A stretch of 64,000 bases of DNA, taken from assembly GCA_934131005.1 (NCBI GenBank), contig CAKOYV010000007.1:6689-70688 (forward strand), written 5' to 3'. Shown piece after piece: positions 1 through 64,000 of this stretch. Both the position numbers and the translations under genes were made by a program. Origin of the DNA: an uncultured Bacilli bacterium. Lineage in GTDB: Bacteria > Bacillota_I > Bacilli_A > RF39 > UBA660. Positions within the stretch are counted from its first letter, which is position 1. Every line of letters starts with the position of its first letter. The notes under the pieces are model-generated. The model was not told where the DNA came from. It ran no database searches and was given only the letters and a program-made list of their open reading frames with translations.

Positions 1-414
1 TTATTAGAAAACATCATTATATATCCTGTAAAAAATTCTAAAAACTCATCAATCTTCATCTTTATAATTCCCTTAGCCGGATCCATAATAACAAGCCTTT
101 TATTATTAATTTTATACAAAACAACAAAATGTTCATAATTATTACAAATAACCTGACATATAGAGGGCATCTTAATTTCATCAAGATTATTTATAAATTC
201 ACTCTCATCAATTTTAAAGCTTTTAACATCTAGTCCTATTTTTAAAGAAGCCTGCTTTAAATCATAAAAAGTTGTACCATTTTTATTAGTATTTGTTAAT
301 TCTGTAATTTTAGCAAGTGGAATATTACCACCATAATATTTAATAATAGAAGCTAAACAAGCAGCACCACACTCTTTATAACCATTCTGCATCACCACAA
401 TTTTTTTATTCATC
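1..414 (-). pseudogene. N-terminal C39 (bacteriocin-processing) peptidase domain of a probable peptidase-containing ABC exporter; frameshifted, continues beyond the window start
   Basis: Minus-strand ATG at 414-412 preceded by AGGAGG. Frame A gives MNKKIVVMQNGYKECGAA, then reaches a stop. Frame +1 continues LLCLASIIKYYGGNIPLAKITEL... to the window edge. Joined, they give the C39 motif Q-x4-ECGxACL-x3-I-x-YYG. A one-nucleotide (T-run) frameshift lies near 360-364. Confidence 0.45.
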
Positions 415-1233
415 TTTTACCTCCTCTACTTATATCATTCGCTAAAACTTTATCATTTCCTTCTAAATTAGAAAAAAAGTTAAAAAAATTTTAAACAAAC
501 ATAAAAAAGCCTTAAAATACAAGTTAAAAAGTATTATAAAAAAATGAATTTTTTTATAATGGAAAATTTATAGAATTTATATGTCAGGAATGCAAAACTA
601 AAAAAAAATTCCTACTGAAATAGTAGAAATGTTAGATGCAGCAGATAGTAATGGTGTAGATACTAGTTATCCACCAAGATTTGATTGTGAAAAATGTTCA
701 GGAAAGATAGTTCCAATTTACTACATAAGCGTTCATGGAAAAATTCATGAATATAAAGAAAAATAAATTATCAAAAGGATTTCTACTATCCTTTATTTAA
801 TCGTGTCCCTTTTTATTAAGATACGATTTTTTTAATACTCTGAAACATAGAACTTTCCTATTTAATAAAAAAAGAAGTAAATGTAAGTAGTCATGAAACA
901 TTTAATAAAGCTAAACTAACAATATTAAATTTATAGAAAATTTTTTTAAGAAATCAAACAATATTTTATTTAATCAGTAAAGGAAATTAAAATAATACAA
1001 ATAATGACATTCCGCAATTTAAAAAAATCATATTTTTATTTTGTGAATCTTTTAATGATTTTTTAAAATCGTAGTAGCAATATCTTGTATCTTCAATATT
1101 CCTGGTTTCTTATTTTGGGAGATAGTCATATTTTAATCAGCTATTTTTTATCCTGAGTCAACACTATTAGTATTGAATTGTTTAAATTTTCTTATCAAAA
1201 TTAAGTCCATAAAAGTATTTTTTAATATATTTA

Positions 1234-1878
1234 CTATTTATTCATTTGGGTTGCTGATAGCTTAACATTTAATTGAATACAAGGAGTTTCTGGGTTGCTT
1301 TTAGTATATTGATAAGCCTTATTTCCCCAATAGGTATCATCTTTATCTTTTAGGTTACCATTATCATCTACAGTTTCGTAAGGCCACGTTACAGTTACTA
1401 AAAAACTTGCTACTCCACCTTTACCACTTATAATATCTTTATCTGAAGATATTTTTATTTTAAAGGGGTAATTTTTATTTATTGTATCCTCTAGTTCTGA
1501 TGAGGTCATTGACCCCTCACTAACTTCATAAGTTTTATCAAATATTCTTATACTAACTAATTCATAATAAAGCTTAGCAGATACTTCTCCATCATTTGTT
1601 ACTGTAACTTTTTGTTCATTATCCTTCATTCCTGGATAGATTTCATCTATTTCAAATTTAATATAATCACTCATAAGCTGATTATCAAATCTAAATGATA
1701 CATTCCAAGCTTTGACTTTGACATCAATATCACTATCTATCTTGTTCATATAAATAAACCAAGCAAAGGAATTACTAACAAGAAGAAGTGCTATAAATAG
1801 TAAATAGCTAAGTTTAAATCTTTTCTTTATTACTTTACAAATGGCTTTTAACACTTTATTCTCTTTTATTTTTTTCAT
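1234..1878 (-). CDS. Small secreted TasA/camelysin-like protein with SipW-cognate-type signal peptide (cassette 4 substrate)
   Basis: N-terminal K-rich region, hydrophobic core, then SNSFAWF motif resembling TasA/CalY GT(W/F)A(A/F)F. C-terminal beta-strand motif VTWPYETVDD...CIQLNVKL is shared with the other family members here. Start overlaps the upstream SipW-like gene by 1 nt (ATGA). Confidence 0.5.
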   Translation of the reverse strand: MKKIKENKVLKAICKVIKKRFKLSYLLFIALLLVSNSFAWFIYMNKIDSDIDVKVKAWNVSFRFDNQLMSDYIKFEIDEIYPGMKDNEQKVTVTNDGEVSAKLYYELVSIRIFDKTYEVSEGSMTSSELEDTINKNYPFKIKISSDKDIISGKGGVASFLVTVTWPYETVDDNGNLKDKDDTYWGNKAYQYTKSNPETPCIQLNVKLSATQMNK

Positions 1879-2441
1879 TAATTTTTCTTTTCTTTTTCGT
1901 GGATTATATCTATCACTTCAAGAAATATCATTACTGCAAAAGGAACAAAAATAATGAAATAAAAGCCATATATATTATTTACCAATTTACTAAGCAAACT
2001 TAAGATTAATAGTTTTTTAGCAACCACTCCATATATTTGATTTTCTGAGACAACTGGATCTTCTATGGTATTAGCAATTCCCTTGGTATGAAATTCTAAT
2101 TCATTACCTTTTTTTGCTATTTTAATCACTTGGTGAGTTACTATTTTCCCTTCAAATGTTCCACTTTTTCCCATATAGACAATATCATCACCTACTTTTA
2201 TCTCACTAGTGGGTATTTTTTTTGATAGTAACATATCCCCTACTTGATATTTTGGAACCATACTTTCTGTTATAATTGTAAAGACGCTATATCCACCAAC
2301 GGTTACTTTATTGTTAGATATTCTTTGTGTAAAAATAACACTTACAATTAGAACTATAAATAAAATTGTTATTGCTTTTACTATTTTATAGATAATTCTT
2401 AAATATTTATTACTTTTTATTTTATTTATTGTATTTTTCAT
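1878..2441 (-). CDS. SipW-like type I signal peptidase (archaeal/eukaryal Sec11-type), paralog 4
   Basis: N-terminal TM helix, TESMVP (SipW SGSMEP-like catalytic Ser), GD motif, VTHQV (catalytic His), C-terminal TM helix. 187 aa, typical SipW size. Confidence 0.6.
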   Translation of the reverse strand: MKNTINKIKSNKYLRIIYKIVKAITILFIVLIVSVIFTQRISNNKVTVGGYSVFTIITESMVPKYQVGDMLLSKKIPTSEIKVGDDIVYMGKSGTFEGKIVTHQVIKIAKKGNELEFHTKGIANTIEDPVVSENQIYGVVAKKLLILSLLSKLVNNIYGFYFIIFVPFAVMIFLEVIDIIHEKEKKN

Positions 2442-2462
2442 ACTTCACCAACCACATCTATT

Positions 2463-3572
2463 CTATATCTCTATTTTTTCTATTTTATTTAAATATTTTT
2501 TTATATATCTTGTATAAATATCTATAATTTTTCTATTACTTACTACTTGTTTATATTTTATTTTTCCATATTGCATAGAAACTAATCTTTTTAATTCTTC
2601 TTCGCTAATATTTTCATTTAATTTCATTAGTTCTTCTATCATATTATAAGTAATTTTAGATGTTACTTCTTCTTTTTCTTCAATACTTAATTCTTCATTA
2701 TTTAACTTATTCATAATTAAATAATTTAAAAGAAAAGTTTCATCAAAGTTGTGTTTTAAATTTCCTTTATCTTGATAGTTCTTTTTCTCTTTTTTTATTT
2801 CTGGCTTTTTCATTACTTCTTCTTGCAGATAATTCCATAACTTTTCAGCATATTGAAAATTTACATTTTTTAAGATTACATTTGTTTTCTTTATAGGAGA
2901 TGTCACTAGTGCAACATGGAGTTTAGATAAAGTTTTATACACTTCACTGCTAGTTAAATCTGATATTTGTAATTCTAATTTTTCTATTCTAGTTTTGATA
3001 TCTAATTCACTATTTTTAGATGACTTATTATCTAGTTTTGAATCTAGTTGCATTGACATATTTACTTTTTCTTTACCAATAGTTGTAGTAGCATTATACT
3101 CAATTAGTTTGCTATCTTTAACTTCTCCAGGGATTATTCCATCTTGTTTTTTCCTAGCAATAAAGCCTTTCATATTTTGAATTAAACTATAGATAAAACG
3201 ATTTTCATAAGTATTAAAACTTTCTTCTTTATTTATATTTAGTATTTTTGATGGTCTTACATTTCCTGTTTTTTTATCATAATCTTGAATTAAGTTTGTA
3301 TTTCTTGATAAGTGTTTAATACTTTCTACCGTAACTCTTCTTGCTAGTTCTATTTTTACAATATCTTCTTCATTTACAATAAAGCGATTGGGATTTCTTA
3401 AAATGTTGTCTAGATAATATATTGTATCTTCCATTCTTTCTATCCATTCTAAGTTGTTATCAACTTTTTCATAATCACTCTTGACATTTACGGTAGATTG
3501 AACACTTTGTTGAAAGTTTTTTATTTTTTTTTCATCTGTTTTTTGATATAAATTTATGATATCTAAGCCCAT
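2463..3572 (-). CDS. Coiled-coil protein encoded immediately downstream of the McrB-family AAA+ gene (McrC position); no clear nuclease motif seen
   Basis: 369-aa ORF starts 19 nt after the stop of the 3591..5111 gene. K/E-rich heptad-like C-terminal half. No unambiguous PD-(D/E)xK motif was identified by eye. Confidence 0.45.
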   Translation of the reverse strand: MGLDIINLYQKTDEKKIKNFQQSVQSTVNVKSDYEKVDNNLEWIERMEDTIYYLDNILRNPNRFIVNEEDIVKIELARRVTVESIKHLSRNTNLIQDYDKKTGNVRPSKILNINKEESFNTYENRFIYSLIQNMKGFIARKKQDGIIPGEVKDSKLIEYNATTTIGKEKVNMSMQLDSKLDNKSSKNSELDIKTRIEKLELQISDLTSSEVYKTLSKLHVALVTSPIKKTNVILKNVNFQYAEKLWNYLQEEVMKKPEIKKEKKNYQDKGNLKHNFDETFLLNYLIMNKLNNEELSIEEKEEVTSKITYNMIEELMKLNENISEEELKRLVSMQYGKIKYKQVVSNRKIIDIYTRYIKKYLNKIEKIEI

Positions 3573-3590
3573 TTAATCAGCTTCTTTCTA

Positions 3591-5111
3591 TTATGTTAAT
3601 TTTTTTAATCTTAACAAATATTCTTCACATTCTTTCATTTTTCCTTTACCAAATGTTTTATCTAAGAATTCAATATAGCCATCGATTTCATCTCTTATAT
3701 AGGATACATTTAATTGTTCAAATTTTCGTAATACTTTTCTTGCTAAGAAGTAATCTACTCCATCTACTTCTTCTCCTCCACAGGCTACATAAACAGGAAC
3801 GAATTTTTTCATGTGAGCTACTATTCTGTTACCAAAAGCTATTCTGAAGTGTTTGATAACATAGTCATCCATTACTTCTATTTTATCTAGGGTATCTTGA
3901 CTAATTGGATTATTATTAATTGCATCTTGAAATAATTTATCTAGATAAGTATAATTAATATCTTGAGCATCAACATCTTCCGGTTCAAACACTTGTCCTT
4001 TATCATTAATATCAAGAGGCATTGCTCTATCATATACTTTATCAGTTACCATAAATGTTGAATCATCATTATTAATGGTTCCTATATACCACATATTAGG
4101 TGGTATTTTTAATTTACCATCAACAATATTTTTGGGATCATTCTTCCAACTAGCACTTACTAATTCAACAATCCATTCATCTTTATTGGGCATTTCTAGT
4201 ATAGATAACATTTCCGCAAAATAATACTCTACTCTAGAAATGTTCATCTCATCCAGAATAACTGTATAAACATCATCTGTATATCCTGCTAAATACATTT
4301 CTTTTAATACTTCTGTTTCATTAAACTTTTTAGTAAATTCATTGAAATAACCAAATAATTCAGTTCTATCTCTCCATGATGGCTGAACAGATGCTACGCA
4401 AGAGTCATGTTTTAAAAATTTTCCCCAAGCATATGCTAAAGATGTTTTACCTGTTCCAGATATACCTTGTAAGATAACTAATTTAGTAGAAGCTAAGGCT
4501 GATATGAATAGTCTAATCATCTCTGTTTTATAATAAAGTTTTAAGTGAGAAGCTGAAAAATTTCTAAAATTTTCTACTAATTCAGGTAGCGTAAAATTAT
4601 TATTATAATTTTTTATTTTATAGTTAGCAAAAGCTTCATCAAGAGAATGTAATTTAGGAAAACGAATTCCTTCTCCATCTAGTGCTGCATCTTTATCTTT
4701 ATCTTCTTCAGTACTCTCTTCTCCTGGTTTTAATCCCAAGTGAGAAACTTTCATTGCCAAAATACTTTCTTTTTCTTTCATTAAACTGGATACTTCATTA
4801 TTTAAATTTGCTACTTCTTCTAATAAATCTTCTTGTTCTACTATTGTCTTTCTGAATCTTAAATATTTTCTGATTAAGAAGAATATTATTAAAAAAATAG
4901 ATAAAACTAAAACAATGGTTAAAACAATAGCAAGAATAACAAATACCCATTCTGGGCCATTAAAATCATCTTTATAAAAGTTAATGATTTTAATATATGC
5001 GGATATATTAAATATTTCTTTTATTCCATTTACTAATCCAAAGAAAATTGTTTTTATTCCTGAAAAAAACTGCATTAAAAACTCATATAAAAATCTTAAG
5101 AATGTCTGCAT
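3591..5111 (-). CDS. Membrane-anchored McrB-family (AAA_5/MoxR-like) AAA+ GTPase/ATPase
   Basis: N-terminal TM helix (WVFVILAIVLTIVLVLSIFLIIFFLI) followed by coiled coil. Walker A VILQGISGTGKTS. McrB-type Walker B / sensor ILDEMNISRVEYYFAEMLSILE (compare McrB IIDEINRANLSKVFGE...LE). IGTINNDDSTF...VYDRAMPL (compare McrB IGTMNTADRS...ALRRRF). Confidence 0.65.
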   Translation of the reverse strand: MQTFLRFLYEFLMQFFSGIKTIFFGLVNGIKEIFNISAYIKIINFYKDDFNGPEWVFVILAIVLTIVLVLSIFLIIFFLIRKYLRFRKTIVEQEDLLEEVANLNNEVSSLMKEKESILAMKVSHLGLKPGEESTEEDKDKDAALDGEGIRFPKLHSLDEAFANYKIKNYNNNFTLPELVENFRNFSASHLKLYYKTEMIRLFISALASTKLVILQGISGTGKTSLAYAWGKFLKHDSCVASVQPSWRDRTELFGYFNEFTKKFNETEVLKEMYLAGYTDDVYTVILDEMNISRVEYYFAEMLSILEMPNKDEWIVELVSASWKNDPKNIVDGKLKIPPNMWYIGTINNDDSTFMVTDKVYDRAMPLDINDKGQVFEPEDVDAQDINYTYLDKLFQDAINNNPISQDTLDKIEVMDDYVIKHFRIAFGNRIVAHMKKFVPVYVACGGEEVDGVDYFLARKVLRKFEQLNVSYIRDEIDGYIEFLDKTFGKGKMKECEEYLLRLKKLT

Positions 5112-5122
5112 TTCATCACTTC

Positions 5123-6079
5123 CTAAATTGCTATATAATCATTATTATCTACTAATTCTTTTAATTCTCCATTAAAAAAGATATTAGTAAAGTAATCTGT
5201 ATTTCTACCCTTTATCATTATATAGTCTTCATATTTATTAATTATAAGTCCAAATGAATATCCTTCTTTAATTAAGGAACATATCTCTTCTTCATGACTT
5301 AAGAATTCAGCTGGACTAATAGAAAGAATTATATTTTCTTTGATAATATCTGTATTAAATATTTCTTTAAATTTATTTTTTCTAGAGATAGTTTCTAATA
5401 ATTTAGGAGAGAATTCTACTAAATATTTCTTCTTAAAGTTACCTTTTATAATATTTTTTAAGATTAAACTACTAACTAAATAATATTCTACTAATAATTT
5501 ATTTACTGCTACTATTGATTCTGTTTTTACTTTATCAATAGCGTACTCACTATAAAGATTAGGAATAGAGATATTATCATTTAAATATACAATATAGATA
5601 GATGCATTTCTAATTTTCTTGCAGGTTATATAAAAATCATTAGAAGAAGTTTTTTTTAAGTACTTTTCTTTTCTATGCCAATCGGATAGTACTTCTTTTT
5701 TAAAGTTAGAAACAAAATCATCATCATATATTCCTAATTTTTCCTGCCTTATTTTATTTAGTTCTATAGCTTCTTGTTGAAGAGTTTGTTTACCTTTATA
5801 TTTTTTTACACCATCTAGATAATAAAGCATTTTAAATAATTCTAAAATAAATTTGGAAACATTACTTGAATTATTTAGATAAACTTTCTCTAGAGCATTA
5901 TTAAGAGTTGCTTCAAGAGTGCTTTTATTTGCTATTTCTTCATTATAATATCTAATATTTGCATATTCTTCTATATATTGTTTAAATGTGTCTTTCTTAA
6001 AATACTTACCCATAATCATCTTAGTATAAACTTCTAAGTTATTTAAAGAAAAATCTACATATTTTGTTATAATATCCAT
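5123..6079 (-). CDS. Hypothetical cytoplasmic protein (318 aa) in the SipW/TasA-like operon
   Basis: Long ORF, tightly spaced with neighbours (12 nt to next gene). No confident motif. Confidence 0.45.
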   Translation of the reverse strand: MDIITKYVDFSLNNLEVYTKMIMGKYFKKDTFKQYIEEYANIRYYNEEIANKSTLEATLNNALEKVYLNNSSNVSKFILELFKMLYYLDGVKKYKGKQTLQQEAIELNKIRQEKLGIYDDDFVSNFKKEVLSDWHRKEKYLKKTSSNDFYITCKKIRNASIYIVYLNDNISIPNLYSEYAIDKVKTESIVAVNKLLVEYYLVSSLILKNIIKGNFKKKYLVEFSPKLLETISRKNKFKEIFNTDIIKENIILSISPAEFLSHEEEICSLIKEGYSFGLIINKYEDYIMIKGRNTDYFTNIFFNGELKELVDNNDYIAI

Positions 6080-6095
6080 TAAAATCTCCTTCTTT

Positions 6096-7076
6096 CTAAC
6101 TATATTCTACTTTAATAATAGAAGTATTATCTGTATTTGGATAAGTATAATTTATGGTTGTGTCTTTTTTATAGAATTTAACTTGCTTACTAGATAGAGC
6201 TTCAATAGAAAAGGTAATTGCTGTTACATATTCATAATTTCCAATTTTTTTAGTAGTGGTGTTTATTGCACTTAAATAGGATTCGTCTGTCATATCTAAA
6301 AGTACTTTTTTTGGATCAAAAGTCAATGTAATGAGAGCTGATTTACATTTGTTTTTTTCTTCATCAGTTAAGGATAAATAAGTTGAAATATCTATTTGGG
6401 AATTAACTTTATATTCCCCAAATGCTTCTTTAACTGTGTAATAATCAAGAGTATTTGTTATTTTAGTTTCTAAATAAGGACTTCCCTTTTTATCATTAAT
6501 TTCATAGGATAGCCCATAATAGCCTACGATTAATTTAAAGGTACCCGTTATCTTTTTTCGATATGGTGATGTAGAGATTGCCTCTACCTTAAGAGTCACA
6601 CTATCTTTATCATGGAGCGTTGTTGATGTTGGAATTGTTATTACCACGCTAAAGCTATCTTGGTTGCTACTAGATGGTATCATACTTTTTTCTTTATCAT
6701 CTTTAATACTACAGACAACATTATCTGAACAAGAATACTTAATATTATAATAAATATCACTGGTACTTTTTACTTTGCTATTACTTAAACTATTCATATT
6801 AAAGGTCACTTCATATTGTCCTACTCCTGACCAGTTAGTCATTTCAATATTAGCTCCTTTGCTAGACAATTTATCACAGTTAAAATAAAATCCTTTTGTT
6901 GATAAATAATAATCTTTAATATCTAAATAGGCATATTTCGCATAACTAGCACTACTCCCTATTAAAATAATCAATATAATATATATAACGATTGCTTTAA
7001 ACTGCCATTTCCCATTTTTTTTAATTATTAATATTTCTTTTATTTTGGATAATTTTGTTTTGATTTTTTCTAACAT
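6096..7076 (-). CDS. Secreted protein with SipW-cognate-type signal peptide (cassette 3 substrate)
   Basis: N-terminal TM/hydrophobic core IVIYIILIILIGSSASYAKYAY, with the (S/T)YA(K/W)(Y/F) motif. Located 4 nt downstream of a SipW-like gene. Confidence 0.5.
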   Translation of the reverse strand: MLEKIKTKLSKIKEILIIKKNGKWQFKAIVIYIILIILIGSSASYAKYAYLDIKDYYLSTKGFYFNCDKLSSKGANIEMTNWSGVGQYEVTFNMNSLSNSKVKSTSDIYYNIKYSCSDNVVCSIKDDKEKSMIPSSSNQDSFSVVITIPTSTTLHDKDSVTLKVEAISTSPYRKKITGTFKLIVGYYGLSYEINDKKGSPYLETKITNTLDYYTVKEAFGEYKVNSQIDISTYLSLTDEEKNKCKSALITLTFDPKKVLLDMTDESYLSAINTTTKKIGNYEYVTAITFSIEALSSKQVKFYKKDTTINYTYPNTDNTSIIKVEYS

Positions 7077-7080
7077 ATAA

Positions 7081-7560
7081 TTAGCACCTTAATTCTTTTA
7101 AGATAGAATATACTTCGTACAAAAATGCTACTAAAATTGGAAAAATAATAATTACTAAATATCCCCATTTAGATTCAAGAATTGATAAAAGATTTCCAAG
7201 AAAAGGGATAACAATACTATTGTTACTAATACCAATTAAGAATTTTTTATCAACAACTGTATCATCAATAACAACACTATCTTTATTAATGCTATTAATT
7301 GTTCCCGTTTGAATATAATATTTTTTTCCTCTAGATACATAATAAAATACTTTCATTTTTTCTTTATAAGTACTTTTATTATTCACAATAACTAAATCTC
7401 CTTTATTATAAGTTTCAGTTTTATCATTTTTTACAATTATCAAAGTATTATTATTAAATTCTGTAGTGTTATAGTCATTGTATGCTAATAAACATATTGT
7501 GGTAATTACTGCTACTACAGTATAAATAATAATTATAATATGGCTAATTTTCTTTTTCAT
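7081..7560 (-). CDS. SipW-like signal peptidase paralog 3, apparently degenerate (catalytic Ser/His motifs not found)
   Basis: Same architecture as the other SipW paralogs: N-terminal TM, GDLVIV box, C-terminal TM YLVIIIFPILVAFLYEVY. Lacks the S-M/L-E/V-P and T/Y-H motifs present in the other three. Confidence 0.45.
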   Translation of the reverse strand: MKKKISHIIIIIYTVVAVITTICLLAYNDYNTTEFNNNTLIIVKNDKTETYNKGDLVIVNNKSTYKEKMKVFYYVSRGKKYYIQTGTINSINKDSVVIDDTVVDKKFLIGISNNSIVIPFLGNLLSILESKWGYLVIIIFPILVAFLYEVYSILKELRC

Positions 7561-7762
7561 AACTACTATACCTCTCCTACTTTCTCCTATTTAAGTATAG
7601 CACATCTATACTAACATTGTAAATAAAATATGCTATGCAAGTAAAAAAATAAATTTTCACATAGATTTTTATTGAAAGTGCACAATTAATGTGCAATAAG
7701 TTTTAGAAACATATATAATATCTTCTTAAGCAATTTATTTGTCATTAAGGAGGTATTGAAAA

Positions 7763-8640
7763 TGACAAATTATTCTCATTTGTCTTATGAAGATAGAAAA
7801 AAATATTGAAGATGGATTAAATGAAAATAAATCCATAAATCAAATTGCTAAAGAATTATGTAGAAATCATTCTACACTCTTAAGGAAAATAGATAGAAAC
7901 AAAAAACATTTGGAACCATCCATCAACCTAGAATAATTATAAAATTAATCATCCTGATATTTTGGATTTCAGCAAAAGCTCTTTTTATCGTTATATTAAA
8001 AATGGAATTTTTGAATTGGTCTTTTAGATTTTCTGAGAATTGTTAAATATAAAAAAAGAAAAAAATCAAGCCAAAGAAGAACAAAAAAAGAACGTGAAAT
8101 ATAGATACTGTTGAAAGTTTACAAATTGTTTCCTTACATTACTTTGAAGAAAGTTTAAATTCATGCTTATATTTAAGTTAGAATTCCAAACAACTGATAA
8201 AGTAACAAGAATTTTTAAAGTATTATAAACTCTTATTCCTTTAGATATTTATAAAAGTTTATTTCAAATTATTCTTACTTACAATAGTCACGAACTTTTT
8301 GATGTTAGTAATATTGAATGTATTCATTCAACTGGTAAATATGTTCCTCATCTATTTTTGGGTAATTCGCAAGCTTCTAGTCAAAAAAGTTTCATTGAAA
8401 AAAATCATGAATTCATTAGATATATTTTACCTAAAGGTCCTCTTTCAAAAATATTACTCAAGAAGACTGTAATTTAATTATGAATAATATTAATTCATTA
8501 TGTAGAGATTCATTGAATAGCAAATCACCTTATGAAGCAATGCTATTCTTATGTGATGAAGATATATTAAAACTATTAAACTGCCATTATATTGAACATG
8601 ATAGTGTTAATTTATCAAATAATTTATTAAAACAAAAATA
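7763..8640 (+). pseudogene. IS30-family transposase remnant (multiple frameshifts/stops)
   Basis: MTNYSHLSYEDRKKY* / IEDGLNENKSINQIAKELCRNHSTLLRKIDRNKKH matches the IS30 N-terminal HTH (M.Y.HLT.EER..I......S...IA..L.R..ST..RE..RN). Later fragments NIDTVESLQIV (DDE region) and SLNSKSPYEAML (IS30 C-terminal ...R.CLG.KTP.E) appear in different frames. Confidence 0.5.
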
Positions 8641-8724
8641 ATTATAACTCAAACTATATTTATTCTTACGGCAAACAAATTGTCATAAATCCAATACTAT
8701 TTAACAAATCAAAGACACCAGTTT

Positions 8725-9309
8725 CTAATTATCAACAATTTTACTAGAATCAACATTTAGCTCAACTAATTCTATATTATCTTGATAAATAGCATCTTCA
8801 TCACTTTCATTAAAATAAATTAGTAAAGTATATGTATTTACCTTGGGTGTAGAAAAATATAATTTTTCTTTATTAAAAGTAAATTCTTGAAAATAAGTAC
8901 CGTCATCATCTTTTTCTATTACACTATTGTTATCATTAATTAAATTTACACTACTACTATCTCGATAATCACTATTTAAATACAATTTATATTGTAGTGG
9001 TAAATTTGTAGTAGTTCTAATTTTTAGAACATACTCAATATCAACATCACTTATCTTACTTTCTTTTTGATTAGAAATAGTAAAATTATAGACATATGGC
9101 TCGCTTCTTGGTACTAAATCACTTATTTTTATACTTTTATTTAACTTTCCAACTTCTAATAGATAAAAAGCTATACTAGTATCTACATTTCCTATTCCAG
9201 ATGATTGATATTTAGAAAAAGTTACCGGAAGAAATTTAATCAAGATTAATAAGAATAAAAACAAAATGTTAATTTTAGAAATAAGAAGAAATTTCTTTTT
9301 ACTAAACAT
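8725..9309 (-). CDS. Small secreted TasA-like protein (cassette 2 substrate)
   Basis: N-terminal signal-like hydrophobic segment with TFSKY motif. C-terminal LLIYFNESDED...IELVELNV resembles the family C-terminal motif. Lies immediately downstream of the SipW 9321..9911 gene. Confidence 0.45.
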   Translation of the reverse strand: MFSKKKFLLISKINILFLFLLILIKFLPVTFSKYQSSGIGNVDTSIAFYLLEVGKLNKSIKISDLVPRSEPYVYNFTISNQKESKISDVDIEYVLKIRTTTNLPLQYKLYLNSDYRDSSSVNLINDNNSVIEKDDDGTYFQEFTFNKEKLYFSTPKVNTYTLLIYFNESDEDAIYQDNIELVELNVDSSKIVDN

Positions 9310-9320
9310 AATATCCCTCC

Positions 9321-9911
9321 TTATTTATCTTTTAAAATAGGTATTTCTATTTCCTCTTCTTTTTTCTTTTTAATTCTTTTTTCTTTCTGTTTTTGTATTT
9401 TTTTTCTTTTAGTTTTATTATTATAGGAGAAAGTAAAACTAAATAATACTAAAGTAATAGTTAATAACGTAAACACCTTTGGAGTCATTAATACCTTTTT
9501 CCATATCCCAAATCTAGGTATTACTAAGACCACCTTTCCTAAAACATTCTCTTTTTTTACTTTTGCATCTTTGCTGTTATTAGCATCCCCCTTAGTAGTT
9601 ATTGTCTTACTGTCTATTTGAATTACTCTATGGGTTATAAACTCTTTATTTAAATTATAAGTTATTATATCTTTTTCTTGATAAGTACTATTTAATTTAA
9701 CAATTACTAAATCATTTTTATAAACAGCTGGCTCCATAGAACCACTAGCAATTTCAAAATAAGTATAACCAAAAAGACTTACATAGTCTTTTTTTTGAAT
9801 ATTTAAAGAAATATAACTATAAGTCATAAAAATAATTATTATGCTTATCAAGAATATTAAAATGTAGGTAATAATATTACCTATTTTATCTATTACTTTC
9901 ATCTTTATCAT
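9321..9911 (-). CDS. sipW: SipW-type type I signal peptidase (canonical motifs), paralog 2
   Basis: EIASGSMEPAVYKNDLVIV (SGSMEP catalytic Ser box), FITHRVIQ (His box), N- and C-terminal TM helices, K-rich C-terminal tail. 4-nt overlap with the upstream gene. Confidence 0.7.
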   Translation of the reverse strand: MIKMKVIDKIGNIITYILIFLISIIIIFMTYSYISLNIQKKDYVSLFGYTYFEIASGSMEPAVYKNDLVIVKLNSTYQEKDIITYNLNKEFITHRVIQIDSKTITTKGDANNSKDAKVKKENVLGKVVLVIPRFGIWKKVLMTPKVFTLLTITLVLFSFTFSYNNKTKRKKIQKQKEKRIKKKKEEEIEIPILKDK

Positions 9912-10507
9912 CCTTTAGCACTATATTGATATACATTAACATGAATAGGCAAATTAATTTTAGTATCAGCTTTAGAACCTAATTCATAATCAGCTAAGTT
10001 ACTTTCTTCATTATCATTATCTTCCCAAACTAATTCAATTTTAATATCATACTTTTCTTTGTTCTTTATCTCTTTAAGATGAGCTATTCCTTGATAAGTA
10101 TTTTCACTTACCAAAGAAAATTCATGCCCTCCCACTTCACTAACAGATGTAACTTTAATTCCTGATTTGTTAAAAACTTCTGTATCAATTACTATTCTAT
10201 ATAAAAAAGAAGTATCTGTTGTCGAAGGATCAATTATGACATCAAAACTCCCAACTGAACCTGGGGCTCCCTTACCTTCTCTAACATGATTAGCATTACT
10301 CCAATTAATACTCGTCAAATCAAATTCTTCATCTTCTGTCGTTAAAGACGTTAGATAGGTATCTCCTACTCTGATTTTCCACCTAGCAAGTGCTATTGAA
10401 GGCGAATCAGTGATACCACTTTCAAATAACGAGTATGTTTGAGATAGCTGAAAAATTAGAACAAAAAGACCTATTAAAGTCATGGTGAAAAGAAAATACT
10501 TTTTCAT
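9908..10507 (-). CDS. Small secreted TasA/camelysin-like protein (cassette 1 substrate)
   Basis: Signal peptide ending QTYSLF. ARWKIRV motif shared with the 25029..25664 protein. C-terminal ELVWEDND...INLPIHVNVYQ family motif. Confidence 0.5.
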   Translation of the reverse strand: MKKYFLFTMTLIGLFVLIFQLSQTYSLFESGITDSPSIALARWKIRVGDTYLTSLTTEDEEFDLTSINWSNANHVREGKGAPGSVGSFDVIIDPSTTDTSFLYRIVIDTEVFNKSGIKVTSVSEVGGHEFSLVSENTYQGIAHLKEIKNKEKYDIKIELVWEDNDNEESNLADYELGSKADTKINLPIHVNVYQYSAKG

Positions 10508-11044
10508 CTAGGCCTCTTTTAAATTGCGTTTTACTTCAAGAATGAATTCATATAATTCATATAAGAAGATAAATAAAACTGGTAGTATGATTACAAGCAA
10601 GAATATCCATCTTGATGATAATATTTTTAAAATACTTCCTATTTTATGATAAATAACAGTGTTTTTAGTTGAACCTATTACATATTCACTAGAATATTCA
10701 TAATTTCCTTCAATTTCATAAGTTGTTTCTGTATTAGTAATTTTTCTTTTAGAAATAACTTTTGCTAAATTAACAATAACAGTATTTTTTTCTTTATTTT
10801 GTTCATAGAAAAAGATAGAATCATTAGAGGTAATATCATCATTACCTGTATCTGTTACTACTAATAAATCACCCTTTTTATAGGCAGGTTCCAGTGAATT
10901 ATCCGAAACAATTATAAAGCTTTTATCTCCTATTTCAGTTATTCCATATTTATTATAATTTAATAAGCATATTGTCATTAATATTACAACTAACATGTAA
11001 GGAATTAAGATGATTCCTCCTAGTATCTTTAATATTTTTTTCAT
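10508..11044 (-). CDS. SipW-like type I signal peptidase, paralog 1
   Basis: N-terminal TM, SDNSLEP (Ser box variant), GDLLVV, VIYHK (His), C-terminal TM. Abuts the downstream substrate gene. Confidence 0.55.
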   Translation of the reverse strand: MKKILKILGGIILIPYMLVVILMTICLLNYNKYGITEIGDKSFIIVSDNSLEPAYKKGDLLVVTDTGNDDITSNDSIFFYEQNKEKNTVIVNLAKVISKRKITNTETTYEIEGNYEYSSEYVIGSTKNTVIYHKIGSILKILSSRWIFLLVIILPVLFIFLYELYEFILEVKRNLKEA

Positions 11045-11084
11045 TATTACACCTTCTATTCTACAAATTTAGTATACCATAGTT

Positions 11085-12620
11085 TTAATTACTTGGCAAT
11101 TGAATTATTCCTAATTTATTTACATTAACCAAAAATAATATATCACCATAGTCTAGATTTAATTCTTCCATATATTCTATTATTTGTAGTTTTAAGATTA
11201 TATCTATAAAATTAGATAAATTTGAATTAATATCTGTATCTGTAATTTTATAATTAATTAATCGATAGCGATCAGCTATTACCCTAGGAATATTTATTTT
11301 TTCTTTTACCGTTATATTATTTAATAGCTGATATTTTATAGAAATAATTTTATCTTTAGTATCTTTTATTGCTTTATTAATTTCATCATTAGTACTCTCT
11401 TCCATATTATCTTCAAATAGTTTTCTTGTATAAGTATAGTACGATAATAAAAAATCTAATATTTCATAATATGTTATATTATCATTCATAAGAGAAATTT
11501 TTTCTTTTACTTTATTATAATCTAGCAAATAATATTTTTCTTTTAAATCATCTAAAAGATTATTTATTTTTAGGAGAATCATTTCTGCTTTTTCTTGTTT
11601 TTTTATTTTTAGTAAAAATCGATATTTTTTCTCTTCTTTAAATAATTTTTTTTCTTCTTTTTTTATTTCTTTTAATAAATTTTTATAGATATTTTTTTCT
11701 TTATCTTTTTCTTGATAATTTTTTATAAAGTCATCGATTAAGAACTTTATTTCTAAGTAAAATTGATATTCTATTAGACAGTTATACAAACCAAAGATAG
11801 ATTTATTATCTTCCTTATCAAAAAAGGTATTTATATATTTTTCTTTATCAAGAAAGTTATTTATATATTCTTCTTTTTTTTCTTTGCTATAAGATTTAAT
11901 ATCTAATTTTTCTTTTAAGAATAGATTAATTATATTTCCTTTTGTTTTAATTTTATTTTCTTTAGCTTGATTATATTTTTCTAAATAAGTATTTTTTAAT
12001 TCAAGAGATGTATTTTTTTTATTTATATAATACTTAATAAACTTTTTTTCATAGTAATAATATAAATATTTAAAGTTAAGGCCTATATAAAATATAATGT
12101 TAGGACATTTCCAATAGATTTCATTAAAGCATTTTTGTAATTTATTGCTTTTTATGTTATCTATATTTTCAAGAAAACATTCCATATAAATAGAAGTATA
12201 AGGACCATATTTAAAGTCCTTTTTTTCTAATTTAACGCCCACTTTAGAAAAAATTTGAATTGCTTTAGATATATCTTCATTTAAGTTAGTAAAATCATCT
12301 TTATAGAAGTGAATAATTTCATAGATATAATAATCTAATTTAGATTTTTCGTATGGAGTATTCCATTCGTTTTGTAATTCTATTTCTTCTTTTATTTTAT
12401 CTAAAAGTACATTGTCAAAAGAGATGAAATTTGATGATTCATAAAATTTATTTGCTCTTATATTTATTTCTTTTAAAACATCTTTTTCTAATGATTGATA
12501 GTGTTCTAATTTATCGTTTAGATATTCTAAGTATTTTGCTTTGTTTTTTTTATTATTTTTAGGCATTATTTCTAATGTTTCTTTTAAAAAATTAAATTCT
12601 TTACTTAGTTCATTCTTCAT
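11085..12620 (-). CDS. Hypothetical K/E/N-rich coiled-coil protein (about 511 aa); first gene downstream of the giant surface-protein gene
   Basis: Long ORF. Probable ATG start at 12620 (MKNELSKEF) with AGGAG 8 nt upstream; the ORF track extends to an upstream TTG at 12650. Confidence 0.45.
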   Translation of the reverse strand: MKNELSKEFNFLKETLEIMPKNNKKNKAKYLEYLNDKLEHYQSLEKDVLKEINIRANKFYESSNFISFDNVLLDKIKEEIELQNEWNTPYEKSKLDYYIYEIIHFYKDDFTNLNEDISKAIQIFSKVGVKLEKKDFKYGPYTSIYMECFLENIDNIKSNKLQKCFNEIYWKCPNIIFYIGLNFKYLYYYYEKKFIKYYINKKNTSLELKNTYLEKYNQAKENKIKTKGNIINLFLKEKLDIKSYSKEKKEEYINNFLDKEKYINTFFDKEDNKSIFGLYNCLIEYQFYLEIKFLIDDFIKNYQEKDKEKNIYKNLLKEIKKEEKKLFKEEKKYRFLLKIKKQEKAEMILLKINNLLDDLKEKYYLLDYNKVKEKISLMNDNITYYEILDFLLSYYTYTRKLFEDNMEESTNDEINKAIKDTKDKIISIKYQLLNNITVKEKINIPRVIADRYRLINYKITDTDINSNLSNFIDIILKLQIIEYMEELNLDYGDILFLVNVNKLGIIQLPSN

Positions 12621-12914
12621 TAATATCCAACTCCTGCTTTTCTTTTTCAAGATATGATAAAATTTCTTTTATAGTACTATATGTTTCCAAAATTTCTTCA
12701 TTAGATAGTTCTTTTATTTTTTGATTCATGATATCACCCATCTTCTATTTATTTAATTATAACGAATTTTTTTAAAATTGAAAAGTACTTAATTAAAATA
12801 TTTTGGAATAAATAGTTTAACTAAGTTGTAAAAATAAATTCCACTTTGAAAGAATAAGTTACATCTTTGGTTAAAAAAGTATACATTTAATTGATATTTT
12901 TTAAAATGTAGACA

Positions 12915-12941
12915 ACCCATAGAAAAAATCTATGGGTTGCC
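12915..12941 (-). terminator. Candidate intrinsic terminator downstream of the giant surface-protein gene
   Basis: Perfect 10-bp inverted repeat CAACCCATAG-N7-CTATGGGTTG, about 45 nt after the ORF stop, followed on the minus strand by a T/A-rich tract. Confidence 0.4.
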
Positions 12942-12988
12942 GACATTCTGACTTTTTCTAATATAAATTATTATACAGAAAAAGTTTT

Positions 12989-15900
12989 TTATTTTATAAT
13001 TATATATTTTACTACTTCTCCAACATAAGTGTTATTATCATATAAAAGAAATTTGATTTGGTATGTACCTGTTTTTAATTTATCTTTTAGATTTAATATA
13101 TATTGGAAGCGACTGTTAGGACTATCCATTACTAAATATTCATTTGCTGTGTTAGAGGTTTTTAAAGTATCTGTAACATAATCTTGTAAATTTACTTTAG
13201 TATAACTATATTTATAAATATCTGTATAGGTTCTTCTATATAATGCTACACGAATGCTAGGTTTCTTTAAGTTAGATTCATATTCTAAATTAAAATCTAA
13301 CATTTTACTTTTATTTGAAGTTCTTCCCGTTTTAGCATCTACATAATTATCAGCATCATCCATAGAAACTGATAAACCAAAGTTTTCATTGACAATAGTT
13401 ACTTCTTTGCTGATAGTAGTGGATGGCGCTAAGCCATAATAAATTCCATCTGCCGATCCAAACGTTTCTATTTTTAAGTGATATTCTCCACTAGGGATAT
13501 TACTGTTTGTTGTATCTATAGTAATTTTACTTGATACATTAGCAACCGATTCTGCAATATTAAATCTTACCGTTCCATCTTGTCTAGGAAAATAATTAAC
13601 ACCTTCATAGATGAATTTTGTACCCAACAAGGTTGCTCCGTTGACTAAATTATCTTCACTGTCATATAATGATAGTCTTATTCCTAATTTTTGGTTATAG
13701 AAATTAGTATCAATAATATTTATACTTCCTGTTTTTTGTTGGTCAAAATTAGTTATTACGTTTAATTCTACAGAAGAACCTACGTATATGGTATCATTAC
13801 TTAAAGTAGCTTCTGCATCAATAATAGCATCTTTTCCTTTATATAAGTTGTAAGTCATTTTTTGTTGAGCAATATCTAATACTGGTATTACAGGATTGTC
13901 ATTTTTATCTCTTAATTCCATTAGTAAGTTTTTCTTCAGGACAGTAGCATCTATATTTGCTTCTTTCAAATCTACATTAAAGATAAATTCTTCTTCTGCT
14001 TTTTTATTGGTACTATCATAGTACCTATTATTAGCATCACTATCACTATAAGTATTATTAGCACTTGAACTACCCATTTTAATAAATCTAGAGAACGGAT
14101 AACTGATTTCTCCTTCGGTATAAAGTTCATTTAGGCTATTTTCATAATCTTCTTTACTAATTACATAATAATAATATTCTGGTTTATCACTACTAGCAAA
14201 GTCAATCATTGTAATTTTAGTATTTTTAGGTAAGGCATAATTAGAAACTAGACTTCTGTAATAGCCATCTTTATATGGAGTAAAATTACTTTTTTTAAAT
14301 AGCGAAAAATAAGTACTGAAGGTACTGGTTGAAGTAATATGAACATTACTATTAGCGAACATTTCATATTGATCTCCTACCGTTATAGCTCCTTCATAGT
14401 TATCTCCATCATATAATGCTGATGATAAATTTACTTGAATGTTTACTCTTTGTATTTTACTATTTAAATCATCAATAGGTGTTGATACCATCAAAGAAAT
14501 TGTAACACTACCTAAATCAGCAGAAACATTTAAGTTTTTAGAGTGATATAGATAGAAAATAAAACTTGGTATCGTGGAAGAATTTTCACTTTTATAGGTT
14601 GTAGTTCCTTTTACTTCACTTCCCTTTTGAGTGATAAATTCTGTATCACCTTTGGTAATCCATCCGTTTGTTCCTGTTTTTATGGATAATCCAAAATTTT
14701 TGTTGGCTTCTTCTGTAGTTTTTGCATATCTTGGAATATCTTCGCTTGAAAGTAGTTCTATATTACTAGATAAGTTATCGTAATTAACTCCTAGAACATG
14801 AAATTCTGTATTAGGTTGATAATAGTTAAGTAATTGTAATTCATATGTTCCCAGAGTAGAATATTTAGATGCTGTTAGAGATAGGTCAATTACTTCAACT
14901 GACTCTCCTACTACCCATCTATAGTAGATGGTATCATTAGGTGTTGGCTCTATATAATCTTGTTTTATTGTAGTTCCATTTTCTTCTGGATAATTGGTAT
15001 AAAAGCCATCTTTATAATAGTTATGATTTTCTTTATGTTGCCCCATGACATAGCTTCCAGTTGAGAAATGATAAATTTCTGAACCACTAATCGTATCACC
15101 ATAATTGTATTTATCTGAATATAGGGCTGTTGTTATTTTTCCATTTCTATCTTTAGTAAACATTCCGAAGAATGTCATTCCACTTACTTCTCCATAGGTT
15201 GCTAATGATTCATCATCAGAGATGTTTAGGTTTTTGCCTTCTAGCATGTAAATACGATTTTCACCATTCTTGGCCACTTTTTGGTTTTCTTTGTCAATGG
15301 TTACTTCGACATTTTTTTCTTTTCCATCAATATCAACTAGACTGGAATATTTTTCTAGAAGGTTTGTTCCTTTATTTAAATATAATACTGAGCCATTCTT
15401 TAGTTTTAGATGTTTTATTCTACTAAAGGTAAATAATTCATTTTTATATTTGTTAGTTCTATCAGTTGCTCCTAATAATTCTATGGCACTGTTATTTAAG
15501 GTAACTACATCTGCTCTTTGGATTGAGACGTTTGTTTTGTAATTATCTCCATTACCATAATTATTGATATTTACATAGCTATAACCACCTGATGATGAGG
15601 CATTTCCACTACCCAAGATTGAGCCTGAAATTATATAATTGGTGTGCTTAGAAGCATCTATATTTATGTTAATTCCTTTTGTAACACTAATAAATTTAAA
15701 GTCATAGTCGACACTACCACTGGCATTTGCTTCTCCTCCTCCAAAAACAGTCCCTCCTATTATGATATCATCTTTTTGGTAATCAGTAGCATCTTCAATG
15801 GTATTAATTCCAATATTCACGTAAGTTTCTCCATAAACAACCGAGGTATTCGCTCCACCATAGACGTTTCCTAAGATAGTTGCTCCTGCTATATTAACAT

Positions 15901-18900
15901 AGCTTTTAGCACTATTTTTATTGGTACAAGTTATTGCATCACCTGATGACGTAAAGTCATTTTCACATCCTGTAGCAGCAGCATTTCCTCCTCCAAATAG
16001 GTGTTTTGTGATTACTGTTTTTCCAGATACATCTACTTCATTTCCAGTTACAACGACAGCTGTTTTACCGTTGCCACCGGCATGAACACTTTCTCCTATG
16101 GTACTATCGGTAATTTTGGTTATAGCATTACCTAGAACTGCTCCATCATTGCCACCTCCATAGGTATTTCCTGAGATAGTGGCATTTTTTATTAAAACAC
16201 TTGTATCTCCATCTACTAAAGCAGCATTTCCTCCTCCATAGATATCTCCTTTAACTGTAGTTTTATCTAAGATGTTTAGAGAAGTGTCTTTTAATATACT
16301 AGCCTCATTCCCTCCTCCATAGATAGCTTTTAGAATAGTAGCATTAGTAGTTGTAACGTTAGGTTTATTTGTAACTGCTTTGTTTCCTCCTCCATAGATT
16401 GAACCATAACTTCCACTAGTTAAGTTAATATTACTAGTTTTAGTTAATCCACCTTCATTATTTCCACCATACATATTATTAACATATAAATCATTATAAT
16501 AAATTGTTTTAGTATCTGTTCCATCTGAATTATGACCTACTAATATATAACCTACAATTTGAAAATCAGAATAGTCTACGTAAGAATGAATACAAAATTC
16601 AAAAGAATGAGTTGAATTTGCTGATAAAGCATTTGCACCATACCATTGATTTGTTTGGTTGGAATGAAATACACCATTAATTTCTTCAACATTCGTTCCT
16701 GACCAGTTAGAGTCAAAAACAGCATCAGTGGTTATTAAGTAAAAATCCCAATTAGTATAACTTGTTGTTGAAGCATTGTGAAGAGTAACATTAATTTTTT
16801 CACTAGATTTTATTCCTAATGGATTGGTTTGGTTTACAGTACTAGTATCGAAAGAAACATCTGCATATAAGTTACTATTACTTTCTAATTCTTGAGGTGT
16901 ATTTTTTATATTAGTAGTAGTAACATTTCCTAATACATTAGAACCTCCAAAAATATTTTTTATATATCCTTTATTTAAATTTAAATGTGTAGTAATAACA
17001 CCAGCACTTTTTCCTCCTCCAAATAAATAATCTATTTTTCCATGAATTATATTTAGATTTGAGGTAGTTGTTTCTGCTTCTAGTCCTCCTCCATAAATGG
17101 AAGTAATAATACCACCTGTTACTGTTACATTAGAGTTTACGGTTGTTCCTCCCAAATTATTTCCTCCATAGACACTGTCTGCTATGCCGTCATTTATGTT
17201 GATATAACTAGTATGAACAGTTCCTTTTTGGTCAGATCCCCCAAAAACATTGGTAGCTCTGTTATTTAAATTAACATTAGTTGCAGAAACGATATCCGTC
17301 TCTCGACCGCCTCCATATACATCGGTAACATCTCCTCCATCTATTGATACATTACTTGTATTAGTTGTTCCTCCAATGTTATTTCCACCGTAAACATTTG
17401 TTACTTTACCTGATTTTACATTAACATTACTAGTTGTAACATCTCCACTTGTATTAGACGCACCAAATAAGTTAGTAACTGTCCCTCCATTTAATAAAAC
17501 ATGACTGATATCAACTTTTGCTTGATTACCTCCGCCATATCCATTAGTGGTAGTTCCTCCATAAAAATTAATGTTTGGTTCGCTTACTTCTGTTTGATTT
17601 CCTCCTGCATAGGCATTTGTTATTTTTCCTCCATGAACATTTACAGTTACACTTCCATTTGGAGTTCCCCTTTGATCGGATCCGCCATAAACATTGTCAA
17701 TTATTCCACCTTTAATATCAACAGCGACATTACCTAGAACATAAGGTGTATAAGTACCATTACCTTCTCCTCCTCCAAAAACGCTATTTATCGTTCCAGA
17801 TAATACTTCAATATTCGTATTTTTAGAAGAAATGGTTGTTGAATTACTTGCTCCGTTAACTGTACCAAAAGCACTTCCTCCATAGATAGCATTTTCTATT
17901 TTTAAGTTTTCATTACTCTCATTTTCTATCCCTGTTATAATTTTTACTTCTCCTGTTACAAAAGTACCTGGACTTGATGATGATTGATATCCACCTTCTC
18001 CTCCTCCATAACAAGAAGTTCTGACTGTACCTGATAAGAGATTTAGAGCAACATCTCCATAAACTGTTCCTTTAGTTCTTGAACCTCCATAGATAGATCC
18101 TTCTACCAATCCTCCATTTAGAGTTATATTTACTTTAAATTCTTTACTAGAGGTACTTGCTCCATTATTATTTCCCCCACCATAAACATTTCCTTTTATA
18201 GTACCTCCTAATAGAGAAATATTGCTATAATTTGAATTACTGCTACTATTAATTCCAGTAGCCCCGTAGTTTCCTCCTCCATAGACATTTCCTAAGATAG
18301 TCGCGTTAGAATCTACAATAATTGTTGAATTATCATTAGTCCCAATTGAATCAGTACCTGATTTACCATTACCAATCCCAAAGACTGATCCTGCTTCAGC
18401 ATTCCACAGTTTAGTTCCATTATTTACATTATCTTCCTTACCAATAACAGCATTTCCTCCTATATAGATAAATGAACTACCTGATAATTTACCATCTCCA
18501 TCAGAACCTATGTAACCATTAGAGCCTCCAAAAATTTGATAATTAACAACTCCACCAGTTACTGCTATGATTCTATTTCCATAAGTGGTACTAAGTCCCG
18601 CACCTCCTACTATTGCATCAACTTCTCCTCCTGTTATATACATATATATATCATTTAGACTATCTCGATTATCACTAGAAGTTGGTCCCCCTATTAGATT
18701 ATAAATCCATCCCCCTTCAACTTTAACTTTTTTTGGAGCATAATGATCTCCATATCCTCTACCACCAACATAGATACCTGTTGCATAATCTGATTTTCCT
18801 GATCCAAATTTCCCACTTTTTACAACAAAATCAAAGATTAGACTAGTAGTTGTATTAGTGGCATAATAATTACCTCCACCCCAGCTTGATGAAGCACAAA

Positions 18901-20644
18901 AATTAATATCGAGGTTATTATTGTTTTTTGTTACTTTATCATAATCATTCCCATATATAGCCTTACTATTTAAGTATCTTGAAGAACTATTACTATACGA
19001 GGCATTTGCTAAGGATATAGAATTATAAAAGCCACTTTCTATAATAACTTTATATTTAGTAGGATTACTAACACTACCTGTAGAAGATCCTCCTCCCCAG
19101 TAATTGCCACTATTATTATTATCTCCTGCTATAATAGCATTAAAAGTTTTATAACTACCACTTTGTACAATACCTCTACCTATTCTTACATTATGATAAT
19201 TACCATAAAAGTATTTTGAATTACTAGTACCACTAGAAGGACTACTACTATTATTACCAGTATTAGAATTTATCTTGATATTTTCTATGTTTACATCACT
19301 ATAAGCATGATAAGCGTTGCTAGAAACATCCCATGTAACATTATCTCGATAAGAAGTTCCATTATATATACTAGTTAAGGTATAAGGTTTGTTTTGACTA
19401 CTAGAAGGAACACTACTAGTATTAGATTGCATAACAATAATATTGGTATCTCTTGTTGCTAGATAATAATACTCATTATCACTAGAAGATACGATAACAT
19501 TACCATCGTTATCATAATATTGCATTAATTCATAATATTCACACCCATTATAATTATTACATGTTCCACTTTCTTGATATTCTCCTGTATCACTATAATA
19601 GCCACTAATAGATGAATATCTATCAATTGTAACTTTCTTGTAATAACCACTTACTATTATTCCATCATCAAACCCTGGTAAATTTTCATAGCCAGTAATT
19701 TGTGGAGTATAGACTTGCATCTGATTATTCCAACCACCAGTTGATAATTTATAATAAGTAACACTTGAATCATAATTATTTTCTGTAACTTTAGAATAAT
19801 AAGTACATCCATTCCTGTTACGACATTCGTCTCCAGATATATCATTTCCATATCTATCATAAGCATTATCTGGATAATACGTTTTACTCCACCAGCTACC
19901 ACTACTAGTAACAGTTTTTTGAGTATAAAGCCCTGTTATATCTTCATAGACAGCAACTTTCCCCCCTATTTTAACCATTCCTTTATCTTTTAATTTGTTA
20001 AAAGTACTTGACCATTGATTGGAAGTAGAAGTAATTTTTCCTACATCAGCAGTTACCCAATTAGCATGAAAAGTTATTTTTATATTACTTGTATCTGTTA
20101 CTGGTATTTTAGCATGTCTTTCATAATAATTATCATTATATTGAATAGTTACTCCTTTATAGTCTGTAACCCATCCATTGAACCCTTTATCGATTGGTCT
20201 ATCTGTAAAAGGATTTTCTATTAAGGTTATATCTATATATCCATCATTTATTGGATATACTTTATAATACTTATAAGTATTTTGTCTTTCAGTTAAGCTA
20301 ACATAACCTACTAAAGTATTATCATTAATATCAGTTCCATCATAAGTAATTTCAACATTCACTAGATTTTTTTCGTTATAAATATTTTGATTTTCTCCAC
20401 TTGGTAAGGAGCCCGTTGAACTTGCAGTATAATTTAAACTTTCATAATAATTATAATCACTTTCGGTTTCATCTACTATAACCATATTATCGAATACACC
20501 ACTGTTATTTTCTACTTCTGATAGTGTTGTTGTAGTTGTATATTCGCTATAAGTTAATGCATAAGTAGTGATAGAAGCAATTACTATAAGTGCTAATATT
20601 ACTGTTAGTAAAATTTTGCTTGTTTTATTATTTTTTCTTTTCAT
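12989..20644 (-). CDS. Giant (2551 aa) secreted surface protein with central parallel beta-helix-like (x)YGGGN repeats and a TasA-type signal peptide
   Basis: N-terminus K-rich, then hydrophobic core ILLTVILALIVIASITTYALTY. Dozens of ~20-22 aa repeats (NVYGGGN / SIYGGS / LFGGGN ...T.T.SNV.V) across residues ~640-1330. Paired Cys motifs (CRNRNGCTYY, CNNYNGCEYY). Ser/Thr/Asn-rich overall. Confidence 0.7.
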   Translation of the reverse strand: MKRKNNKTSKILLTVILALIVIASITTYALTYSEYTTTTTLSEVENNSGVFDNMVIVDETESDYNYYESLNYTASSTGSLPSGENQNIYNEKNLVNVEITYDGTDINDNTLVGYVSLTERQNTYKYYKVYPINDGYIDITLIENPFTDRPIDKGFNGWVTDYKGVTIQYNDNYYERHAKIPVTDTSNIKITFHANWVTADVGKITSTSNQWSSTFNKLKDKGMVKIGGKVAVYEDITGLYTQKTVTSSGSWWSKTYYPDNAYDRYGNDISGDECRNRNGCTYYSKVTENNYDSSVTYYKLSTGGWNNQMQVYTPQITGYENLPGFDDGIIVSGYYKKVTIDRYSSISGYYSDTGEYQESGTCNNYNGCEYYELMQYYDNDGNVIVSSSDNEYYYLATRDTNIIVMQSNTSSVPSSSQNKPYTLTSIYNGTSYRDNVTWDVSSNAYHAYSDVNIENIKINSNTGNNSSSPSSGTSNSKYFYGNYHNVRIGRGIVQSGSYKTFNAIIAGDNNNSGNYWGGGSSTGSVSNPTKYKVIIESGFYNSISLANASYSNSSSRYLNSKAIYGNDYDKVTKNNNNLDINFCASSSWGGGNYYATNTTTSLIFDFVVKSGKFGSGKSDYATGIYVGGRGYGDHYAPKKVKVEGGWIYNLIGGPTSSDNRDSLNDIYMYITGGEVDAIVGGAGLSTTYGNRIIAVTGGVVNYQIFGGSNGYIGSDGDGKLSGSSFIYIGGNAVIGKEDNVNNGTKLWNAEAGSVFGIGNGKSGTDSIGTNDNSTIIVDSNATILGNVYGGGNYGATGINSSSNSNYSNISLLGGTIKGNVYGGGNNNGASTSSKEFKVNITLNGGLVEGSIYGGSRTKGTVYGDVALNLLSGTVRTSCYGGGEGGYQSSSSPGTFVTGEVKIITGIENESNENLKIENAIYGGSAFGTVNGASNSTTISSKNTNIEVLSGTINSVFGGGEGNGTYTPYVLGNVAVDIKGGIIDNVYGGSDQRGTPNGSVTVNVHGGKITNAYAGGNQTEVSEPNINFYGGTTTNGYGGGNQAKVDISHVLLNGGTVTNLFGASNTSGDVTTSNVNVKSGKVTNVYGGNNIGGTTNTSNVSIDGGDVTDVYGGGRETDIVSATNVNLNNRATNVFGGSDQKGTVHTSYININDGIADSVYGGNNLGGTTVNSNVTVTGGIITSIYGGGLEAETTTSNLNIIHGKIDYLFGGGKSAGVITTHLNLNKGYIKNIFGGSNVLGNVTTTNIKNTPQELESNSNLYADVSFDTSTVNQTNPLGIKSSEKINVTLHNASTTSYTNWDFYLITTDAVFDSNWSGTNVEEINGVFHSNQTNQWYGANALSANSTHSFEFCIHSYVDYSDFQIVGYILVGHNSDGTDTKTIYYNDLYVNNMYGGNNEGGLTKTSNINLTSGSYGSIYGGGNKAVTNKPNVTTTNATILKAIYGGGNEASILKDTSLNILDKTTVKGDIYGGGNAALVDGDTSVLIKNATISGNTYGGGNDGAVLGNAITKITDSTIGESVHAGGNGKTAVVVTGNEVDVSGKTVITKHLFGGGNAAATGCENDFTSSGDAITCTNKNSAKSYVNIAGATILGNVYGGANTSVVYGETYVNIGINTIEDATDYQKDDIIIGGTVFGGGEANASGSVDYDFKFISVTKGININIDASKHTNYIISGSILGSGNASSSGGYSYVNINNYGNGDNYKTNVSIQRADVVTLNNSAIELLGATDRTNKYKNELFTFSRIKHLKLKNGSVLYLNKGTNLLEKYSSLVDIDGKEKNVEVTIDKENQKVAKNGENRIYMLEGKNLNISDDESLATYGEVSGMTFFGMFTKDRNGKITTALYSDKYNYGDTISGSEIYHFSTGSYVMGQHKENHNYYKDGFYTNYPEENGTTIKQDYIEPTPNDTIYYRWVVGESVEVIDLSLTASKYSTLGTYELQLLNYYQPNTEFHVLGVNYDNLSSNIELLSSEDIPRYAKTTEEANKNFGLSIKTGTNGWITKGDTEFITQKGSEVKGTTTYKSENSSTIPSFIFYLYHSKNLNVSADLGSVTISLMVSTPIDDLNSKIQRVNIQVNLSSALYDGDNYEGAITVGDQYEMFANSNVHITSTSTFSTYFSLFKKSNFTPYKDGYYRSLVSNYALPKNTKITMIDFASSDKPEYYYYVISKEDYENSLNELYTEGEISYPFSRFIKMGSSSANNTYSDSDANNRYYDSTNKKAEEEFIFNVDLKEANIDATVLKKNLLMELRDKNDNPVIPVLDIAQQKMTYNLYKGKDAIIDAEATLSNDTIYVGSSVELNVITNFDQQKTGSINIIDTNFYNQKLGIRLSLYDSEDNLVNGATLLGTKFIYEGVNYFPRQDGTVRFNIAESVANVSSKITIDTTNSNIPSGEYHLKIETFGSADGIYYGLAPSTTISKEVTIVNENFGLSVSMDDADNYVDAKTGRTSNKSKMLDFNLEYESNLKKPSIRVALYRRTYTDIYKYSYTKVNLQDYVTDTLKTSNTANEYLVMDSPNSRFQYILNLKDKLKTGTYQIKFLLYDNNTYVGEVVKYIIIK

Positions 20645-21064
20645 TTACAACACCACTCTTTTATCTTAGATAAATTATAACACAGAATTTATTATTTTGG
20701 TATAAATATCACATATAATTCAAGAAAAAAGTAAATTTTTCATTTGTAAAATTAAGTTCCATTCTCAAATAATAAAAACTGAAATTTCACAACAACATTT
20801 TGATAAAAAAATAAAAAAACGCTTATTTAAGAAATTAAAGTAGAATGAACACTAAAAAGAAAACAATTAAAAAAAATAGTAATTATTTTCAGCTACAAAT
20901 AAAACTTTATATAATTAGGATAGTAGTTTATTTAAATATGACAATTGATGAAGTAACAATATATATTTAAAGTTATAAACGAAAAGCTATTCCTAATTTG
21001 AATAATATATTTAATAAATTAAACGTCTTTCATGAAAAATACTTATAAATTAAGTAGAAAACAG

Positions 21065-21385
21065 TTAAAGCAATTACCTATACAAAAGCATCTAGAACTT
21101 CTGATGATGAAACTATTGCAACAGAAAATTATTACATAATAGATTATCATATTAGTACAGAAAAATTAATAGACACTATAAAGAATCATTAGAATATAGA
21201 ATGTAGATTACATTGGAAATTAGATGTCATTTTAGATGAAAACCATTCCAGAAATAAAATTGAAAATTCAATAAATAATTTATCAATAATGTATAAAATA
21301 ATATTTAACTTAGCAAATTTGGATAATCCATTTAGTAAAGTACCATTACAAAGAAAATTAACTAGATATATGTTAGATTTTTAAA
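21065..21385 (+). pseudogene. ISAs1-family (H-repeat-associated) transposase C-terminal fragment
   Basis: TIATENYYIIDYHISTEKLIDTIKNH*NIECRLHWKLDVILDENHSRNKIENSINNLSIMYKII matches the ISAs1 C-terminal signature (ETRYYISS...HW.IEN.LHW.LDV.F.ED.SR.R...N.A.LR). Interrupted by a stop; no N-terminal part present. Confidence 0.55.
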
Positions 21386-21525
21386 AACATAGAAAAACTG
21401 ATATTTGAAATAATTCCAATTATCAGTTAACTTTAATTATTTTTAAGCGATTGCCATACCATTTTGATATCCGTTTTTACTTTAAATAAATTTCACCAAA
21501 AACTATAATCACTTATAAATATTTA

Positions 21526-22638
21526 TTATCCAGCAGCAGCAGCATCTTTATCATTCAAACTAAATTGAAGTTTCAAAGATATATCTCCACCTGAAGCATT
21601 ATTTTCACAGTCAACATCTTGTCCTTCAACCCAGAAATAAATTCTCACTTTTGTAATTGTATTAGGTGTTAAATCAAATAATTTTTCATATCCAGCAGCA
21701 CCGGCCCATCCAGCTTTTGTTTTAATTCCTGGAACAACGCTTGCAAATTGTGTACCATTATCTGTTGCATTAGCTTTGCTTAATAGAACATCATTAGCGG
21801 TTGTAACTTCTGCTATTGTACCAAAGTATGGAACTTGAGATTTTGAAGTTGCAGCTGTATAAGCATTACCACTATTTTCACTATTATAGTATGAATATGC
21901 ATTAGAAATACCAGTCGTTGTATGAGCGTCATAGTTTGGCTCCCATACATAAATATTAGAAACATCTGTTGTTGTCAATGCTTGAATTTGGGCTAATTCC
22001 GAACCATTTTTAGTACTTCCTTCATTGATAAAAGCAACACGTGAAGCATTTTGAGTTCCTAAATCTGAACCACCTGATTTAAATGTTACATCAGATGATT
22101 TTGTTAAATAAAGTGGTTTAGAATCTGCACCGTTATCATCTAGTCGAACAAATAAGTCAAACATAACAAAATGTCCATTTGTCCCAACATTTTCAGTATC
22201 TTTTACTGTATTATCTTTTACTGTGCTAACATCTTTTGTTGTAAGAATGTATTGTCCTTTATTAGCGGTTGTATTACTTGTTTCTACTGTTCCCAACCAC
22301 ATACTTAAGTAACCATTATTCAAAGATTTTGCAGCGGTTGATACTGGTTTTAAAGTCTTTGGCACTTGGTTAGTAGCAGCTGTATATGTATTAATCGCTC
22401 CTTCTATATCAGCATTAGTAATAATAGATTTCCAATTAGTACCATCAACTGAAACCTGAATACCACCACTAGCAGCAACATTAACATCAATATCCTCAAC
22501 TGTTACTGTTCTATTAGAAGTAAACCAAGCATAGGTTGATGTACTAAGAATTATGCCAGTTATAATAAGTAGTAAAAGTAATAAAAATAATCTTTTTTTA
22601 CTTCTTTTTGTATCTTCTTTTAATTCTTTCTTTTCCAT
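21526..22638 (-). CDS. TasA/camelysin (peptidase M73)-like secreted protein, paralog A (370 aa)
   Basis: Signal peptide LFLLLLLLIITGIILSTSTYAWFTSNRTV (SipW-cognate TYAWF motif). C-terminal VRIYFWVEGQDVDCENNASGGDISLKLQF motif shared with the neighbouring paralogs. Confidence 0.6.
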   Translation of the reverse strand: MEKKELKEDTKRSKKRLFLLLLLLIITGIILSTSTYAWFTSNRTVTVEDIDVNVAASGGIQVSVDGTNWKSIITNADIEGAINTYTAATNQVPKTLKPVSTAAKSLNNGYLSMWLGTVETSNTTANKGQYILTTKDVSTVKDNTVKDTENVGTNGHFVMFDLFVRLDDNGADSKPLYLTKSSDVTFKSGGSDLGTQNASRVAFINEGSTKNGSELAQIQALTTTDVSNIYVWEPNYDAHTTTGISNAYSYYNSENSGNAYTAATSKSQVPYFGTIAEVTTANDVLLSKANATDNGTQFASVVPGIKTKAGWAGAAGYEKLFDLTPNTITKVRIYFWVEGQDVDCENNASGGDISLKLQFSLNDKDAAAAG

Positions 22639-23148
22639 TTTCTCTACTCCTTTTTATACATATTTGATTGAATAAATAGCAGGCCTATCTATTCCTATCA
22701 TAAAATGATGATATCATATTTCTCGACAAAATGCAACAAATTTTTCAGGATTTGATGGAAAAGTAATTATGATAAAATATTCAATTCAATTACTACAAAG
22801 AATATTGTCCTGGCGAAAAAAACACCAATGAAAGACTTACTGGAATAATAAGATATTTTATTCTTAAAAGTTCTTTAATAGAAAGTATTAAGTTATAAGA
22901 TTCCTCACGAAACACTTAAAAAAGATTTTAACAATAAACCATTTTTCTCCAAATTTAATCACTTCTAAATCCTTATATTCCATTTTTGAATTTTTAGCAT
23001 TTTTAAACACTATTTCATAAACGTATTCTCTCAAAATGATAAAATCATTCAAAATGAAACAATTTTATAAAGAAACTATATAAAAAATTGAATTTGGTTA
23101 TACCCCATGAAAACTAACATTTATTTTTGAAAAATTCCCTTAAACACT

Positions 23149-24195
23149 TTAAGAAGGATTGGTACTAAATTCTAAAGCAAATGACAAATCACCTACTGAA
23201 GCATTATTTTCACAGTCAACATCTTGACCTTCTAACCAGAAGTATACTCTAACTTTAGTAATACCACTTGCAAGACTAATTAGTTTTTGATAAGCTGTAC
23301 TACCTGTTGGTGTCATAATATTGGGCATTACAGTAGAAAACTTGGTAGGATGTCTGGAAGCAAGAGAATCTTTTAAAGTTATGTTTTCGCTTTCACTAAT
23401 TTCAGATTGAACCCCATCATAAGAGATATATTGAGCGTTTGTCTCACTAGTAATAATATTATAAACATCTTTTGCATTACTAATTCCTGTTTTAGTATGA
23501 GTATTATAATTTGGTTCCCATATATAAACGTTATCTTGATTAATAGTAGAAAGTGATTGAATAGTCGACGTGCTACTACCTGCACTAGTATTTCCTTCAA
23601 CAACAAATGCAACTCGAACAGCATTCTCCGTTCCAGTACTAGTAGTCCCATTATAGGTAACGTTAGATTTACCTGTTAAGTATAGGTCTTTTGCCTCAGT
23701 AGTTTTTAAAAAGATATCAAATACTACAAATTTGCCGTTAGATGTTTCACCACTACTTTCTGTTTCAGTACTTTTAGTTGATATTAAAATGTAATCTCCT
23801 CCACCATTTGATCTTACTTCTCCTAAATACATATTCATATGTCCTTGATTATCTAATGCTCCAATTGTAGATACTGGTTCTATCATTAGTGGAAGTTGGT
23901 TTACGCTCGATGGATAAGTTGCTCTAGCAGCTACCAATTCATCTTGATCAATTCCTGCTTTCCAATTAATTCCATCAACAGATATTTCTAAGCTTCCTTT
24001 ACTTTGAACTTTAACATTTAGAGTTTCTACCTTAACCATTCGGTTAGTAGTAAACCAAGCATAAGTAGATGTTGCTAACATTACCCCTGTAATTAAGAGT
24101 AAAAACAATAAATAAACTACTCTCTTCTTATCAATAACTTCATCTGGTTCTTCTTCATAATAATATATTTTTCTTGTTCTAATCTTTCTTCCCAT
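23149..24195 (-). CDS. TasA/camelysin-like secreted protein, paralog B (348 aa)
   Basis: VVYLLFLLLITGVMLATSTYAWFTTNRMV signal. C-terminal VRVYFWLEGQDVDCENNASVGDLSFALEF. Clearly paralogous to 21526..22638. Confidence 0.6.
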   Translation of the reverse strand: MGRKIRTRKIYYYEEEPDEVIDKKRVVYLLFLLLITGVMLATSTYAWFTTNRMVKVETLNVKVQSKGSLEISVDGINWKAGIDQDELVAARATYPSSVNQLPLMIEPVSTIGALDNQGHMNMYLGEVRSNGGGDYILISTKSTETESSGETSNGKFVVFDIFLKTTEAKDLYLTGKSNVTYNGTTSTGTENAVRVAFVVEGNTSAGSSTSTIQSLSTINQDNVYIWEPNYNTHTKTGISNAKDVYNIITSETNAQYISYDGVQSEISESENITLKDSLASRHPTKFSTVMPNIMTPTGSTAYQKLISLASGITKVRVYFWLEGQDVDCENNASVGDLSFALEFSTNPS

Positions 24196-24204
24196 TATAG
24201 TCTC

Positions 24205-24918
24205 CTATTTCTTCTTTTTATTTTTATTAGTAATATGTTCATCCCTGATGTCTAAATGCATTTTAATTTCTCCTCCAATTAAAGCATCTACACAATCTGG
24301 ATCATCTCCTTCAATCCAGACCACAAGTGTATATTTATCTATTTCTCCCGGTTTAAAGTTTGCCCTTTGTCTTAATATTGGTGTTTTTTCTTTATAAAAC
24401 TTTTCTGTTCCTGCTTCTGTTTGTTTAGTTACAGAGTTTTCTTTAGCATATACCACTTTTTCGCCATTTAAGATAACCATTATTCTAACTGCTTCATCAA
24501 TATTTCTAATCACATCATCAATAGTACATTCTACCCAATAGTTTACGGCTTCGCTACCTTCATTTTCTAAATAAAAGGTATAAGCAATATAATTTTCGCC
24601 ATTGTGAGCCCCATCTTTTTCGTCATTAATATTATCAGGAATCCATTTTACAGAAATATTATCCATTGAATCTATCTCTTTAGCATACAATCTATTTTTT
24701 ATCTCTTTTTTCTCATGATCTTCATATAATACTATTCCTTTATCAGCAGCAAAAGTCGGATCTAGAGTTATAGTAAAGTTTCCTCCATTATAAATAATTG
24801 CTAATATAATATATAAAAAAGCAAAGATAATCATCAATACTAAAGATATTCTTTTTAGCCATTTATTTATTTTTTTTCTTCTTTCTAATCTATTGGCTTT
24901 CACTATTACACGACTCAT
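24205..24918 (-). CDS. TasA-family protein with uncleaved-looking N-terminal TM anchor (237 aa)
   Basis: N-terminal basic region, then TM ISLVLMIIFAFLYIILAIIY without a TYA(W)F motif. C-terminal YTLVVWIEGDDPDCVDALIGGEIKMHLDI matches the family W.EG.D.DC...GG motif. 9 nt downstream of paralog B. Confidence 0.5.
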   Translation of the reverse strand: MSRVIVKANRLERRKKINKWLKRISLVLMIIFAFLYIILAIIYNGGNFTITLDPTFAADKGIVLYEDHEKKEIKNRLYAKEIDSMDNISVKWIPDNINDEKDGAHNGENYIAYTFYLENEGSEAVNYWVECTIDDVIRNIDEAVRIMVILNGEKVVYAKENSVTKQTEAGTEKFYKEKTPILRQRANFKPGEIDKYTLVVWIEGDDPDCVDALIGGEIKMHLDIRDEHITNKNKKKK

Positions 24919-25028
24919 TGTACCACCCTACTCTATCCATATTTTATTTTATCATAATTATCTATTATCTGCAATTGAATTTTTTTAAATATTTTGATAT
25001 AATACATATAAAATAAAGGAGGATTACT

Positions 25029-25664
25029 ATGCCTTATATATCAAAGAAAGCGAAGAGAAATAAATTAATATTACTATTATGTCTTATTGTTATGGTGATT
25101 TTATCCATATTTTGCATAAAGGATACTTATGCTAAATATATTACTACTACTACAGGAGATGCCGATATTTCTGTTGCAAGATGGAAGATACTTGTTAATA
25201 ATAAAGATATTACTTCTGAAAAAGAAATATCTAATGTTATTACTCCAATTTTTGCTGGTAATGATGATATAGCTCCTTCAGTTATTGCGCCTACAACAGA
25301 GGGATATTTTGATTTAATTATTGATGCAAGTGATACAGATGTATCTTTAAAATATGAGATAACTACTTCAGATAATAAAGATAGCATAGTTCGTGATTTA
25401 GTTATTTCTGGTTATTCTTTAAATGATGGTAATAGACAAAATATCATTAATTCAAATAATCAAATTAAAATAGAGGACAAGATATTATATAATAGTACTA
25501 ATAAAAAAGTTAAGTTAAGAGTTTATTTAAAGTGGAACGACGATGAAAAAAATGGAGCTTCAATGGATAATAAAGCGGATACTAAGGCTGCTAATACTAC
25601 AGGGGGAACAGCAAAAGTTAATGTTAATTTAAAATTTACACAACTTCCTAATACAAGTAAGTAG
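25029..25664 (+). CDS. Small secreted TasA-like protein (211 aa), divergently oriented
   Basis: RBS AAGGAGG upstream. Signal LILLLCLIVMVILSIFCIKDTYAKY. ARWKILV motif (compare 9908..10507). C-terminal LRVYLKWNDDEKNGAS...GGTAKVNVNLKF family motif. Confidence 0.55.
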   Translation: MPYISKKAKRNKLILLLCLIVMVILSIFCIKDTYAKYITTTTGDADISVARWKILVNNKDITSEKEISNVITPIFAGNDDIAPSVIAPTTEGYFDLIIDASDTDVSLKYEITTSDNKDSIVRDLVISGYSLNDGNRQNIINSNNQIKIEDKILYNSTNKKVKLRVYLKWNDDEKNGASMDNKADTKAANTTGGTAKVNVNLKFTQLPNTSK

Positions 25665-25751
25665 CTTTTAAAAAATACTTCTATAGAATTTAGAACTCTA
25701 TAATATTTAGTGGGTGCAAATATAACACTCACTATTTTATTACATTAAAAA

Positions 25752-26200
25752 GTGACTGGATTTATGACTCAATCTGACGTCGTTAATCACCTAATAAATA
25801 TAACACCTCAACTGAAAGAAACATATGAAATGTATCAAAGCATCTTATATTCATTAAAAAATAATGACTATAAACAATTAGAAATAGCCCTAAATTGTAA
25901 AAATAACAAATTATCAAGTTATATGAAAGCTGCTATTCAAACTTAAAAAAAGTATTTACCATATATTAAAAATACATTATCTAATCCATATAGTAATAGT
26001 TTTGTTGAAGGAAATAATAACTTTATAAAAGTATTAAAAAAAATAGCATTTGGCTTTAGAGATTTTAGAAGATCCAAAGCAAGAATAATGATATGTAAAA
26101 ATTTATTGAATATCAAAAAAAGCCAACACATTTTAGTATTGACTTATTTAAATTTCTTTATCAAAATTTTAGATACACCACTATTTGACAAAGAACCGTA
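25752..26200 (+). pseudogene. ISL3-family transposase C-terminal fragment (frameshifted)
   Basis: ...YMKAAIQT* then KKYLPYIKNTLSNPYSNSFVEGNNNFIKVLKKIAFGFRDFRRSKARIM matches the ISL3 C-terminal signature (PYSNG.LEG.NNKIKVIKR..YGFRNF.NF..RIL). Confidence 0.55.
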
Positions 26201-26229
26201 ATCTCTGTATACTTTTTCAGCAGTCTCAA

Positions 26230-26868
26230 TCATTTTCTTTTTTTAAACGCCTCAAATCTATTAATCTTAACGCCCAATTTTACAAATTTCTTCTCATATT
26301 CCGTCATAATATTCAGACTAACATCACTACTATGCAAATCATGAGTAATACTAGAAAAAGAATATCCCCAATCACGTAGACTATCAAGAGAATAAGCAAA
26401 CAAATCATTATTATCTGTCTTCATAATAATATGATTATCTGTCTTAAAAACACTATCATACTTAAAAAGAAAAATAGGACTAGTAAGACGTCTTTTAGCA
26501 TGTCTATCCTTAGGCCATGGATCAGAAAAATTCAAATAAATAGTATCAACTTCAGAAGAAAAAACCTCATCTATCATCATTGCATCCATACGAATAAGAC
26601 GTAAATTTGAAATATCTAACTCTTGAGATTTTTGAATAGCCCTTACAATAACACTATCATATTTTTCTATTCCAATAAAATTAACATCAGGATATTTAAG
26701 AGCATTTTCTATTATAAAATCTCCCTTACCCATACCAATTTCTATTTTAATAGGATTATCATTTCCAAAAACATTAGCCCATTTTCCTTTATTATCTCTT
26801 GGATTAGGAACATAATACTTCCCAACTTCTATTATCTCTTCTGCACCTTTAACATGTTTTAATCTCAT
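26230..26868 (-). CDS. trmB: tRNA (guanine46-N7)-methyltransferase
   Basis: 212 aa. Motifs IEIGMGKGDFI (SAM-binding), FIGIEKY, YLNFSDPWPKDRHAKRRL are typical TrmB. Confidence 0.8.
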   Translation of the reverse strand: MRLKHVKGAEEIIEVGKYYVPNPRDNKGKWANVFGNDNPIKIEIGMGKGDFIIENALKYPDVNFIGIEKYDSVIVRAIQKSQELDISNLRLIRMDAMMIDEVFSSEVDTIYLNFSDPWPKDRHAKRRLTSPIFLFKYDSVFKTDNHIIMKTDNNDLFAYSLDSLRDWGYSFSSITHDLHSSDVSLNIMTEYEKKFVKLGVKINRFEAFKKRK

Positions 26869-26879
26869 AATATCTCCCC

Positions 26880-28154
26880 CTATTCAGAAATAACTTTATA
26901 TATAAGTTTTACCTCTTCTGGCTTTTTTTGACCAACCTTAAAGATAGGCATATTCATAACACTAGCCTTCAAGCTCTTTTTAGTATAAAGTGTCATTAAA
27001 ATATCTCCTCTTTTTACATAATCACCAATATTTTTATTAATAACAATACCAGCACCATAATCAATTTGGCTATCCATATTCTCACGACCAGCACCAAGAT
27101 GCATTGATAACTTTCCTAACTCCAAAGCATTAATATCTTGTAAATATCCATCCTTAGGACTCTTAAGTTCATACTTATTACTACTAAGAGATAAACCATC
27201 AATATCTCCACCTTGATATTTAACAAACTCTAAAAATTTCTTATATCCTAGTCCATTATCAAGCTTCTCACAAACCATACTGCGAGCTTCTTTATAACTA
27301 ATATCAAGACCTAATTTTACCATATAGCTAGCAAGTTCTATACATAGGAAACGCAATGGACCATCACTTTTTCCTTTTAAAACATCTTGGGCTTCCATAA
27401 CTTCTAGAGCATTACCAACATTATGACCAAGTGGAATATCCATATTAGTAAGTAAACATACAACCTTAATATCATTAGCCTTACCAATCTTAATCATCAA
27501 ACTAGCAAGCTTTTTAGCATCATCTAAATTCTTAATCAAAGCACCAGACCCAACTTTAACATCAATAACTAAATTATGAGCTCCACTAGCAATCTTTTTA
27601 CTCATGATAGAAGAAGCTATTAAAGCAATTGATTCAACCGTACCAGTAACATCCCTTAGAGCATATATCTTTTTATCAGCTGGTACTAAATTATTAGTTT
27701 GACTAACTATAGCCATCCCAATATCAGTTACCTCCCTAAAAAATTCATCACTATCAAGCTTAGTTCTAAAACCAGGAATAGATTCTAACTTATCAATCGT
27801 ACCACCAGTATATCCTAATCCACGACCACTCATCTTAGCAACATTAACACCACATGCTGCAACAAGAGGTGCCACTATCATTGTCGTCTTATCACCAATA
27901 CCACCCGTAGAATGCTTATCAACAACACGCCCAAACTTAGACATATCCATTCCTTCACCACTAGCAAGCATATACTTAGTAAGAGAAAATATCTCATTAT
28001 CAGTCATTCCCTTTATAACAATTGCCATAAGCAAACTACTCATTTGATAATCATAAATCTTACCATTCATATAATTTTCAATAATAAATTTAATTTCCTT
28101 ATCACTAAGAATTAATCCCATTCTTTTCTTATTTATTAACTCAACTATATCCAT
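26880..28154 (-). CDS. pdp: Pyrimidine-nucleoside (thymidine) phosphorylase
   Basis: 424 aa. VDKHSTGGIGDKTT, SGRGLGYTGGTIDKLESIPG and the C-terminal alpha/beta domain are all diagnostic of the family. Confidence 0.8.
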   Translation of the reverse strand: MDIVELINKKRMGLILSDKEIKFIIENYMNGKIYDYQMSSLLMAIVIKGMTDNEIFSLTKYMLASGEGMDMSKFGRVVDKHSTGGIGDKTTMIVAPLVAACGVNVAKMSGRGLGYTGGTIDKLESIPGFRTKLDSDEFFREVTDIGMAIVSQTNNLVPADKKIYALRDVTGTVESIALIASSIMSKKIASGAHNLVIDVKVGSGALIKNLDDAKKLASLMIKIGKANDIKVVCLLTNMDIPLGHNVGNALEVMEAQDVLKGKSDGPLRFLCIELASYMVKLGLDISYKEARSMVCEKLDNGLGYKKFLEFVKYQGGDIDGLSLSSNKYELKSPKDGYLQDINALELGKLSMHLGAGRENMDSQIDYGAGIVINKNIGDYVKRGDILMTLYTKKSLKASVMNMPIFKVGQKKPEEVKLIYKVISE

Positions 28155-28170
28155 ATATTTATCTTCCCTC

Positions 28171-28734
28171 TTATTCTTCTATTATTTCTACATACTTAGA
28201 TTTAAATAAATCCTTCTCTTCATCTATTTCACTTGTTATATCTTCTAATTTAGGTAACTCATCACGAGAAGATAGACCAAAATAATCTAAAAAATCATCT
28301 GTTGTCTTATATAAAAGAGGCCTACCAGGACTATCACTCTTACCTACATCCTTAATTAATCCTTGTGCAACTAACTTTCTTATTACATAAACAGAATCAA
28401 CCCCACGCATCTCATCAATTTGCATTCTTGTAACAGGCTCATTATAAGCAATAATAGCCAAAACCTCTAATGCAGCTTGTGATAAAACATGACTACCAGG
28501 ACTATCAATAAGTCTTGCAAAATACTTACGATGCTCCTCTTTCGTAGTAAGTTTAAAAGTATTACCTAAATATCTAAGTCTAACACCACGATTATTTTTC
28601 TCATAATCCATCTTCAAATTATATACAAGTTCCTTAGCCACCTCTTCAGATACCTCTAAAACATGACAAACATCACGAAGTGATAACCCATCATCTCCCG
28701 CAACATATAATAAACCTTCTAATACACCTTCCAT
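28171..28734 (-). CDS. scpB: Segregation and condensation protein B
   Basis: 187 aa. EGLLYVAGDDGLSL, winged-helix repeats (AALEVLAIIAYNEPVTRMQIDEMRGV), acidic C-terminus. Directly downstream of scpA. Confidence 0.8.
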   Translation of the reverse strand: MEGVLEGLLYVAGDDGLSLRDVCHVLEVSEEVAKELVYNLKMDYEKNNRGVRLRYLGNTFKLTTKEEHRKYFARLIDSPGSHVLSQAALEVLAIIAYNEPVTRMQIDEMRGVDSVYVIRKLVAQGLIKDVGKSDSPGRPLLYKTTDDFLDYFGLSSRDELPKLEDITSEIDEEKDLFKSKYVEIIEE

Positions 28735-28750
28735 AACATCACATCCATCT

Positions 28751-29479
28751 CTACTCTGAAATAAGCTCTACATATATATTAGCAAAATTACCTGCCTGAA
28801 GAATAGTAATATCACCCTCACGAGCAAGCTCTAAAATTGACATAAACGTAACAACAATATAACTTCTACTATATATAGAAAACAAATCTCTAAACTCAGC
28901 CTTTTTATTTATACGAAGATAATTCCTAATATCACTCTTACGCTTCTTAACACTATATTCCTTATTAGTAATCTTAGTGTTAAGTGGCTTCTCCTTATCC
29001 TTTCTTTCTAAGAACTTATAAAAAGCACTAACCAAATCATCAATCGAAATATCCGTATCATTAACAAGCTTCCTATCAGCAATATCCTCTATCTTAGACG
29101 GTGCTTTCGTATAAATCTTCTTACGATCTAACTCCATTTTCTTAAAATTATGCGAAACACTCTTATATTTTTCATATTCAACAAGCCTATTAATTAAATT
29201 ATCACGACTAACTTCTTCTTCCTCATCGCAAGATACCAAAACCTGTTTCTGAGGCAATAAAGAATTAGACTTAATCAACATAAGCTCACTAGCCATAACC
29301 AAATACTCAGATGCAACAACTATATCCATAGCCTCCATCTGATGTATATAATCCAAATATTGCTTAGTAATAACATCAATTGAAATATCATAAATATCAA
29401 TATTAGCTTCCTTAATTAAATGTAACAATAAATCTAGTGGCCCCTCAAATTCATCAATCTTTATCTTATATTGCATCAA
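28751..29479 (-). CDS. scpA: Segregation and condensation protein A (kleisin)
   Basis: 242 aa. KIDEFEGPLDLLLHLI start is typical ScpA. Conserved order scpA-scpB. Confidence 0.8.
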   Translation of the reverse strand: MMQYKIKIDEFEGPLDLLLHLIKEANIDIYDISIDVITKQYLDYIHQMEAMDIVVASEYLVMASELMLIKSNSLLPQKQVLVSCDEEEEVSRDNLINRLVEYEKYKSVSHNFKKMELDRKKIYTKAPSKIEDIADRKLVNDTDISIDDLVSAFYKFLERKDKEKPLNTKITNKEYSVKKRKSDIRNYLRINKKAEFRDLFSIYSRSYIVVTFMSILELAREGDITILQAGNFANIYVELISE

Positions 29480-29678
29480 AAAACACTCCCATACTTATAA
29501 AAGTATACCATAATAAAAAAAGAAAAAAAAGTCTTTTTTTACCTAAAAATCAATTCTAAATATAACTTTAAAAATAAAATCTAAATCACACCCAAATTTA
29601 TCTTTTTTAATATATCAATCGATAAATCATATCCCAACAAAAAAAGATAAACAGCCGACCTAACCATCTATCTTCCAA

Positions 29679-30992
29679 TTATTTTATTAAAGTTATTCTA
29701 GCATAACCATTCCCCTTTTTAGCATACCCACTAATTGCATCATCAGATACATTAGTGGTAGATATAGTTTTAGTATCCTCCGCAGCAGATTCAAGGCAAT
29801 TATAGCAATACATAACTTTATTAGTTAAAAGTGAATTCCCTATATAACCAGAACCACCGCCTCCGCCACCTGCTAAATCAGAAGAACCGCCTCCATAAAA
29901 ACCAATTCCACCTTGCCCGCCACCATCACCGCCACTAGTTTTCCCGCCTACTCCAAACATACCATTTTTAATAGAAACAGTGCTACTTCGAGAATCTATA
30001 GCCGTAGATTGGCCACCACTTACTTGGCTTCCACCCATAGCAGTAGGAATAATAGATTGCCAATCAACTATATCATTTTTTAAAAAACCTTGAGCCCCAG
30101 AATTTCCAATATAACCACCACCTGAACCACCAATTCCATCATACCATTCAGAACCACCACCACCACCTGATACAATTAATATTTTTGATAAATCATTTTC
30201 AAAATTATTCAAAGTATCTGATTCAGTAGTTATATATGTGGCACCTCCGCCACCCGGTGCTGTACCCCCTCCATGATCATTTTCTGAAAATCTTCCAACA
30301 TTTACAAAAATATTCCCATATTCCAATGATACATTACCATTGGAATAACCACCTACTCCACCTTCTATTTTATTATTATCCCAACCTCCACCTTGTGCAC
30401 CCCAAGTTTCTAATTTATAATCACCACTTACTGGTACAACAAAATCTTGCTCTCTACCTACATAATCAAAATCGATTGTTTCAATACTAACATTTTCATT
30501 ACTAGAAACTTCTTCACTACCTATAGTTGATGATTGTTCACTAGTCGCATAAATATATCCTGAAAAACTTTTATTATCAAACTGACCATTAGATATTTCT
30601 GAATCTATCCATAAATAAACTTGATAGCTTTTAGGATTACTAGTTAAAGGAACTACTGCTAATAAACTATCTCCTTTAGTTGTAATAGTTCCATTATATT
30701 CAATTTTATCTTCCGTTATTAATTTATATTTCAAAGCTTTAATACTCTCTATAAGTGCTGTTATACTATCATTAACATGCAAATAAATATTCACATAACT
30801 ATAAATCTTACAATCCTCACTTTGAGATAAAGTAATCGTACTCTTAGCCCCTTCTAAATAATTAGTTGTACTACTAAGATTACTAGCATTTATCTCTTCT
30901 CCCTGATAATTTATTCCATTACACTTAGCACTTCCAGCAACAGAAGTATTTTTTTTCATCTCTAAATATGCATAAGTTCCACTAGTTACCAA
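29679..30992 (-). CDS. Glycine-rich secreted paralog 1 (body ORF); its signal-peptide leader is out of frame because of a poly-G(9) tract
   Basis: Body starts ...VTSGTYAYLEMKKNTSV, i.e. the TasA-type SGTYAYL cleavage-region motif without its n- and h-regions. The upstream ATG (31095-31093, minus) encodes MKNNYKLKVNSGGG and stops. The 9-G tract (plus-strand C's 31055-31063) sits between them. Confidence 0.6.
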   Translation of the reverse strand: MVTSGTYAYLEMKKNTSVAGSAKCNGINYQGEEINASNLSSTTNYLEGAKSTITLSQSEDCKIYSYVNIYLHVNDSITALIESIKALKYKLITEDKIEYNGTITTKGDSLLAVVPLTSNPKSYQVYLWIDSEISNGQFDNKSFSGYIYATSEQSSTIGSEEVSSNENVSIETIDFDYVGREQDFVVPVSGDYKLETWGAQGGGWDNNKIEGGVGGYSNGNVSLEYGNIFVNVGRFSENDHGGGTAPGGGGATYITTESDTLNNFENDLSKILIVSGGGGGSEWYDGIGGSGGGYIGNSGAQGFLKNDIVDWQSIIPTAMGGSQVSGGQSTAIDSRSSTVSIKNGMFGVGGKTSGGDGGGQGGIGFYGGGSSDLAGGGGGGSGYIGNSLLTNKVMYCYNCLESAAEDTKTISTTNVSDDAISGYAKKGNGYARITLIK

Positions 30993-31054
30993 AACTGCAT
31001 AGCAAAATATTCCTGCAATTATTAAGCCAATTCTCTTTAATTTAAGACTTTTGA

Positions 31055-31063
31055 CCCCCCCCC
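31055..31063 (-). repeat. Poly-G(9) (plus-strand poly-C) homopolymer in the leader of paralog 1: candidate slipped-strand phase-variation switch
   Basis: With 8 (or 11) G the upstream ATG joins the body in frame: MKNNYKLKVNSGGVKSLKLKRIGLIIAGIFCYAVLVTSGTYAYLE.. (n-region, h-region, SipW-type motif). With 9 G translation terminates after 17 codons. Confidence 0.65.
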
Positions 31064-31187
31064 GAATTAACTTTTAGTTTATAATTATTTTTCATAAATA
31101 TACCTCTTATCTTTATCATATCTATTTATCATTTTACCAAAAAATAATAAAAAAATAAACAAGAAATATAAAATTTCCCATTTATTG

Positions 31188-32555
31188 TTATTTTATTAAT
31201 GTGATTCTAGCATAACCATTACCCTTTTTAGCATACCCACTAATTGCATCATCAGATACATTAGTCGTAGATATTGTTTTAGTACTAACATCACTTGATT
31301 CTACGCACTCATAACAATACATAGATTTATTGGTTAAAAGTGAATTGCCTATGTAACCCGAACCTCCACCAGCACAATTAGTCCATGATGTTTCACCACT
31401 TCCCATAGAACCACCATAATATCCACCTCCACCACCAGATTTACCATCAGTTGGCGAATCAGAAACACCATCTTCTCCTTGACCAAATTTATAGCCAAGT
31501 TGCTGAGTACCACCTATACCGGCTTTTCCTGGGTAAGATTGGCTACCTATTGCACCGCTATTTCCTTGGAATCCACCACCGGCACCTCCTAAACAATAAC
31601 CACCACCAGGAACATGAGCAGATGTCCCGCCTCCTCCACCGGCAACGATTAAGATTTTATTTTTTGAGTTTTCTAGAGATGACAAAGTTCCAGAAATAAT
31701 TGAAATATCAGTGGCACCTCCACCATTAGCATAATAAATTCCAGAACCTCCACCATTATAACCCCTTGGAATAACAGTAGAATAATCCATATTTGTATCA
31801 ATAAAAGTATCTCCTCCTCCTCCAATATTCAAATAAAGTTTTTCAAATTCATTTAAATTGACATAGCCAATTGAATAAGCACCATAGCCTCCATCTCTAA
31901 TGTAATAAGTATTACCACCCGTTTCAGTATTTTTATTAACACCGCTTCCACCTTGTGCTCCCCAAGTTTCTAGCTTATACTTCCCACTTACAGGTGTCAT
32001 AAACTCTTGCTCTCTACCTACATAATCAAAATCAATCGTTTCAATACTAACATTTTCATTATTGGAAATTTCCCCACCATCTATAGTAGATGATTGTTCA
32101 CTAGTCGCATAAATATATCCTGAAAAACTTTTATTATCAAACTGACCATTAGAAATTTCTGAATCTATCCATAAATAAACTTGATAGCTTTTAGGATTAC
32201 TAGTTAAAGGAACTACTGCTAATAAACTATCTCCTTTAGTTGTAATAGTTCCATTATATTCAATTTTATCTTCCGTTATTAATTTATATTTCAAAGCTTT
32301 AATACTCTCCATAGGAGCTGTTATATTATCATTAGTATGCAAATAAATATTCACATAACTATAAATCTTACAATCCTCACTTTGAGATAAAGTAATCGTG
32401 CTCTTAGCCCCTTCTAAATAATTAGTCGTACTACTAAGATTACTAGCATTTATCTCTTGCCCCTGATAATTTATTCCATTACATTTAGCACTTCCAGCAA
32501 CTGAAGTATTCTTTTTCATCTCTAAATATGCATAAGTACCACTAGTTACTAACAA
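31188..32555 (-). CDS. Glycine-rich secreted paralog 2 (body ORF); leader out of frame via poly-G(9) at 32615-32623
   Basis: N-terminal 185 aa and C-terminal ~45 aa nearly identical to paralogs 1 and 3, with a different Gly-rich core. Upstream ATG 32655-32653 encodes MRNDYKLKVNSGGG then stops. With 8 G it reads ...GVKSLKLKRIGLIIVGIFCYALLVTSGTYAYLE. Confidence 0.6.
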   Translation of the reverse strand: MLVTSGTYAYLEMKKNTSVAGSAKCNGINYQGQEINASNLSSTTNYLEGAKSTITLSQSEDCKIYSYVNIYLHTNDNITAPMESIKALKYKLITEDKIEYNGTITTKGDSLLAVVPLTSNPKSYQVYLWIDSEISNGQFDNKSFSGYIYATSEQSSTIDGGEISNNENVSIETIDFDYVGREQEFMTPVSGKYKLETWGAQGGSGVNKNTETGGNTYYIRDGGYGAYSIGYVNLNEFEKLYLNIGGGGDTFIDTNMDYSTVIPRGYNGGGSGIYYANGGGATDISIISGTLSSLENSKNKILIVAGGGGGTSAHVPGGGYCLGGAGGGFQGNSGAIGSQSYPGKAGIGGTQQLGYKFGQGEDGVSDSPTDGKSGGGGGYYGGSMGSGETSWTNCAGGGSGYIGNSLLTNKSMYCYECVESSDVSTKTISTTNVSDDAISGYAKKGNGYARITLIK

Positions 32556-32614
32556 TGCATAACAAAATATTCCTACAATTATTAAGCCAATTCTCTTTAA
32601 TTTAAGACTCTTGA

Positions 32615-32623
32615 CCCCCCCCC
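32615..32623 (-). repeat. Poly-G(9) tract in the leader of paralog 2
   Basis: Same TTGACCCCCCCCCGAATTAACTTTTAGTTTATAAT context on the plus strand as at 31051 and 34168. Confidence 0.65.
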
Positions 32624-32741
32624 GAATTAACTTTTAGTTTATAATCATTTCTCATAAATATACCTCTTATCTTTATCATATCTACCTACTATTTTACCAA
32701 AAAGCAAGAAAAAAATAAACAAGAAATATCAATTTTCCTAT

Positions 32742-34112
32742 TTATTTTATCAATGTAATTCTAGCATAACCGTTTCCCTCTTTAGCATATTCCCTAATTG
32801 CATCTTCAGATACATTAGTGGTAGATATAGTTTTAGTACTCTCATCAGCAGATTCTTCACAATTATAACAATACATAGACTTATTAGTTAAAAGTGAATT
32901 TCCTATATATGAAGAACCACCTGCACCAGAGCCTCCCCAGGAAGCACCGCCACCATAAAGTCCGCCTCCGCCTCCTCCAGAAACATTAGCAGAACCATTA
33001 ATAGTTGTGCCTCCACCTACACCAAAAATTCCATTTAACCATTTAGTTGCTAAATTACCATCTAAATTCCCTCCACCTGTACCACCAGACGTTTGAGTTC
33101 CACCAGTAGGATTTACATTAGCAAAATTTCTAACAGTTGAACTACCAACTATTCCACCACCTGAACCAGCATTGTCTTGAACATAACTCCACCAAGTGCA
33201 AGTACCACCTCCACCTGATGATAATATTAATATTTCATTTTTTAATAAATTATTCACAGTCTGTTTTGCAATTGAAATATGTGTTGAACCACCACCTGAA
33301 GAATAAGTTATATTATTTGCATCATCTCCACTACTACGAATAGCACCTCCATTTGGATAACCATAGGCAATTCCTTTATCTTTACCATTATTTAAATTCT
33401 GCCCTTTTCCTCCAACATAAACATACTCAGTCATATTTTTAGTTAAAGAAATAGTTCCAACAGCATATGCTCCATAACCGCCATGATATTCACTAGAATC
33501 ACTAGCACCTTGTGCACCCCAAGTTTCTAATTTATAATCATCGTTTACTGGTACAATAAATTCTTGCTCTCTACCTACATAATCAAAATCAATCGTTTCA
33601 ATACTAACATTTTCATTATTAGAAATTTCTTCACTACCTATAGTAGATGATTGTTCACTAGTTGCATAAATGTATCCTGAAAAACTTTTATTATCATACT
33701 GACCACTAGAAATTTCTGAATCTATCCATAAATAAACTTGATAGCTTTTAGGATTACTAGTTAAAGGAACTACTGCTAATAAACTATCTCCTTTAGTTGT
33801 AATAGTTCCATTATATTCAATTTTATCTTCCGTTATTAATTTATATTTCAAAGCTTTAATACTCTCTATAAGTGCTGTTATACTATCATTAACATGCAAA
33901 TAAATATTCACATAACTATAAATCTTACAATCCTCACTTTGAGATAAAGTAATCGTACTCTTAGCCCCTTCTAAATAATTAGTTGTACTACTAAGATTAC
34001 TAGCATTTATCTCTTCTCCCTGATAATTTATTCCGTTACATTTAGCACTTCCTGCAACTGAAGTATTCTTTTTCATCTCTAAATATGCATATGTTCCACT
34101 AGTTACTAACAA
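32742..34112 (-). CDS. Glycine-rich secreted paralog 3 (body ORF); leader out of frame via poly-G(9) at 34172-34180
   Basis: Upstream ATG 34212-34210 encodes MKNNYKLKVNSGGG then stops. With 8 G it reads ...GVKNIKLRRVNLIIVGIFCYALLVTSGTYAYLE. Conserved N- and C-terminal domains with a distinct Gly-rich middle. Confidence 0.6.
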   Translation of the reverse strand: MLVTSGTYAYLEMKKNTSVAGSAKCNGINYQGEEINASNLSSTTNYLEGAKSTITLSQSEDCKIYSYVNIYLHVNDSITALIESIKALKYKLITEDKIEYNGTITTKGDSLLAVVPLTSNPKSYQVYLWIDSEISSGQYDNKSFSGYIYATSEQSSTIGSEEISNNENVSIETIDFDYVGREQEFIVPVNDDYKLETWGAQGASDSSEYHGGYGAYAVGTISLTKNMTEYVYVGGKGQNLNNGKDKGIAYGYPNGGAIRSSGDDANNITYSSGGGSTHISIAKQTVNNLLKNEILILSSGGGGTCTWWSYVQDNAGSGGGIVGSSTVRNFANVNPTGGTQTSGGTGGGNLDGNLATKWLNGIFGVGGGTTINGSANVSGGGGGGLYGGGASWGGSGAGGSSYIGNSLLTNKSMYCYNCEESADESTKTISTTNVSEDAIREYAKEGNGYARITLIK

Positions 34113-34171
34113 TGCATAACAAAATATTCCTACAATTATTAAATTTACTCTCCTTAATTTAATATTTTTGA

Positions 34172-34180
34172 CCCCCCCCC
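34172..34180 (-). repeat. Poly-G(9) tract in the leader of paralog 3
   Basis: Nine consecutive C on the plus strand, counted directly in the sequence. Confidence 0.65.
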
Positions 34181-34464
34181 GAATTAACTTTTAGTTTATA
34201 ATTGTTTTTCATATCACACCTCTTACCTTCACGTTAGCTTAACATAATAATAACATATTTTGCCAAAAAGAAAAAGAGAAAGATAACTCCAATTAAAGCA
34301 TAGCAAAAGAGAGCTGAATTTTAGCTCTCTCACAAAGTTCGTTTATCATTAGTTTTTGGCCTCACCAACCCCACTTAACAAAGGGCCAAAAATAAGACCC
34401 CACTTCATAGATAGAAGTAGAGTCTAAATAACTAAATACATATTGTATTCAGATTAATCTCAAA

Positions 34465-34541
34465 TGGTGTCCCCGAGGTGATTCGAACACCTGACCGATC
34501 GCTTAGAAGGCGATTGCTCTATCCAGCTGAGCTACGGAGAC
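34465..34541 (-). tRNA. tRNA-Arg (anticodon TCT)
   Basis: Minus-strand sequence GTCTCCGTAGCTCAGCTGGATAGAGCAATCGCCTTCTAAGCGATCGGTCAGGTGTTCGAATCACCTCGGGGACACCA. 7-bp acceptor stem, D-loop AGCTGGATA, anticodon loop CTTCTAA, T-loop TTCGAAT, encoded CCA. Confidence 0.85.
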
Positions 34542-34584
34542 ATTGCTCACACAAGATAGACTAATTATACAACTATTAAAAAAA

Positions 34585-35559
34585 TTATTCAAGTGTTTTT
34601 AATGATTTTTTTAAAATTTCTTTATTATCGACCATAAAATCCACTTCTTTAACCTTATAATTATCCATTGCCGACAAACTAACAGTATATATAACCTCTT
34701 CTAAAATTTTATTTCCAGAATTAGCATCCAAAATAGAATCATTAAAATTAAGTTTTAAAACATCACCTTCTAAAGTATAATCAATCAAAGAAGTATCTGA
34801 ACTTAAATAACTAATTAAATTAGTTTCATATATAGGTGAAGATGATAATTCATTAATAATTACCTTAACTTTATCACTATTAGTATCATCATTAACATAT
34901 TTTGTTACTGGAACATAATATTTACTATCATTATAATTACTAACATAATAAACAGTATAAGATTCTATTCCATTAGTACTAACTAAATCATAACTCTTAT
35001 TAATACCATAACTTTTATCCAAAACACTAGGAATACTTTTATGACTATTAGGCAAATTAGTTAAATTATCTCCCTCTACTTTAATAGAAACACCTGAAAT
35101 ACCATCAATGCTAGTAAGGGTATAAACTATCGCTTCTATCATTTTCTCTTCATATTTTTCATTTATATCCAATAATTCGCGTGAAAAATTAATTGTCACA
35201 ACACCATTATTCAAATCTAGATTTAAAATATGCGTACCTGCTGGTATTACTGAACGAAACCCATTAGGAATTGTATTACTATGACTACCATCAATAATCA
35301 AGCCTTCCAAAACATCTTTAATCTCTTCTTCCTTATTACAATCACAACCTCTTATAGTAGTCCTAGCAACATAATCATTAGAATCCAATAAATATATAAC
35401 CTCCGCCTTATTACTATAAACATATTCCACATTATCATAAGAAAGCTCATGTCTAGCATCCTCACTATCCGGAGTTAAATATAAAAGCAGTAAAGCAAAT
35501 AATGCTAAAGATGCAACCATTATCTTTTTTAAATATATTCTCTTTAACACTTCCATCAC
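34585..35559 (-). CDS. gerM: GerMN-domain sporulation/germination protein
   Basis: 324 aa. N-terminal signal/anchor, then two GerMN-like repeats (..TIRGCDCNKEEEIKDVLEGLIIDGS.. ; ..LISYLSSDTSLIDYTLEGDVLKLNFNDS..). Confidence 0.6.
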   Translation of the reverse strand: MMEVLKRIYLKKIMVASLALFALLLLYLTPDSEDARHELSYDNVEYVYSNKAEVIYLLDSNDYVARTTIRGCDCNKEEEIKDVLEGLIIDGSHSNTIPNGFRSVIPAGTHILNLDLNNGVVTINFSRELLDINEKYEEKMIEAIVYTLTSIDGISGVSIKVEGDNLTNLPNSHKSIPSVLDKSYGINKSYDLVSTNGIESYTVYYVSNYNDSKYYVPVTKYVNDDTNSDKVKVIINELSSSPIYETNLISYLSSDTSLIDYTLEGDVLKLNFNDSILDANSGNKILEEVIYTVSLSAMDNYKVKEVDFMVDNKEILKKSLKTLE

Positions 35560-35681
35560 CTAATTAAATTTATGACAATATTCCAAAACAAATGATAAAT
35601 TTTAAAAGTAATTTCTATGTTTTCTAAATATCTACTAATAATTTAAAAAAAAGAAATCACACCTAAAGAAAATATACCTAG

Positions 35682-36362
35682 CTATAAAACTATACTCTCT
35701 ATATCCATATCACAACAAGATATAATTTTTTTATTATCAAATAATAAATACTCTAAATTACCAATCAAACTTATACTACCATTATTTATAAAAATAGTAT
35801 CCTCCTCTGGTAAGTAAATTAATTTATGATATCTAGAATAATTCAAAAGATATTTCTTATTTTTGGCTAAATTTCTATCACTCAAGTGGCATAGTAAAGA
35901 ATAATTACCAAGTACTCCAAACCCACTAGTATTCTTAATATTTACAATATTTTTATCATCCAAAAGACAACTATCTATATCTAAACCAAAAACAATTGCC
36001 CCAGCACTACTAGCAAACACAACACCATCATTATCTAAATACTTAAAAATTTTACTATAATTATCATAAGAATAAAGTTCACTTAATAATTTATAAGTAT
36101 TACCACCGCCAATAAATAAAGCACTATAATTGTCTAATTCTTTCTCTGATAGTTCCAAGGCAGAATAAACCATCTCATATTCTATCCCTCCTAAATATTT
36201 AACTTCCTCACTAAACCACTCATAACAAGCATCATACTTACTATCATCCATAGCCAGTGGTACATATAATATCGGCTTTCTTTTATCAATATTTGCTAAA
36301 AATTCAAAATAAGCATCCTCTACTTGCTTACCACTTCCACCACCACAAAGAAATAATTTCAT
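35682..36362 (-). CDS. Peptidase S51 (dipeptidase E / cyanophycinase-like) family protein
   Basis: MKLFLCGGGSG..., FIGGGNTYKLL, ASSAGAIVFG; the Ser-His-Glu triad architecture is typical of the S51 family. Confidence 0.55.
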   Translation of the reverse strand: MKLFLCGGGSGKQVEDAYFEFLANIDKRKPILYVPLAMDDSKYDACYEWFSEEVKYLGGIEYEMVYSALELSEKELDNYSALFIGGGNTYKLLSELYSYDNYSKIFKYLDNDGVVFASSAGAIVFGLDIDSCLLDDKNIVNIKNTSGFGVLGNYSLLCHLSDRNLAKNKKYLLNYSRYHKLIYLPEEDTIFINNGSISLIGNLEYLLFDNKKIISCCDMDIESIVL

Positions 36363-36483
36363 TAAATCGCCTCATTTCTAAATTACTAATTAAATTCATA
36401 AAAAGTATAACACAAAAATTTAATTTTGTAATTTTCAAAGAAGTTTTAAATAAGTCCGAGAAAAAGACACAATTAAATGTGCC

Positions 36484-36690
36484 TTACAAAGTTATATTTC
36501 CCAATTTAATTAACTCTACAACGGCCTGTGCACGTCCCTTTACCCCAAGTTTCTGCATCGCATTAGAAATATGATTTCTAACTGTTTTCTCACTTATAGA
36601 TAAAGCATCCGCAATTTCTTTAGTCGATTTATTATTAACTAATAAAGAAAATACCTCTTCTTCCCTCTTCGTCAGAATTTTTTTATTCAT
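36484..36690 (-). CDS. LuxR/GerE-family HTH transcriptional regulator (68 aa)
   Basis: LTKREEEVFSLLVNNKSTKEIADALSISEKTVRNHISNAMQKLGVKGRAQAVV is the canonical GerE-type HTH. Confidence 0.7.
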   Translation of the reverse strand: MNKKILTKREEEVFSLLVNNKSTKEIADALSISEKTVRNHISNAMQKLGVKGRAQAVVELIKLGNITL

Positions 36691-36773
36691 ATATTCCTCA
36701 CTTTCAAAAGGATGGATACTAAATCAATATTATTTTATGCACCACTTTCCTTTATGTGAAAAATATAGAAAGA

Positions 36774-37286
36774 CTAACTTTGAAATTTCACAGAAATATA
36801 CATTTTACTATCAAACTCATCTTGTACAGCTCTCATAATATTATTAGCAAGACTCTTCGAATTCTCACAACCATCTACAACAACCTTAACTGAAGTATCT
36901 TCTATCTTAGCAAACGCCTCACAACTATACTCGCTCTTTATTTTCTTCTCAATTCCCTCTTCTACACCACTATTATTATTAATATTCTTAATCTCTTCAT
37001 AAGCCTTATTTTTCTCATCTGTACTTGTCTTAGAATTAGTTAACTTTTCTTGAAGTTCACTTAAAGTATCCTTAGTTTTTGCCTCATCCTCAACCTTTAA
37101 CGCCGAAATTGCACTCTCTTGCTTTGTTGTAGCACTAGCTTTTTTCTCCGTCTTAGCACTACTATTATTAGCAGTCGTAACACTCTGAGCTGCTAACAAG
37201 TCATTGGGCATTGTAACATAATAAATACTCAATACTAATACTAAACTAAACAAAGTCAAAAACCATAAATTTTTCCTATTCATCAT
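36774..37286 (-). CDS. Secreted/anchored hypothetical protein (170 aa)
   Basis: N-terminal signal/TM LWFLTLFSLVLVLSIYYV, Ser/Thr/Lys-rich middle, conserved-looking C-terminal domain. Confidence 0.45.
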   Translation of the reverse strand: MMNRKNLWFLTLFSLVLVLSIYYVTMPNDLLAAQSVTTANNSSAKTEKKASATTKQESAISALKVEDEAKTKDTLSELQEKLTNSKTSTDEKNKAYEEIKNINNNSGVEEGIEKKIKSEYSCEAFAKIEDTSVKVVVDGCENSKSLANNIMRAVQDEFDSKMYISVKFQS

Positions 37287-37324
37287 ATATTTCCTCTTTT
37301 CTACTTAAATATATGATGTTTTTT

Positions 37325-37825
37325 CTAATAAATTCCTAATAATTTATCCTGAGCATCTGTTGTAAGACCATCAAGTTTCCAAACACCCTTATTATCACGT
37401 GTTAAATTAAAATCAATAGTATAAGTAATCTTATCATGAACTTTTTCTAAATCATCAATTACATGTCTATCATAGTCTTCAACTTCTTCATTATTATTAG
37501 CATACTTAGAATACACACTCTTATAATCTAAAACTTTTACCTCCGTTGTAATAACAGCAGAATCACCATCTATCTTATCATTCTTTATCTCATAAGACAT
37601 ATTCTTATATTGCCTCTTTATAACTTCCTTATATCGCTTCTCCAAGTCATCATCCAAATTAGCACCTGTAGCCAAATCAGAAGTCTGAATATTAACAACA
37701 CTAGAATCAAGGCACTGATATTTTCCTAATAATTCCTCCACTTTAGAATTAGGCGTATTCGAAATAGCACATCCTGTTGCAACCATTACAAAAAGACTTA
37801 ATAACAAAACTATTTTCTTTCCCAT
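37325..37825 (-). CDS. Lipoprotein (166 aa)
   Basis: Signal peptide with lipobox LFVMVATGC at residues 11-19. Confidence 0.55.
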   Translation of the reverse strand: MGKKIVLLLSLFVMVATGCAISNTPNSKVEELLGKYQCLDSSVVNIQTSDLATGANLDDDLEKRYKEVIKRQYKNMSYEIKNDKIDGDSAVITTEVKVLDYKSVYSKYANNNEEVEDYDRHVIDDLEKVHDKITYTIDFNLTRDNKGVWKLDGLTTDAQDKLLGIY

Positions 37826-38015
37826 ATTTTATCACCTAAAAATATTATTACCTAAATTTAGTTAAATATACAAATATCAACAAGTATATTACATTTTTTA
37901 AATTTAAAATTTCAAAACTAAAAATGCAAAAATTTTTTAAATTTTTACAGTTAACTTTTTATTTATCATTTCTTACTTTTATGATATAATACATTATAGT
38001 TAGGAGGACGACATT

Positions 38016-39197
38016 ATGCATATAATTGAATTAACAGAATTACAATTCAAAAATTATTCCAATCTACACAGTAAAAAGAATTATCGTCAAAGTGTAGAAT
38101 ACGCCAATTTAGAAGCAACTAAAGGCTATAAAAAACTATATCTAGGACTTAGTGATAATCAAGATAATATTCATGCTGCAACATTAATACTTGAAAAAAA
38201 ATTAAGTGGCAAATCAAAATATGGCTATATTCCAAGTGGCTATTTAATCAATTTTTATAATTTTGAACTACTAGAAATATTTACAAACGAATTAAAAGAT
38301 TACTTAAAAAAACAAAATTACATCTTTCTAAGAATAACTCCTCTTATTAATTATCAAGTATATAACAGTAACTTCATTTTAAAGGAAAATAACTCTGGAA
38401 TTATCAATAACTTCAAAAGATTAAACTATAACTATATTCCCAACAACTCAAAATACAAAATGGTACTAACCGTTAAAGATATTTCCAATACATTCTCATC
38501 TTTTAAAAGAAGCCTAAGACGTAATATTAATGATTGTCTAAAAAAAGGTATAACTGTTCACCAAGGCACAAAAGAAGAATTAGATGAATTTCTAAATCTT
38601 ATAGATAACAAAGAATATTATAAAAAAATGTCCTCTCTCTTTAACAACATCAACAATAACTTTGAATTCTACTTTGCCAAACTAAATCCTGAAACATATA
38701 TCAATAATTATCGTTATCTTTTAAAAAAAGAACAATTAAAAAATGAAATATTAAACAATAAATTAAAAGATCCAACTGTAAAAAAGACCAACAATCTTCT
38801 TAATAAAAAAATGACTTCTGATAGATTAATTACTAAATATCATAACGAAATAATAAATGGAACTAATATCTATAAACTTCATCCCGAAGGACTAATAATT
38901 TCAACTGTAGCTATAATTACTAATAAAAGAGAAGTAACTTTCGTAACCGAAGGCTTTAACAATGAATTCAAATATATTAGAAGTACTTCAATGATAAAAT
39001 GGGAAATTATCAAACGTCATTTACTAAATGGCTATAAAGTATTTGATCTTGGTACCATCAATATAAATAATAATTACACATCAAAAAATGGCTTCAACGG
39101 CAATATCATAGAATACTCTAATATGTTCGATCTTGTTATAAACGAAATGTTATATAAATTAAATAAATATGCTAAAAAGGCTCCTCGTATCAACTAG
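38016..39197 (+). CDS. FemAB-like peptidoglycan-bridge aminoacyltransferase family protein (tentative)
   Basis: 393 aa, RBS TAGGAGG. Two GNAT-like halves separated by a K/N-rich coiled-coil insertion, as in FemA/FemX. Assignment by overall architecture only. Confidence 0.4.
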   Translation: MHIIELTELQFKNYSNLHSKKNYRQSVEYANLEATKGYKKLYLGLSDNQDNIHAATLILEKKLSGKSKYGYIPSGYLINFYNFELLEIFTNELKDYLKKQNYIFLRITPLINYQVYNSNFILKENNSGIINNFKRLNYNYIPNNSKYKMVLTVKDISNTFSSFKRSLRRNINDCLKKGITVHQGTKEELDEFLNLIDNKEYYKKMSSLFNNINNNFEFYFAKLNPETYINNYRYLLKKEQLKNEILNNKLKDPTVKKTNNLLNKKMTSDRLITKYHNEIINGTNIYKLHPEGLIISTVAIITNKREVTFVTEGFNNEFKYIRSTSMIKWEIIKRHLLNGYKVFDLGTININNNYTSKNGFNGNIIEYSNMFDLVINEMLYKLNKYAKKAPRIN

Positions 39198-39871
39198 GAG
39201 TCTTTTATTATTTCATTAACAATATAATTAGCACACATAAGTCCACTTGTTGCTGGAACAAAAATCATCGAAGGAATTGAACCTGTAAATTTATCATTCA
39301 CTTCTCTAGAATAAACAACTGGAATATGTCCATATATCTTATTATCATTTACAAACTTTCTAAGCTTTTTAGCAATAGGATCATAAGATGTATCTCGCAA
39401 ATCAGCCACCTCAAGCATACTAGGATTAAGCTTATTACCAGCACCCATACTAGAAATAAAAGTAATTCCTCTAGCTAAGCACTCCTTTATCAAGCCCTCT
39501 TTAACCATAATTGTATCACAGCAATCAATTAAAGCATCAAACTTATATTTAAAAATTCCCTCTAAATTATCACTATCAAGCTTCATATTAACAACATCTA
39601 CTCGTGCCTCTGGATTAATACTAATAATTCTCTTACGCATCTCTTCCGTCTTTAACTTACCAATATTATTAGTATTAGTAATTATTTGTCTATTTAAATT
39701 ACTTATATCAATAGTATCATAATCAACAATAATTAAATTACCTACTCCTGACCTTACCAACGCCTCAACTGCATATCCTCCAACACCACCAAGACCTACT
39801 ACTAAAACAGTAGACTTTTTAATTTTAGCAACATTATCACAACCAATTAATAAATTAATTCTCTCATACAT
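39194..39871 (-). CDS. tcdA: tRNA threonylcarbamoyladenosine dehydratase (ThiF/MoeB/HesA E1-like)
   Basis: VLVVGLGGVGGYAVEALVRSGVGNLIIVDYDTIDISNLNRQ is a Rossmann E1-like motif. 225 aa, typical TcdA/CsdL size. Confidence 0.65.
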   Translation of the reverse strand: MYERINLLIGCDNVAKIKKSTVLVVGLGGVGGYAVEALVRSGVGNLIIVDYDTIDISNLNRQIITNTNNIGKLKTEEMRKRIISINPEARVDVVNMKLDSDNLEGIFKYKFDALIDCCDTIMVKEGLIKECLARGITFISSMGAGNKLNPSMLEVADLRDTSYDPIAKKLRKFVNDNKIYGHIPVVYSREVNDKFTGSIPSMIFVPATSGLMCANYIVNEIIKDS

Positions 39872-40180
39872 AAAAAAACACCTCTATAATAAAAGAATAA
39901 GTCACTATTAACTTATCCCTAAATAACAATATAAATTACCCAGAAAGCCGACTCACTTTAAGATAAAACCATGCGCGTATACCACATGGTGGTAAACCTC
40001 ACATATTACTTAGGATCCCTACTTAAAAGTAAGTATTCAACACATAATATGGTATGGGTTCCCTTATATATCTTTAGTTGGTTTTATACATATGTGATAT
40101 CGTATACTATCTAGGTAATTTCATTATATCACAACTTTAAAATTATATCTATATATTTAACTTTAAAGTTATCTTAACTT

Positions 40181-40255
40181 GGTTACCCCAGTTAGATTCG
40201 AACTAACGATACTAGAGTCAGAGTCTAGTGCCTTACCGCTTGGCCATGGGGTAAT
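40181..40255 (-). tRNA. tRNA-Gln (anticodon CTG)
   Basis: Minus strand TACCCCATGGCCAAGCGGTAAGGCACTAGACTCTGACTCTAGTATCGTTAGTTCGAATCTAACTGGGGTAACCA. Anticodon loop CTCTGAC, T-loop TTCGAAT, encoded CCA. Confidence 0.75.
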
Positions 40256-40323
40256 GTCCTAATACAAAGATACAACATTAAGAAAAATAAGTCAACTATA
40301 ATACACCAATTTGACATTATTAA

Positions 40324-40635
40324 CTAATCATCACTAACTACCTCTTTATATATCAAAATAAAAATTGTTAAAACAGTCAAAACATTTGCCAAAAGTACTA
40401 AATAATCCCACTCTTCCTCACCTAAAGTAATATAAATATAATATAAACTAATAATTAAAGCAACAATAAAAGTAAAAATATTAATATAATGATACATACG
40501 CCTTTTATCATCCCTACCACTTATTCGATATTCCCTCTCCACCATATTAGATAATAATTTCAATAAAAATAGCCCTATAAAAATAACTAAAACTATATCT
40601 TCCTCATCTATCTTTTTTAATTTATCGTCACTCAT
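40324..40635 (-). CDS. Small two-TM membrane protein (103 aa)
   Basis: Two hydrophobic helices (VLVIFIGLFLLKLL ; IFTFIVALIISLYYIYITL ; VLLANVLTVLTIFILIY). Confidence 0.4.
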   Translation of the reverse strand: MSDDKLKKIDEEDIVLVIFIGLFLLKLLSNMVEREYRISGRDDKRRMYHYINIFTFIVALIISLYYIYITLGEEEWDYLVLLANVLTVLTIFILIYKEVVSDD

Positions 40636-40666
40636 ATTAAATTATATAAATAAATATTAAAATTTA

Positions 40667-41191
40667 CTACCTAAAATAAGGATTATTCTTCTTTTCATAC
40701 CCAAGATTAGTAAAAACACCATGACCAGGATAAATCTTTATATCATCATCATACTTCTTTATCTTATCAATACTCTTAAGCATCTCTCCATAACGACTCT
40801 CAACTAAATCACATCTTCCAATAGTTCCCTTAAACAAAAAATCACCTGTAAACATAACTTTATCACGTTTAAAATAATAAGTAACACTATCCATTGTATG
40901 TCCAAAAGTCTTGATCACTTCAAAAGAAAAATTACCAATATCAACCCTTCCCTCTTCTAAATTGTTAAGATCATATACTGGAATAGAAAATTTATTAACC
41001 AAATCCGAAACACTAGCAACATGATCAAAATGACTATGTGTAACTAATATTCCTATAACATTCTTACCACTAATAAAATCCATAATAGCATCTATATCAT
41101 CACCAGGATCAATAAGCAAGCACTCACCATCCCTCTCTAACAAATAGCAATTACATCTTAAATATCCTACTTTAATATAATCAATCTTCAT
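40667..41191 (-). CDS. MBL-fold metallo-hydrolase (glyoxalase II-like)
   Basis: ILVTHSHFDHV (HxHxDH zinc motif), GHT, GDFLF. 174 aa. Confidence 0.65.
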   Translation of the reverse strand: MKIDYIKVGYLRCNCYLLERDGECLLIDPGDDIDAIMDFISGKNVIGILVTHSHFDHVASVSDLVNKFSIPVYDLNNLEEGRVDIGNFSFEVIKTFGHTMDSVTYYFKRDKVMFTGDFLFKGTIGRCDLVESRYGEMLKSIDKIKKYDDDIKIYPGHGVFTNLGYEKKNNPYFR

Positions 41192-41316
41192 CTATTAATC
41201 CCTCTTTCTCTAACAATTTTATCACAATTTACACTTTTTGACACCAAATAATCAAATCTTTTTAATTAAATAGATTATTAATTCTTTTTCTGCTATAATT
41301 GAAAATGAGGTGAATT

Positions 41317-42171
41317 ATGAAAAGATCTAAAATAAAAGAAAAATATTTACAAAAAATTAATAATAATTTAAATAATTCCGAAAGTAATAATATTAATAAT
41401 TCAAACAATTCTGTTAACAATTATATTAACACTCAAAACAACCCCCAAGACAATAAACAACCAAAAATAATTAAAAGAGTTAACAGAGAAGCTAATTTTA
41501 TAAAATCTATGCTACTTGTATTTTTACTACTCTTTGGTACATCAATTCCCATGATAATTCTTGCCCTTTTTGGTATCAACTACTTAAATTTCTCGCAAGG
41601 AGCAAAAATTATTTATACAATTATCTGTGATATTATAGTCTTAGGTGTTATCCTTTATATGTACAGACGTGACTTAAAAAAAGATTTCAAAAACTTTTTT
41701 AATCATAATTTTCTCTATAATATAGCCTTTGCTCTCGCATTCTGGTTTGCAGGCTTAATAGTTATGATTGCAAGTAACTTCGTTATTTCTATAATTACAA
41801 ATGGAACTATTGCTCAAAATGAAGAATCTGTCAGAGAGTTAATCGAAAAATTCCCATTATACATGCTTCTTAATATAACCATCTATGCTCCCTTAACTGA
41901 AGAATTAATTTTCAGAAAAAGTTTTCGAGACTTTATTCAAAATAAATATCTCTATATTCTAACCTCCGGACTAGTTTTTGGTTTTCTTCACATTATAAGT
42001 TCCCTAACAGACATAACTGGCATCTTATTTCTAATACCATACAGTGCCTTAGGCATAGCTTTTGCCGCTGCTTATGAAGAATCAGATAATATATTTACAA
42101 CTATCACAATCCACTCTCTACATAACGCCTTAAGCTTTATTATTATGATGATAGGACAATACTTATCATGA
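41317..42171 (+). CDS. CPBP-family intramembrane glutamic endopeptidase (CAAX protease/Abi-like)
   Basis: RBS GAGGTG. Motif EELIFR, FGFLH, HSLHN across TM helices. N/S-rich disordered N-terminus. Confidence 0.65.
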   Translation: MKRSKIKEKYLQKINNNLNNSESNNINNSNNSVNNYINTQNNPQDNKQPKIIKRVNREANFIKSMLLVFLLLFGTSIPMIILALFGINYLNFSQGAKIIYTIICDIIVLGVILYMYRRDLKKDFKNFFNHNFLYNIAFALAFWFAGLIVMIASNFVISIITNGTIAQNEESVRELIEKFPLYMLLNITIYAPLTEELIFRKSFRDFIQNKYLYILTSGLVFGFLHIISSLTDITGILFLIPYSALGIAFAAAYEESDNIFTTITIHSLHNALSFIIMMIGQYLS

Positions 42172-43013
42172 AAAAAGTTCTAATTACCATTATTACCTTC
42201 CTTTTAATAATCTTCATCACTCTAATATATGCTCGCTTCTTTGGAACAATTGGTCTTAACACCAACGAAATTAGCTACCACACCAAAGTAATTGATGAAA
42301 GTTATGAAGGCTTAAAAATAGTCCAATTTTCTGACTTACATTACAAAAAAGTTATAACTGAAGATAGAGTCAAAGAACTAGTAGCAGAAATTAAGAAAAT
42401 AAAACCAGATATCATCCTCTTCACAGGTGATTTATTAGATAATGACTATAAATTAACTAGTCATGACATCAAATTTCTCATTAAAGAATTATCAAAATTA
42501 GAATCTACTTACGGAAATTTTGCCATTTTAGGAGATAATGATTATCTCAAAACTGACACCATCAAAAATATTTATATTCAAAGTAATTTTACGCTTTTAG
42601 AAAACAACTACTCTGTAATATATAACGAAGAAAACAAACAAATATTTATCGGTGGTATCTCATCTGCAAACTATGATGAAGCCGACATTGACAAAACCAT
42701 GAGTTACTTCAACGGAAATCCTGATATTTTCAAAATTATCATGGTTCACGAACCCGACTACATCAACACAATCTTAAACAAATATAATAATATTAATTTA
42801 ATCGTTGGCGGCCACTCCCTAAATGGCTCTATCAATATTCCTGGTCTAAAATATCTAACATCTCCCGTTGGAGCTAAAAAATATAATAAACCTCACTACA
42901 AAAAAAATAACACCGATATATATATATCTAATGGCATAGGCGTTAATAACATTAACTTCCGCATCTTTAATCACCCATCAATTAATTTTTATAGATTTAC
43001 CAAGAAGAATTAA
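42168..43013 (+). CDS. Membrane-anchored metallophosphoesterase (YkuE/calcineurin-like)
   Basis: N-terminal TM. FSDLH, GDLLD, GDNDY, VHEPD, GGHSLNGS are metallophosphatase motifs. Start overlaps the upstream gene (ATGA). Confidence 0.65.
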   Translation: MKKVLITIITFLLIIFITLIYARFFGTIGLNTNEISYHTKVIDESYEGLKIVQFSDLHYKKVITEDRVKELVAEIKKIKPDIILFTGDLLDNDYKLTSHDIKFLIKELSKLESTYGNFAILGDNDYLKTDTIKNIYIQSNFTLLENNYSVIYNEENKQIFIGGISSANYDEADIDKTMSYFNGNPDIFKIIMVHEPDYINTILNKYNNINLIVGGHSLNGSINIPGLKYLTSPVGAKKYNKPHYKKNNTDIYISNGIGVNNINFRIFNHPSINFYRFTKKN

Positions 43014-43069
43014 TATATCTTCTTTTTTTGCATATATTTTATTGATTAAAAGAAAGGAAGATTAATATT

Positions 43070-43465
43070 ATGAATAATGGTTACTACCAAAATCCTGTCT
43101 TTCCTGGAACTGGATTAAATGCAAATACTGTACCTAACCAACAATCAGTACCAAGTTATGAACAAACACAAAAAAATAGTATTGATACTACCCAGGAAGA
43201 ACAATCTTACATAGAAAATATAATTAGAATAAACAAAGGAAAAATGGCCAAATTCCACGTAACAGTACCTGGCTCCATCGAATGGCAAGACCGAGTATTT
43301 ACTGGTATCATCGAACAAGCAGGACGTGATCACATCATCATCTCCAACCCAAATACTGGAGAATGGTATTTAATTCTTATGATTTACTTAGACTTCGTAA
43401 CTTTTGAAGAACCCATTAATTATAACACCCAGTTTGCAACTCCTCCTGTTGATTATACTTCTTAA
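43070..43465 (+). CDS. GerQ (YwdL)-like spore coat protein (tentative)
   Basis: RBS AAGGAAG. Q/N-rich N-terminus, then GIIEQAGRDHIIISNPNTGEWYLILMIYLDFVTFEE, which resembles the conserved GerQ core. 131 aa. Confidence 0.4.
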   Translation: MNNGYYQNPVFPGTGLNANTVPNQQSVPSYEQTQKNSIDTTQEEQSYIENIIRINKGKMAKFHVTVPGSIEWQDRVFTGIIEQAGRDHIIISNPNTGEWYLILMIYLDFVTFEEPINYNTQFATPPVDYTS

Positions 43466-43555
43466 AAAATTACTAATTAATATCCCATCTCTAAAACAAA
43501 GAAATGGGATTTTTATATTAACAATTCAATTTCTTTTATTTTTTTTAGAAATTTA

Positions 43556-44550
43556 GAAGGATTTTAGCTTTTTACCTAGAACAATATATTTAGAGGGACT
43601 AAATTCCCTCTAAACAGAAAGGAGGAAAATTATAAAAAAACTAATTGAAAAAGAAAGATTAATTCCTTTAACCAAAGACTTTATGTTTAAGCATATCTTC
43701 ACCAATAATCCTGATATCCTAAAAAAATTCTTAATTGATGTTCTAAAACTAGATATCAACCCTAACCTAGCTACTATCATCATCGAAAATAATGAACTTA
43801 CTAAATCTAGGGAAAAAGAATATCAAAAGAATGTTGATATCTACGTTTCTATTAATAATAACCTAAGAATTGATATCGAAGTAAACTCTGAAAAATTTAG
43901 CTCCATTAAAGCTAGAAATGTCTTATATTTAAATAAAATTGCTATTGATACAACTGAATCAGGCTTTACTTACCAAAAAATGAACAAACAATATTTTTAT
44001 CAACTAAACTTAAATGCTCATAAATCTGATAAATATTTAGATGAAGAATACCTACTCGTATCTACAAACAAACACCAAATCTTACTAGATAATTATAAAA
44101 TTATTTGCAAATCTCTTGATTATTACAAAGAACTTTATTATAATCAAGGTAAGAATTCAAGCAAAGATGTAATATGGTTATCTTTACTTGGAGCAAATAA
44201 TTTTAATGAATTAGAGGAGATGGCAAGTTTAGTTATGAATGAGAAAGAAAAAAATAAGTTTGTAGGTGAATGCAAAGATTCTAGTAAAAACACCAAATGG
44301 TTATCCGAATGGGGAACAGAATACTTTGCCGAAATGGTGAAACATAATGTTATCGAAGATGCTAAAGAAGAAGGATTGAAAGAAGGTCAAAGAAAAGGAT
44401 TACAAGAAGGATTAAAGAAAGGAATTAATCAAAAACAAACAGAAATGGTAAAAAAGTTATTAGAGCAAAAAGTATCTTATGAAATTATTGCTACGGCTGC
44501 TTCTATTTCTGTTAACGACGTAAAAAGGATAGAAAAATCCATGTAAAATG
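43556..44550 (+). repeat. Direct repeat copy 1 (~1 kb, ~95% identical to 60482..61470)
   Basis: Begins GGATTTTAGCTTTTT(A/G)CCTAGAACAATATATTTAGAGGGACTAAATTCCCTCTAAACAGAAAGGAGG and runs through the Rpn-family gene. Identity was estimated by eye from aligned lines. Confidence 0.7.
43683..44546 (+). CDS. Rpn-family recombination-promoting nuclease / PD-(D/E)XK 'putative transposase', copy 1
   Basis: N-terminal ...PLTKDFMFKHIFT (family P..DF.FK.IF motif), YxxDIYVS...RIDIEVN (nuclease core), C-terminal EEG/KEG repeat tail. The frame is open upstream to 43614 with AGGAGG at 43620-43625, so the true start may be a non-ATG codon near 43632. Confidence 0.65.
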   Translation: MFKHIFTNNPDILKKFLIDVLKLDINPNLATIIIENNELTKSREKEYQKNVDIYVSINNNLRIDIEVNSEKFSSIKARNVLYLNKIAIDTTESGFTYQKMNKQYFYQLNLNAHKSDKYLDEEYLLVSTNKHQILLDNYKIICKSLDYYKELYYNQGKNSSKDVIWLSLLGANNFNELEEMASLVMNEKEKNKFVGECKDSSKNTKWLSEWGTEYFAEMVKHNVIEDAKEEGLKEGQRKGLQEGLKKGINQKQTEMVKKLLEQKVSYEIIATAASISVNDVKRIEKSM

Positions 44551-44581
44551 GAAATCAATCTATCCTTTTTATATTATTTAT

Positions 44582-45436
44582 TTATGATAATAGCATCTTA
44601 TAAGGTCTAACTTTACCATCGGACGTCTTTTTATAAAGAGCCAATACCTCTCCTTCATTATTAGCAATAAAAGCCATTGGACAAGTAAAAAAACTATCTA
44701 ACACTTGACCATTTCTTATTTTAAATTCCATATCAGAATCAACAGAAATAACAGGAATATTCAATATAGCTTCGGGCTTTAATAATTTATAATTACCTTT
44801 TTCAATATCGGTTAACGTATAAGAATCCTCTATCTTAAAGTCTCCCTGCTTAGTTCTAAGTAAATCCATCATAACAGCCCCAGTACCCAAAGAGGCACCT
44901 ATATCTCTAATAAGACTCCTAATATATGTTCCCTTACTAACTCTACATCTAAAAGTAAAAGTATCTACTAAATCATAATCAAGTAATTCTATCTCTTCAA
45001 TAAAAACATCTCTAACAGGAAGTTTAACTTCAATACCAGCCCTAGCATATTCATATAATTTACGCCCATTAACTTTAATAGCCGAATATTTAGGTACTTC
45101 TTGCTTTATATGCCCCTTAAAACTATTAAGAACATTCTCTAACTCCAAACGACTAACTTTAACATCATTATCTCTTGCAATAACATCACCCGTTATATCT
45201 AGCGTATCTGTAGTTAAACCTAACTTAACTGTTGCAATATATTCCTTATCATAACTAGTAAGCAGTTCAGATAATTTCAAACACTTACCAACCGGAATAA
45301 CCAATACTCCCCTAGCCAAAGGATCCAACGTTCCAGTATGTCCAACTTTTTTAGTCCCCAAAATTTTTCCTACAATATTAACAACATCTCTACTAGTATA
45401 ATCCTTATCTTTATTAACAACTAGTATCCCCGTCAT
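44582..45436 (-). CDS. truB: tRNA pseudouridine(55) synthase
   Basis: GILVVNKDKDYTSRDVVNIVGKILGTKKVGHTGTLDPLARGVLVIPVG is the catalytic-Asp TruB motif. Confidence 0.85.
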   Translation of the reverse strand: MTGILVVNKDKDYTSRDVVNIVGKILGTKKVGHTGTLDPLARGVLVIPVGKCLKLSELLTSYDKEYIATVKLGLTTDTLDITGDVIARDNDVKVSRLELENVLNSFKGHIKQEVPKYSAIKVNGRKLYEYARAGIEVKLPVRDVFIEEIELLDYDLVDTFTFRCRVSKGTYIRSLIRDIGASLGTGAVMMDLLRTKQGDFKIEDSYTLTDIEKGNYKLLKPEAILNIPVISVDSDMEFKIRNGQVLDSFFTCPMAFIANNEGEVLALYKKTSDGKVRPYKMLLS

Positions 45437-46389
45437 AATTGCCTAACCGTCTCTTTTACCAATCTCTTAATAGCATTCTCTAAGCTATCATTAATAACAC
45501 AACCAGCAGCCCTACAATGACCTCCACCACCAAAGGTCTTAGCAATCTCTGCTACATCAACATTTTCATTAGAACGAAAAGAAACTTTATATAATCCATT
45601 ATCTTCTCTTAAAAAAATCGAAACCATTACTCCCTCTACATTTCTTCCAACATTAACAATTCCTTCATGATCTCCAACTGAAGCATGGGCCTTCTTTATA
45701 TCATCTTGTGTTATATAAGTTATAGCAATCCTATTTTTACTCAAAAATTCTAATCTAGAAGTAGCAATAGTCGTAAGTTTAAACTGTGCCTTTGTCTGAA
45801 TATCAAAAGTCGTTAAATATATTTTACTAATATTTACTCCTAAATCAAGCATTTGAGCAGCAAATTCAAATGTCTCATCATCAACCGTCTCATATCTAAA
45901 ACCACCTGAATCTGTTATAATACCAGTCATCAAGGCATCCCCTATAGGACGAGTTATAGAAATAGAAAGTCTCTTTAAAACTTTAACTAAAGTTTTACAA
46001 GCAGCAGGACTTTTATCTTCTACATAATTATAATCTGCATAAAAAGTATTACTAGCATGATGATCAATAGAAACTGTCATATCAGCTGCATCAAAACAAT
46101 TATTAATATCATAAAGTCTTCCCTTATTAGCACAATCAAGTGCAACACATAAATCATACTTACCCTCACCAGACTTTTTAATTTCATCTAAACAAGGTAA
46201 AAAAGAAAAACTATTAGAATATTCATCTGCTATTATATCAACATCTTTCTTTAATTGTTTAAGCCCCAAATAAAGTGCCAAACTACTACCAATTGCATCT
46301 CCATCAGGAGATATATGTGTAAAAATACCAATTCTTTTTGATTTATTTATAGCATTAATAACTCTTTCTAACTCTATTTCACTATTCAT
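45433..46389 (-). CDS. nrnA: DHH/DHHA1 bifunctional oligoribonuclease / pAp phosphatase
   Basis: ISPDGDAIGS, VSIDHHASN (DHH), GGGGHCRAAG (DHHA1). Gene order rbfA-nrnA-truB. Confidence 0.75.
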   Translation of the reverse strand: MNSEIELERVINAINKSKRIGIFTHISPDGDAIGSSLALYLGLKQLKKDVDIIADEYSNSFSFLPCLDEIKKSGEGKYDLCVALDCANKGRLYDINNCFDAADMTVSIDHHASNTFYADYNYVEDKSPAACKTLVKVLKRLSISITRPIGDALMTGIITDSGGFRYETVDDETFEFAAQMLDLGVNISKIYLTTFDIQTKAQFKLTTIATSRLEFLSKNRIAITYITQDDIKKAHASVGDHEGIVNVGRNVEGVMVSIFLREDNGLYKVSFRSNENVDVAEIAKTFGGGGHCRAAGCVINDSLENAIKRLVKETVRQL

Positions 46390-46723
46390 GTTTATTAATA
46401 CTCTCTATTATATTTTCTATATTATTACTATACTCTATTGATTCATCATAAACAAATCTTAATTTTGGCATCTTTCTTACATCTACTCTCTCACACAACT
46501 TCTTCTCTATAAATCCCCTAGCATTATTTAAAAGTTTTAAAACATTATCTTTCTGACTATCATCAAGTACTGTCACATAAACTTTAGCAAAAGATAAATC
46601 ATTAGTAATATCTACTTCCGTAACCGTTACAAAATTAATTCTCTGATCTTTAATTTCTTCTCTTAAAATACTACTAATATCAATAGCAAACTTATGCTCT
46701 AATCTCTCGATTTTAACACTCAT
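46382..46723 (-). CDS. rbfA: Ribosome-binding factor A
   Basis: MSVKIERLEHKFAIDISSILREEIKD...FVTVTEVDITNDLSFAKVYVT. The ORF track extends further upstream; ATG at 46723 is the likely start. Confidence 0.75.
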   Translation of the reverse strand: MSVKIERLEHKFAIDISSILREEIKDQRINFVTVTEVDITNDLSFAKVYVTVLDDSQKDNVLKLLNNARGFIEKKLCERVDVRKMPKLRFVYDESIEYSNNIENIIESINKHE

Positions 46724-46790
46724 AAAAATCACTTCCTCTGTGATTATTATACACAAATAATTGCCTAAAATCAAGTTTTAACTAAGCATG

Positions 46791-47864
46791 TTACTCCAAA
46801 TAAAAAGCACTCAAAATCATTCCTATAATACATACATACAAAATATTCTTAAGACTAAATCCTAAGAAGAGAAAAATTATCATAAACAAAATTTTACTAC
46901 CAAAGAAGATAATCTCTTGTAGTATTAAATAACTATCAACACTATTTGCATCTATTTGATATAAATTATTAAGACTAAACATCTCATACAACTTCATCCC
47001 AATTCCTTCTAAAAAAGCAATAAACATAAGCAAATAAATATTATTTATATTAAGTTTCAAAAATATAACTAGTGCTAATAACATATTTATATATTTAAAT
47101 AACGTAAGTTTAAGTCTCTTTCCCACTACCATCATCACCATAACACTAGCAATTAAAATAACAATATTAAACCATCCTACATAACTAATACTCCCCTTAA
47201 CATAAACATATAAATATAGTGGCTGAAGTTCCATTAAAATAACTTTAAATTGCTCTAACACACTATAAACAATTTTCCTCCATCCAATCGAAACACCTTT
47301 TAAATTTATCTTCTCCCTAGAAATATTTGTAAGCTTAAATACAGGAAAAATAGATATAAATGATAATAAAACCATAATAATTCCTATAACATATGAAGAA
47401 CATTTTTTCAAAATAACAATTCCCAAAATATTAGCAACAAAACAAGCCATATAAATAACAAAAAGTAAATAACTAATCTTTTTATTATTATAATTCTGAA
47501 CTTTAAGTGCCAAATAATGCCTAATAGCATGATAAGAATAACTACCAATAGAAAGCATTATGGCAAGAATAAAAAGATTAGGTATACCATAAGGCATAAC
47601 CATCAAATAAAAATAACTTCCTCCATAAAACAAATTAGAAATAATTAAGGAAATTTTATAATTAAAAAGAAGTGAAAAGTAATTAACAATCACTCCCATC
47701 CCGTACATAACAGTCATAAAAAATAATATTTCTTTAACATCATATCCCTTTTTATATAAAAGAATACATGAAAATACTGCCACTATATTTCTAACAAAAG
47801 TAGAAATAAATAAAAACAAATAATAATTAATAAGATTACTATTATGCCCACTTCCAACCTTCAT
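46791..47864 (-). CDS. Polytopic integral membrane protein (about 10 TM), function unknown
   Basis: 357 aa, almost entirely hydrophobic helices. Confidence 0.45.
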   Translation of the reverse strand: MKVGSGHNSNLINYYLFLFISTFVRNIVAVFSCILLYKKGYDVKEILFFMTVMYGMGVIVNYFSLLFNYKISLIISNLFYGGSYFYLMVMPYGIPNLFILAIMLSIGSYSYHAIRHYLALKVQNYNNKKISYLLFVIYMACFVANILGIVILKKCSSYVIGIIMVLLSFISIFPVFKLTNISREKINLKGVSIGWRKIVYSVLEQFKVILMELQPLYLYVYVKGSISYVGWFNIVILIASVMVMMVVGKRLKLTLFKYINMLLALVIFLKLNINNIYLLMFIAFLEGIGMKLYEMFSLNNLYQIDANSVDSYLILQEIIFFGSKILFMIIFLFLGFSLKNILYVCIIGMILSAFYLE

Positions 47865-47990
47865 ATTATCACCATTATTAATATTAACTATTACTTATTA
47901 TTTATAACTAATTAATAAAAATTACCAAAAAACTAAAGAATTGTCAAAAAATATTAAATTAAAATAAAGACTAAAAAAATTTAAAATATC

Positions 47991-48617
47991 TTAAACATAA
48001 ATGCTAATAATAATTTTCAAAATATTTGGAAAAAAATACACTTCCAAGAATGATGAAATAAAACTAATAATAATACTAAAAGAAAGAATAATTAAATAAC
48101 GTTTTAACATAAGTCTATTATTCCCCTTTTTACTAACAATAACTCTAAGCAAATTATACGCAAACATAATACTATAAATCGTTAAAACGCCTACAACTAA
48201 AACATTAAAAACCTGAACTGGAAACACATACAAAAACACAACAGGCAATGCCTTATAATTATAAACTAAAATTAAAGATGCAACGCTAAAGCCTACAATA
48301 AAGCCTTTAATATAGGTAAGAAAAATATTTACTACAATTCCAATTATTGAAAACCCAAGCAGCCAAATAAGACCTACAAATATATAATTAATAATCAAAC
48401 TATTTTTAAAAGCTAGTCCACTATTTATAGTATTTTTATTTATACTACCAATAAAACCTTCTATTTGTTTAACAGTACTAGCCCTATCAGTATTATTTAA
48501 ACTCATCAAAAATATTGCCCCTGTTACAATTCCTAGTCCCAAAATAGCCACAACAAAATAATTTAATTTCTTATTAGGTAAAATAATATCACTAAGCTTC
48601 ATCTTTTTCTTCTTCAT
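47991..48617 (-). CDS. SpoIIM-like (stage II sporulation protein M / DUF95) membrane protein
   Basis: About 208 aa from MKKKKMKLSDI. Multi-TM with the SpoIIM-like arrangement. The track's upstream extension (to 48770) uses a non-ATG start and overlaps the divergent gene. Confidence 0.45.
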   Translation of the reverse strand: MKKKKMKLSDIILPNKKLNYFVVAILGLGIVTGAIFLMSLNNTDRASTVKQIEGFIGSINKNTINSGLAFKNSLIINYIFVGLIWLLGFSIIGIVVNIFLTYIKGFIVGFSVASLILVYNYKALPVVFLYVFPVQVFNVLVVGVLTIYSIMFAYNLLRVIVSKKGNNRLMLKRYLIILSFSIIISFISSFLEVYFFPNILKIIISIYV

Positions 48618-48696
48618 ATCATCACCACTTAAATATACTACCAAGACCTTGTTTTTATACCTAAAATTTTGTATAATTAAAAAGAAGAGGTGAAGT

Positions 48697-48963
48697 ATGA
48701 GTACAAAATATAAAAAAAGATCAAAGAAAAAAGAAGAAGTAACTAACGAAGAAGAAAATACTATTAGCAAAAAAGAACTATATGATTTAAAACAAAAAGA
48801 AAAAAAAGAAAAGCGCCAGAAAGAAATGGCTCATAAAAAAACTAATAAAAAAAAGAGCAAAAAAACTTATAGCACTAACTTAGGCGCTAAAATATTTGCA
48901 ATTATCATGCTTGTACTAATGTTAGGTTCAATTATATCAGCTATTAGTTATGCTTTTAGATAA
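48697..48963 (+). CDS. Small highly basic tail-anchored protein (88 aa)
   Basis: RBS AAGAAGAGGTG. Lys-rich (about 40% K/R/E) N-terminal 60 aa, then a single C-terminal TM IFAIIMLVLMLGSIISAI. Followed by a hairpin. Confidence 0.45.
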   Translation: MSTKYKKRSKKKEEVTNEEENTISKKELYDLKQKEKKEKRQKEMAHKKTNKKKSKKTYSTNLGAKIFAIIMLVLMLGSIISAISYAFR

Positions 48964-48995
48964 AAACTTAAGAGCCCTTAAAGCTCTTTTTCTTT
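48964..48995. terminator. Candidate bidirectional intrinsic terminator
   Basis: AAGAGCCCTTAAAGCTCTT hairpin followed by TTTCTTT. Confidence 0.4.
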
Positions 48996-49114
48996 ATTAA
49001 AAACATACATTATTAATTAATTAAAACCTAAAATAAAGTATTTTTATCAAAAAATATTAATAATTAAAAAGCTTATCAATATCATGACACAAGTCACAAT
49101 AAAGATAAGTTTTT

Positions 49115-49807
49115 TTATAATAAAGCATAAAGAATTATTAAAGAAATAACCGCCACAATTACTCCTAACAAAACATAAGAAACAAAACCAGGTTCTCTTG
49201 ATGATACAGAAGAATTACTATTACCTGTACTTTGAACATTAATATCACTAGTATTATCTAAAACATCATTTGCAATAGCACTCTTTACATCATCTAAAAC
49301 AGGTGCCATAGTCGCTGTATTATCAAATTTATTAACTGGTGCATTATAATAATCAACTAACTCTACTCTACCATCATACTTTAAAACAAACCAATCATTA
49401 AAAGCATGATAAGCATCATTAGCATTCAACTTAATCTTATTATCTACCTCTAAATTATTACTAGTCAAAAAATTATAAGCCGAATTTATCAAAAATCCCA
49501 TAATATTATCCATATATTCAAATACTTTTTCATCATTATTAAGTTTTAACTGTTCTAATAAATTACTATCTAAAATAGGCATAACAACAGCAACATCAGC
49601 AAAATTAAATTTATTATAAACCTCACTAACACGACTAGTTAATTCTGTCATATTATTATCCATACTAATACTACTAGAATCATTAACTAAATTAAGGACT
49701 ATACTAGCCTTACCACTACTAGGTAAACATATATAAAAAGGAACACTTTTATTATTAATCAAATAAACATTTTTATTATTAATATTAGCAACCAACGTCT
49801 GATTCAT
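49115..49807 (-). CDS. Hypothetical protein with C-terminal TM anchor (230 aa)
   Basis: Long ORF. C-terminal FVSYVLLGVIVAVISLIILYALL. Confidence 0.45.
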   Translation of the reverse strand: MNQTLVANINNKNVYLINNKSVPFYICLPSSGKASIVLNLVNDSSSISMDNNMTELTSRVSEVYNKFNFADVAVVMPILDSNLLEQLKLNNDEKVFEYMDNIMGFLINSAYNFLTSNNLEVDNKIKLNANDAYHAFNDWFVLKYDGRVELVDYYNAPVNKFDNTATMAPVLDDVKSAIANDVLDNTSDINVQSTGNSNSSVSSREPGFVSYVLLGVIVAVISLIILYALL

Positions 49808-49892
49808 ATTATCATCCCTCTACAATCTCTCTACTATGTCTTAATTATAGCAAAAAAAAAATAACTTGTCATTATTTTTTGTTATTTTTTTA

Positions 49893-50363
49893 TTATTTTT
49901 CTAGCTTTTCTTTAAGTAAATCCCTTATTTCTTCAAGAAGCACTTCCTCATGACTAGTCTTTTTTTCATCCTTATCTTCTTTTTTAGTATACACAAATAA
50001 TTTATTCATAAATTTAACCAACAAGAAAACGATAAAAGCCATAATCATAAAGTTAATCACATCTGTCAAAAAAGCTCCATATTTAAGACTCAACTTTCCT
50101 ATTTTTAAAATATGTGCTGAAAAATCAACTTCTGTAAAACACCCCAAAATAGGAGAGATAATATTATTAGTAAACGAAGTTACTAAATTTTGAAAAGAAG
50201 CTCCAATTATAACTCCCACAGATAATTCCATAACATTACCACGAGCTATAAAATTTTTAAATTCTAAAGCAATTGGAATTTTTTTTACTTTTTTTAAACC
50301 ATCTGCCCCGATAGTAGCAGCAGTCTCCATCTTTTCTCTAACTTCATCTAAATTCTTTTTCAT
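49893..50363 (-). CDS. mscL: Large-conductance mechanosensitive channel
   Basis: EFKNFIARGNVMELSVGVIIGASF is the MscL signature. A second TM and charged C-terminal helix follow. The N-terminus is about 25 aa longer than typical. Confidence 0.8.
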   Translation of the reverse strand: MKKNLDEVREKMETAATIGADGLKKVKKIPIALEFKNFIARGNVMELSVGVIIGASFQNLVTSFTNNIISPILGCFTEVDFSAHILKIGKLSLKYGAFLTDVINFMIMAFIVFLLVKFMNKLFVYTKKEDKDEKKTSHEEVLLEEIRDLLKEKLEK

Positions 50364-50374
50364 CTAAAATACTC

Positions 50375-52348
50375 CTATATAATATTTTTAATTCTCATAA
50401 CTAAACTTTGAATATCTAATTCAAATTCTTTTAAAACATCTTCTTCATTACCAGAACTACCAAAATCACGAACACCTATAAATTCATCATCACTCTCTAA
50501 CAATTGATACCAACTAGGATCATTTGAAAATTCTAGAACAACTTTTCTATATCCACGTGGCAACACTTCATTACGATAATCTTCATCTTGATTCAAGAAA
50601 TTAGCTAAATTGGGCACTGTTACAACCCTAGCCTCTATATAACTTTTTAACAATTCTTCCTTCAAGTTCATTGCATACTCAACTTCAGACCCACTAGCAA
50701 TCAAAATAACATCCAAACTTTTCTTAACTTCACTTATAATATAAGCTCCATACTCAATTCCAGCTGGATTAGTAAATTCTAAAGTCTCAACATGACCTCT
50801 AGGCAAAACTAAAGCACATGGTCTAGCCTGCTCCAAAATAGCATTCCAACAACCGATAAGTTCTTTATAGTCAGCTGGACGATAAACATCAAAATTAGGA
50901 ATAGTACGCAAAGCTGCCAATTGCTCAACTGGCTCATGAGTAGGTCCATCCTGTCCTACCAAAATACTATCATGCGTAAAAATATAAGTAACTGGCAACT
51001 TCATCATTGCACTCATTCTAATTGCTGGTTTCAAATAATCAGAAAAAGCTAAAAAGCAACTACCAAATACTCGCAAATTAGATAAAGCCATACCATTTAA
51101 AATACATCCCATAGCATGCTCTCTTATCCCAAAAGAAATATTTCTCCCTGAATAGTTATCCATACAAAAATCCTCTTTGCCTTTAAGATAAGTCTTAGTA
51201 CTACTACTAACATCAGCACTTCCACCCATAAAATTAGGAACAAACGCTGCAATAACATTCATAATTTGATAATTAACATCCCTCAAATCTCTATCTGTAA
51301 ATAACTTATCCGTATCAATAACTTTATCAAGTTGTAGTGAAATACTATCATTATTAATAATACTATTCAAAGTATTTACTATTTTCTTATCATGATCCTT
51401 ACAATATTCTTCATAATTTCTATACCAAAGAGCATAATTACCATCTACTCGTTCACGAATAACTTGCCTATAAGCAGATACATTAGCCGTATCATAATCC
51501 CATTTATTAGGATTACCAAATTCTTCTTTCATCTCTAAATAATCATCTTGCTCTAACTTACCATGTATCTTATTAGTTCCCTCATACTTAGAATATATAC
51601 CAATAGTAGTATTAACAACAATAAGAGCCGGACCATTAGCTCGACTAGCAGCTTTAATAGCCTTACTTATCTCCTTAACGGACTCTCCCTTCTTAACATA
51701 ATATACATCCCAACCTAAATCACTATACATAGCCGCTACATTATCCGAATAACCATCCTCAAGCTCTCCATCTAGGGTAACTCCATTAGAATCATATAGA
51801 ACAATCAAATTATCTAAACCAAATTTTGCCGCAACACTAGCAGCCTCATAACTAACCCCCTCCATAAGATCTCCATCAGAGACCAAAGCATAAACATAAT
51901 AATCAAATAAGCTAGTTTTTTTATCACTATAAGTATTATCTAAATACTTAGCTGCCAACGCCATCCCAACCGAAGTAGCTATACCTTGCCCTAAAGGCCC
52001 AGTACTACAATCAATTCTATAATCAAGATTATATTCAGGATGCCCAGGAGTATGAGAATATAAGTTACGAAAATTCTTTAAATCATTTATATTATAATCA
52101 TTTTCATTAATACAAAACATCAAAGCATATAACAAAGAAGAGCCATGACCTGCCGACATTACAAATCTATCTCTACCACACCAATCTTTCTTATTTATAT
52201 CAAAGTTCATGTGATATGTAAATAAAGTATAAAGAATAGGAGCCGCTCCAAGAGCAATTCCAGGATGCCCACTACCTGCCTCATTAATCATATCAAGAGC
52301 CAAGCTTCTAATATCATTTATCATTTGTTTATCGTTTACTTTTGCCAT
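50375..52348 (-). CDS. tkt: Transketolase
   Basis: 657 aa. GSGHPG, GHGS, thiamine-diphosphate motif GDGDLMEG, and the C-terminal transketolase domain. Confidence 0.85.
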   Translation of the reverse strand: MAKVNDKQMINDIRSLALDMINEAGSGHPGIALGAAPILYTLFTYHMNFDINKKDWCGRDRFVMSAGHGSSLLYALMFCINENDYNINDLKNFRNLYSHTPGHPEYNLDYRIDCSTGPLGQGIATSVGMALAAKYLDNTYSDKKTSLFDYYVYALVSDGDLMEGVSYEAASVAAKFGLDNLIVLYDSNGVTLDGELEDGYSDNVAAMYSDLGWDVYYVKKGESVKEISKAIKAASRANGPALIVVNTTIGIYSKYEGTNKIHGKLEQDDYLEMKEEFGNPNKWDYDTANVSAYRQVIRERVDGNYALWYRNYEEYCKDHDKKIVNTLNSIINNDSISLQLDKVIDTDKLFTDRDLRDVNYQIMNVIAAFVPNFMGGSADVSSSTKTYLKGKEDFCMDNYSGRNISFGIREHAMGCILNGMALSNLRVFGSCFLAFSDYLKPAIRMSAMMKLPVTYIFTHDSILVGQDGPTHEPVEQLAALRTIPNFDVYRPADYKELIGCWNAILEQARPCALVLPRGHVETLEFTNPAGIEYGAYIISEVKKSLDVILIASGSEVEYAMNLKEELLKSYIEARVVTVPNLANFLNQDEDYRNEVLPRGYRKVVLEFSNDPSWYQLLESDDEFIGVRDFGSSGNEEDVLKEFELDIQSLVMRIKNII

Positions 52349-52657
52349 TTTATCCCTACTTTCACTACCAAAATTATATCATAAATAAAAAGAAATATAA
52401 ACAAAATTATTCATATTTCTTCCTTTTTTGACTTTTTATGTTAATTAACAAAATAAGACTATTTCATTCAGCCACTTATTAATTTAACTAAATTATTTCT
52501 AACTAGAATTATAAGTAATTAGTTTATTTCCACTCCATTTTATTAACAAACACCAAAATATAATTATCACTACCAAGCTTACTACTTAAAATTCTAATTT
52601 CAAAGACAATGGCTTATCATAAGTATTTGACATATACATAACTTATCTAAGCTTTCT

Positions 52658-55066
52658 CTATCTATCATTTTTAAATTTTTCATTAATAGTCCTTTTTCTA
52701 ACAAAAGGTTTCTTCGTTACTACTTCTATTGACTGATCAATATGATTAATAAAATTCTCCCTATATAAAAACAACACCTTTTTAATAATTTCTTCAATCT
52801 CACTCTCATCAATTTCCAAAAATTTTGAAATAGACTCATTTCTATAATATTTACCATCAATATATCCAAATTTCAAGGCAACAATTACTTGTTCTTTTTC
52901 AGATAAACTCATCTTTATTTCTTCCAAAATCTGTGTTTTAAAAAATTCTAAAGAATCCATTTCTTCTTTTAACAAAATATCATTATTATCTTTATTTGGT
53001 TCTATAGACACTTCTGTCTTATCCTTATTTACCTTTTCTTCTATAGACACTTCTGCTTTTTCATCATTCACCTTTTTATTACCCCCTACTTTATTTTCAG
53101 TCTTTCTAACAATCTCAGAACTTACTACCATTTCTTCATTAATTACCTCAGGAGAATTAGATAATTCTTGTTTAGCAACTACATTATCAATAATATTGTC
53201 TTGCCTTTTTTTATTATCCTTATCTAATTTTCTCACAACTTCTTCATTTTCATCTTCAAAATTCAATCTTAAACTAATTAGCATTTTTTTCATTTTTAAA
53301 AGTGAAGAACTATAAAGCTTATCTCTTTGTTTTTTAGTCATTTCTGAAATTACAGGATTATCTAAGTCATCTCCATATCTGAGTCTAATTAAATTTTTAT
53401 CTTCATTAGGTAAATTAGCAATTACCGCATCTATTTCTTCCTTCTCATAATTACTAAATAACTCATAAATTGATTGAGATGATTTTCCGCCATTTTTTAT
53501 ACCTTTTTCTTGTAATTCATCATTTTTATCATCTTTCATGTTCACATTTATTTTAAAGAGTTTCGAAGATTCATTTGGATTCTCCTTAAATTTCTTTAAT
53601 TTTTCTAACGTTTCAACCGGATCTTGCATATAATCAGCAAAATATTCAATATAATCAGATTCTCTTATTTTCTTTAAAGCTGCTTCTTCATTTTGTCTAA
53701 TTCTTTCTCTACCAACACCATATTTTTCACCAATTTTTGCAAGAGACAAAGATTCTTTACCATCAAGCCCAAACCTCATCTTCAAAACTTCTAACTCTCT
53801 TTTCGTTAAATTACATTTATGAAGCAATTCATCTATCAAAGATGGTAAAACATTAGAAATAGCAGTATCTTCAACAGCCTCATCATCTGCTGCAATAAAA
53901 TTAGATAATTCTGTTTTTTTATCATCATCACCATTAACTATAGCATCTAAACTTGTCGTATAATTTTGATACTTATTAAACTCATTCACTTCTTCAAAAG
54001 TAAGACCAGTTTCCTGAACTATTTCATTTATAGAAAGTTCTCTACCTAATTTTAATTCCAATTTCTTTAAAATTTTTCTATAAAATGAAAGTTGTTCACA
54101 CATATGAACTGGAATTCTAATAGTTTTTCCCTTATCATCTATTGCTCTAATCATCTTCTGTTTTATCCAATGATACGCATAAGTTGCAAATGTTGTTCCA
54201 CAACTCAAATCATATTTTGATACAGCTATCATCAGGCCAATATTTCCTTCCTGAATTAAATCCAAAAAATCAACACCATGATTAACATATTTTTTTGCCA
54301 TACTAACAACTAATCTTAAATTTCGCTCAATAAGTAATTGCTTTGCCACCTCATCCCCCTTCGACACTCTTAAAAACAAATTTTTTGTTTCTGAAGCAGA
54401 AAGTAATGGCCTTCTCCTAATTTCATTCAAATACATTCTAACATTATCTGGTAAATTCAAATTTTTATTTATATCTTCATATTTTATAGCATCATAAAAT
54501 TCTTTTATTTCAATATTATTAACTATACAATAATCTTCAATCATCAATATTAATAAATCACTATCAAAAACATCGTCTAAATTTCCCTTTTCAATTTCTT
54601 CCCTATATTTTTGGACAATTATTCTCAAATTTCCCGAAATAATATCATTTTTACCAACTAATTCTAGTAACACTGAAAATGGTGAAATACACTTATATTT
54701 ATCAAAAAAAGAAGATAACTTTTCTAGTTCTTTAATTGCCATATCACTATTTTTAACATTAGATTTTAAATTCTTATCTATATAATTATTCAAACTAGCA
54801 ATTACCTTTGTAGAATCTTTAAAATATAACTTAATATATTCTTCTGTCATCCCCAAAAGTCGATTTTGAAAATATTCATCAAAAGATACATCTCCAATAT
54901 AAAGTTTTTTAGATTTATCAATCTCACTTAAACACAAATTATAAAAATAATCTTCATTAATATCTATATCAGAAATATTTTTATAAAGTGAATCAATATA
55001 AAATGTTAACTTTTTAAATATTTTCATCGAATCCATATTTTGAATTTTTTCATAATCAAATGTCAT
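52658..55066 (-). CDS. SigA/RpoD-like sigma-70 factor (regions 1.2-4.2 within residues ~210-480) with an additional ~320-aa C-terminal extension of sigma-region-4-like modules
   Basis: NLRLVVSMAKKYVNHGVDFLDLIQEGNIGLMIAVSKYD (region 2), TIRIPVHM (2.4/3.0), LTKRELEVLKMRFGLDGKESLSLAKIGEKYGVGRERIRQNEEAALKKIR (4.2). After that: YELFSNYEKEEIDAVIANLPNEDKNLIRLRYGDDLDNP and LSEKEQVIVALKFGYIDGKYYRNESISKFLEIDESEIEEII, both homologous to the three downstream ORFs. Confidence 0.7.
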   Translation of the reverse strand: MTFDYEKIQNMDSMKIFKKLTFYIDSLYKNISDIDINEDYFYNLCLSEIDKSKKLYIGDVSFDEYFQNRLLGMTEEYIKLYFKDSTKVIASLNNYIDKNLKSNVKNSDMAIKELEKLSSFFDKYKCISPFSVLLELVGKNDIISGNLRIIVQKYREEIEKGNLDDVFDSDLLILMIEDYCIVNNIEIKEFYDAIKYEDINKNLNLPDNVRMYLNEIRRRPLLSASETKNLFLRVSKGDEVAKQLLIERNLRLVVSMAKKYVNHGVDFLDLIQEGNIGLMIAVSKYDLSCGTTFATYAYHWIKQKMIRAIDDKGKTIRIPVHMCEQLSFYRKILKKLELKLGRELSINEIVQETGLTFEEVNEFNKYQNYTTSLDAIVNGDDDKKTELSNFIAADDEAVEDTAISNVLPSLIDELLHKCNLTKRELEVLKMRFGLDGKESLSLAKIGEKYGVGRERIRQNEEAALKKIRESDYIEYFADYMQDPVETLEKLKKFKENPNESSKLFKINVNMKDDKNDELQEKGIKNGGKSSQSIYELFSNYEKEEIDAVIANLPNEDKNLIRLRYGDDLDNPVISEMTKKQRDKLYSSSLLKMKKMLISLRLNFEDENEEVVRKLDKDNKKRQDNIIDNVVAKQELSNSPEVINEEMVVSSEIVRKTENKVGGNKKVNDEKAEVSIEEKVNKDKTEVSIEPNKDNNDILLKEEMDSLEFFKTQILEEIKMSLSEKEQVIVALKFGYIDGKYYRNESISKFLEIDESEIEEIIKKVLFLYRENFINHIDQSIEVVTKKPFVRKRTINEKFKNDR

Positions 55067-55109
55067 ATAGAAACACCTCCATATTACTACAAATTTATTT
55101 TATGTTTTT

Positions 55110-55832
55110 CTATTTTCTCTTCAAAGTTTTCTTTGTTATTATCTCTATCGCTTGATCAATTTGATTAATAGAATTTTCTCTATATAACAATAATACTTTT
55201 TCAATAATTTCTTCAACTTCAGTCTCATCAATCCCAAAAAACTTTGCAATATCATCATTTCTATAATATTTCCCATCAATAAATCCAAATTTTAACAAAA
55301 TAATTACTCTCTCTTTTTCAGATAACCCCATTTTTATACCTTCCAATATTGGTGTTTTAAAAAAGCCTAGGGAATTTAATTCATCTAATTTTGAAAAAGC
55401 CTTATTATCTTTCTTTGCTACATTTGTTATACTTACTATTTCATTATCTTCTTCTATATATGTATCAGAATTTATTACCTCTTCAGTATCACTTTTTATC
55501 TCTTCTGAAATAGATAAATTTTGTAAATCTACTACATTATCTATAACATTATCTTCACTTTTTTCAATACTTTTATTTAAATTTTCCTTTTCTAACTGAG
55601 ATTTATTATTTAAATTGAATAACCTTCTTTTCATTTTGGGAATTAAAGTATAATAAAATCTATTATATTGTTTTTTAGTAAGTTTTACTGATACAGGATT
55701 ATCTAAGTCATCTCCATATCTAATTCTAATTAATTCTTTTTCTTCATTAGATAAAGTAGCAATCACTTCATTTATTTTTTCCTTCTCATAGTCACTGAAT
55801 AGCTCATAAATTGTCTTAAGTTTTCTTCCCAT
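55110..55832 (-). CDS. Sigma-region-4-like module protein, paralog 1 (240 aa)
   Basis: IYELFSDYEKEKINEVIATLSNEEKELIRIRYGDDLDNPV and GLSEKERVIILLKFGFIDGKYYRNDDIAKFFGIDETEVEEII modules. Confidence 0.6.
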   Translation of the reverse strand: MGRKLKTIYELFSDYEKEKINEVIATLSNEEKELIRIRYGDDLDNPVSVKLTKKQYNRFYYTLIPKMKRRLFNLNNKSQLEKENLNKSIEKSEDNVIDNVVDLQNLSISEEIKSDTEEVINSDTYIEEDNEIVSITNVAKKDNKAFSKLDELNSLGFFKTPILEGIKMGLSEKERVIILLKFGFIDGKYYRNDDIAKFFGIDETEVEEIIEKVLLLYRENSINQIDQAIEIITKKTLKRK

Positions 55833-55850
55833 TTTTAAAATCTCCTTCTT

Positions 55851-56465
55851 TTAAATTCTTTCTCTTTTCTTAATCAAAAGTTTCTCTGATGATATTTCTA
55901 CCGAATAATCAATAAGCTCGATAATATTCTCTTCAGATGTTTTTTGAATAATTTTTGCAACATCACTTTCAGCTATATCTTCATTTGCCTTTTCTAGTAA
56001 GCTTTTTACTCTAGGAAGCAAAGAATTATAAAAATTATTTTCTTGCTCTTCAGTTATTTCTAATGACTCAGAATTATCTAAATCCTCACCATACTTAAGT
56101 ATAATCAATTTTTTATCATTATCAGATAAAGTAGCAATCACTGCATCTACTTGTTCCCTTGAATAATCATTAAATAATTCATAAATTGATTCATTACCCG
56201 TTAATTTCCCATACTTTTCTGCTAAGGATTTTATTACCCAAGGAATAAGAAAAATTTCAACTGCACCTATTTCAACATTCGACATTCGCACTCTCTTAAT
56301 CCTAACCAAATCATCTAAACATAAATTTTTCTCTATTTCATTTTCACTACACCAACGATAAATTAAATTTACAACCTTAGGCTCGCACTCAGAAAGCACT
56401 TTATCTATTTGTTCTCCCTTATAGCCACTAAATAATTCATAAATAAAGTTACGTTTTTTAGTCAT
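55851..56465 (-). CDS. Sigma-region-4-like module protein, paralog 2 (204 aa)
   Basis: Two YELF modules (FIYELFSGYKGEQIDKVLSE.. ; IYELFNDYSREQVDAVIATLSDNDKKLIILKYGEDLDN). Confidence 0.6.
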   Translation of the reverse strand: MTKKRNFIYELFSGYKGEQIDKVLSECEPKVVNLIYRWCSENEIEKNLCLDDLVRIKRVRMSNVEIGAVEIFLIPWVIKSLAEKYGKLTGNESIYELFNDYSREQVDAVIATLSDNDKKLIILKYGEDLDNSESLEITEEQENNFYNSLLPRVKSLLEKANEDIAESDVAKIIQKTSEENIIELIDYSVEISSEKLLIKKRERI

Positions 56466-56481
56466 TTTTTATCTCCTTCTT

Positions 56482-57456
56482 TTAAATTCTCTCTTTTTTC
56501 CTAATCAAACGTTTTTCTGTTGATATTTCTATCGAATGATCAATAAGTTTTTTAACATTTTCATCATATACTTTTTGAATAGTTTCTATAATATCACTTT
56601 CCTTTAACTTTAAAATTTTAGCAATATCTTCATTTCTATAATATTTCCCATCAATATATCCAAATTTTAAAGCAATAATTAACTGCTCCCTATCAGATAA
56701 ACTCATACTTATCCCCTCAAGCATAGTCCTTTTTAAAAAATCCATAAAATCTATTTCTTCATTTGCTTTTTCTAGTAATCTTTTTACTCTAGGAAGCAAA
56801 GAATTAGAAAAAATATTTTCTTGCTCTTCAGTCATTTCTAATGATACAGGATTAGCTAAATCATCTCTGTACTTAAGCATAATTAGTTCTCTCTCATTAT
56901 CAGATAAAGTTGCAATCACTGCATCTACTTGCTCTCTTGGATAATCATTAAATAATTCATAAATTGATTTACTCTCCTTTGGTTTTCCATACTTTTTGGC
57001 CAAAGATTCTCTTATCTGAGGAATATAAACTAATTCAACTCTACGTTTACAGTTATCATCCATCCTTACTCTGCGAACCCTAACATAATCTTTTAAACAT
57101 AAATTTTTTTCGATTTCATCTTCACTACACCATAGATAAATTAAATTTACAACCTTAGGCTTGCATTCAGAAAGCACTTCATCTATCTGTTCCTTTTTAT
57201 ACCCATTAAATAATCCATAAATTGATTTATTACCAATTGGTTGACCATACTGTTTTAATAAAGATTCTCTTATTTTAGGAAAAGTATGATTTTTAACTAC
57301 CTTTTTATTAACCCTATTCATCCGAAAATCGCCTTCATTACACCACTCATTAACTAATTTCACCTCCGAAGTCCCCAACTCAGAAAGTACATAATCTATT
57401 TGTTCCTTTTTATACCCACTAAATAATTCATAAATAAAGTCATGTTTTTTAGTCAT
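56482..57456 (-). CDS. Sigma-region-4-like module protein, paralog 3 (about 324 aa)
   Basis: Three YELF modules plus one LSDREQLIIALKFGYIDGKYYRNEDIAKIL module. Likely start MTKKHDF at 57456 with AGGAG RBS; the track extends to 57492. Confidence 0.6.
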   Translation of the reverse strand: MTKKHDFIYELFSGYKKEQIDYVLSELGTSEVKLVNEWCNEGDFRMNRVNKKVVKNHTFPKIRESLLKQYGQPIGNKSIYGLFNGYKKEQIDEVLSECKPKVVNLIYLWCSEDEIEKNLCLKDYVRVRRVRMDDNCKRRVELVYIPQIRESLAKKYGKPKESKSIYELFNDYPREQVDAVIATLSDNERELIMLKYRDDLANPVSLEMTEEQENIFSNSLLPRVKRLLEKANEEIDFMDFLKRTMLEGISMSLSDREQLIIALKFGYIDGKYYRNEDIAKILKLKESDIIETIQKVYDENVKKLIDHSIEISTEKRLIRKKERI

Positions 57457-57605
57457 TTTTTCGCTCCTTCTTTTTTTTCTTTTAAAATACAATTGTATAC
57501 TTCAAAAATAAAGTTAAAACAATCAAGTACTGTCCTATATTTTAGCACTTATTACTTCTTTAGTAAATAATTTAACAGTTTTAGCCCTTCATTTCGCCAC
57601 CAAAT

Positions 57606-57641
57606 TATCCGTATATTAACAAAAAAGAAGACCTTAAAGAT
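57606..57641 (-). terminator. Intrinsic terminator after the 685-aa membrane-protein gene
   Basis: Minus strand: AGAAGATCTTTAAGGTCTTCT hairpin followed by TTTTTTGTT. Confidence 0.5.
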
Positions 57642-57681
57642 CTTCTACTAAATATTACATTTTTTTATCATTAAATTAACT

Positions 57682-59739
57682 TTATTTTAAAACAACTGAA
57701 ATCAACATGCCCAACAAAATTAAAACCATCAATGAAAGGGATAAAATAAGTATATTAGAAAAACCACTCTTTGATAATGTTCTACTTCTTCCTTTAATAG
57801 CTTGCTGTTGCTGTTTTTTTACTATATCACTCATTGTTTTAGCAAATTGAGCCTCAGAATAAAGTTTCATCTTTCTAGCATCCTTATGATTCATTGATGC
57901 TATTTTTTTTGAGGAAACATAAGAATAATTTTGCTTCTTAGCAACATATGCTTCTGGATGAAAAGAAATACCCATATTTGCAAATTGTTTCTCTAACGCG
58001 CCCTGACGTTGAGAGAAATTTGCTTTCTTGTTACCATTAGTATTTGTTTTCATATTTTGTGCATTCTTTTTATTATCAGCCTTAACCTCTTTATTACCTT
58101 GTTGCTTATTTACTAAATTAGAATTAGCTCTCCTTTGAATATCTCCTTTTTGCAAATTAGCATTTTGCTTCTTTTGCCTATTACTATATTTATTAGCAAT
58201 AGCTTGTGTTTTAGATCTAGGCACTGTTGTCAAAATAGGACTTATACTTTGATTAAAAGTCTTAACACTAATTAATTCTTTATGAAAAGAAGTAACTTCT
58301 TTCAAATACACATCACTACCATACATTCTTTGAGCATAAGATTTAATACGCCTATCAGCTAATGCTAATGCCGCTTCATTATCAATAATTTTTTTCCTCT
58401 CTTGTTGAATTTGACTATTAATATTATTCAAACTTTGTTCATGAACATCTATATTTTGCCTACGCTCTTCTATTTGAGCATCTATCCTATTAATTTCCTC
58501 AGTTATCTTTTGTATCTTTTTTTCACGAAGTTTAGAAATAAATGTAACCCTAGAACTTTTCTTAAAAACAGTATCATTTAACTTTTTCTTTAACATATCT
58601 TTTCTTTTCTCATAAGCTTTTATAACTACCTGAGAACCTTTTATACTCATAGAAGATATCATAACATCAGAATTTAATTTACTAATATTCTTCTTTGCTT
58701 GCGAAATATTATCCCTATACTGACTCTTACTAGCATTTTCTTGAGCTATATTATTTACATTATTTTTAACACTACGTTCTATATTATTTCTTCTCTTATT
58801 TAAATGATCGCTTATTAATTTTTTATCCCTATCTAAAGAAGACATTTTATAAAGAGTTGCCAAAGTATCTAAGTTCATTAAATCTAACAACTCATTTTTA
58901 TTTTCAGAGCTATTATAAACATTTATTAGAAAAAATGAAGCCAGCATCTTTCCTTTCATTATTTTAGAATTCAAAATTTCTCTTTTATCTATAGTACTAA
59001 GCTTATTAAATAACTGTCTTTGCTTTTGTATATCAGCAAGATCATAGAAGAATAAAACCTTATTTGTAGCCTGATTATATTTTTTCATTAAATCATCATT
59101 AACAGCCACCTTACTTGCCCTCATATTATTATTAGAAATATTTTCCTTATTTTTAGTCACATTAAAATCTCTAGGTATTTTCTTCTCCTCTTTTATAACC
59201 CTCAATTCTTTAGGAGGAAAAATAATCTCATATCTACGTCCTAACCACTCTCTTAATAATTTATCTAAATCAACATAATTTTCTTTTAATTTTTTTATCT
59301 TCCCAATATCAAGGTTATTAGCAATTGCTTTTTTTGATGCATAATCAAATTCCTTACTAACAAGTATTTCATATATATCTTTTAATTCTAAATCTTTATT
59401 ATTATTTATAACAGCAATCTTATCGGCTGGAGAAATTAACCTATATAATTGGCTTTTTTCAAAAAGTGTTGCTACAGCAAATATTTCTTTTTTATCACTT
59501 AATTCCTCAGTATTATAAAAATATTGGTTAACTGGTAAACTTCCACTATTTAAATAAGCTTTAGCACCATCTAAAACAGCTTTCTGAGAACCAGAATTAA
59601 GCTCACTGCTAAATAAATTAGTGATTTCTTGTTGTAAATTAGAACTCCACCACTCAGTGCTTTTATTAGAACGAATCATTTCTTGAATAAACATCCTTGT
59701 CAGAGTGTCATTTATCATTGAATTATTACTATTATTCAC
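57682..59739 (-). CDS. Large basic N/Q/K-rich coiled-coil protein with C-terminal TM anchor (685 aa)
   Basis: Long ORF. Predicted coiled coils at ~330-480. C-terminal SNILILSLSLMVLILLGMLISVVLK. Confidence 0.5.
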   Translation of the reverse strand: MNNSNNSMINDTLTRMFIQEMIRSNKSTEWWSSNLQQEITNLFSSELNSGSQKAVLDGAKAYLNSGSLPVNQYFYNTEELSDKKEIFAVATLFEKSQLYRLISPADKIAVINNNKDLELKDIYEILVSKEFDYASKKAIANNLDIGKIKKLKENYVDLDKLLREWLGRRYEIIFPPKELRVIKEEKKIPRDFNVTKNKENISNNNMRASKVAVNDDLMKKYNQATNKVLFFYDLADIQKQRQLFNKLSTIDKREILNSKIMKGKMLASFFLINVYNSSENKNELLDLMNLDTLATLYKMSSLDRDKKLISDHLNKRRNNIERSVKNNVNNIAQENASKSQYRDNISQAKKNISKLNSDVMISSMSIKGSQVVIKAYEKRKDMLKKKLNDTVFKKSSRVTFISKLREKKIQKITEEINRIDAQIEERRQNIDVHEQSLNNINSQIQQERKKIIDNEAALALADRRIKSYAQRMYGSDVYLKEVTSFHKELISVKTFNQSISPILTTVPRSKTQAIANKYSNRQKKQNANLQKGDIQRRANSNLVNKQQGNKEVKADNKKNAQNMKTNTNGNKKANFSQRQGALEKQFANMGISFHPEAYVAKKQNYSYVSSKKIASMNHKDARKMKLYSEAQFAKTMSDIVKKQQQQAIKGRSRTLSKSGFSNILILSLSLMVLILLGMLISVVLK

Positions 59740-59749
59740 AACTATTCAC

Positions 59750-60004
59750 CTACTCTATACTATTGATATATTCTCTTATTATATCAAACACCTTATTCTT
59801 TTCATTTTCATCCACTATATCAACTAGATCACTCTCACCATTAGCATATTTTATAACTCTTTTAGCATATATAGCATCCTCTTCCTCATTAGCAGAAACT
59901 GCATAAACAACATATTCGATTCCATCTATTTCCATAATATTAAGAATCTTACCATCTACATTATTACCAAATTCATCCCTCAAATTAATTGTATTATCTT
60001 CCAT
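59750..60004 (-). CDS. DUF1292-family small protein
   Basis: 84 aa: DEFGNNVDGKILNIMEIDGIEYVVYAV...DAIYAKRV...DIVDENE pattern typical of DUF1292. Confidence 0.5.
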   Translation of the reverse strand: MEDNTINLRDEFGNNVDGKILNIMEIDGIEYVVYAVSANEEEDAIYAKRVIKYANGESDLVDIVDENEKNKVFDIIREYINSIE

Positions 60005-60009
60005 AATCT

Positions 60010-60279
60010 CTACCTTCCCTTAACCATATCAACAATTTTTAAAACTACAGTATTAACAAAATCTTGCTCTTCACTATTTGTAACCCTAATAAGTTGTCCA
60101 TCTATATTTTTAGCACAATATACTCCTATATCATCACCTAAATTCATGCTATAAATACAATATTTATTATCCATATATTCAAAATTAATAATAATATCTG
60201 CCGTAACAACTCGTCCATCATCTAAAGTCATAGTAAAATTTCTATCAAAATCCATCATCACTTCTCCTAATCTAACCAA
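60010..60279 (-). CDS. DUF1292-like small protein
   Basis: 89 aa with a similar acidic beta-rich pattern. Tandem with 59750..60004. Confidence 0.4.
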   Translation of the reverse strand: MVRLGEVMMDFDRNFTMTLDDGRVVTADIIINFEYMDNKYCIYSMNLGDDIGVYCAKNIDGQLIRVTNSEEQDFVNTVVLKIVDMVKGR

Positions 60280-60481
60280 CCCACCTACTATTCTATATTT
60301 TCATTATAATTATAACAAAAATTAATTATTTTGCCAACAAAAATAATAAGTGTTGGTAAAATAATTAGAATCCAAAAAAATTCTCTAATAATTGCTTGAA
60401 TTCTTTAAAAATAAATTATATTATTTTTCTCATAAAAAAGAGTCTAATTTAAAAAAATAATTTTTTTATTAAAATTAAAAG

Positions 60482-61470
60482 GATTTTAGCTTTTTGCCTA
60501 GAACAATATATTTAGAGGGACTAAATTCCCTCTAAACAGAAAGGAGGCAAATTATAGAAAAATTAATTGCAAAAGAAAGATTAATTCCTTTAACCAAAGA
60601 CTTTATGTTTAAGCATATCTTCACCAACAATCCTGATATCCTAAAAAAATTCTTAATTGATGTTCTAAAACTAGATATCAACCCTAACCTAGCTACTATC
60701 ATCATCGAAAATAATGAACTTACTAAATCTAGGGAAAAAGAATATCAAAAGAACGTTGATATCTATGTTTCTATTAATAATAACTTAAGAATTGATATTG
60801 AAGTAAACTCTGAAAAATTTAGCTCTATTAAAGCTAGAAATGTTCTATATTTAAATAAAATTGCTATTGATACAACCGAATCAGGCTTTACTTATCAAAA
60901 AATGAACAAACAATATTTTTATCAACTAAACTTAAATGCTCATAAATCTGACAAATATTTAGATGAAGAATACCTACTCGTATCTACAAATAAACACCAA
61001 ATCTTACTAGATAATTATAAAATTATTTGCAAATCTCTTGATTATTACAAAGAACTTTATTATAATCAAGGTAAGAATTCAAGCAAAGATGTAATATGGT
61101 TATCTTTACTTGGAGCAAATAATTTTAATGAATTAGAGGAGATGGCAAGTTTAGTTATGGATGAGAAAGAAAAAAATAAATTTGTAGCCGAATGCAAAGA
61201 TTCTAGTAAAAACACCAAATGGTTATCTGAATGGGGAACAGAATACTTTGCCGAAATGGTGAAACAAAACGTTATCGAAGATGCTAAAGAAGAAGGATTA
61301 AAAGAAGGATTAAAAGAAGGATTAGAAAAAGGAATTAATCAAAAACAAACAGAAATGATTAAAAGTTTTTTAAAGCAAAATGTTTCCATAGAAATCATTG
61401 CAAAAGCTGCTAACATTTCCGTTAAGGACGTAAAAAAGATAGAAAAATCCATGCAAAATGGAGATTAATT
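60482..61470 (+). repeat. Direct repeat copy 2 (matches 43556..44550)
   Basis: Same leader with the TAGAGGGA-N6-TCCCTCTA palindrome and AGGAGG, followed by the Rpn-family ORF. Confidence 0.7.
60605..61468 (+). CDS. Rpn-family recombination-promoting nuclease / PD-(D/E)XK 'putative transposase', copy 2
   Basis: 287 aa, about 96% identical to copy 1 over the first 180 aa. Divergent EEGLKEGLKEGLEKG repeat tail. Confidence 0.65.
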   Translation: MFKHIFTNNPDILKKFLIDVLKLDINPNLATIIIENNELTKSREKEYQKNVDIYVSINNNLRIDIEVNSEKFSSIKARNVLYLNKIAIDTTESGFTYQKMNKQYFYQLNLNAHKSDKYLDEEYLLVSTNKHQILLDNYKIICKSLDYYKELYYNQGKNSSKDVIWLSLLGANNFNELEEMASLVMDEKEKNKFVAECKDSSKNTKWLSEWGTEYFAEMVKQNVIEDAKEEGLKEGLKEGLEKGINQKQTEMIKSFLKQNVSIEIIAKAANISVKDVKKIEKSMQNGD

Positions 61471-61676
61471 CTATCTTTTTTCTTTTGTATAAATAGCTAA
61501 AAATTTGAAAATAAATACTTAAAAAGAATACTTACTTATATGCTAAATTTATATAGCCACCATAAAAACATATATACATAGAAAAAATAATTCAAAGATG
61601 AACAAAACTCTAATTATTATTAAAAGTAAATAAAGTTAACATCAAAGAATTATTTTTTAATACTACCTATCTTTAA

Positions 61677-64000
61677 TTAATTATCTCTAAGTACAGCATT
61701 ATGCTTACTTTCAACCTTAGCAATTATTTTATTAAATATCTCATTAACCTCACTATCAGTAAGAGTTTTAGCATCATTTTCAAATAATAAACTAAATGCA
61801 ATTGACTTCTTATCACTAGCAATACCATCACCAGTATAAACATCAAATATATCAATAGAAGTAAGTAATCTACCACCAGTAGCTCTTATTGTTTTAAATA
61901 TATCAAAAGCCTTAACATCAGCATCTACAATAAAAGCCATATCTTTAGAAATACTAGGATAACGAGAAGATGCTTTAAATTTAATAGGTTTAATCTTCTT
62001 CATCAAAGCATTCATTGAAACCTCAGCAACATAAATATCATCATGACTAACATTAGGGTGAACACGTCCCATAATACCAACACATTCTCTATCTAAAATA
62101 ACTTTAGCACTCATAAAAGGATGCATATCTTTGGTATTTAATTCTGTAAAATCATATCTATTCTTAAGACCTAAATAATCAAGCAAATTACAAATTATTC
62201 CTTTAATCAAATAAAAATCAGTCTTAATAACATTACCTTGCCAATTATTAGAAATATAATTACCACTCATAAGTATTGTGATTTTACTATCTTCATTATA
62301 CTCACTATCATATACTTTACTTATTTCATATAAGAAAATATCATCAATACCACGAGCCTTATTATACTCATATACCTTCAATAAAGATGGAATCAAAGTT
62401 GTTCTAACAACAGATTTATCAACACTCATTGGATTTGGTAAAACAACATTTTTTATATCTTGATATTTAAAAGTATCAGCCATACTAGGACTAACTAATG
62501 TATATGTTTTAGCCTCGTTAAGGCCTAGGGTTCTAAGTCGCTTAGATACTAACTTACGATATTTAACATCACCAATATAACTTCCCTTTCTAACAGTTGT
62601 AACAGGAAGTGTTGATACTAAATTATGATAACCATATAATCTTCCAATCTCCTCAGCAATATCATTAACATTTGAATCAATATCTAATCTTCTTCTAGGA
62701 ATTACAACCTCAAAAATATCATCATGAACTTCATAAGCAAAATCAAGCTTATCTAACTCACGTTCCATATCTTCTTCTGAAATAGTTATACCAAGCATTT
62801 TATTAATATCATTAACGCTAAACTTAACCTTTTTTTCACTCTTATCAATCTTATCATATAAAACATTGCCACTAAGAACCTTAGCAGAAGCATATTTTTC
62901 TAATAAATGACATGCTCTAGCCATAGCTTTTTGTGTATATTCATAATTAAGACCCTTTCCATATCTAATAGAAGCTTCACTACGTAAATTAAGTCTATTT
63001 GCAATATTTCTAATACTAATAGGATCAAAAATAGCACTTTCAATTAAAATAGAAGTAGTATTATCATCAACCTCAGTATTCTCACCGCCCATAACACCAG
63101 CTACACAAACAGACTTTGTTCCATCAGTAATAACAATATCCTTATCTGTAAGCTTACGCAAATTACCGTCTAAAGTAGTTATTTCCTCTCCATCATGAGC
63201 ATCTCTTACAACTATCCTATCTCCTAATTTTTCTTTATCAAAGAAATGAAGTGGTTGACCATATTCCAACATAACATAGTTAGAAATATCAACAACATTA
63301 TTAATACTTCTCATACCAGCTGCTGCTAAACGCTTTTTAATAAATTCAGGAGACTCGCCAATTTTTATATCCTTAACCATACCAGCCATATAATAAGGGC
63401 ATTTATCTGTTTCTACTTCTAGAGAAAAATGATCTGAAACACTATCACTAATAGGTGTAAAATCATCATCAGGTAAAGTCACTTTTTTTCCTAAAATAGC
63501 AGCAATTTCATAAGCAAATCCAATATGATAATAACAATCATTATTACGATGTTTATGGATATCTAATTCATATAAAGTTGCTTCTAGTCCTAAATATTTA
63601 AGAGGATCAGTACCAACTTTAGCATCACTAGGAAGCTCACAAATACCACGTTCATATGCCTCTTCAGTTTTCTCTTCTAACCCTAATTCATATAGAGCAC
63701 AAAGCATTCCATTAGATTCAACCCCTCTAATACGACTAGGCTTAATAACAAAATCTCCTGGTAAAACAGCCCCAGGTAAAGCAACTATTACTTTAATACC
63801 CTCACGAACATTAGTAGCACCACACACTATCGTCTTCTTATCAGAACCAACATTAACTAAACAAACATGCAAATGATCACTATCAGGATGATCACTACAA
63901 CTAACAACTTCTCCTATAACTAAATTATCTATATGATTAGAAATAACTTTTTCAACATTAATACCAGCCTTAGTTATTTTAACAGCAAGTTCTTCTAAAT
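61677..64000 (-). CDS. pheT: Phenylalanine--tRNA ligase beta subunit (C-terminal ~770 aa; N-terminus beyond window end)
   Basis: tRNA-binding, B3/B4, B5 (FDLTPI...), class II-like core and ferredoxin-fold anticodon-binding (FDVYTGDGIASDKKSIAFSLLF) regions. The ORF remains open at position 64000. Confidence 0.85.
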   Translation of the reverse strand, partial: LEELAVKITKAGINVEKVISNHIDNLVIGEVVSCSDHPDSDHLHVCLVNVGSDKKTIVCGATNVREGIKVIVALPGAVLPGDFVIKPSRIRGVESNGMLCALYELGLEEKTEEAYERGICELPSDAKVGTDPLKYLGLEATLYELDIHKHRNNDCYYHIGFAYEIAAILGKKVTLPDDDFTPISDSVSDHFSLEVETDKCPYYMAGMVKDIKIGESPEFIKKRLAAAGMRSINNVVDISNYVMLEYGQPLHFFDKEKLGDRIVVRDAHDGEEITTLDGNLRKLTDKDIVITDGTKSVCVAGVMGGENTEVDDNTTSILIESAIFDPISIRNIANRLNLRSEASIRYGKGLNYEYTQKAMARACHLLEKYASAKVLSGNVLYDKIDKSEKKVKFSVNDINKMLGITISEEDMERELDKLDFAYEVHDDIFEVVIPRRRLDIDSNVNDIAEEIGRLYGYHNLVSTLPVTTVRKGSYIGDVKYRKLVSKRLRTLGLNEAKTYTLVSPSMADTFKYQDIKNVVLPNPMSVDKSVVRTTLIPSLLKVYEYNKARGIDDIFLYEISKVYDSEYNEDSKITILMSGNYISNNWQGNVIKTDFYLIKGIICNLLDYLGLKNRYDFTELNTKDMHPFMSAKVILDRECVGIMGRVHPNVSHDDIYVAEVSMNALMKKIKPIKFKASSRYPSISKDMAFIVDADVKAFDIFKTIRATGGRLLTSIDIFDVYTGDGIASDKKSIAFSLLFENDAKTLTDSEVNEIFNKIIAKVESKHNAVLRDN

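Follow-up and report, generated by a model that had tools for sequence, protein, structure and literature searches.

Slipped-strand contingency loci are textbook knowledge in Neisseria, Haemophilus, Campylobacter, Helicobacter and the mycoplasmas. For commensal gut Firmicutes/Bacilli, hardly any have been documented to our knowledge, and the literature on these bacteria is dominated by invertible promoters. In Neisseria, the opa genes carry CTCTT repeats in the region coding for the leader peptide, and the Opa proteins combine a conserved framework with the hypervariable segments HV1/HV2 (PMC3960869). In the roughly 30% GC genome of Campylobacter jejuni, poly-G contingency loci, typically of G8–G11, frameshift surface-related genes (PMC6097035). 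An intragenic G-tract subject to replication slippage switches the pilus genes bbr_0113 and bbr_1889 of Bifidobacterium breve UCC2003, and the reframing of G-tracts is discussed in the same work (PMC9187656). The Gp38 adhesins of T-even phages, finally, form a polyglycine-II (PGII) sandwich in which glycine motifs serve as scaffold and as proposed recombination hot spots, and their receptor specificity is set by variable segments (PMC12032242).

The locus described here lies in a window of 64,000 nucleotides (64 kb), the whole stretch of DNA that was analysed. The window has a GC content of 27% and comes from an uncultured human-gut bacterium of a low-GC Bacilli lineage. Three tandem paralogs on the minus strand, g1, g2 and g3, span positions 29679–34112 by their ORF bodies as listed, and the three ORFs of an earlier note on this DNA (437, 455 and 456 aa) are exactly as that note had described them. 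The paralog family has at least five genes genome-wide, three of them in tandem here. The listed ORFs are 5'-truncated, since each starts at an internal TTG within the signal peptide. Each gene has a strong Shine-Dalgarno site and a true upstream ATG (31095, 32655 and 34212); in g3, the site AAGAGG stands directly upstream of the signal-peptide coding region. We consider it likely, as part of the overall explanation given below, that each of the three genes at the locus is complete, can be translated independently and codes for a secreted two-domain protein (Table 1).

Table 1. Coordinates of the features of the g1–g3 locus and of the signal peptidase gene in the window.
Feature	Position	Strand	Basis or remark
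g1, listed ORF	29679–30992	-	437 aa
g2, listed ORF	31188–32555	-	455 aa
g3, listed ORF	32742–34112	-	456 aa
g1, full gene	29679–31095	-	ATG 31095–31093 to stop; OFF here (G9); ON forms 470/471 aa
g2, full gene	31188–32655	-	ATG 32655–32653 to stop; OFF here (G9); ON form 488 aa
g3, full gene	32742–34212	-	ATG 34212–34210 to stop; OFF here (G9); ON form 489 aa
g1, signal-peptide coding region	30969–31095	-	equivalent of that of g3
g2, signal-peptide coding region	32529–32655	-	equivalent of that of g3
g3, signal-peptide coding region	34086–34212	-	MKNNYKLKVNSGG[G]VKNIKLRRVNLIIVGIFCYALLVTSGTYA
g1, poly-G tract (G9)	31055–31063	-	G9 in every directly read g1 tract
g2, poly-G tract (G9)	32615–32623	-	G10 in L002, L004 and L045
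g3, poly-G tract (G9)	34172–34180	-	in signal-peptide n-region; G8 or G11 is the ON frame
g1, carrier domain	~30522–30968	-	equivalent of that of g3
g2, carrier domain	~32082–32528	-	equivalent of that of g3
g3, carrier domain (~150 aa)	33639–34085	-	alignment; beta-rich model
g1, glycine-rich domain	29682–30479 (start approximate)	-	equivalent of that of g3
g2, glycine-rich domain	31191–32039 (start approximate)	-	equivalent of that of g3
g3, glycine-rich domain, ALK/LTK type (PF12810), core and tail	32745–33596	-	Pfam, profile search, Foldseek
g1, variable core	29859–30389	-	identity and dS by region
g2, variable core	31368–31949	-	identity and dS by region
g3, variable core	32922–33506	-	identity and dS by region
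SipW/archaeal-type signal peptidase I	9321–9911	-	TIGR02228, 73.7 bits (cutoff 51.85)

The poly-G tract is the principal variation mechanism of these genes, which the earlier note missed by treating the tract as conserved upstream sequence. It is conserved indeed, but its place is inside the coding sequence, where it shifts the reading frame of g1, g2 and g3 alike. The three G9 tracts sit at the same leader codon and are the only G/C runs of at least 7 in the 64-kb window, in which 0.0125 runs of at least 9 were expected and three were observed. Owing to the G9 tract, the ATG and signal peptide of each gene are not in the frame of the long ORF. In silico, translation of the G9 or G10 form stops after 17–19 codons, and a stop codon lies three codons downstream of the shift site, whereas G8 or G11 fuses the ATG and signal peptide in frame to the body. 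ON products of 489, 488, 471 and 403 aa were seen. The genes show three features of a phase-variable contingency locus: a non-random repeat in the 5' coding sequence, length polymorphism and an intact frame that is toggled.

Other samples hold these genes in both states. Over 13,258 bp, contig L045 matches the window at 99.97% identity; only two SNPs and two indels set them apart, and both indels are in tracts: one G is lost at 34180, which brings g3 to G8 and a 489-aa product, and one G is gained at 32623, in g2. Contigs L045 and L046 carry the otherwise identical g3 allele with a G8 tract, and thus in frame; its product is P0147 (489 aa). For g2, the ON products are P0480 and P0485 (488 aa, NSGGVK), and ON states of g1 exist as well, because products of 470/471 aa were found (P0468, P0472 and P0474); ON-length products are known for each of the three genes, all in other samples. 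Among 39 tracts read in the source species, 28 were G9, six G10, four G8 and one G11, all lengths being those of consensus metagenome assemblies, which may include homopolymer miscalls. An ON length was present in 9 of 137 contigs with a full-length product, so that about 93% of contigs are OFF. Orthologous genes occupied unlike tract states in different samples (L043 versus L044, and L036 versus L037). A poly-G tract occupies the same leader position in two further species with proteins of about 50% identity; there its length is 6–10, and ON and OFF states are mixed (L006, L007, L038, L016, L022 and L027).

The C-terminal part of the products is a glycine-rich domain (GRD) of the kind found in the receptors ALK and LTK. 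The matches to PF12810 score 89.6, 116.6 and 121.3 bits (121 for g3) against a gathering cutoff of 24.5, and run from profile positions 7–9 to 243 of 243 (9–243 in g3). Because the match reaches the last position of the profile, the conserved C-terminal ~45 aa lie within the GRD; the core and the tail are one PF12810 domain, not a core plus an anchor. The anchoring domain that the earlier note had seen in these ~45 aa is instead the conserved end of this domain. The tail is conserved family-wide in other species, and some proteins carry its motif twice in the alignment consensus; its dS of 0.4–0.55 and dN of 0.09 are consistent with purifying selection. Each of the three sequences closes with ...GNGYARITLIK and lacks an LPXTG motif as well as a hydrophobic or charged tail; the GRD is the only Pfam match. 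Nothing that could anchor the products at the surface was recognised in them, which counts against the overall explanation given below.

The AF2 model of the GRD has a pLDDT of 85–95. In a Foldseek search of the PDB, the best 21 hits were all to ALK, LTK or SCD-2 (E 6e-7 to 2e-4, probability 1.0), with low TM-scores to the ALK/LTK structures (0.3–0.45), and an hmmsearch of the GRD profile against PDB sequences found SCD-2 (7LIR, E 1.8e-7) and LTK (7NX0). The cores, for which the earlier note had allowed mere low complexity, are by these two measures, pLDDT and Foldseek probability, structured. The fold is common to phage tail and virion proteins. Conserved in the GRD are its start (DFDYVGxEQxFxxPxxGxYKLETWGAQG), its tail (GGGSGYIGNS...GNGYARITLIK) and the glycine motifs of the core, which are invariant; the segments separating these motifs are hypervariable. 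We know of no binding partner of any bacterial GRD.

The N-terminal carrier domain contains two Cys that are conserved, as well as the motifs TTNYLEG and SGYIYAxSxQSST. Its AF2 model has a beta-rich fold (pLDDT ~70–80). We found no Pfam or NCBIfam match to this domain at E thresholds of 1–10, and no match of its profile among PDB sequences; among the Foldseek PDB hits listed, the only matches outside the GRD were weak ones, to FimF/G pilin (E 7e-3) and to the PAD4 Ig domain. The domain is matched by 574 representative clusters (E<=1e-3). It is always N-terminal, often stands alone as a ~185-aa protein, and elsewhere is fused to Flg_new, DUF285, Laminin_G or LRR domains.

The hydrophobic stretch of the signal peptide ends in (G/S/A)xTYA(Y/F/W), as it does in most of the inspected members of the N-domain family; the cleavage site is putative. 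The signal peptides of TasA and CalY, the Bacillus substrates of SipW, end in a GGTFAFF-like motif. The trio resembles them in having a small-residue and aromatic motif (SGTYAYL) directly after the hydrophobic stretch, and differs from them in that it has no Peptidase_M73/TasA Pfam match and TasA is absent among the 50 Foldseek PDB hits listed. The TasA-like N-domain suggested in the earlier note is thus not demonstrable, and the likeness to SipW substrates is limited to the type of signal peptide. As in SipW-dependent systems, the genome encodes a peptidase of this type: a SipW-type gene lies 20 kb from the trio. Its product, which also matches Peptidase_S24 and, below cutoff, NF046067 (SipW), is a candidate processing enzyme for the TYA-type signal peptides.

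To describe how the paralogs diverge, we compared them by region. Protein identity is 93–96% over aa 1–202, 39–43% over the core (~190 aa, with 46–75 gap columns and 27–31% Gly) and 85–87% over the final 55 aa. At the nucleotide level, identity is 90–100% from ~120–150 bp upstream to ~600 nt into the coding sequence, 10–55% across the core and 75–87% across the final 150 nt. Conservation of the upstream 150 bp, as described in the earlier note, therefore holds in general, but in g3 it extends over only ~117 bp. Nei-Gojobori dS is 0.13–0.19 in the N region, 0.83–1.65 in the core and 0.41–0.55 in the tail, which places the 5' block 5–10 times below the core. The mosaic of constant ends and a variable middle is therefore real, as had been claimed, and because dS differs by region it cannot stem from a uniform old duplication; cores and flanks did not diverge alike. 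The cores are variable, but they do not differ completely as the earlier note had it: they are alignable, homologous GRD sequence at the 39–43% given above, with 41 residues identical in all three, 29 of them Gly.

Recombination, which the earlier note had proposed, finds support in the 5' block. The informative sites of this block are clustered (28 runs among 75 sites; none of 10,000 permutations gave as few). In two near-identical strains compared with the window over 14 kb, all 35–38 SNPs fell inside the three N-domain segments, and neither L001 nor L003 differed from the window by any SNP in a core. Since near-identical strains differ by SNPs only in the N-domain repeats, these results indicate gene conversion, although the SNP clusters could in part be assembly chimeras between 95%-identical repeats. 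One ON product, P0468, is chimeric, with a g1 core under a g2 leader. Different cores between the same flanks, which had been suggested for other strains, were found (P0007–P0011), and core types are stable across strains, the g3 type being 87% identical in L042. Searches by tblastn and blastn of the 64-kb window and the fetched loci found no silent or promoterless partial cassettes, only three complete genes, each with its own leader. Between orthologues, dN/dS is 0.15 in the N-domain and 0.31 in the core, values that show the genes to be functional and under purifying selection.

Judged by their anatomy, domain homology, tract polymorphism between near-identical strains, in-silico ON and OFF states, mosaic divergence and purifying selection, g1–g3 are probably a slipped-strand phase-variable, concertedly evolving family of surface proteins with three alternative GRDs. 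Each gene runs from its Shine-Dalgarno site and ATG through a short Lys-rich n-region, the poly-G tract (coding for Gly2–3) and the hydrophobic stretch of a signal peptide of SipW (TYA) type to the ~150-aa beta-rich carrier domain, a disordered linker and the ALK/LTK-type GRD. Slipped-strand mispairing, at a within-clone rate that we infer, would alter the length of the tract, with G8/G11 giving ON and G9/G10 giving OFF; in the window, all three genes are OFF. Because the genes would be switched individually, a cell could display none, one or several of the three GRDs on its surface after processing by the putative SipW-type enzyme. By analogy with the phage Gp38 adhesins, the hypervariable GRD segments may form the surface that contacts a ligand. 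Ongoing gene conversion would keep the 5' 750 nt (leader and N-domain) near-identical among the paralogs, and this homogeneity would also offer homology for the exchange of whole payloads between loci and strains.

The excess of G9 (28 of 39 tracts) goes beyond a neutral three-state model and could mean transcriptional slippage or +1 frameshifting at G9. Homopolymer runs of at least 9 are sites of RNA-polymerase slippage, so that G9 might be a functional resting state with a low constitutive product, made when RNA polymerase loses one G or by +1 frameshifting, and changes in DNA length would be incidental. The G9 consensus, which most strains show in all three genes at once, and the purifying selection on body ORFs that are nominally OFF speak for this explanation. 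We nevertheless find it unlikely: frame-restoring G8/G11 alleles recur in the DNA of independent samples, orthologues have OFF tracts of G6, G9 and G10, lengths that a single programmed site would not tolerate, and the shift site lacks a stop or rare codon as well as an obvious stimulatory element. That the frameshifts are instead sequencing or assembly artefacts of a homopolymer, in genes that are in frame, constitutive and merely diverged paralogs, is quite improbable. Poly-G is error-prone, all data are metagenome consensus, and contigs often break in these repeats; yet three or more naming schemes or pipelines agree on G9 (MERR22/SAYO22 scaffolds, Hadza NODE contigs and k141 contigs), and gene-specific states are reproducible, with g3 at G8 in two Hadza samples and g2 at G10 in three contigs. 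Moreover, a synonymous interruption would be easy at 27% GC, yet the tract is kept across species at ~50% protein identity.

Antigenic variation of the pilE/pilS or vlsE kind, with silent core cassettes copied into an expression site between constant flanks, would account for the hypervariable cores between such flanks, for the many cores found between the same flanks elsewhere and for the signs of gene conversion. Here, though, no copy lacks a Shine-Dalgarno site, ATG, signal peptide or full ORF of its own, promoterless partial core copies are absent from the 64 kb, and conversion tracts were detected in the N-domain but not in the cores, whose types are stable across strains. Programmed shuffling of cassettes is therefore unsupported, and we hold it to be very unlikely. 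Hardly credible is the remaining alternative, in which the genes are pseudogenes decaying from an old tandem triplication and the conserved flanks reflect structural constraint before inactivation. It would explain a frameshift in all three genes here and in most contigs, but in every strain the ~1.4-kb bodies are free of further stops and frameshifts, dN/dS between orthologues is low (0.15–0.31), the one tract is in all cases the site of the sole disruption, which other samples show reverted, and the 5' block has the low dS described above.

A bolder reading, which we regard as doubtful, is that low-GC gut Bacilli may build a new donor-strand-type fibre, processed by SipW, of which the carrier domain is the subunit. 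The GRD, Laminin_G, Flg_new, DUF285 and LRR fusions would then be alternative, individually phase-variable tip or decorating adhesins, and the GRD cores ligand-binding modules that share an evolutionary origin with phage tail-fibre GRDs and with the domain by which ALK/LTK bind cytokines. Points listed with this reading are the 574 clusters, the N-terminal position, the frequent stand-alone form, the weak resemblance in fold to Ig- or pilin-like domains, a flexible segment preceding the domain and the TYA-type signal end. If true, the whole would be a modular system of 'plug-in' adhesins whose ON/OFF display is combinatorial.

The locus is a clean in-silico case of phase variation in an uncultured human-gut lineage, with ON and OFF alleles across human samples. 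One portable module of leader, poly-G tract and carrier domain drives at least four classes of surface payload. Automated annotation systematically mis-calls such genes as N-terminally truncated, signal-less proteins. Bacterial ALK-type GRDs gain a testable context as variable binding modules, and the poly-G tracts can serve, through metagenomic reads, as markers for within-host selection (by IgA or phage) on an uncultured commensal.

Among known systems, the B. breve pilus genes are similar in that they belong to a Gram-positive human-gut commensal, have a G-tract between the start/Sec-signal ORF and the body, are OFF in the reference, have an annotated internal 'start' without a Shine-Dalgarno site or signal peptide, and turn ON by a change in the number of G (PMC9187656). 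They differ in being LPXTG pilins in a sortase operon of Actinobacteria, whereas the trio, from low-GC Bacilli, has no sortase motif and is a paralog family with a SipW-type signal, an unannotated carrier domain and GRD payloads. The opa genes are likewise multi-copy, each copy complete and individually switched by a repeat in the signal-peptide region, with hypervariable receptor-binding segments in a conserved framework and a diversity that arises largely by intra- and inter-genomic recombination (PMC3960869). Their repeat, however, is a pentanucleotide and their products are outer-membrane beta-barrels of a Gram-negative pathogen, while the trio has a homopolymer, lies in tandem and varies in the whole GRD core. 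In C. jejuni, too, long poly-G in a low-GC genome toggles surface-related genes by frameshift (PMC6097035), but those loci are unrelated genes of another phylum, mostly for glycan-modifying enzymes, and not a paralog family sharing a leader module.

The GRD/TG domain of ALK/LTK (7LS0, 7NWZ, 7NX0, 7LIR) belongs to the same domain family and is a ligand-binding module in receptors. The relationship is remote (14–19% identity); kinase, EGF or MAM domains do not accompany the GRD in the bacterial proteins, whose subfamily has, unlike ALK/LTK, a conserved Cys-containing tail of its own, MYCYNCxES. Gp38, which serves as a working analogy for the cores, similarly has conserved N- and C-termini around alternating Gly motifs and hypervariable segments; it is a phage tail-tip protein with a different PGII arrangement and was absent among the Foldseek hits. 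Set beside these systems, the locus represents a familiar strategy of immune and phage evasion, here in a new protein family.

We found that all three ORFs of the paralogs g1, g2 and g3, as listed, have as start codon a TTG internal to a hydrophobic segment (M-L-VTSGTYAYLE...). Some 100 nt 5' of each lies AAGAGG, followed 6-7 nt on by an ATG, from which all three genes read MKNNYKLKVNS and then enter a run of nine G residues (G9). At this tract length the ATG frame ends after 17 codons; the frame of the long ORF is reached at G8 or G11 (n = 2 mod 3). The in-frame (ON) product reads MKNNYKLKVNSGG(G)VKxLKLKRIGLIIxGIFCYAxLVTSGTYAYLEMKK..., the N-terminus of which has, as judged from its sequence, the n-region and h-region of a canonical signal peptide. 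The listed ORFs are 5'-truncated by a poly-G frameshift, a feature that the earlier note had missed, and all three genes are out of frame (OFF) in the window. The tracts are the only G/C runs of at least 7 nt in the 64 kb, in which 0.0125 runs of at least 9 nt were expected and three were seen. A sigma-70 and terminator scan returned nothing over shuffle expectation. Read by eye, an extended -10-like sequence, TGnTAAAAT, is conserved ~36-45 nt 5' of each ATG.

Positions of the features in the window, or in the contig named
Feature	Position	Strand	Remarks
g1 ORF as listed	29679-30992	-	437 aa
g2 ORF as listed	31188-32555	-	455 aa
g3 ORF as listed	32742-34112	-	456 aa
True ATG of g1	31095	-	AAGAGG upstream
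True ATG of g2	32655	-	AAGAGG upstream
True ATG of g3	34212	-	AAGAGG upstream
G9 tract of g1	31055-31063	-	
G9 tract of g2	32615-32623	-	
G9 tract of g3	34172-34180	-	
tRNA-Arg(tct)	34465-34541	-	directly upstream of g3
tRNA-Arg(tct), L040	6792-6868		
tRNA-Arg(tct), L043	6791-6867		
Antisense ORFs	30236-30490; 31451-31699	+	82-84 aa
SipW/archaeal-type signal peptidase I	9321-9911	-	TIGR02228, 73.7 bits, cutoff 51.85
2551-aa secreted protein	12989-20644	-	rich in 'YGGGN/GG' repeats
Degenerate peptidase-like paralogs	10508-11044; 7081-7560	-	in 6096-11044 cluster
Small secreted proteins	9908-10507; 8725-9309; 6096-7076	-	in 6096-11044 cluster; 8725-9309, weak Ig-like_KY match

The length of the tracts varied between samples. 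L045, a contig assembled from the gut metagenome of a Hadza sample, matches the window at 99.97% identity across 13,258 bp, the differences being only two SNPs and two single-G indels. The indel at 34180 changes the g3 tract to G8, encoding the 489-aa protein P0147, and the indel at 32623 changes that of g2 to G10. In contigs of the window species, the 39 tracts comprised G8 (4), G9 (28), G10 (6) and G11 (1). The same locus in two samples read 10, 9, 9 (L043) and 10, 9, 8 (L044). A paralog with a Flg_new payload was G8 (ON) in L036 and G9 (OFF) in L037, and a paralog with a Laminin_G payload in L040 was G11 and in frame. Full-length ON products, all beginning M(K/R)N(N/D)YKLKVNSGG..., were present in the 90%-identity clusters of g1 (3 contigs, 470/471 aa), g2 (2 contigs, 488 aa) and g3 (4 contigs, 489 aa); the short, 5'-truncated forms in the same clusters came from 44, 43 and 41 contigs, respectively. 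P0472 (470 aa), a protein of the g1 cluster, is in frame by another route (NSGGGSLKLK). The tract also keeps its position in the leader in two other species, the proteins of which share only ~50% identity. Four tandem genes in L038 carry G10, G9, G8 (ON, P0024) and G9; L006 and L007 show G10 (ON), G6 and G9, and the ERZ1643249 contigs show G9c (ON), G8 (ON) and G9 (OFF). A search of genome contigs with the N-domain gave matches in only one MAG, 'uncultured Firmicutes bacterium' (L006/L007). Most leader-pattern matches in JGI metagenomes and viral contigs were rejected as chance matches in unrelated higher-GC DNA; the only relatives among them were L016, L022 and L027.

The pattern of these sequences suggests that the tracts act as hypermutable switches. 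Comparison of orthologues gave dN/dS values of 0.15 (N-domain) and 0.31 (core), which reflects purifying selection on the bodies, and thus the genes are not pseudogenes. The OFF state, G9, greatly outnumbers the other consensus states in g1, g2 and g3, and four candidate explanations can be offered. Selection for OFF in vivo or a mutational bias of the tract might each produce this predominance; a G9 gene might also be expressed at a low level, with slippage during transcription or a +1 frameshift restoring the frame; and the apparent excess might be due to miscalled homopolymers.

Comparison of g1-g3 by region bears out the earlier observation that constant flanks enclose variable cores. In the N region (aa 1-202), protein identity is 93-96%, and nucleotide identity, from ~120-150 bp upstream through ~600 nt, is 90-100%; g1 and g3 share ~90 codons with zero synonymous change. 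The dS in this region (0.13-0.19) is lower than that between g3 and its core-orthologue in L042 (0.30). In the core, protein identity is 39-43% with 46-75 gap columns and 27-31% Gly, nucleotide identity is 10-55% and dS is 0.83-1.65. In the tail (last 55 aa), the corresponding values are 85-87%, 75-87% (last ~150 nt) and 0.41-0.55, with a dN of ~0.09. Given this contrast in regional identity and dS, the mosaic is genuine and cannot be the product of a single old duplication that diverged uniformly. The cores do not "differ completely", as had been stated: they are strongly diverged but remain alignable and homologous, and 29 of their 41 three-way-identical residues are Gly. Similarly, the conserved 150 bp upstream are present but were overstated for g3, in which similarity to the paralogs extends over only ~117 bp. 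The ORFs antisense to the cores have a high content of His, Leu and Pro; most probably they are not genes but a consequence of the many Gly codons on the opposite strand.

Several observations support the proposed recombination or gene conversion. Two-against-one site patterns in the 5' block form 28 runs over 75 sites, and as few runs were seen in 0 of 10,000 permutations. Over 14 kb, 35-38 positions distinguish L001 and L003 from the window, all within the three N-domain segments (33621-33955, 32080-32427 and 30594-30900) and none in flanking genes or cores. P0468, of the g1 cluster, carries a g1-type core behind a g2-type leader and is, by its sequence, a natural chimera between paralogs. 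In addition, the two SNPs of L045 and L047 fall at homologous positions of g3 and g1. N-domains on GRD payloads (GRD, the ALK/LTK-type glycine-rich domain) are 90-96% identical regardless of core type, and those on Laminin_G or Flg_new form separate lineages (76-87%). Part of the conversion signals could come from chimeric assembly of repeats that are 95% identical. Contig ends inside or adjoining the paralogs (L002, L004, L005, L046 and L048) are frequent among the metagenome contigs, which fits repeat-induced assembly breaks and calls for caution over the N-domain SNP clusters, part of which chimeras could explain. Shuffling of cassettes, as distinct from conversion between complete genes, is not supported, since the window contains no silent partial cassettes; extra leader copies were also absent from it.

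The gene set of the GerM-tRNA-Arg...ScpA interval differs by strain: three GRD genes in the window, a LamG gene and one GRD gene in L040, and other genes together with GRD and LamG genes in L043. This suggests that the tRNA-Arg(tct)-scpA interval is a recombination or integration hot spot. A second locus of the same species (L037 6334-12733, L036 1326-2564, L042 752-3965) has the same leader and poly-G; its members are two DUF285 proteins, another GRD core type (P0007) and a Flg_new-payload protein.

The Pfam profile PF12810 (ALK_LTK_GRD) spans aa ~190 to the last residue at profile positions 7-243 of 243, with scores of 90-121 bits (cutoff 24.5). Because the profile is covered almost end to end, the variable core and the conserved last 45 aa belong to one and the same domain. 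The family profile matches the solved GRDs of C. elegans SCD-2 (7LIR, E 1.8e-7) and LTK (7NX0). In an AF2 model built from a 133-sequence alignment (overall pLDDT 76.5), the pLDDT is 85-95 across the GRD, and the best 21 Foldseek PDB matches are all ALK, LTK or SCD-2 GRD/TG structures, with probability 1.0 and E 6e-7 to 2e-4, at TM-scores of only 0.3-0.45. A single-sequence PDB search with the GRD yielded spurious Gly-linker matches only. According to BFVD matches, the fold is common among phage tail-fibre and virion proteins. The automatic label 'receptor protein-tyrosine kinase', which many such phage proteins bear, is probably an artefact inherited from PF12810. In the papers searched, PF12810 was mentioned only in one on a fungal genome, and none dealt with what the domain does in bacteria.

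The tail motif GGGGSGYIGNSLLxxKxMYCYNCxES..TKTISTT..AKxGNGYARITLI is kept throughout the wider family. This conservation points to structural constraint rather than to an anchor or a recombination flank, and together with the position of the C-terminal ~45 aa inside the profile it contradicts their suggested role as an anchoring domain. The motif appears at two places in the alignment consensus, as expected if other species have proteins with two GRDs. Among 16 diverse sequences, nearly every invariant core position is a glycine, which would fit a glycine scaffold with variable segments between; by analogy, the idea of variable binding surfaces holds up.

The AF2 model shows a distinct, beta-rich domain made up of the first ~150 residues of the mature protein (pLDDT 70-80); aa 154-179, which come after it, are a disordered linker. 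This N-domain had no match in Pfam, NCBIfam or, by profile, PDB sequences. Its Foldseek matches are weak and Ig- or pilin-like, and TasA is absent among the 50 PDB matches listed; the suggested TasA-like identity was rejected as unsupported by any of these searches. An exhaustive profile search gave 574 representative clusters, and the domain is N-terminal in the best 150 of them; the inspected N-termini mostly have a hydrophobic signal peptide ending (G/S/A)xTYA(Y/F/W). The N-domain stands alone as ~185-aa proteins, and in a scan of 66 members it was joined to Flg_new (16), DUF285 (5), Laminin_G_3 (5) and GRD (3); it is also fused to BspA-type LRR domains. These features make it look like a general-purpose carrier, placed at the N-terminus, for payloads of adhesin type.

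The SipW-type signal peptidase I of the window may process the g1-g3 products. Its gene adjoins that of the 2551-aa secreted protein, the signal peptide of which has a similar TYA-type end (...ASITTYALTYSE). This protein had no match in Pfam or NCBIfam, and a G6 run within its ORF (19961-19966) is in frame. The peptidase gene belongs to an operon-like cluster (6096-11044, minus strand), a possible module for secretion or for a TasA-like fibre. In a related strain, L042 6678-8942 encodes a Peptidase_S24-type protein (365 aa) and a DUF5305 protein beside a 2459-aa Flg_new giant, near a GRD/DUF285 pair, and may be another SipW-like secretion cluster.

We propose that g1-g3 belong to a family of complete genes, each of which would be switched individually by slipped-strand mispairing at the poly-G tract inside the signal-peptide coding region. 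Alternative glycine-rich binding domains would be displayed on a common carrier, with the common 5' part homogenised through gene conversion and the payloads exchanged by recombination. The sequences themselves show the gene anatomy, the domain homology, the tract polymorphism, the mosaic divergence and the purifying selection and, in silico, the ON/OFF outcome. The switching rate is inferred, and the products, which have neither LPXTG nor a recognised anchoring domain, would be secreted, processed and retained at the surface. The variable segments may bind ligands; analogous cases are the ALK/LTK GRDs and phage Gp38, in the latter of which hypervariable receptor-binding loops are carried by a scaffold of conserved glycine motifs (PMC12032242).

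The system is of a known kind, the SSR phase-variable, concertedly evolving surface-protein families, built here from uncharacterised protein modules. The organism, a 'Bacilli bacterium' of human gut samples, is uncultured and forms spores, and its GC content is ~27%; the closest Pdp homologues that carry a name, at 66-68% identity, are labelled 'MAG: Bacilli bacterium'. In mechanism, the closest precedent is the pilus of B. breve, which has the same layout as g1-g3, with a G run between a signal-peptide ORF and the body; its reference genome is OFF, and the annotated start is internal, without a Shine-Dalgarno site or signal (PMC9187656). The C. jejuni poly-G contingency genes are closest in repeat type. 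Nearest in logic is the multi-copy Neisseria opa family, with repeats in the leader-peptide region, a conserved framework with hypervariable regions, and diversity driven by recombination (PMC3960869).

Follow-up and report, generated by a model that had tools for sequence, protein, structure and literature searches.

A SigA-like sigma factor with a tail of region-4-derived modules, encoded together with free copies of the tail in an uncultured Bacilli bacterium

The regulators Rsd/AlgQ, T4 AsiA and ORF67 of phage G1 bind region 4 of sigma factors without being homologues of it. A known sigma mimic is PhyR of the Alphaproteobacteria, in which sigma-2-like and sigma-4-like subdomains are fused to a receiver and bind the anti-sigma NepR (PMC4598750). 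A sigma factor can also carry its regulator in cis. In ECF41, a regulatory C-terminal extension is fused to the sigma factor (PMC3426412), and across ECF41, ECF42 and other ECF groups a domain fused after region 4 regulates, or presumably regulates, the sigma with no separate anti-sigma (PMC3426412, PMC7826278). Here we describe a large protein family, for which we found no earlier description and whose sigma factors bear as many as about 15 modules derived from region 4, and an operon-like locus in which one such sigma is encoded with free copies of its tail.

The window that we analysed is the whole stretch of 64,000 nt at positions 6,689 to 70,688 (forward strand) of contig CAKOYV010000007.1, assembly GCA_934131005.1. 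The host is an uncultured gut bacterium of the Bacilli, spore-forming and low in GC (25–30% for the genome). It encodes a cluster of four genes flanked by housekeeping genes (Table 1). All four lie on the minus strand, and thus the module-only genes come first and the sigma gene last, the order of transcription being 324, 204, 240 and sigma. The genes are separated by gaps of only 16–43 nt, and the promoter-like site is located downstream of a terminator-like hairpin (57626–57646) that ends the preceding gene; the four genes are apparently one operon. Ribosome-binding sites and intact ORFs are kept in all of them (4/4), with identical copies on about 70 contigs, and the 802-aa protein has an identical sequence on 66 contigs. 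For the gene with the arrangement A'-A'-A-B, gene callers give 324 aa (P0090 is the same 324-aa protein), while an alternative TTG start at 57492 would lengthen the product to 336 aa (ORF 56482–57492).

Table 1. Features of the four-gene cluster, in window coordinates (position 1 is the first nucleotide of the window)
Feature	Residues	Position	Strand	Evidence
SigA-like sigma gene, 802 aa (N-terminal domain + C-terminal A-linker-B tail)		52658..55066	-	ORF; Pfam r1.2, r2, r3, r4
Module B of sigma tail	713-795	52682..52930	-	HMM match E 2e-47; sigma region 4 homology
Acidic E/K/N-rich linker, predicted disordered	601-712	52931..53266	-	pLDDT below 50 in equivalent linker of 240-aa paralogue
Module A of sigma tail	529-600	53267..53482	-	HMM match E 4e-40
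Sigma core, regions 1.2-4.2	207-480	53627..54448	-	Pfam, NCBIfam, sequence reading
Family-specific N-terminal domain	1-205	54452..55066	-	Conservation in family
Free A-linker-B gene, 240 aa		55110..55832	-	ORF, paralogy, module HMM, AF2 model, AGGAG ribosome-binding site
Module B of 240-aa protein	161-240	55113-55352	-	
Module A of 240-aa protein	5-76	55605-55820	-	
Free gene, 204 aa: A', A and C-terminal B remnant	6-90 (A'), 91-162 (A), 163-204 (B remnant)	55851..56465	-	
Free gene, 324 aa, A'-A'-A-B		56482..57456	-	ATG at 57456 with AGGAG ribosome-binding site
Promoter-like site TTTACT-17-TAAAAT with upstream TG, 5' of the four-gene cluster		57539..57567	-	Consensus match only

The 802-aa protein is comprised of five parts: an N-terminal domain, the sigma core, module A, an acidic linker and module B. 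An earlier note, made from the sequence, had read a complete sigma factor in this ORF, and Pfam bore this out. Region 1.2 was matched at residues 207–226 (22.8 bits, cut-off 22), region 2 at 245–314 (70.4 bits), region 3 at 324–395 (31.0 bits) and region 4 at 420–469 (50.5 bits), the order that defines group 1/2 of the sigma-70 factors. The recognition helix RERIRQ is intact in region 4.2 (GVGRERIRQNEEAALKKIR). Region 2 is mostly canonical, with an unusual region 2.4 (YHWIKQKMIRAI). Besides this region 2.4, the protein differs from group 1/2 factors in its C-terminal tail of 320 aa and in a 205-aa N-terminal domain that takes the place of region 1.1. The earlier note left this N-terminal domain unmentioned. 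The domain is kept in 38 of the 54 SigA-like family members, as well as in L006, L012, L002 and L015; it had no match in Pfam, and none among PDB sequences (best E 0.07).

Next, we considered whether this protein is the housekeeping sigma. Its score against the NCBIfam RpoD equivalog PRK09210 is 254 bits, under half the cut-off of 572. It is also set off by its position: no dnaG adjoins the gene, which lies outside any dnaG-sigA operon. No second sigA was found within the 64-kb window. In the relative L002, the orthologue of the 802-aa protein is followed 0.7–2.4 kb downstream by genes for DnaG and for a SigA of 358 aa, and this short SigA reaches the RpoD cut-off (572.4 vs 572 bits). Since a canonical dnaG-sigA operon stands beside the long paralogue in this relative, the tailed-sigma family is not the housekeeping sigma. 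The 802-aa protein is probably a second, non-housekeeping, group-2-like SigA paralogue.

With ECF41 and ECF42 the family shares a fused domain after region 4 and its conservation across a whole clade. The carriers, however, are group-1/2-like and SigK/E-like rather than ECF factors, their extension is built of tandem modules derived from sigma-4, and free copies are co-encoded; no SnoaL-like or TPR-type domain was found in the sigma tail. We rejected an ECF41/42-type sigma because regions 1.2 and 3 are present in the core and the other carriers best match SigK/SigE models. As in PhyR, a degenerate sigma domain outside promoter recognition would serve as a protein-binding surface. Unlike PhyR, the family has neither a receiver nor a sigma-2-like part, and its modules come in repeats, mostly attached to genuine sigma factors; a PhyR-type mimic was rejected, as the proteins scanned had no receiver domain and there was no conserved small neighbour. 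MzaA, the sigma of the MZA anti-phage system, was likewise rejected: the score was 228 bits against at least 800, and only the core aligns (226–482 to 462–716). PADLOC matched MzaA through the sigma core only and gave no other defence match. What the modules have in common with Rsd/AlgQ, AsiA and ORF67 is the interface of region 4 with the beta-flap, which would likewise be open to a free sigma-4-like domain, the difference being that A and B are themselves homologues of region 4. Free region-4 mimics had been put forward as known anti-sigma or appropriator-like factors; Rsd and AsiA are binders of region 4, and it is PhyR that provides the known mimic. An anti-sigma or appropriator role for the present modules is suggested only by analogy.

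Module B is a full sigma-4 domain and a true homologue of region 4. The B profile matched PDB sequences with E 5e-8 over 66 residues, and hhalign aligned it with canonical sigma-4 over 79 columns (99.3% probability, E 8e-21), while single B sequences reached 15.5–17.3 bits in Pfam, under the threshold of 24.1. The AF2 model of B superposed on solved sigma-4 structures with an rmsd of 1.0–1.7 Å and a TM of 0.84, the latter for region 4 of sigma-A (6onu_H; rmsd 1.5 Å over 61 columns), and all of the top 50 Foldseek matches (50/50) were sigma chains. Homology thus spans the whole domain, and the helix-turn-helix is predicted to be retained. The basic contacts to the −35 element are not: the arginines of the recognition helix were swapped for conserved glutamates. 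Among 141 B modules, the positions equivalent to TRERIRQ are 63% acidic, 48% acidic (R584, E. coli numbering), 41% acidic, 92% acidic (R586), V, 24% basic (R588) and 68% acidic (Q589). The median pI of B is 5.2. B has also gained a conserved C-terminal amphipathic helix, seen as a long helix at 203–233 of the 240-aa model that extends past the sigma-4 fold; its strongly conserved polar and hydrophobic positions are Y68, K69, E70, N73, D77 and I80, and its pLDDT in the monomer is only moderate.

Module A is related to region 4 in sequence and not in predicted fold. Against canonical sigma-4, hhalign gave 94.7% probability and E 6e-8 over 63 columns. The A profile matched the PDB with E 2e-3, the nine best matches all being SigA/RpoD region 4.1 and covering region 4.1 only, and in P0018, a protein with 10 copies of A, Pfam Sigma70_r4_2 totalled 96 bits over profile positions 2–29 only. 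AF2 modelled A with confidence (pLDDT 90, pTM 0.74), yet the model has one continuous helix at 53–77 where the helix-turn-helix is expected, and it does not superpose on sigma-4 (best Foldseek E against the PDB 0.57, TM 0.3–0.55). Judging from profiles and this model, A is a helical module of ~75 aa descended from sigma-4 and amplifiable in tandem, whose helix-turn-helix appears to have straightened into a long helix. The resemblance of both modules to region 4 was thus upheld at the level of profiles, while a sigma-4 fold for A was not.

Module A is mildly basic. Its median pI is 8.8 and its net charge +2, and in the hhalign register K67 and K69 stand opposite R586 and R588 of sigma-4 (K/R at 84% and 83%). 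A is therefore not simply region 4 minus its DNA contacts, and the proposed loss of the RERIRQ signature was borne out for B. Acidic residues (E10, E18, D21, E31, D42) are among the best-conserved surface positions of A. The linkers between A modules are basic, with K at 17%, and the A-B linker has a family-wide median of 49 aa in length, with a net charge of −3. Both recurring module types keep conserved positions across species at only 25–40% identity, and hence they are not low-complexity sequence; the E/K/N-rich disordered sequence (pLDDT below 50) is limited to the A-B linker.

The three free proteins are tandemly duplicated copies of the sigma tail. BLASTP aligned tail residues 527–791 of the 802-aa protein with the 240-aa protein over its whole length at 50% identity (E 1e-75), and the remaining pairs of paralogues have E-values of 1e-20 to 1e-82. 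The 240-aa protein, 50% identical to its neighbour's tail, is at most 40% identical to any protein of another species. The 204-aa protein is 54% identical to residues 91–336 of the next gene (336-aa numbering) and has the first half of B deleted. The paralogy of the three genes noted earlier was thus confirmed, while their position was not, for they had been placed downstream of the sigma gene. Their module-only composition needs qualifying as well: modules are present throughout, but the 204-aa protein retains a mere remnant of B, and both it and the 324-aa protein carry the divergent variant A'.

A family profile search was performed (matches at E<=1e-3, clustered at 50% identity), and architectures were read from the best 150 clusters. 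The family has at least 1,825 clusters. Among the best 150 of these were 54 SigA-like sigmas whose tail is (A)1-14 + B, 42 SigK/E-like sigmas, most with (A)1-7 + B, and about 55 free (A)1-15 + B proteins; B was single and terminal in nearly all. The grammar of the family is a SigA-like sigma, a SigK/E-like sigma or nothing, followed by (A)1-15, an acidic linker and B. The locus is one member of this family and not a one-off, and a sigma accompanied by tandem free copies recurs independently in other genomes. In L015, a sigma fused to B is followed by three free (A)2-B genes; module A is absent from this sigma, and B is thus the element that stays constant. In L013, a free (A)3-B gene comes after two SigK-like fusions, and L016 has two free genes in tandem. 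No model for the tail family was found in Pfam, NCBIfam or PADLOC, and no paper was found that describes the family or its arrangement, in agreement with the earlier note.

What might such a tail do? The most likely reading, which we hold tentatively and at somewhat less than even confidence, is that it is a protein-binding regulatory appendage acting by sigma-4 mimicry. The tail would not read promoter DNA. B would dock on a partner whose usual target is region 4; another B, a sigma-4-directed regulator and the beta-flap tip of core RNAP are the candidates. The A array would offer equivalent binding surfaces in variable number. The acidic DNA-contact residues of B and the acidic A-B linker are consistent with this, as is the recurrence of tandem free and fused clusters, taken as functional coupling. 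Against it, A is mildly basic and the A-A linkers are basic. Were B to dock on the beta-flap, it would vie with the intact region 4 of its own sigma, an awkward arrangement for a fusion in cis. No candidate partner gene conserved beside family members was found. In addition, A and B are found on an NTP-transferase and a metallophosphoesterase, neither of them a sigma factor, and hence a general adaptor fits as well as an RNAP-specific one.

The basic charge of A would suit a different role, in which A arrays and their linkers attach to AT-rich upstream DNA with little or no sequence specificity, like alpha-CTD on UP elements, and extend the promoter contacts, the free (A)n-B proteins being DNA-binding factors that join RNAP via B. 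In the holoenzyme, the segment leaving region 4.2 emerges beside the DNA upstream of the −35 element, where the tail would emerge as well. This placement, the lysines of A opposite R586 and R588, the K-rich A-A linkers and the low genomic GC all fit. We nevertheless consider this unlikely, given the predicted loss of the helix-turn-helix in A, its low TM to sigma-4, its conserved acidic surface residues, the acidic B and A-B linker, and the L015 sigma that has B without A.

Alternatively, the C-terminal amphipathic helix of B might pair B with B, with no mimicry towards RNAP, so that sigmas, free (A)n-B proteins and occasional enzymes are joined into assemblies or localised, for example in sporulation. 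The long conserved helix past the sigma-4 fold, with its moderate monomer pLDDT, would suit such pairing, as would the constant terminal position of B on very different N-terminal partners, enzymes included, the tandem co-encoding of family members and the many SigK/E-like carriers in spore-formers. This account seems quite improbable, for it leaves unexplained both the descent of the two modules from region 4 and the amplification of A to 15 copies.

A role as decoys in conflict with phages is very doubtful. Tandem region-4 pseudo-domains would absorb phage anti-region-4 proteins (AsiA- or ORF67-like) and protect transcription, an arms race changing their number. Copy number does vary from 1 to 15, the tandem gene duplications are lineage-specific, and region 4 is a known phage target, complexes of G1 ORF67 with domain 4 of S. 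aureus SigA being among the structure matches. However, PADLOC found nothing beyond the core's match to MzaA, the neighbours are housekeeping genes with no defence-island or phage context, no relatives were found in viral contigs or BFVD, and the surface of B differs so strongly from canonical region 4 that it would make a poor decoy. Finally, the view that this is just the housekeeping SigA, its low-complexity tail having no function and its neighbours being decaying duplicates, is disfavoured and scarcely credible: the loss of half of B in the 204-aa protein, the low-complexity linker and the lack of a second sigA in the window fit, but module conservation with fold-level confidence at 25–40% identity across 1,825 clusters, the RpoD score, the canonical dnaG-sigA operon beside the orthologue, and four intact ORFs with ribosome-binding sites, identical on about 70 contigs, all contradict it.

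Under sigma-4 mimicry, which remains our tentative preference, the partner of the sigma's tail would also be the target of the free (A)n-B proteins, which would act in competition with that tail or in addition to it. The outcome would be a tuning of how well the alternative sigma competes against the housekeeping SigA.

The C-terminal tail of the 802-aa SigA-like sigma factor consists of two folded derivatives of sigma region 4, modules A and B, split by an acidic, disordered linker, and free and fused forms of these modules are encoded together. Positions 52658-57492 of the window are filled by four co-directional ORFs, all on the minus strand. Each is preceded by an AGGAG-type ribosome-binding site, the intergenic gaps are 16-43 nt, and the four genes apparently form one operon. 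An earlier note, made from the sequence alone, placed the module-only genes downstream of the sigma gene. Minus-strand transcription runs in the order 324, 204, 240 and 802 aa, which puts all three small genes upstream of the sigma gene. GC content across the window is 25-33%, and the same contig (ENA gut metagenome) also encodes SpoIIM, GerQ, pheST, tkt, mscL, rbfA and truB.

Features of the window operon, the 802-aa protein and loci of other genomes (L numbers). A' is a divergent variant of A; layouts marked HMM come from HMMs built on the window copies.
Feature	Position	Strand	Description
Terminator-like hairpin	57646-57626	-	at the end of the 685-aa gene that precedes the operon
Promoter-like site, extended -10	57567-57539	-	after the hairpin; consensus match only
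336/324-aa gene	57492/57456-56482	-	transcribed first; 324-aa protein A', A', A, B (HMM)
204-aa gene	56465-55851	-	transcribed second; A', A, C-terminal remnant of B (HMM)
240-aa gene	55832-55110	-	transcribed third; A, linker, B (HMM)
802-aa sigma gene	55066-52658	-	transcribed last
802-aa protein, region 1.2	aa 207-226		Pfam
802-aa protein, region 2	aa 245-314		Pfam
802-aa protein, region 3	aa 324-395		Pfam
802-aa protein, region 4	aa 420-469		Pfam
802-aa protein, tail	A (529-600), linker, B (713-795)		HMM
SigK/E-like sigmas, L003	8190-10681
SigK/E-like sigmas, L004	9296-11539
SigK/E-like sigmas, L007	8636-10555
Cluster, L015			N-terminal domain, SigA-like core, linker and B (762 aa, no A); followed by three free (A)2-B genes in tandem
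Cluster, L013			two SigK-like-(A)4/6-B genes; followed by one free (A)3-B gene
Cluster, L016			two free genes in tandem

The minus strand carries nearly all genes of the window, and GC skew stays negative along its whole length (cumulative -9.3), a picture that fits a single replichore with strong gene co-orientation. Two PDDEXK_2 (PD-(D/E)XK nuclease-family transposase) genes of 287 aa each, at 43683-44546 (+) and 60605-61468 (+), are 93% identical, share an orientation and bracket a 16-kb segment that holds the sigma operon along with truB, rbfA, a DHH phosphoesterase, tkt and mscL. A 2,551-aa ORF at 12989-20644 (-) gave no Pfam match at E<=1e-3; GC along it is 0.31-0.33, against about 0.25 in its surroundings. 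Directly upstream of the operon, at 57682-59739 (-), is the gene for the 685-aa protein. Its one transmembrane helix is C-terminal (aa about 660-683), and Pfam gave it no reliable match. This tail-anchored neighbour was rejected as an anti-sigma factor, since no relative of it was found beside family members in the other loci and a terminator-like hairpin lies between its gene and the operon.

The 802-aa protein scored 254 bits with the NCBIfam RpoD equivalog, against a cut-off of 572, and retains an intact GRERIRQ in region 4.2. Its region 2.4 reads FATYAYHWIKQKMIRAI (aa about 283-300; window 53900-54000, minus strand) and is less canonical than in the orthologues, which have FSTYATWWI(K/R)QAITRAI at this site. 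The His found in place of one of the paired tryptophans suggests that -10 handling may be altered in the window species. Residues 1-205 form a helical domain that is kept in orthologues, with no sequence relative in Pfam or PDB. At locus L002 of another genome, the orthologue is followed by DnaG and by a 358-aa SigA that scores 572.4 with the same RpoD model; in L002, then, the long sigma and the housekeeping sigma are paralogues. Residues 527-791 of the 802-aa protein are 50% identical to the entire 240-aa neighbour (E 1e-75). Fusion by read-through or frameshift was rejected, since 66 contigs encode an identical 802-aa protein and other species have orthologues of 767-802 aa.

Both modules had been said to resemble region 4, and for B the resemblance holds in sequence and in fold. 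A profile of 16 B modules matched solved sigma-A region 4 chains over 66 residues (E 5e-8). In hhalign, where 100 of 141 B modules (hhalign's own filter) were aligned to 80 canonical region-4 sequences drawn from the same set of proteins, the match reached 99.3% probability over 79 columns (E 8e-21). The AF2 model of the 240-aa protein had a pLDDT of about 88 in A, below 50 in the linker and 80-90 in B, and Foldseek with the AF2 model returned sigma chains only (e.g. 6onu_H, TM 0.84, rmsd 1.5 Å). The earlier note was also right that the DNA-contact signature is gone in B: across the 141 modules, the columns equivalent to T-R-E-R are 63%, 48%, 41% and 92% acidic, respectively, and those equivalent to I-R-Q are V, 24% basic and 68% acidic. 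These columns show a conserved charge reversal in the DNA-reading helix of B, which, judged by its residues, could not contact DNA in the manner of region 4. Past the region-4 fold, B has a further conserved helix (…LLxYKENxNxFIDxAIE…).

For A, the claimed resemblance held in sequence and failed in fold. A 90-sequence A profile matched canonical region 4 with a probability of 94.7% over 63 columns (hhalign, E 6e-8). Against PDB sequences A aligned to region 4.1 only (E 2e-3), and Pfam Sigma70_r4_2 on the family protein P0018, which has 10 A copies, summed to 96 bits over profile positions 2-29 only. With small profiles, hhalign aligned A to B over 24 columns at only 45% probability, and the relation emerged only with larger profiles. 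AF2 modelled isolated A confidently (pLDDT 90.4, pTM 0.74), with helices at 8-11, 17-26 and 29-39, the conserved YGxDLxNP loop and a single long helix at 53-77. Foldseek with this model found no significant match in PDB or BFVD (best E 0.57 and 0.36). Taken together, the hhalign match, the modelled long helix and the Foldseek result indicate that A is a descendant of region 4 that has departed from the helix-turn-helix fold. Low-complexity sequence as the origin of the modules was rejected on account of their conserved positions and AF2 pLDDT of about 90.

Module A has a median pI of 8.8 and module B one of 5.2. Successive A modules are joined by basic linkers of about 8 aa; the linker from A to B is acidic and about 49 aa long. 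The variant A' (window 56196-56450 and 56977-57444, minus strand) was seen only in the 204- and 324-aa proteins of the window species. Its sequence, …LI(Y/N)xWC(S/N)E…NLCL…, includes conserved cysteines, and about 12 aa are inserted where A has its RYGxDLxNP loop.

A word-indexed search yielded just 14 relatives, while an HMM search of 1.84 billion cluster representatives yielded 1,825 at E<=1e-3, 1,090 at E<=1e-10 and 436 at E<=1e-30. Clustered at 50% identity, the family numbers at least 1,825. The best 150 of these are 186-1,693 aa long, with up to 15 matched stretches, and some family members reach 1,400-1,700 aa. The best 150, the window proteins and the word-search matches together made up the 164 sequences of a domain scan. 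SigA-like sigmas (54/164) had 1-14 A and a terminal B, with the N-terminal domain in 38 of the 54. SigK/E-like sigmas (42/164) had 1-7 A and a terminal B in 37. Proteins with no sigma core (67/164, or about 55 after exclusion of window copies, near-identical variants and fragments) had 1-15 A and a terminal B in 62, and most start at A. B was single and C-terminal in nearly all scanned proteins: it is the terminal element that stays constant, and A is the one that can be amplified. The modules also occur on non-sigma proteins: in the family protein P0124, a winged HTH and a MobA-like NTP-transferase precede A and B, and at L011 (5801-7084) A is followed by a calcineurin-like metallophosphoesterase. 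At L003 and L004, SigK/E-like sigmas occur in tandem pairs, with and without an (A)n-B tail. The tailed ones fall short of the equivalog cut-offs for SigK and SigE. They begin close to the start of mature B. subtilis SigK (…LPKPL…), and so seem to lack an N-terminal pro-sequence.

GTDB representative genomes held 11 loci, nine of them labelled uncultured or MAG Bacilli from gut or faecal samples, human and goat among them; of the others, one was labelled Muribaculaceae and one only "uncultured bacterium". The carriers observed are, without exception, uncultured gut lineages. The survey of related genomes that the earlier note had proposed revealed clusters of sigma and free-module genes at L015 and L013 and a free tandem at L016. 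Judged by these clusters, the window arrangement is one case of a recurrent pattern produced by local duplication. The 240-aa protein is 50% identical to its neighbour's tail, against at most 40% to any protein of other species. Elsewhere, sigma fusions adjoin unrelated housekeeping genes (uvrC, tRNA synthetases, an amidase). A phage or mobile origin was rejected: relatives were not found on viral contigs, BFVD gave no significant fold match, and the neighbours are housekeeping genes. A defence system was likewise rejected, as PADLOC matched only the sigma core, to MzaA, the sigma factor of the MZA anti-phage system.

We propose that the appendage acts via protein contacts inherited from region 4. 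Its partners may be the beta-flap tip, region-4-directed regulators or B itself, and the free proteins would either rival the tail of the sigma itself or add to it. There are precedents in PhyR, a sigma mimic, and Rsd, a region-4 binder (PMC4598750), and in ECF41, with its fused C-terminal regulatory domains (PMC3426412). Our confidence in the molecular identity of the tail and free proteins is high, and that in the protein-contact mechanism is moderate to low, because we infer the interactions. As an alternative, the A arrays could contact DNA, given that A is mildly basic and, in the hhalign register, has K/R opposite R586 and R588. B might instead mediate oligomerisation or localisation, or the modules might serve as a decoy for phage factors directed at region 4. 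An inert tail is disfavoured. We regard as improbable, if worth stating, that the arrays of up to about 15 pseudo-domains in sigma factors and free proteins of uncultured gut Bacilli act in cis and in trans as multivalent region-4 mimics or decoys, occupying the beta-flap tip or titrating cellular or phage region-4-directed regulators, and so exert an unrecognised control of sigma competition.

Sigma factors with tandem tails derived from region 4 did not turn up in our literature search, nor did free (A)n-B proteins; A and B have no Pfam, NCBIfam or PADLOC model, in keeping with the earlier note, which did not recognise the arrangement as described. Seven family proteins that were looked up are unnamed in every source. 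Sigma factors are among the best-studied bacterial proteins. A sigma with a fused regulatory extension and sigma-domain mimicry are already known in kind; the domain family, its unusual repeat architecture and its presence in two sigma classes are new. To our knowledge, fused regulatory extensions have so far been described mainly in ECF sigmas, whereas the carriers here are primary-like and sporulation-type, and the tandem modules come from the sigma's own region 4 and are also encoded free beside it. If the tails bind RNAP or region-4 regulators, they would be a new means of tuning sigma competition; if they bind DNA, a new means of extending promoter contacts in very AT-rich genomes. Under either reading, A and B merit family definition, and they offer a concrete handle on transcription in metagenome-only bacteria.
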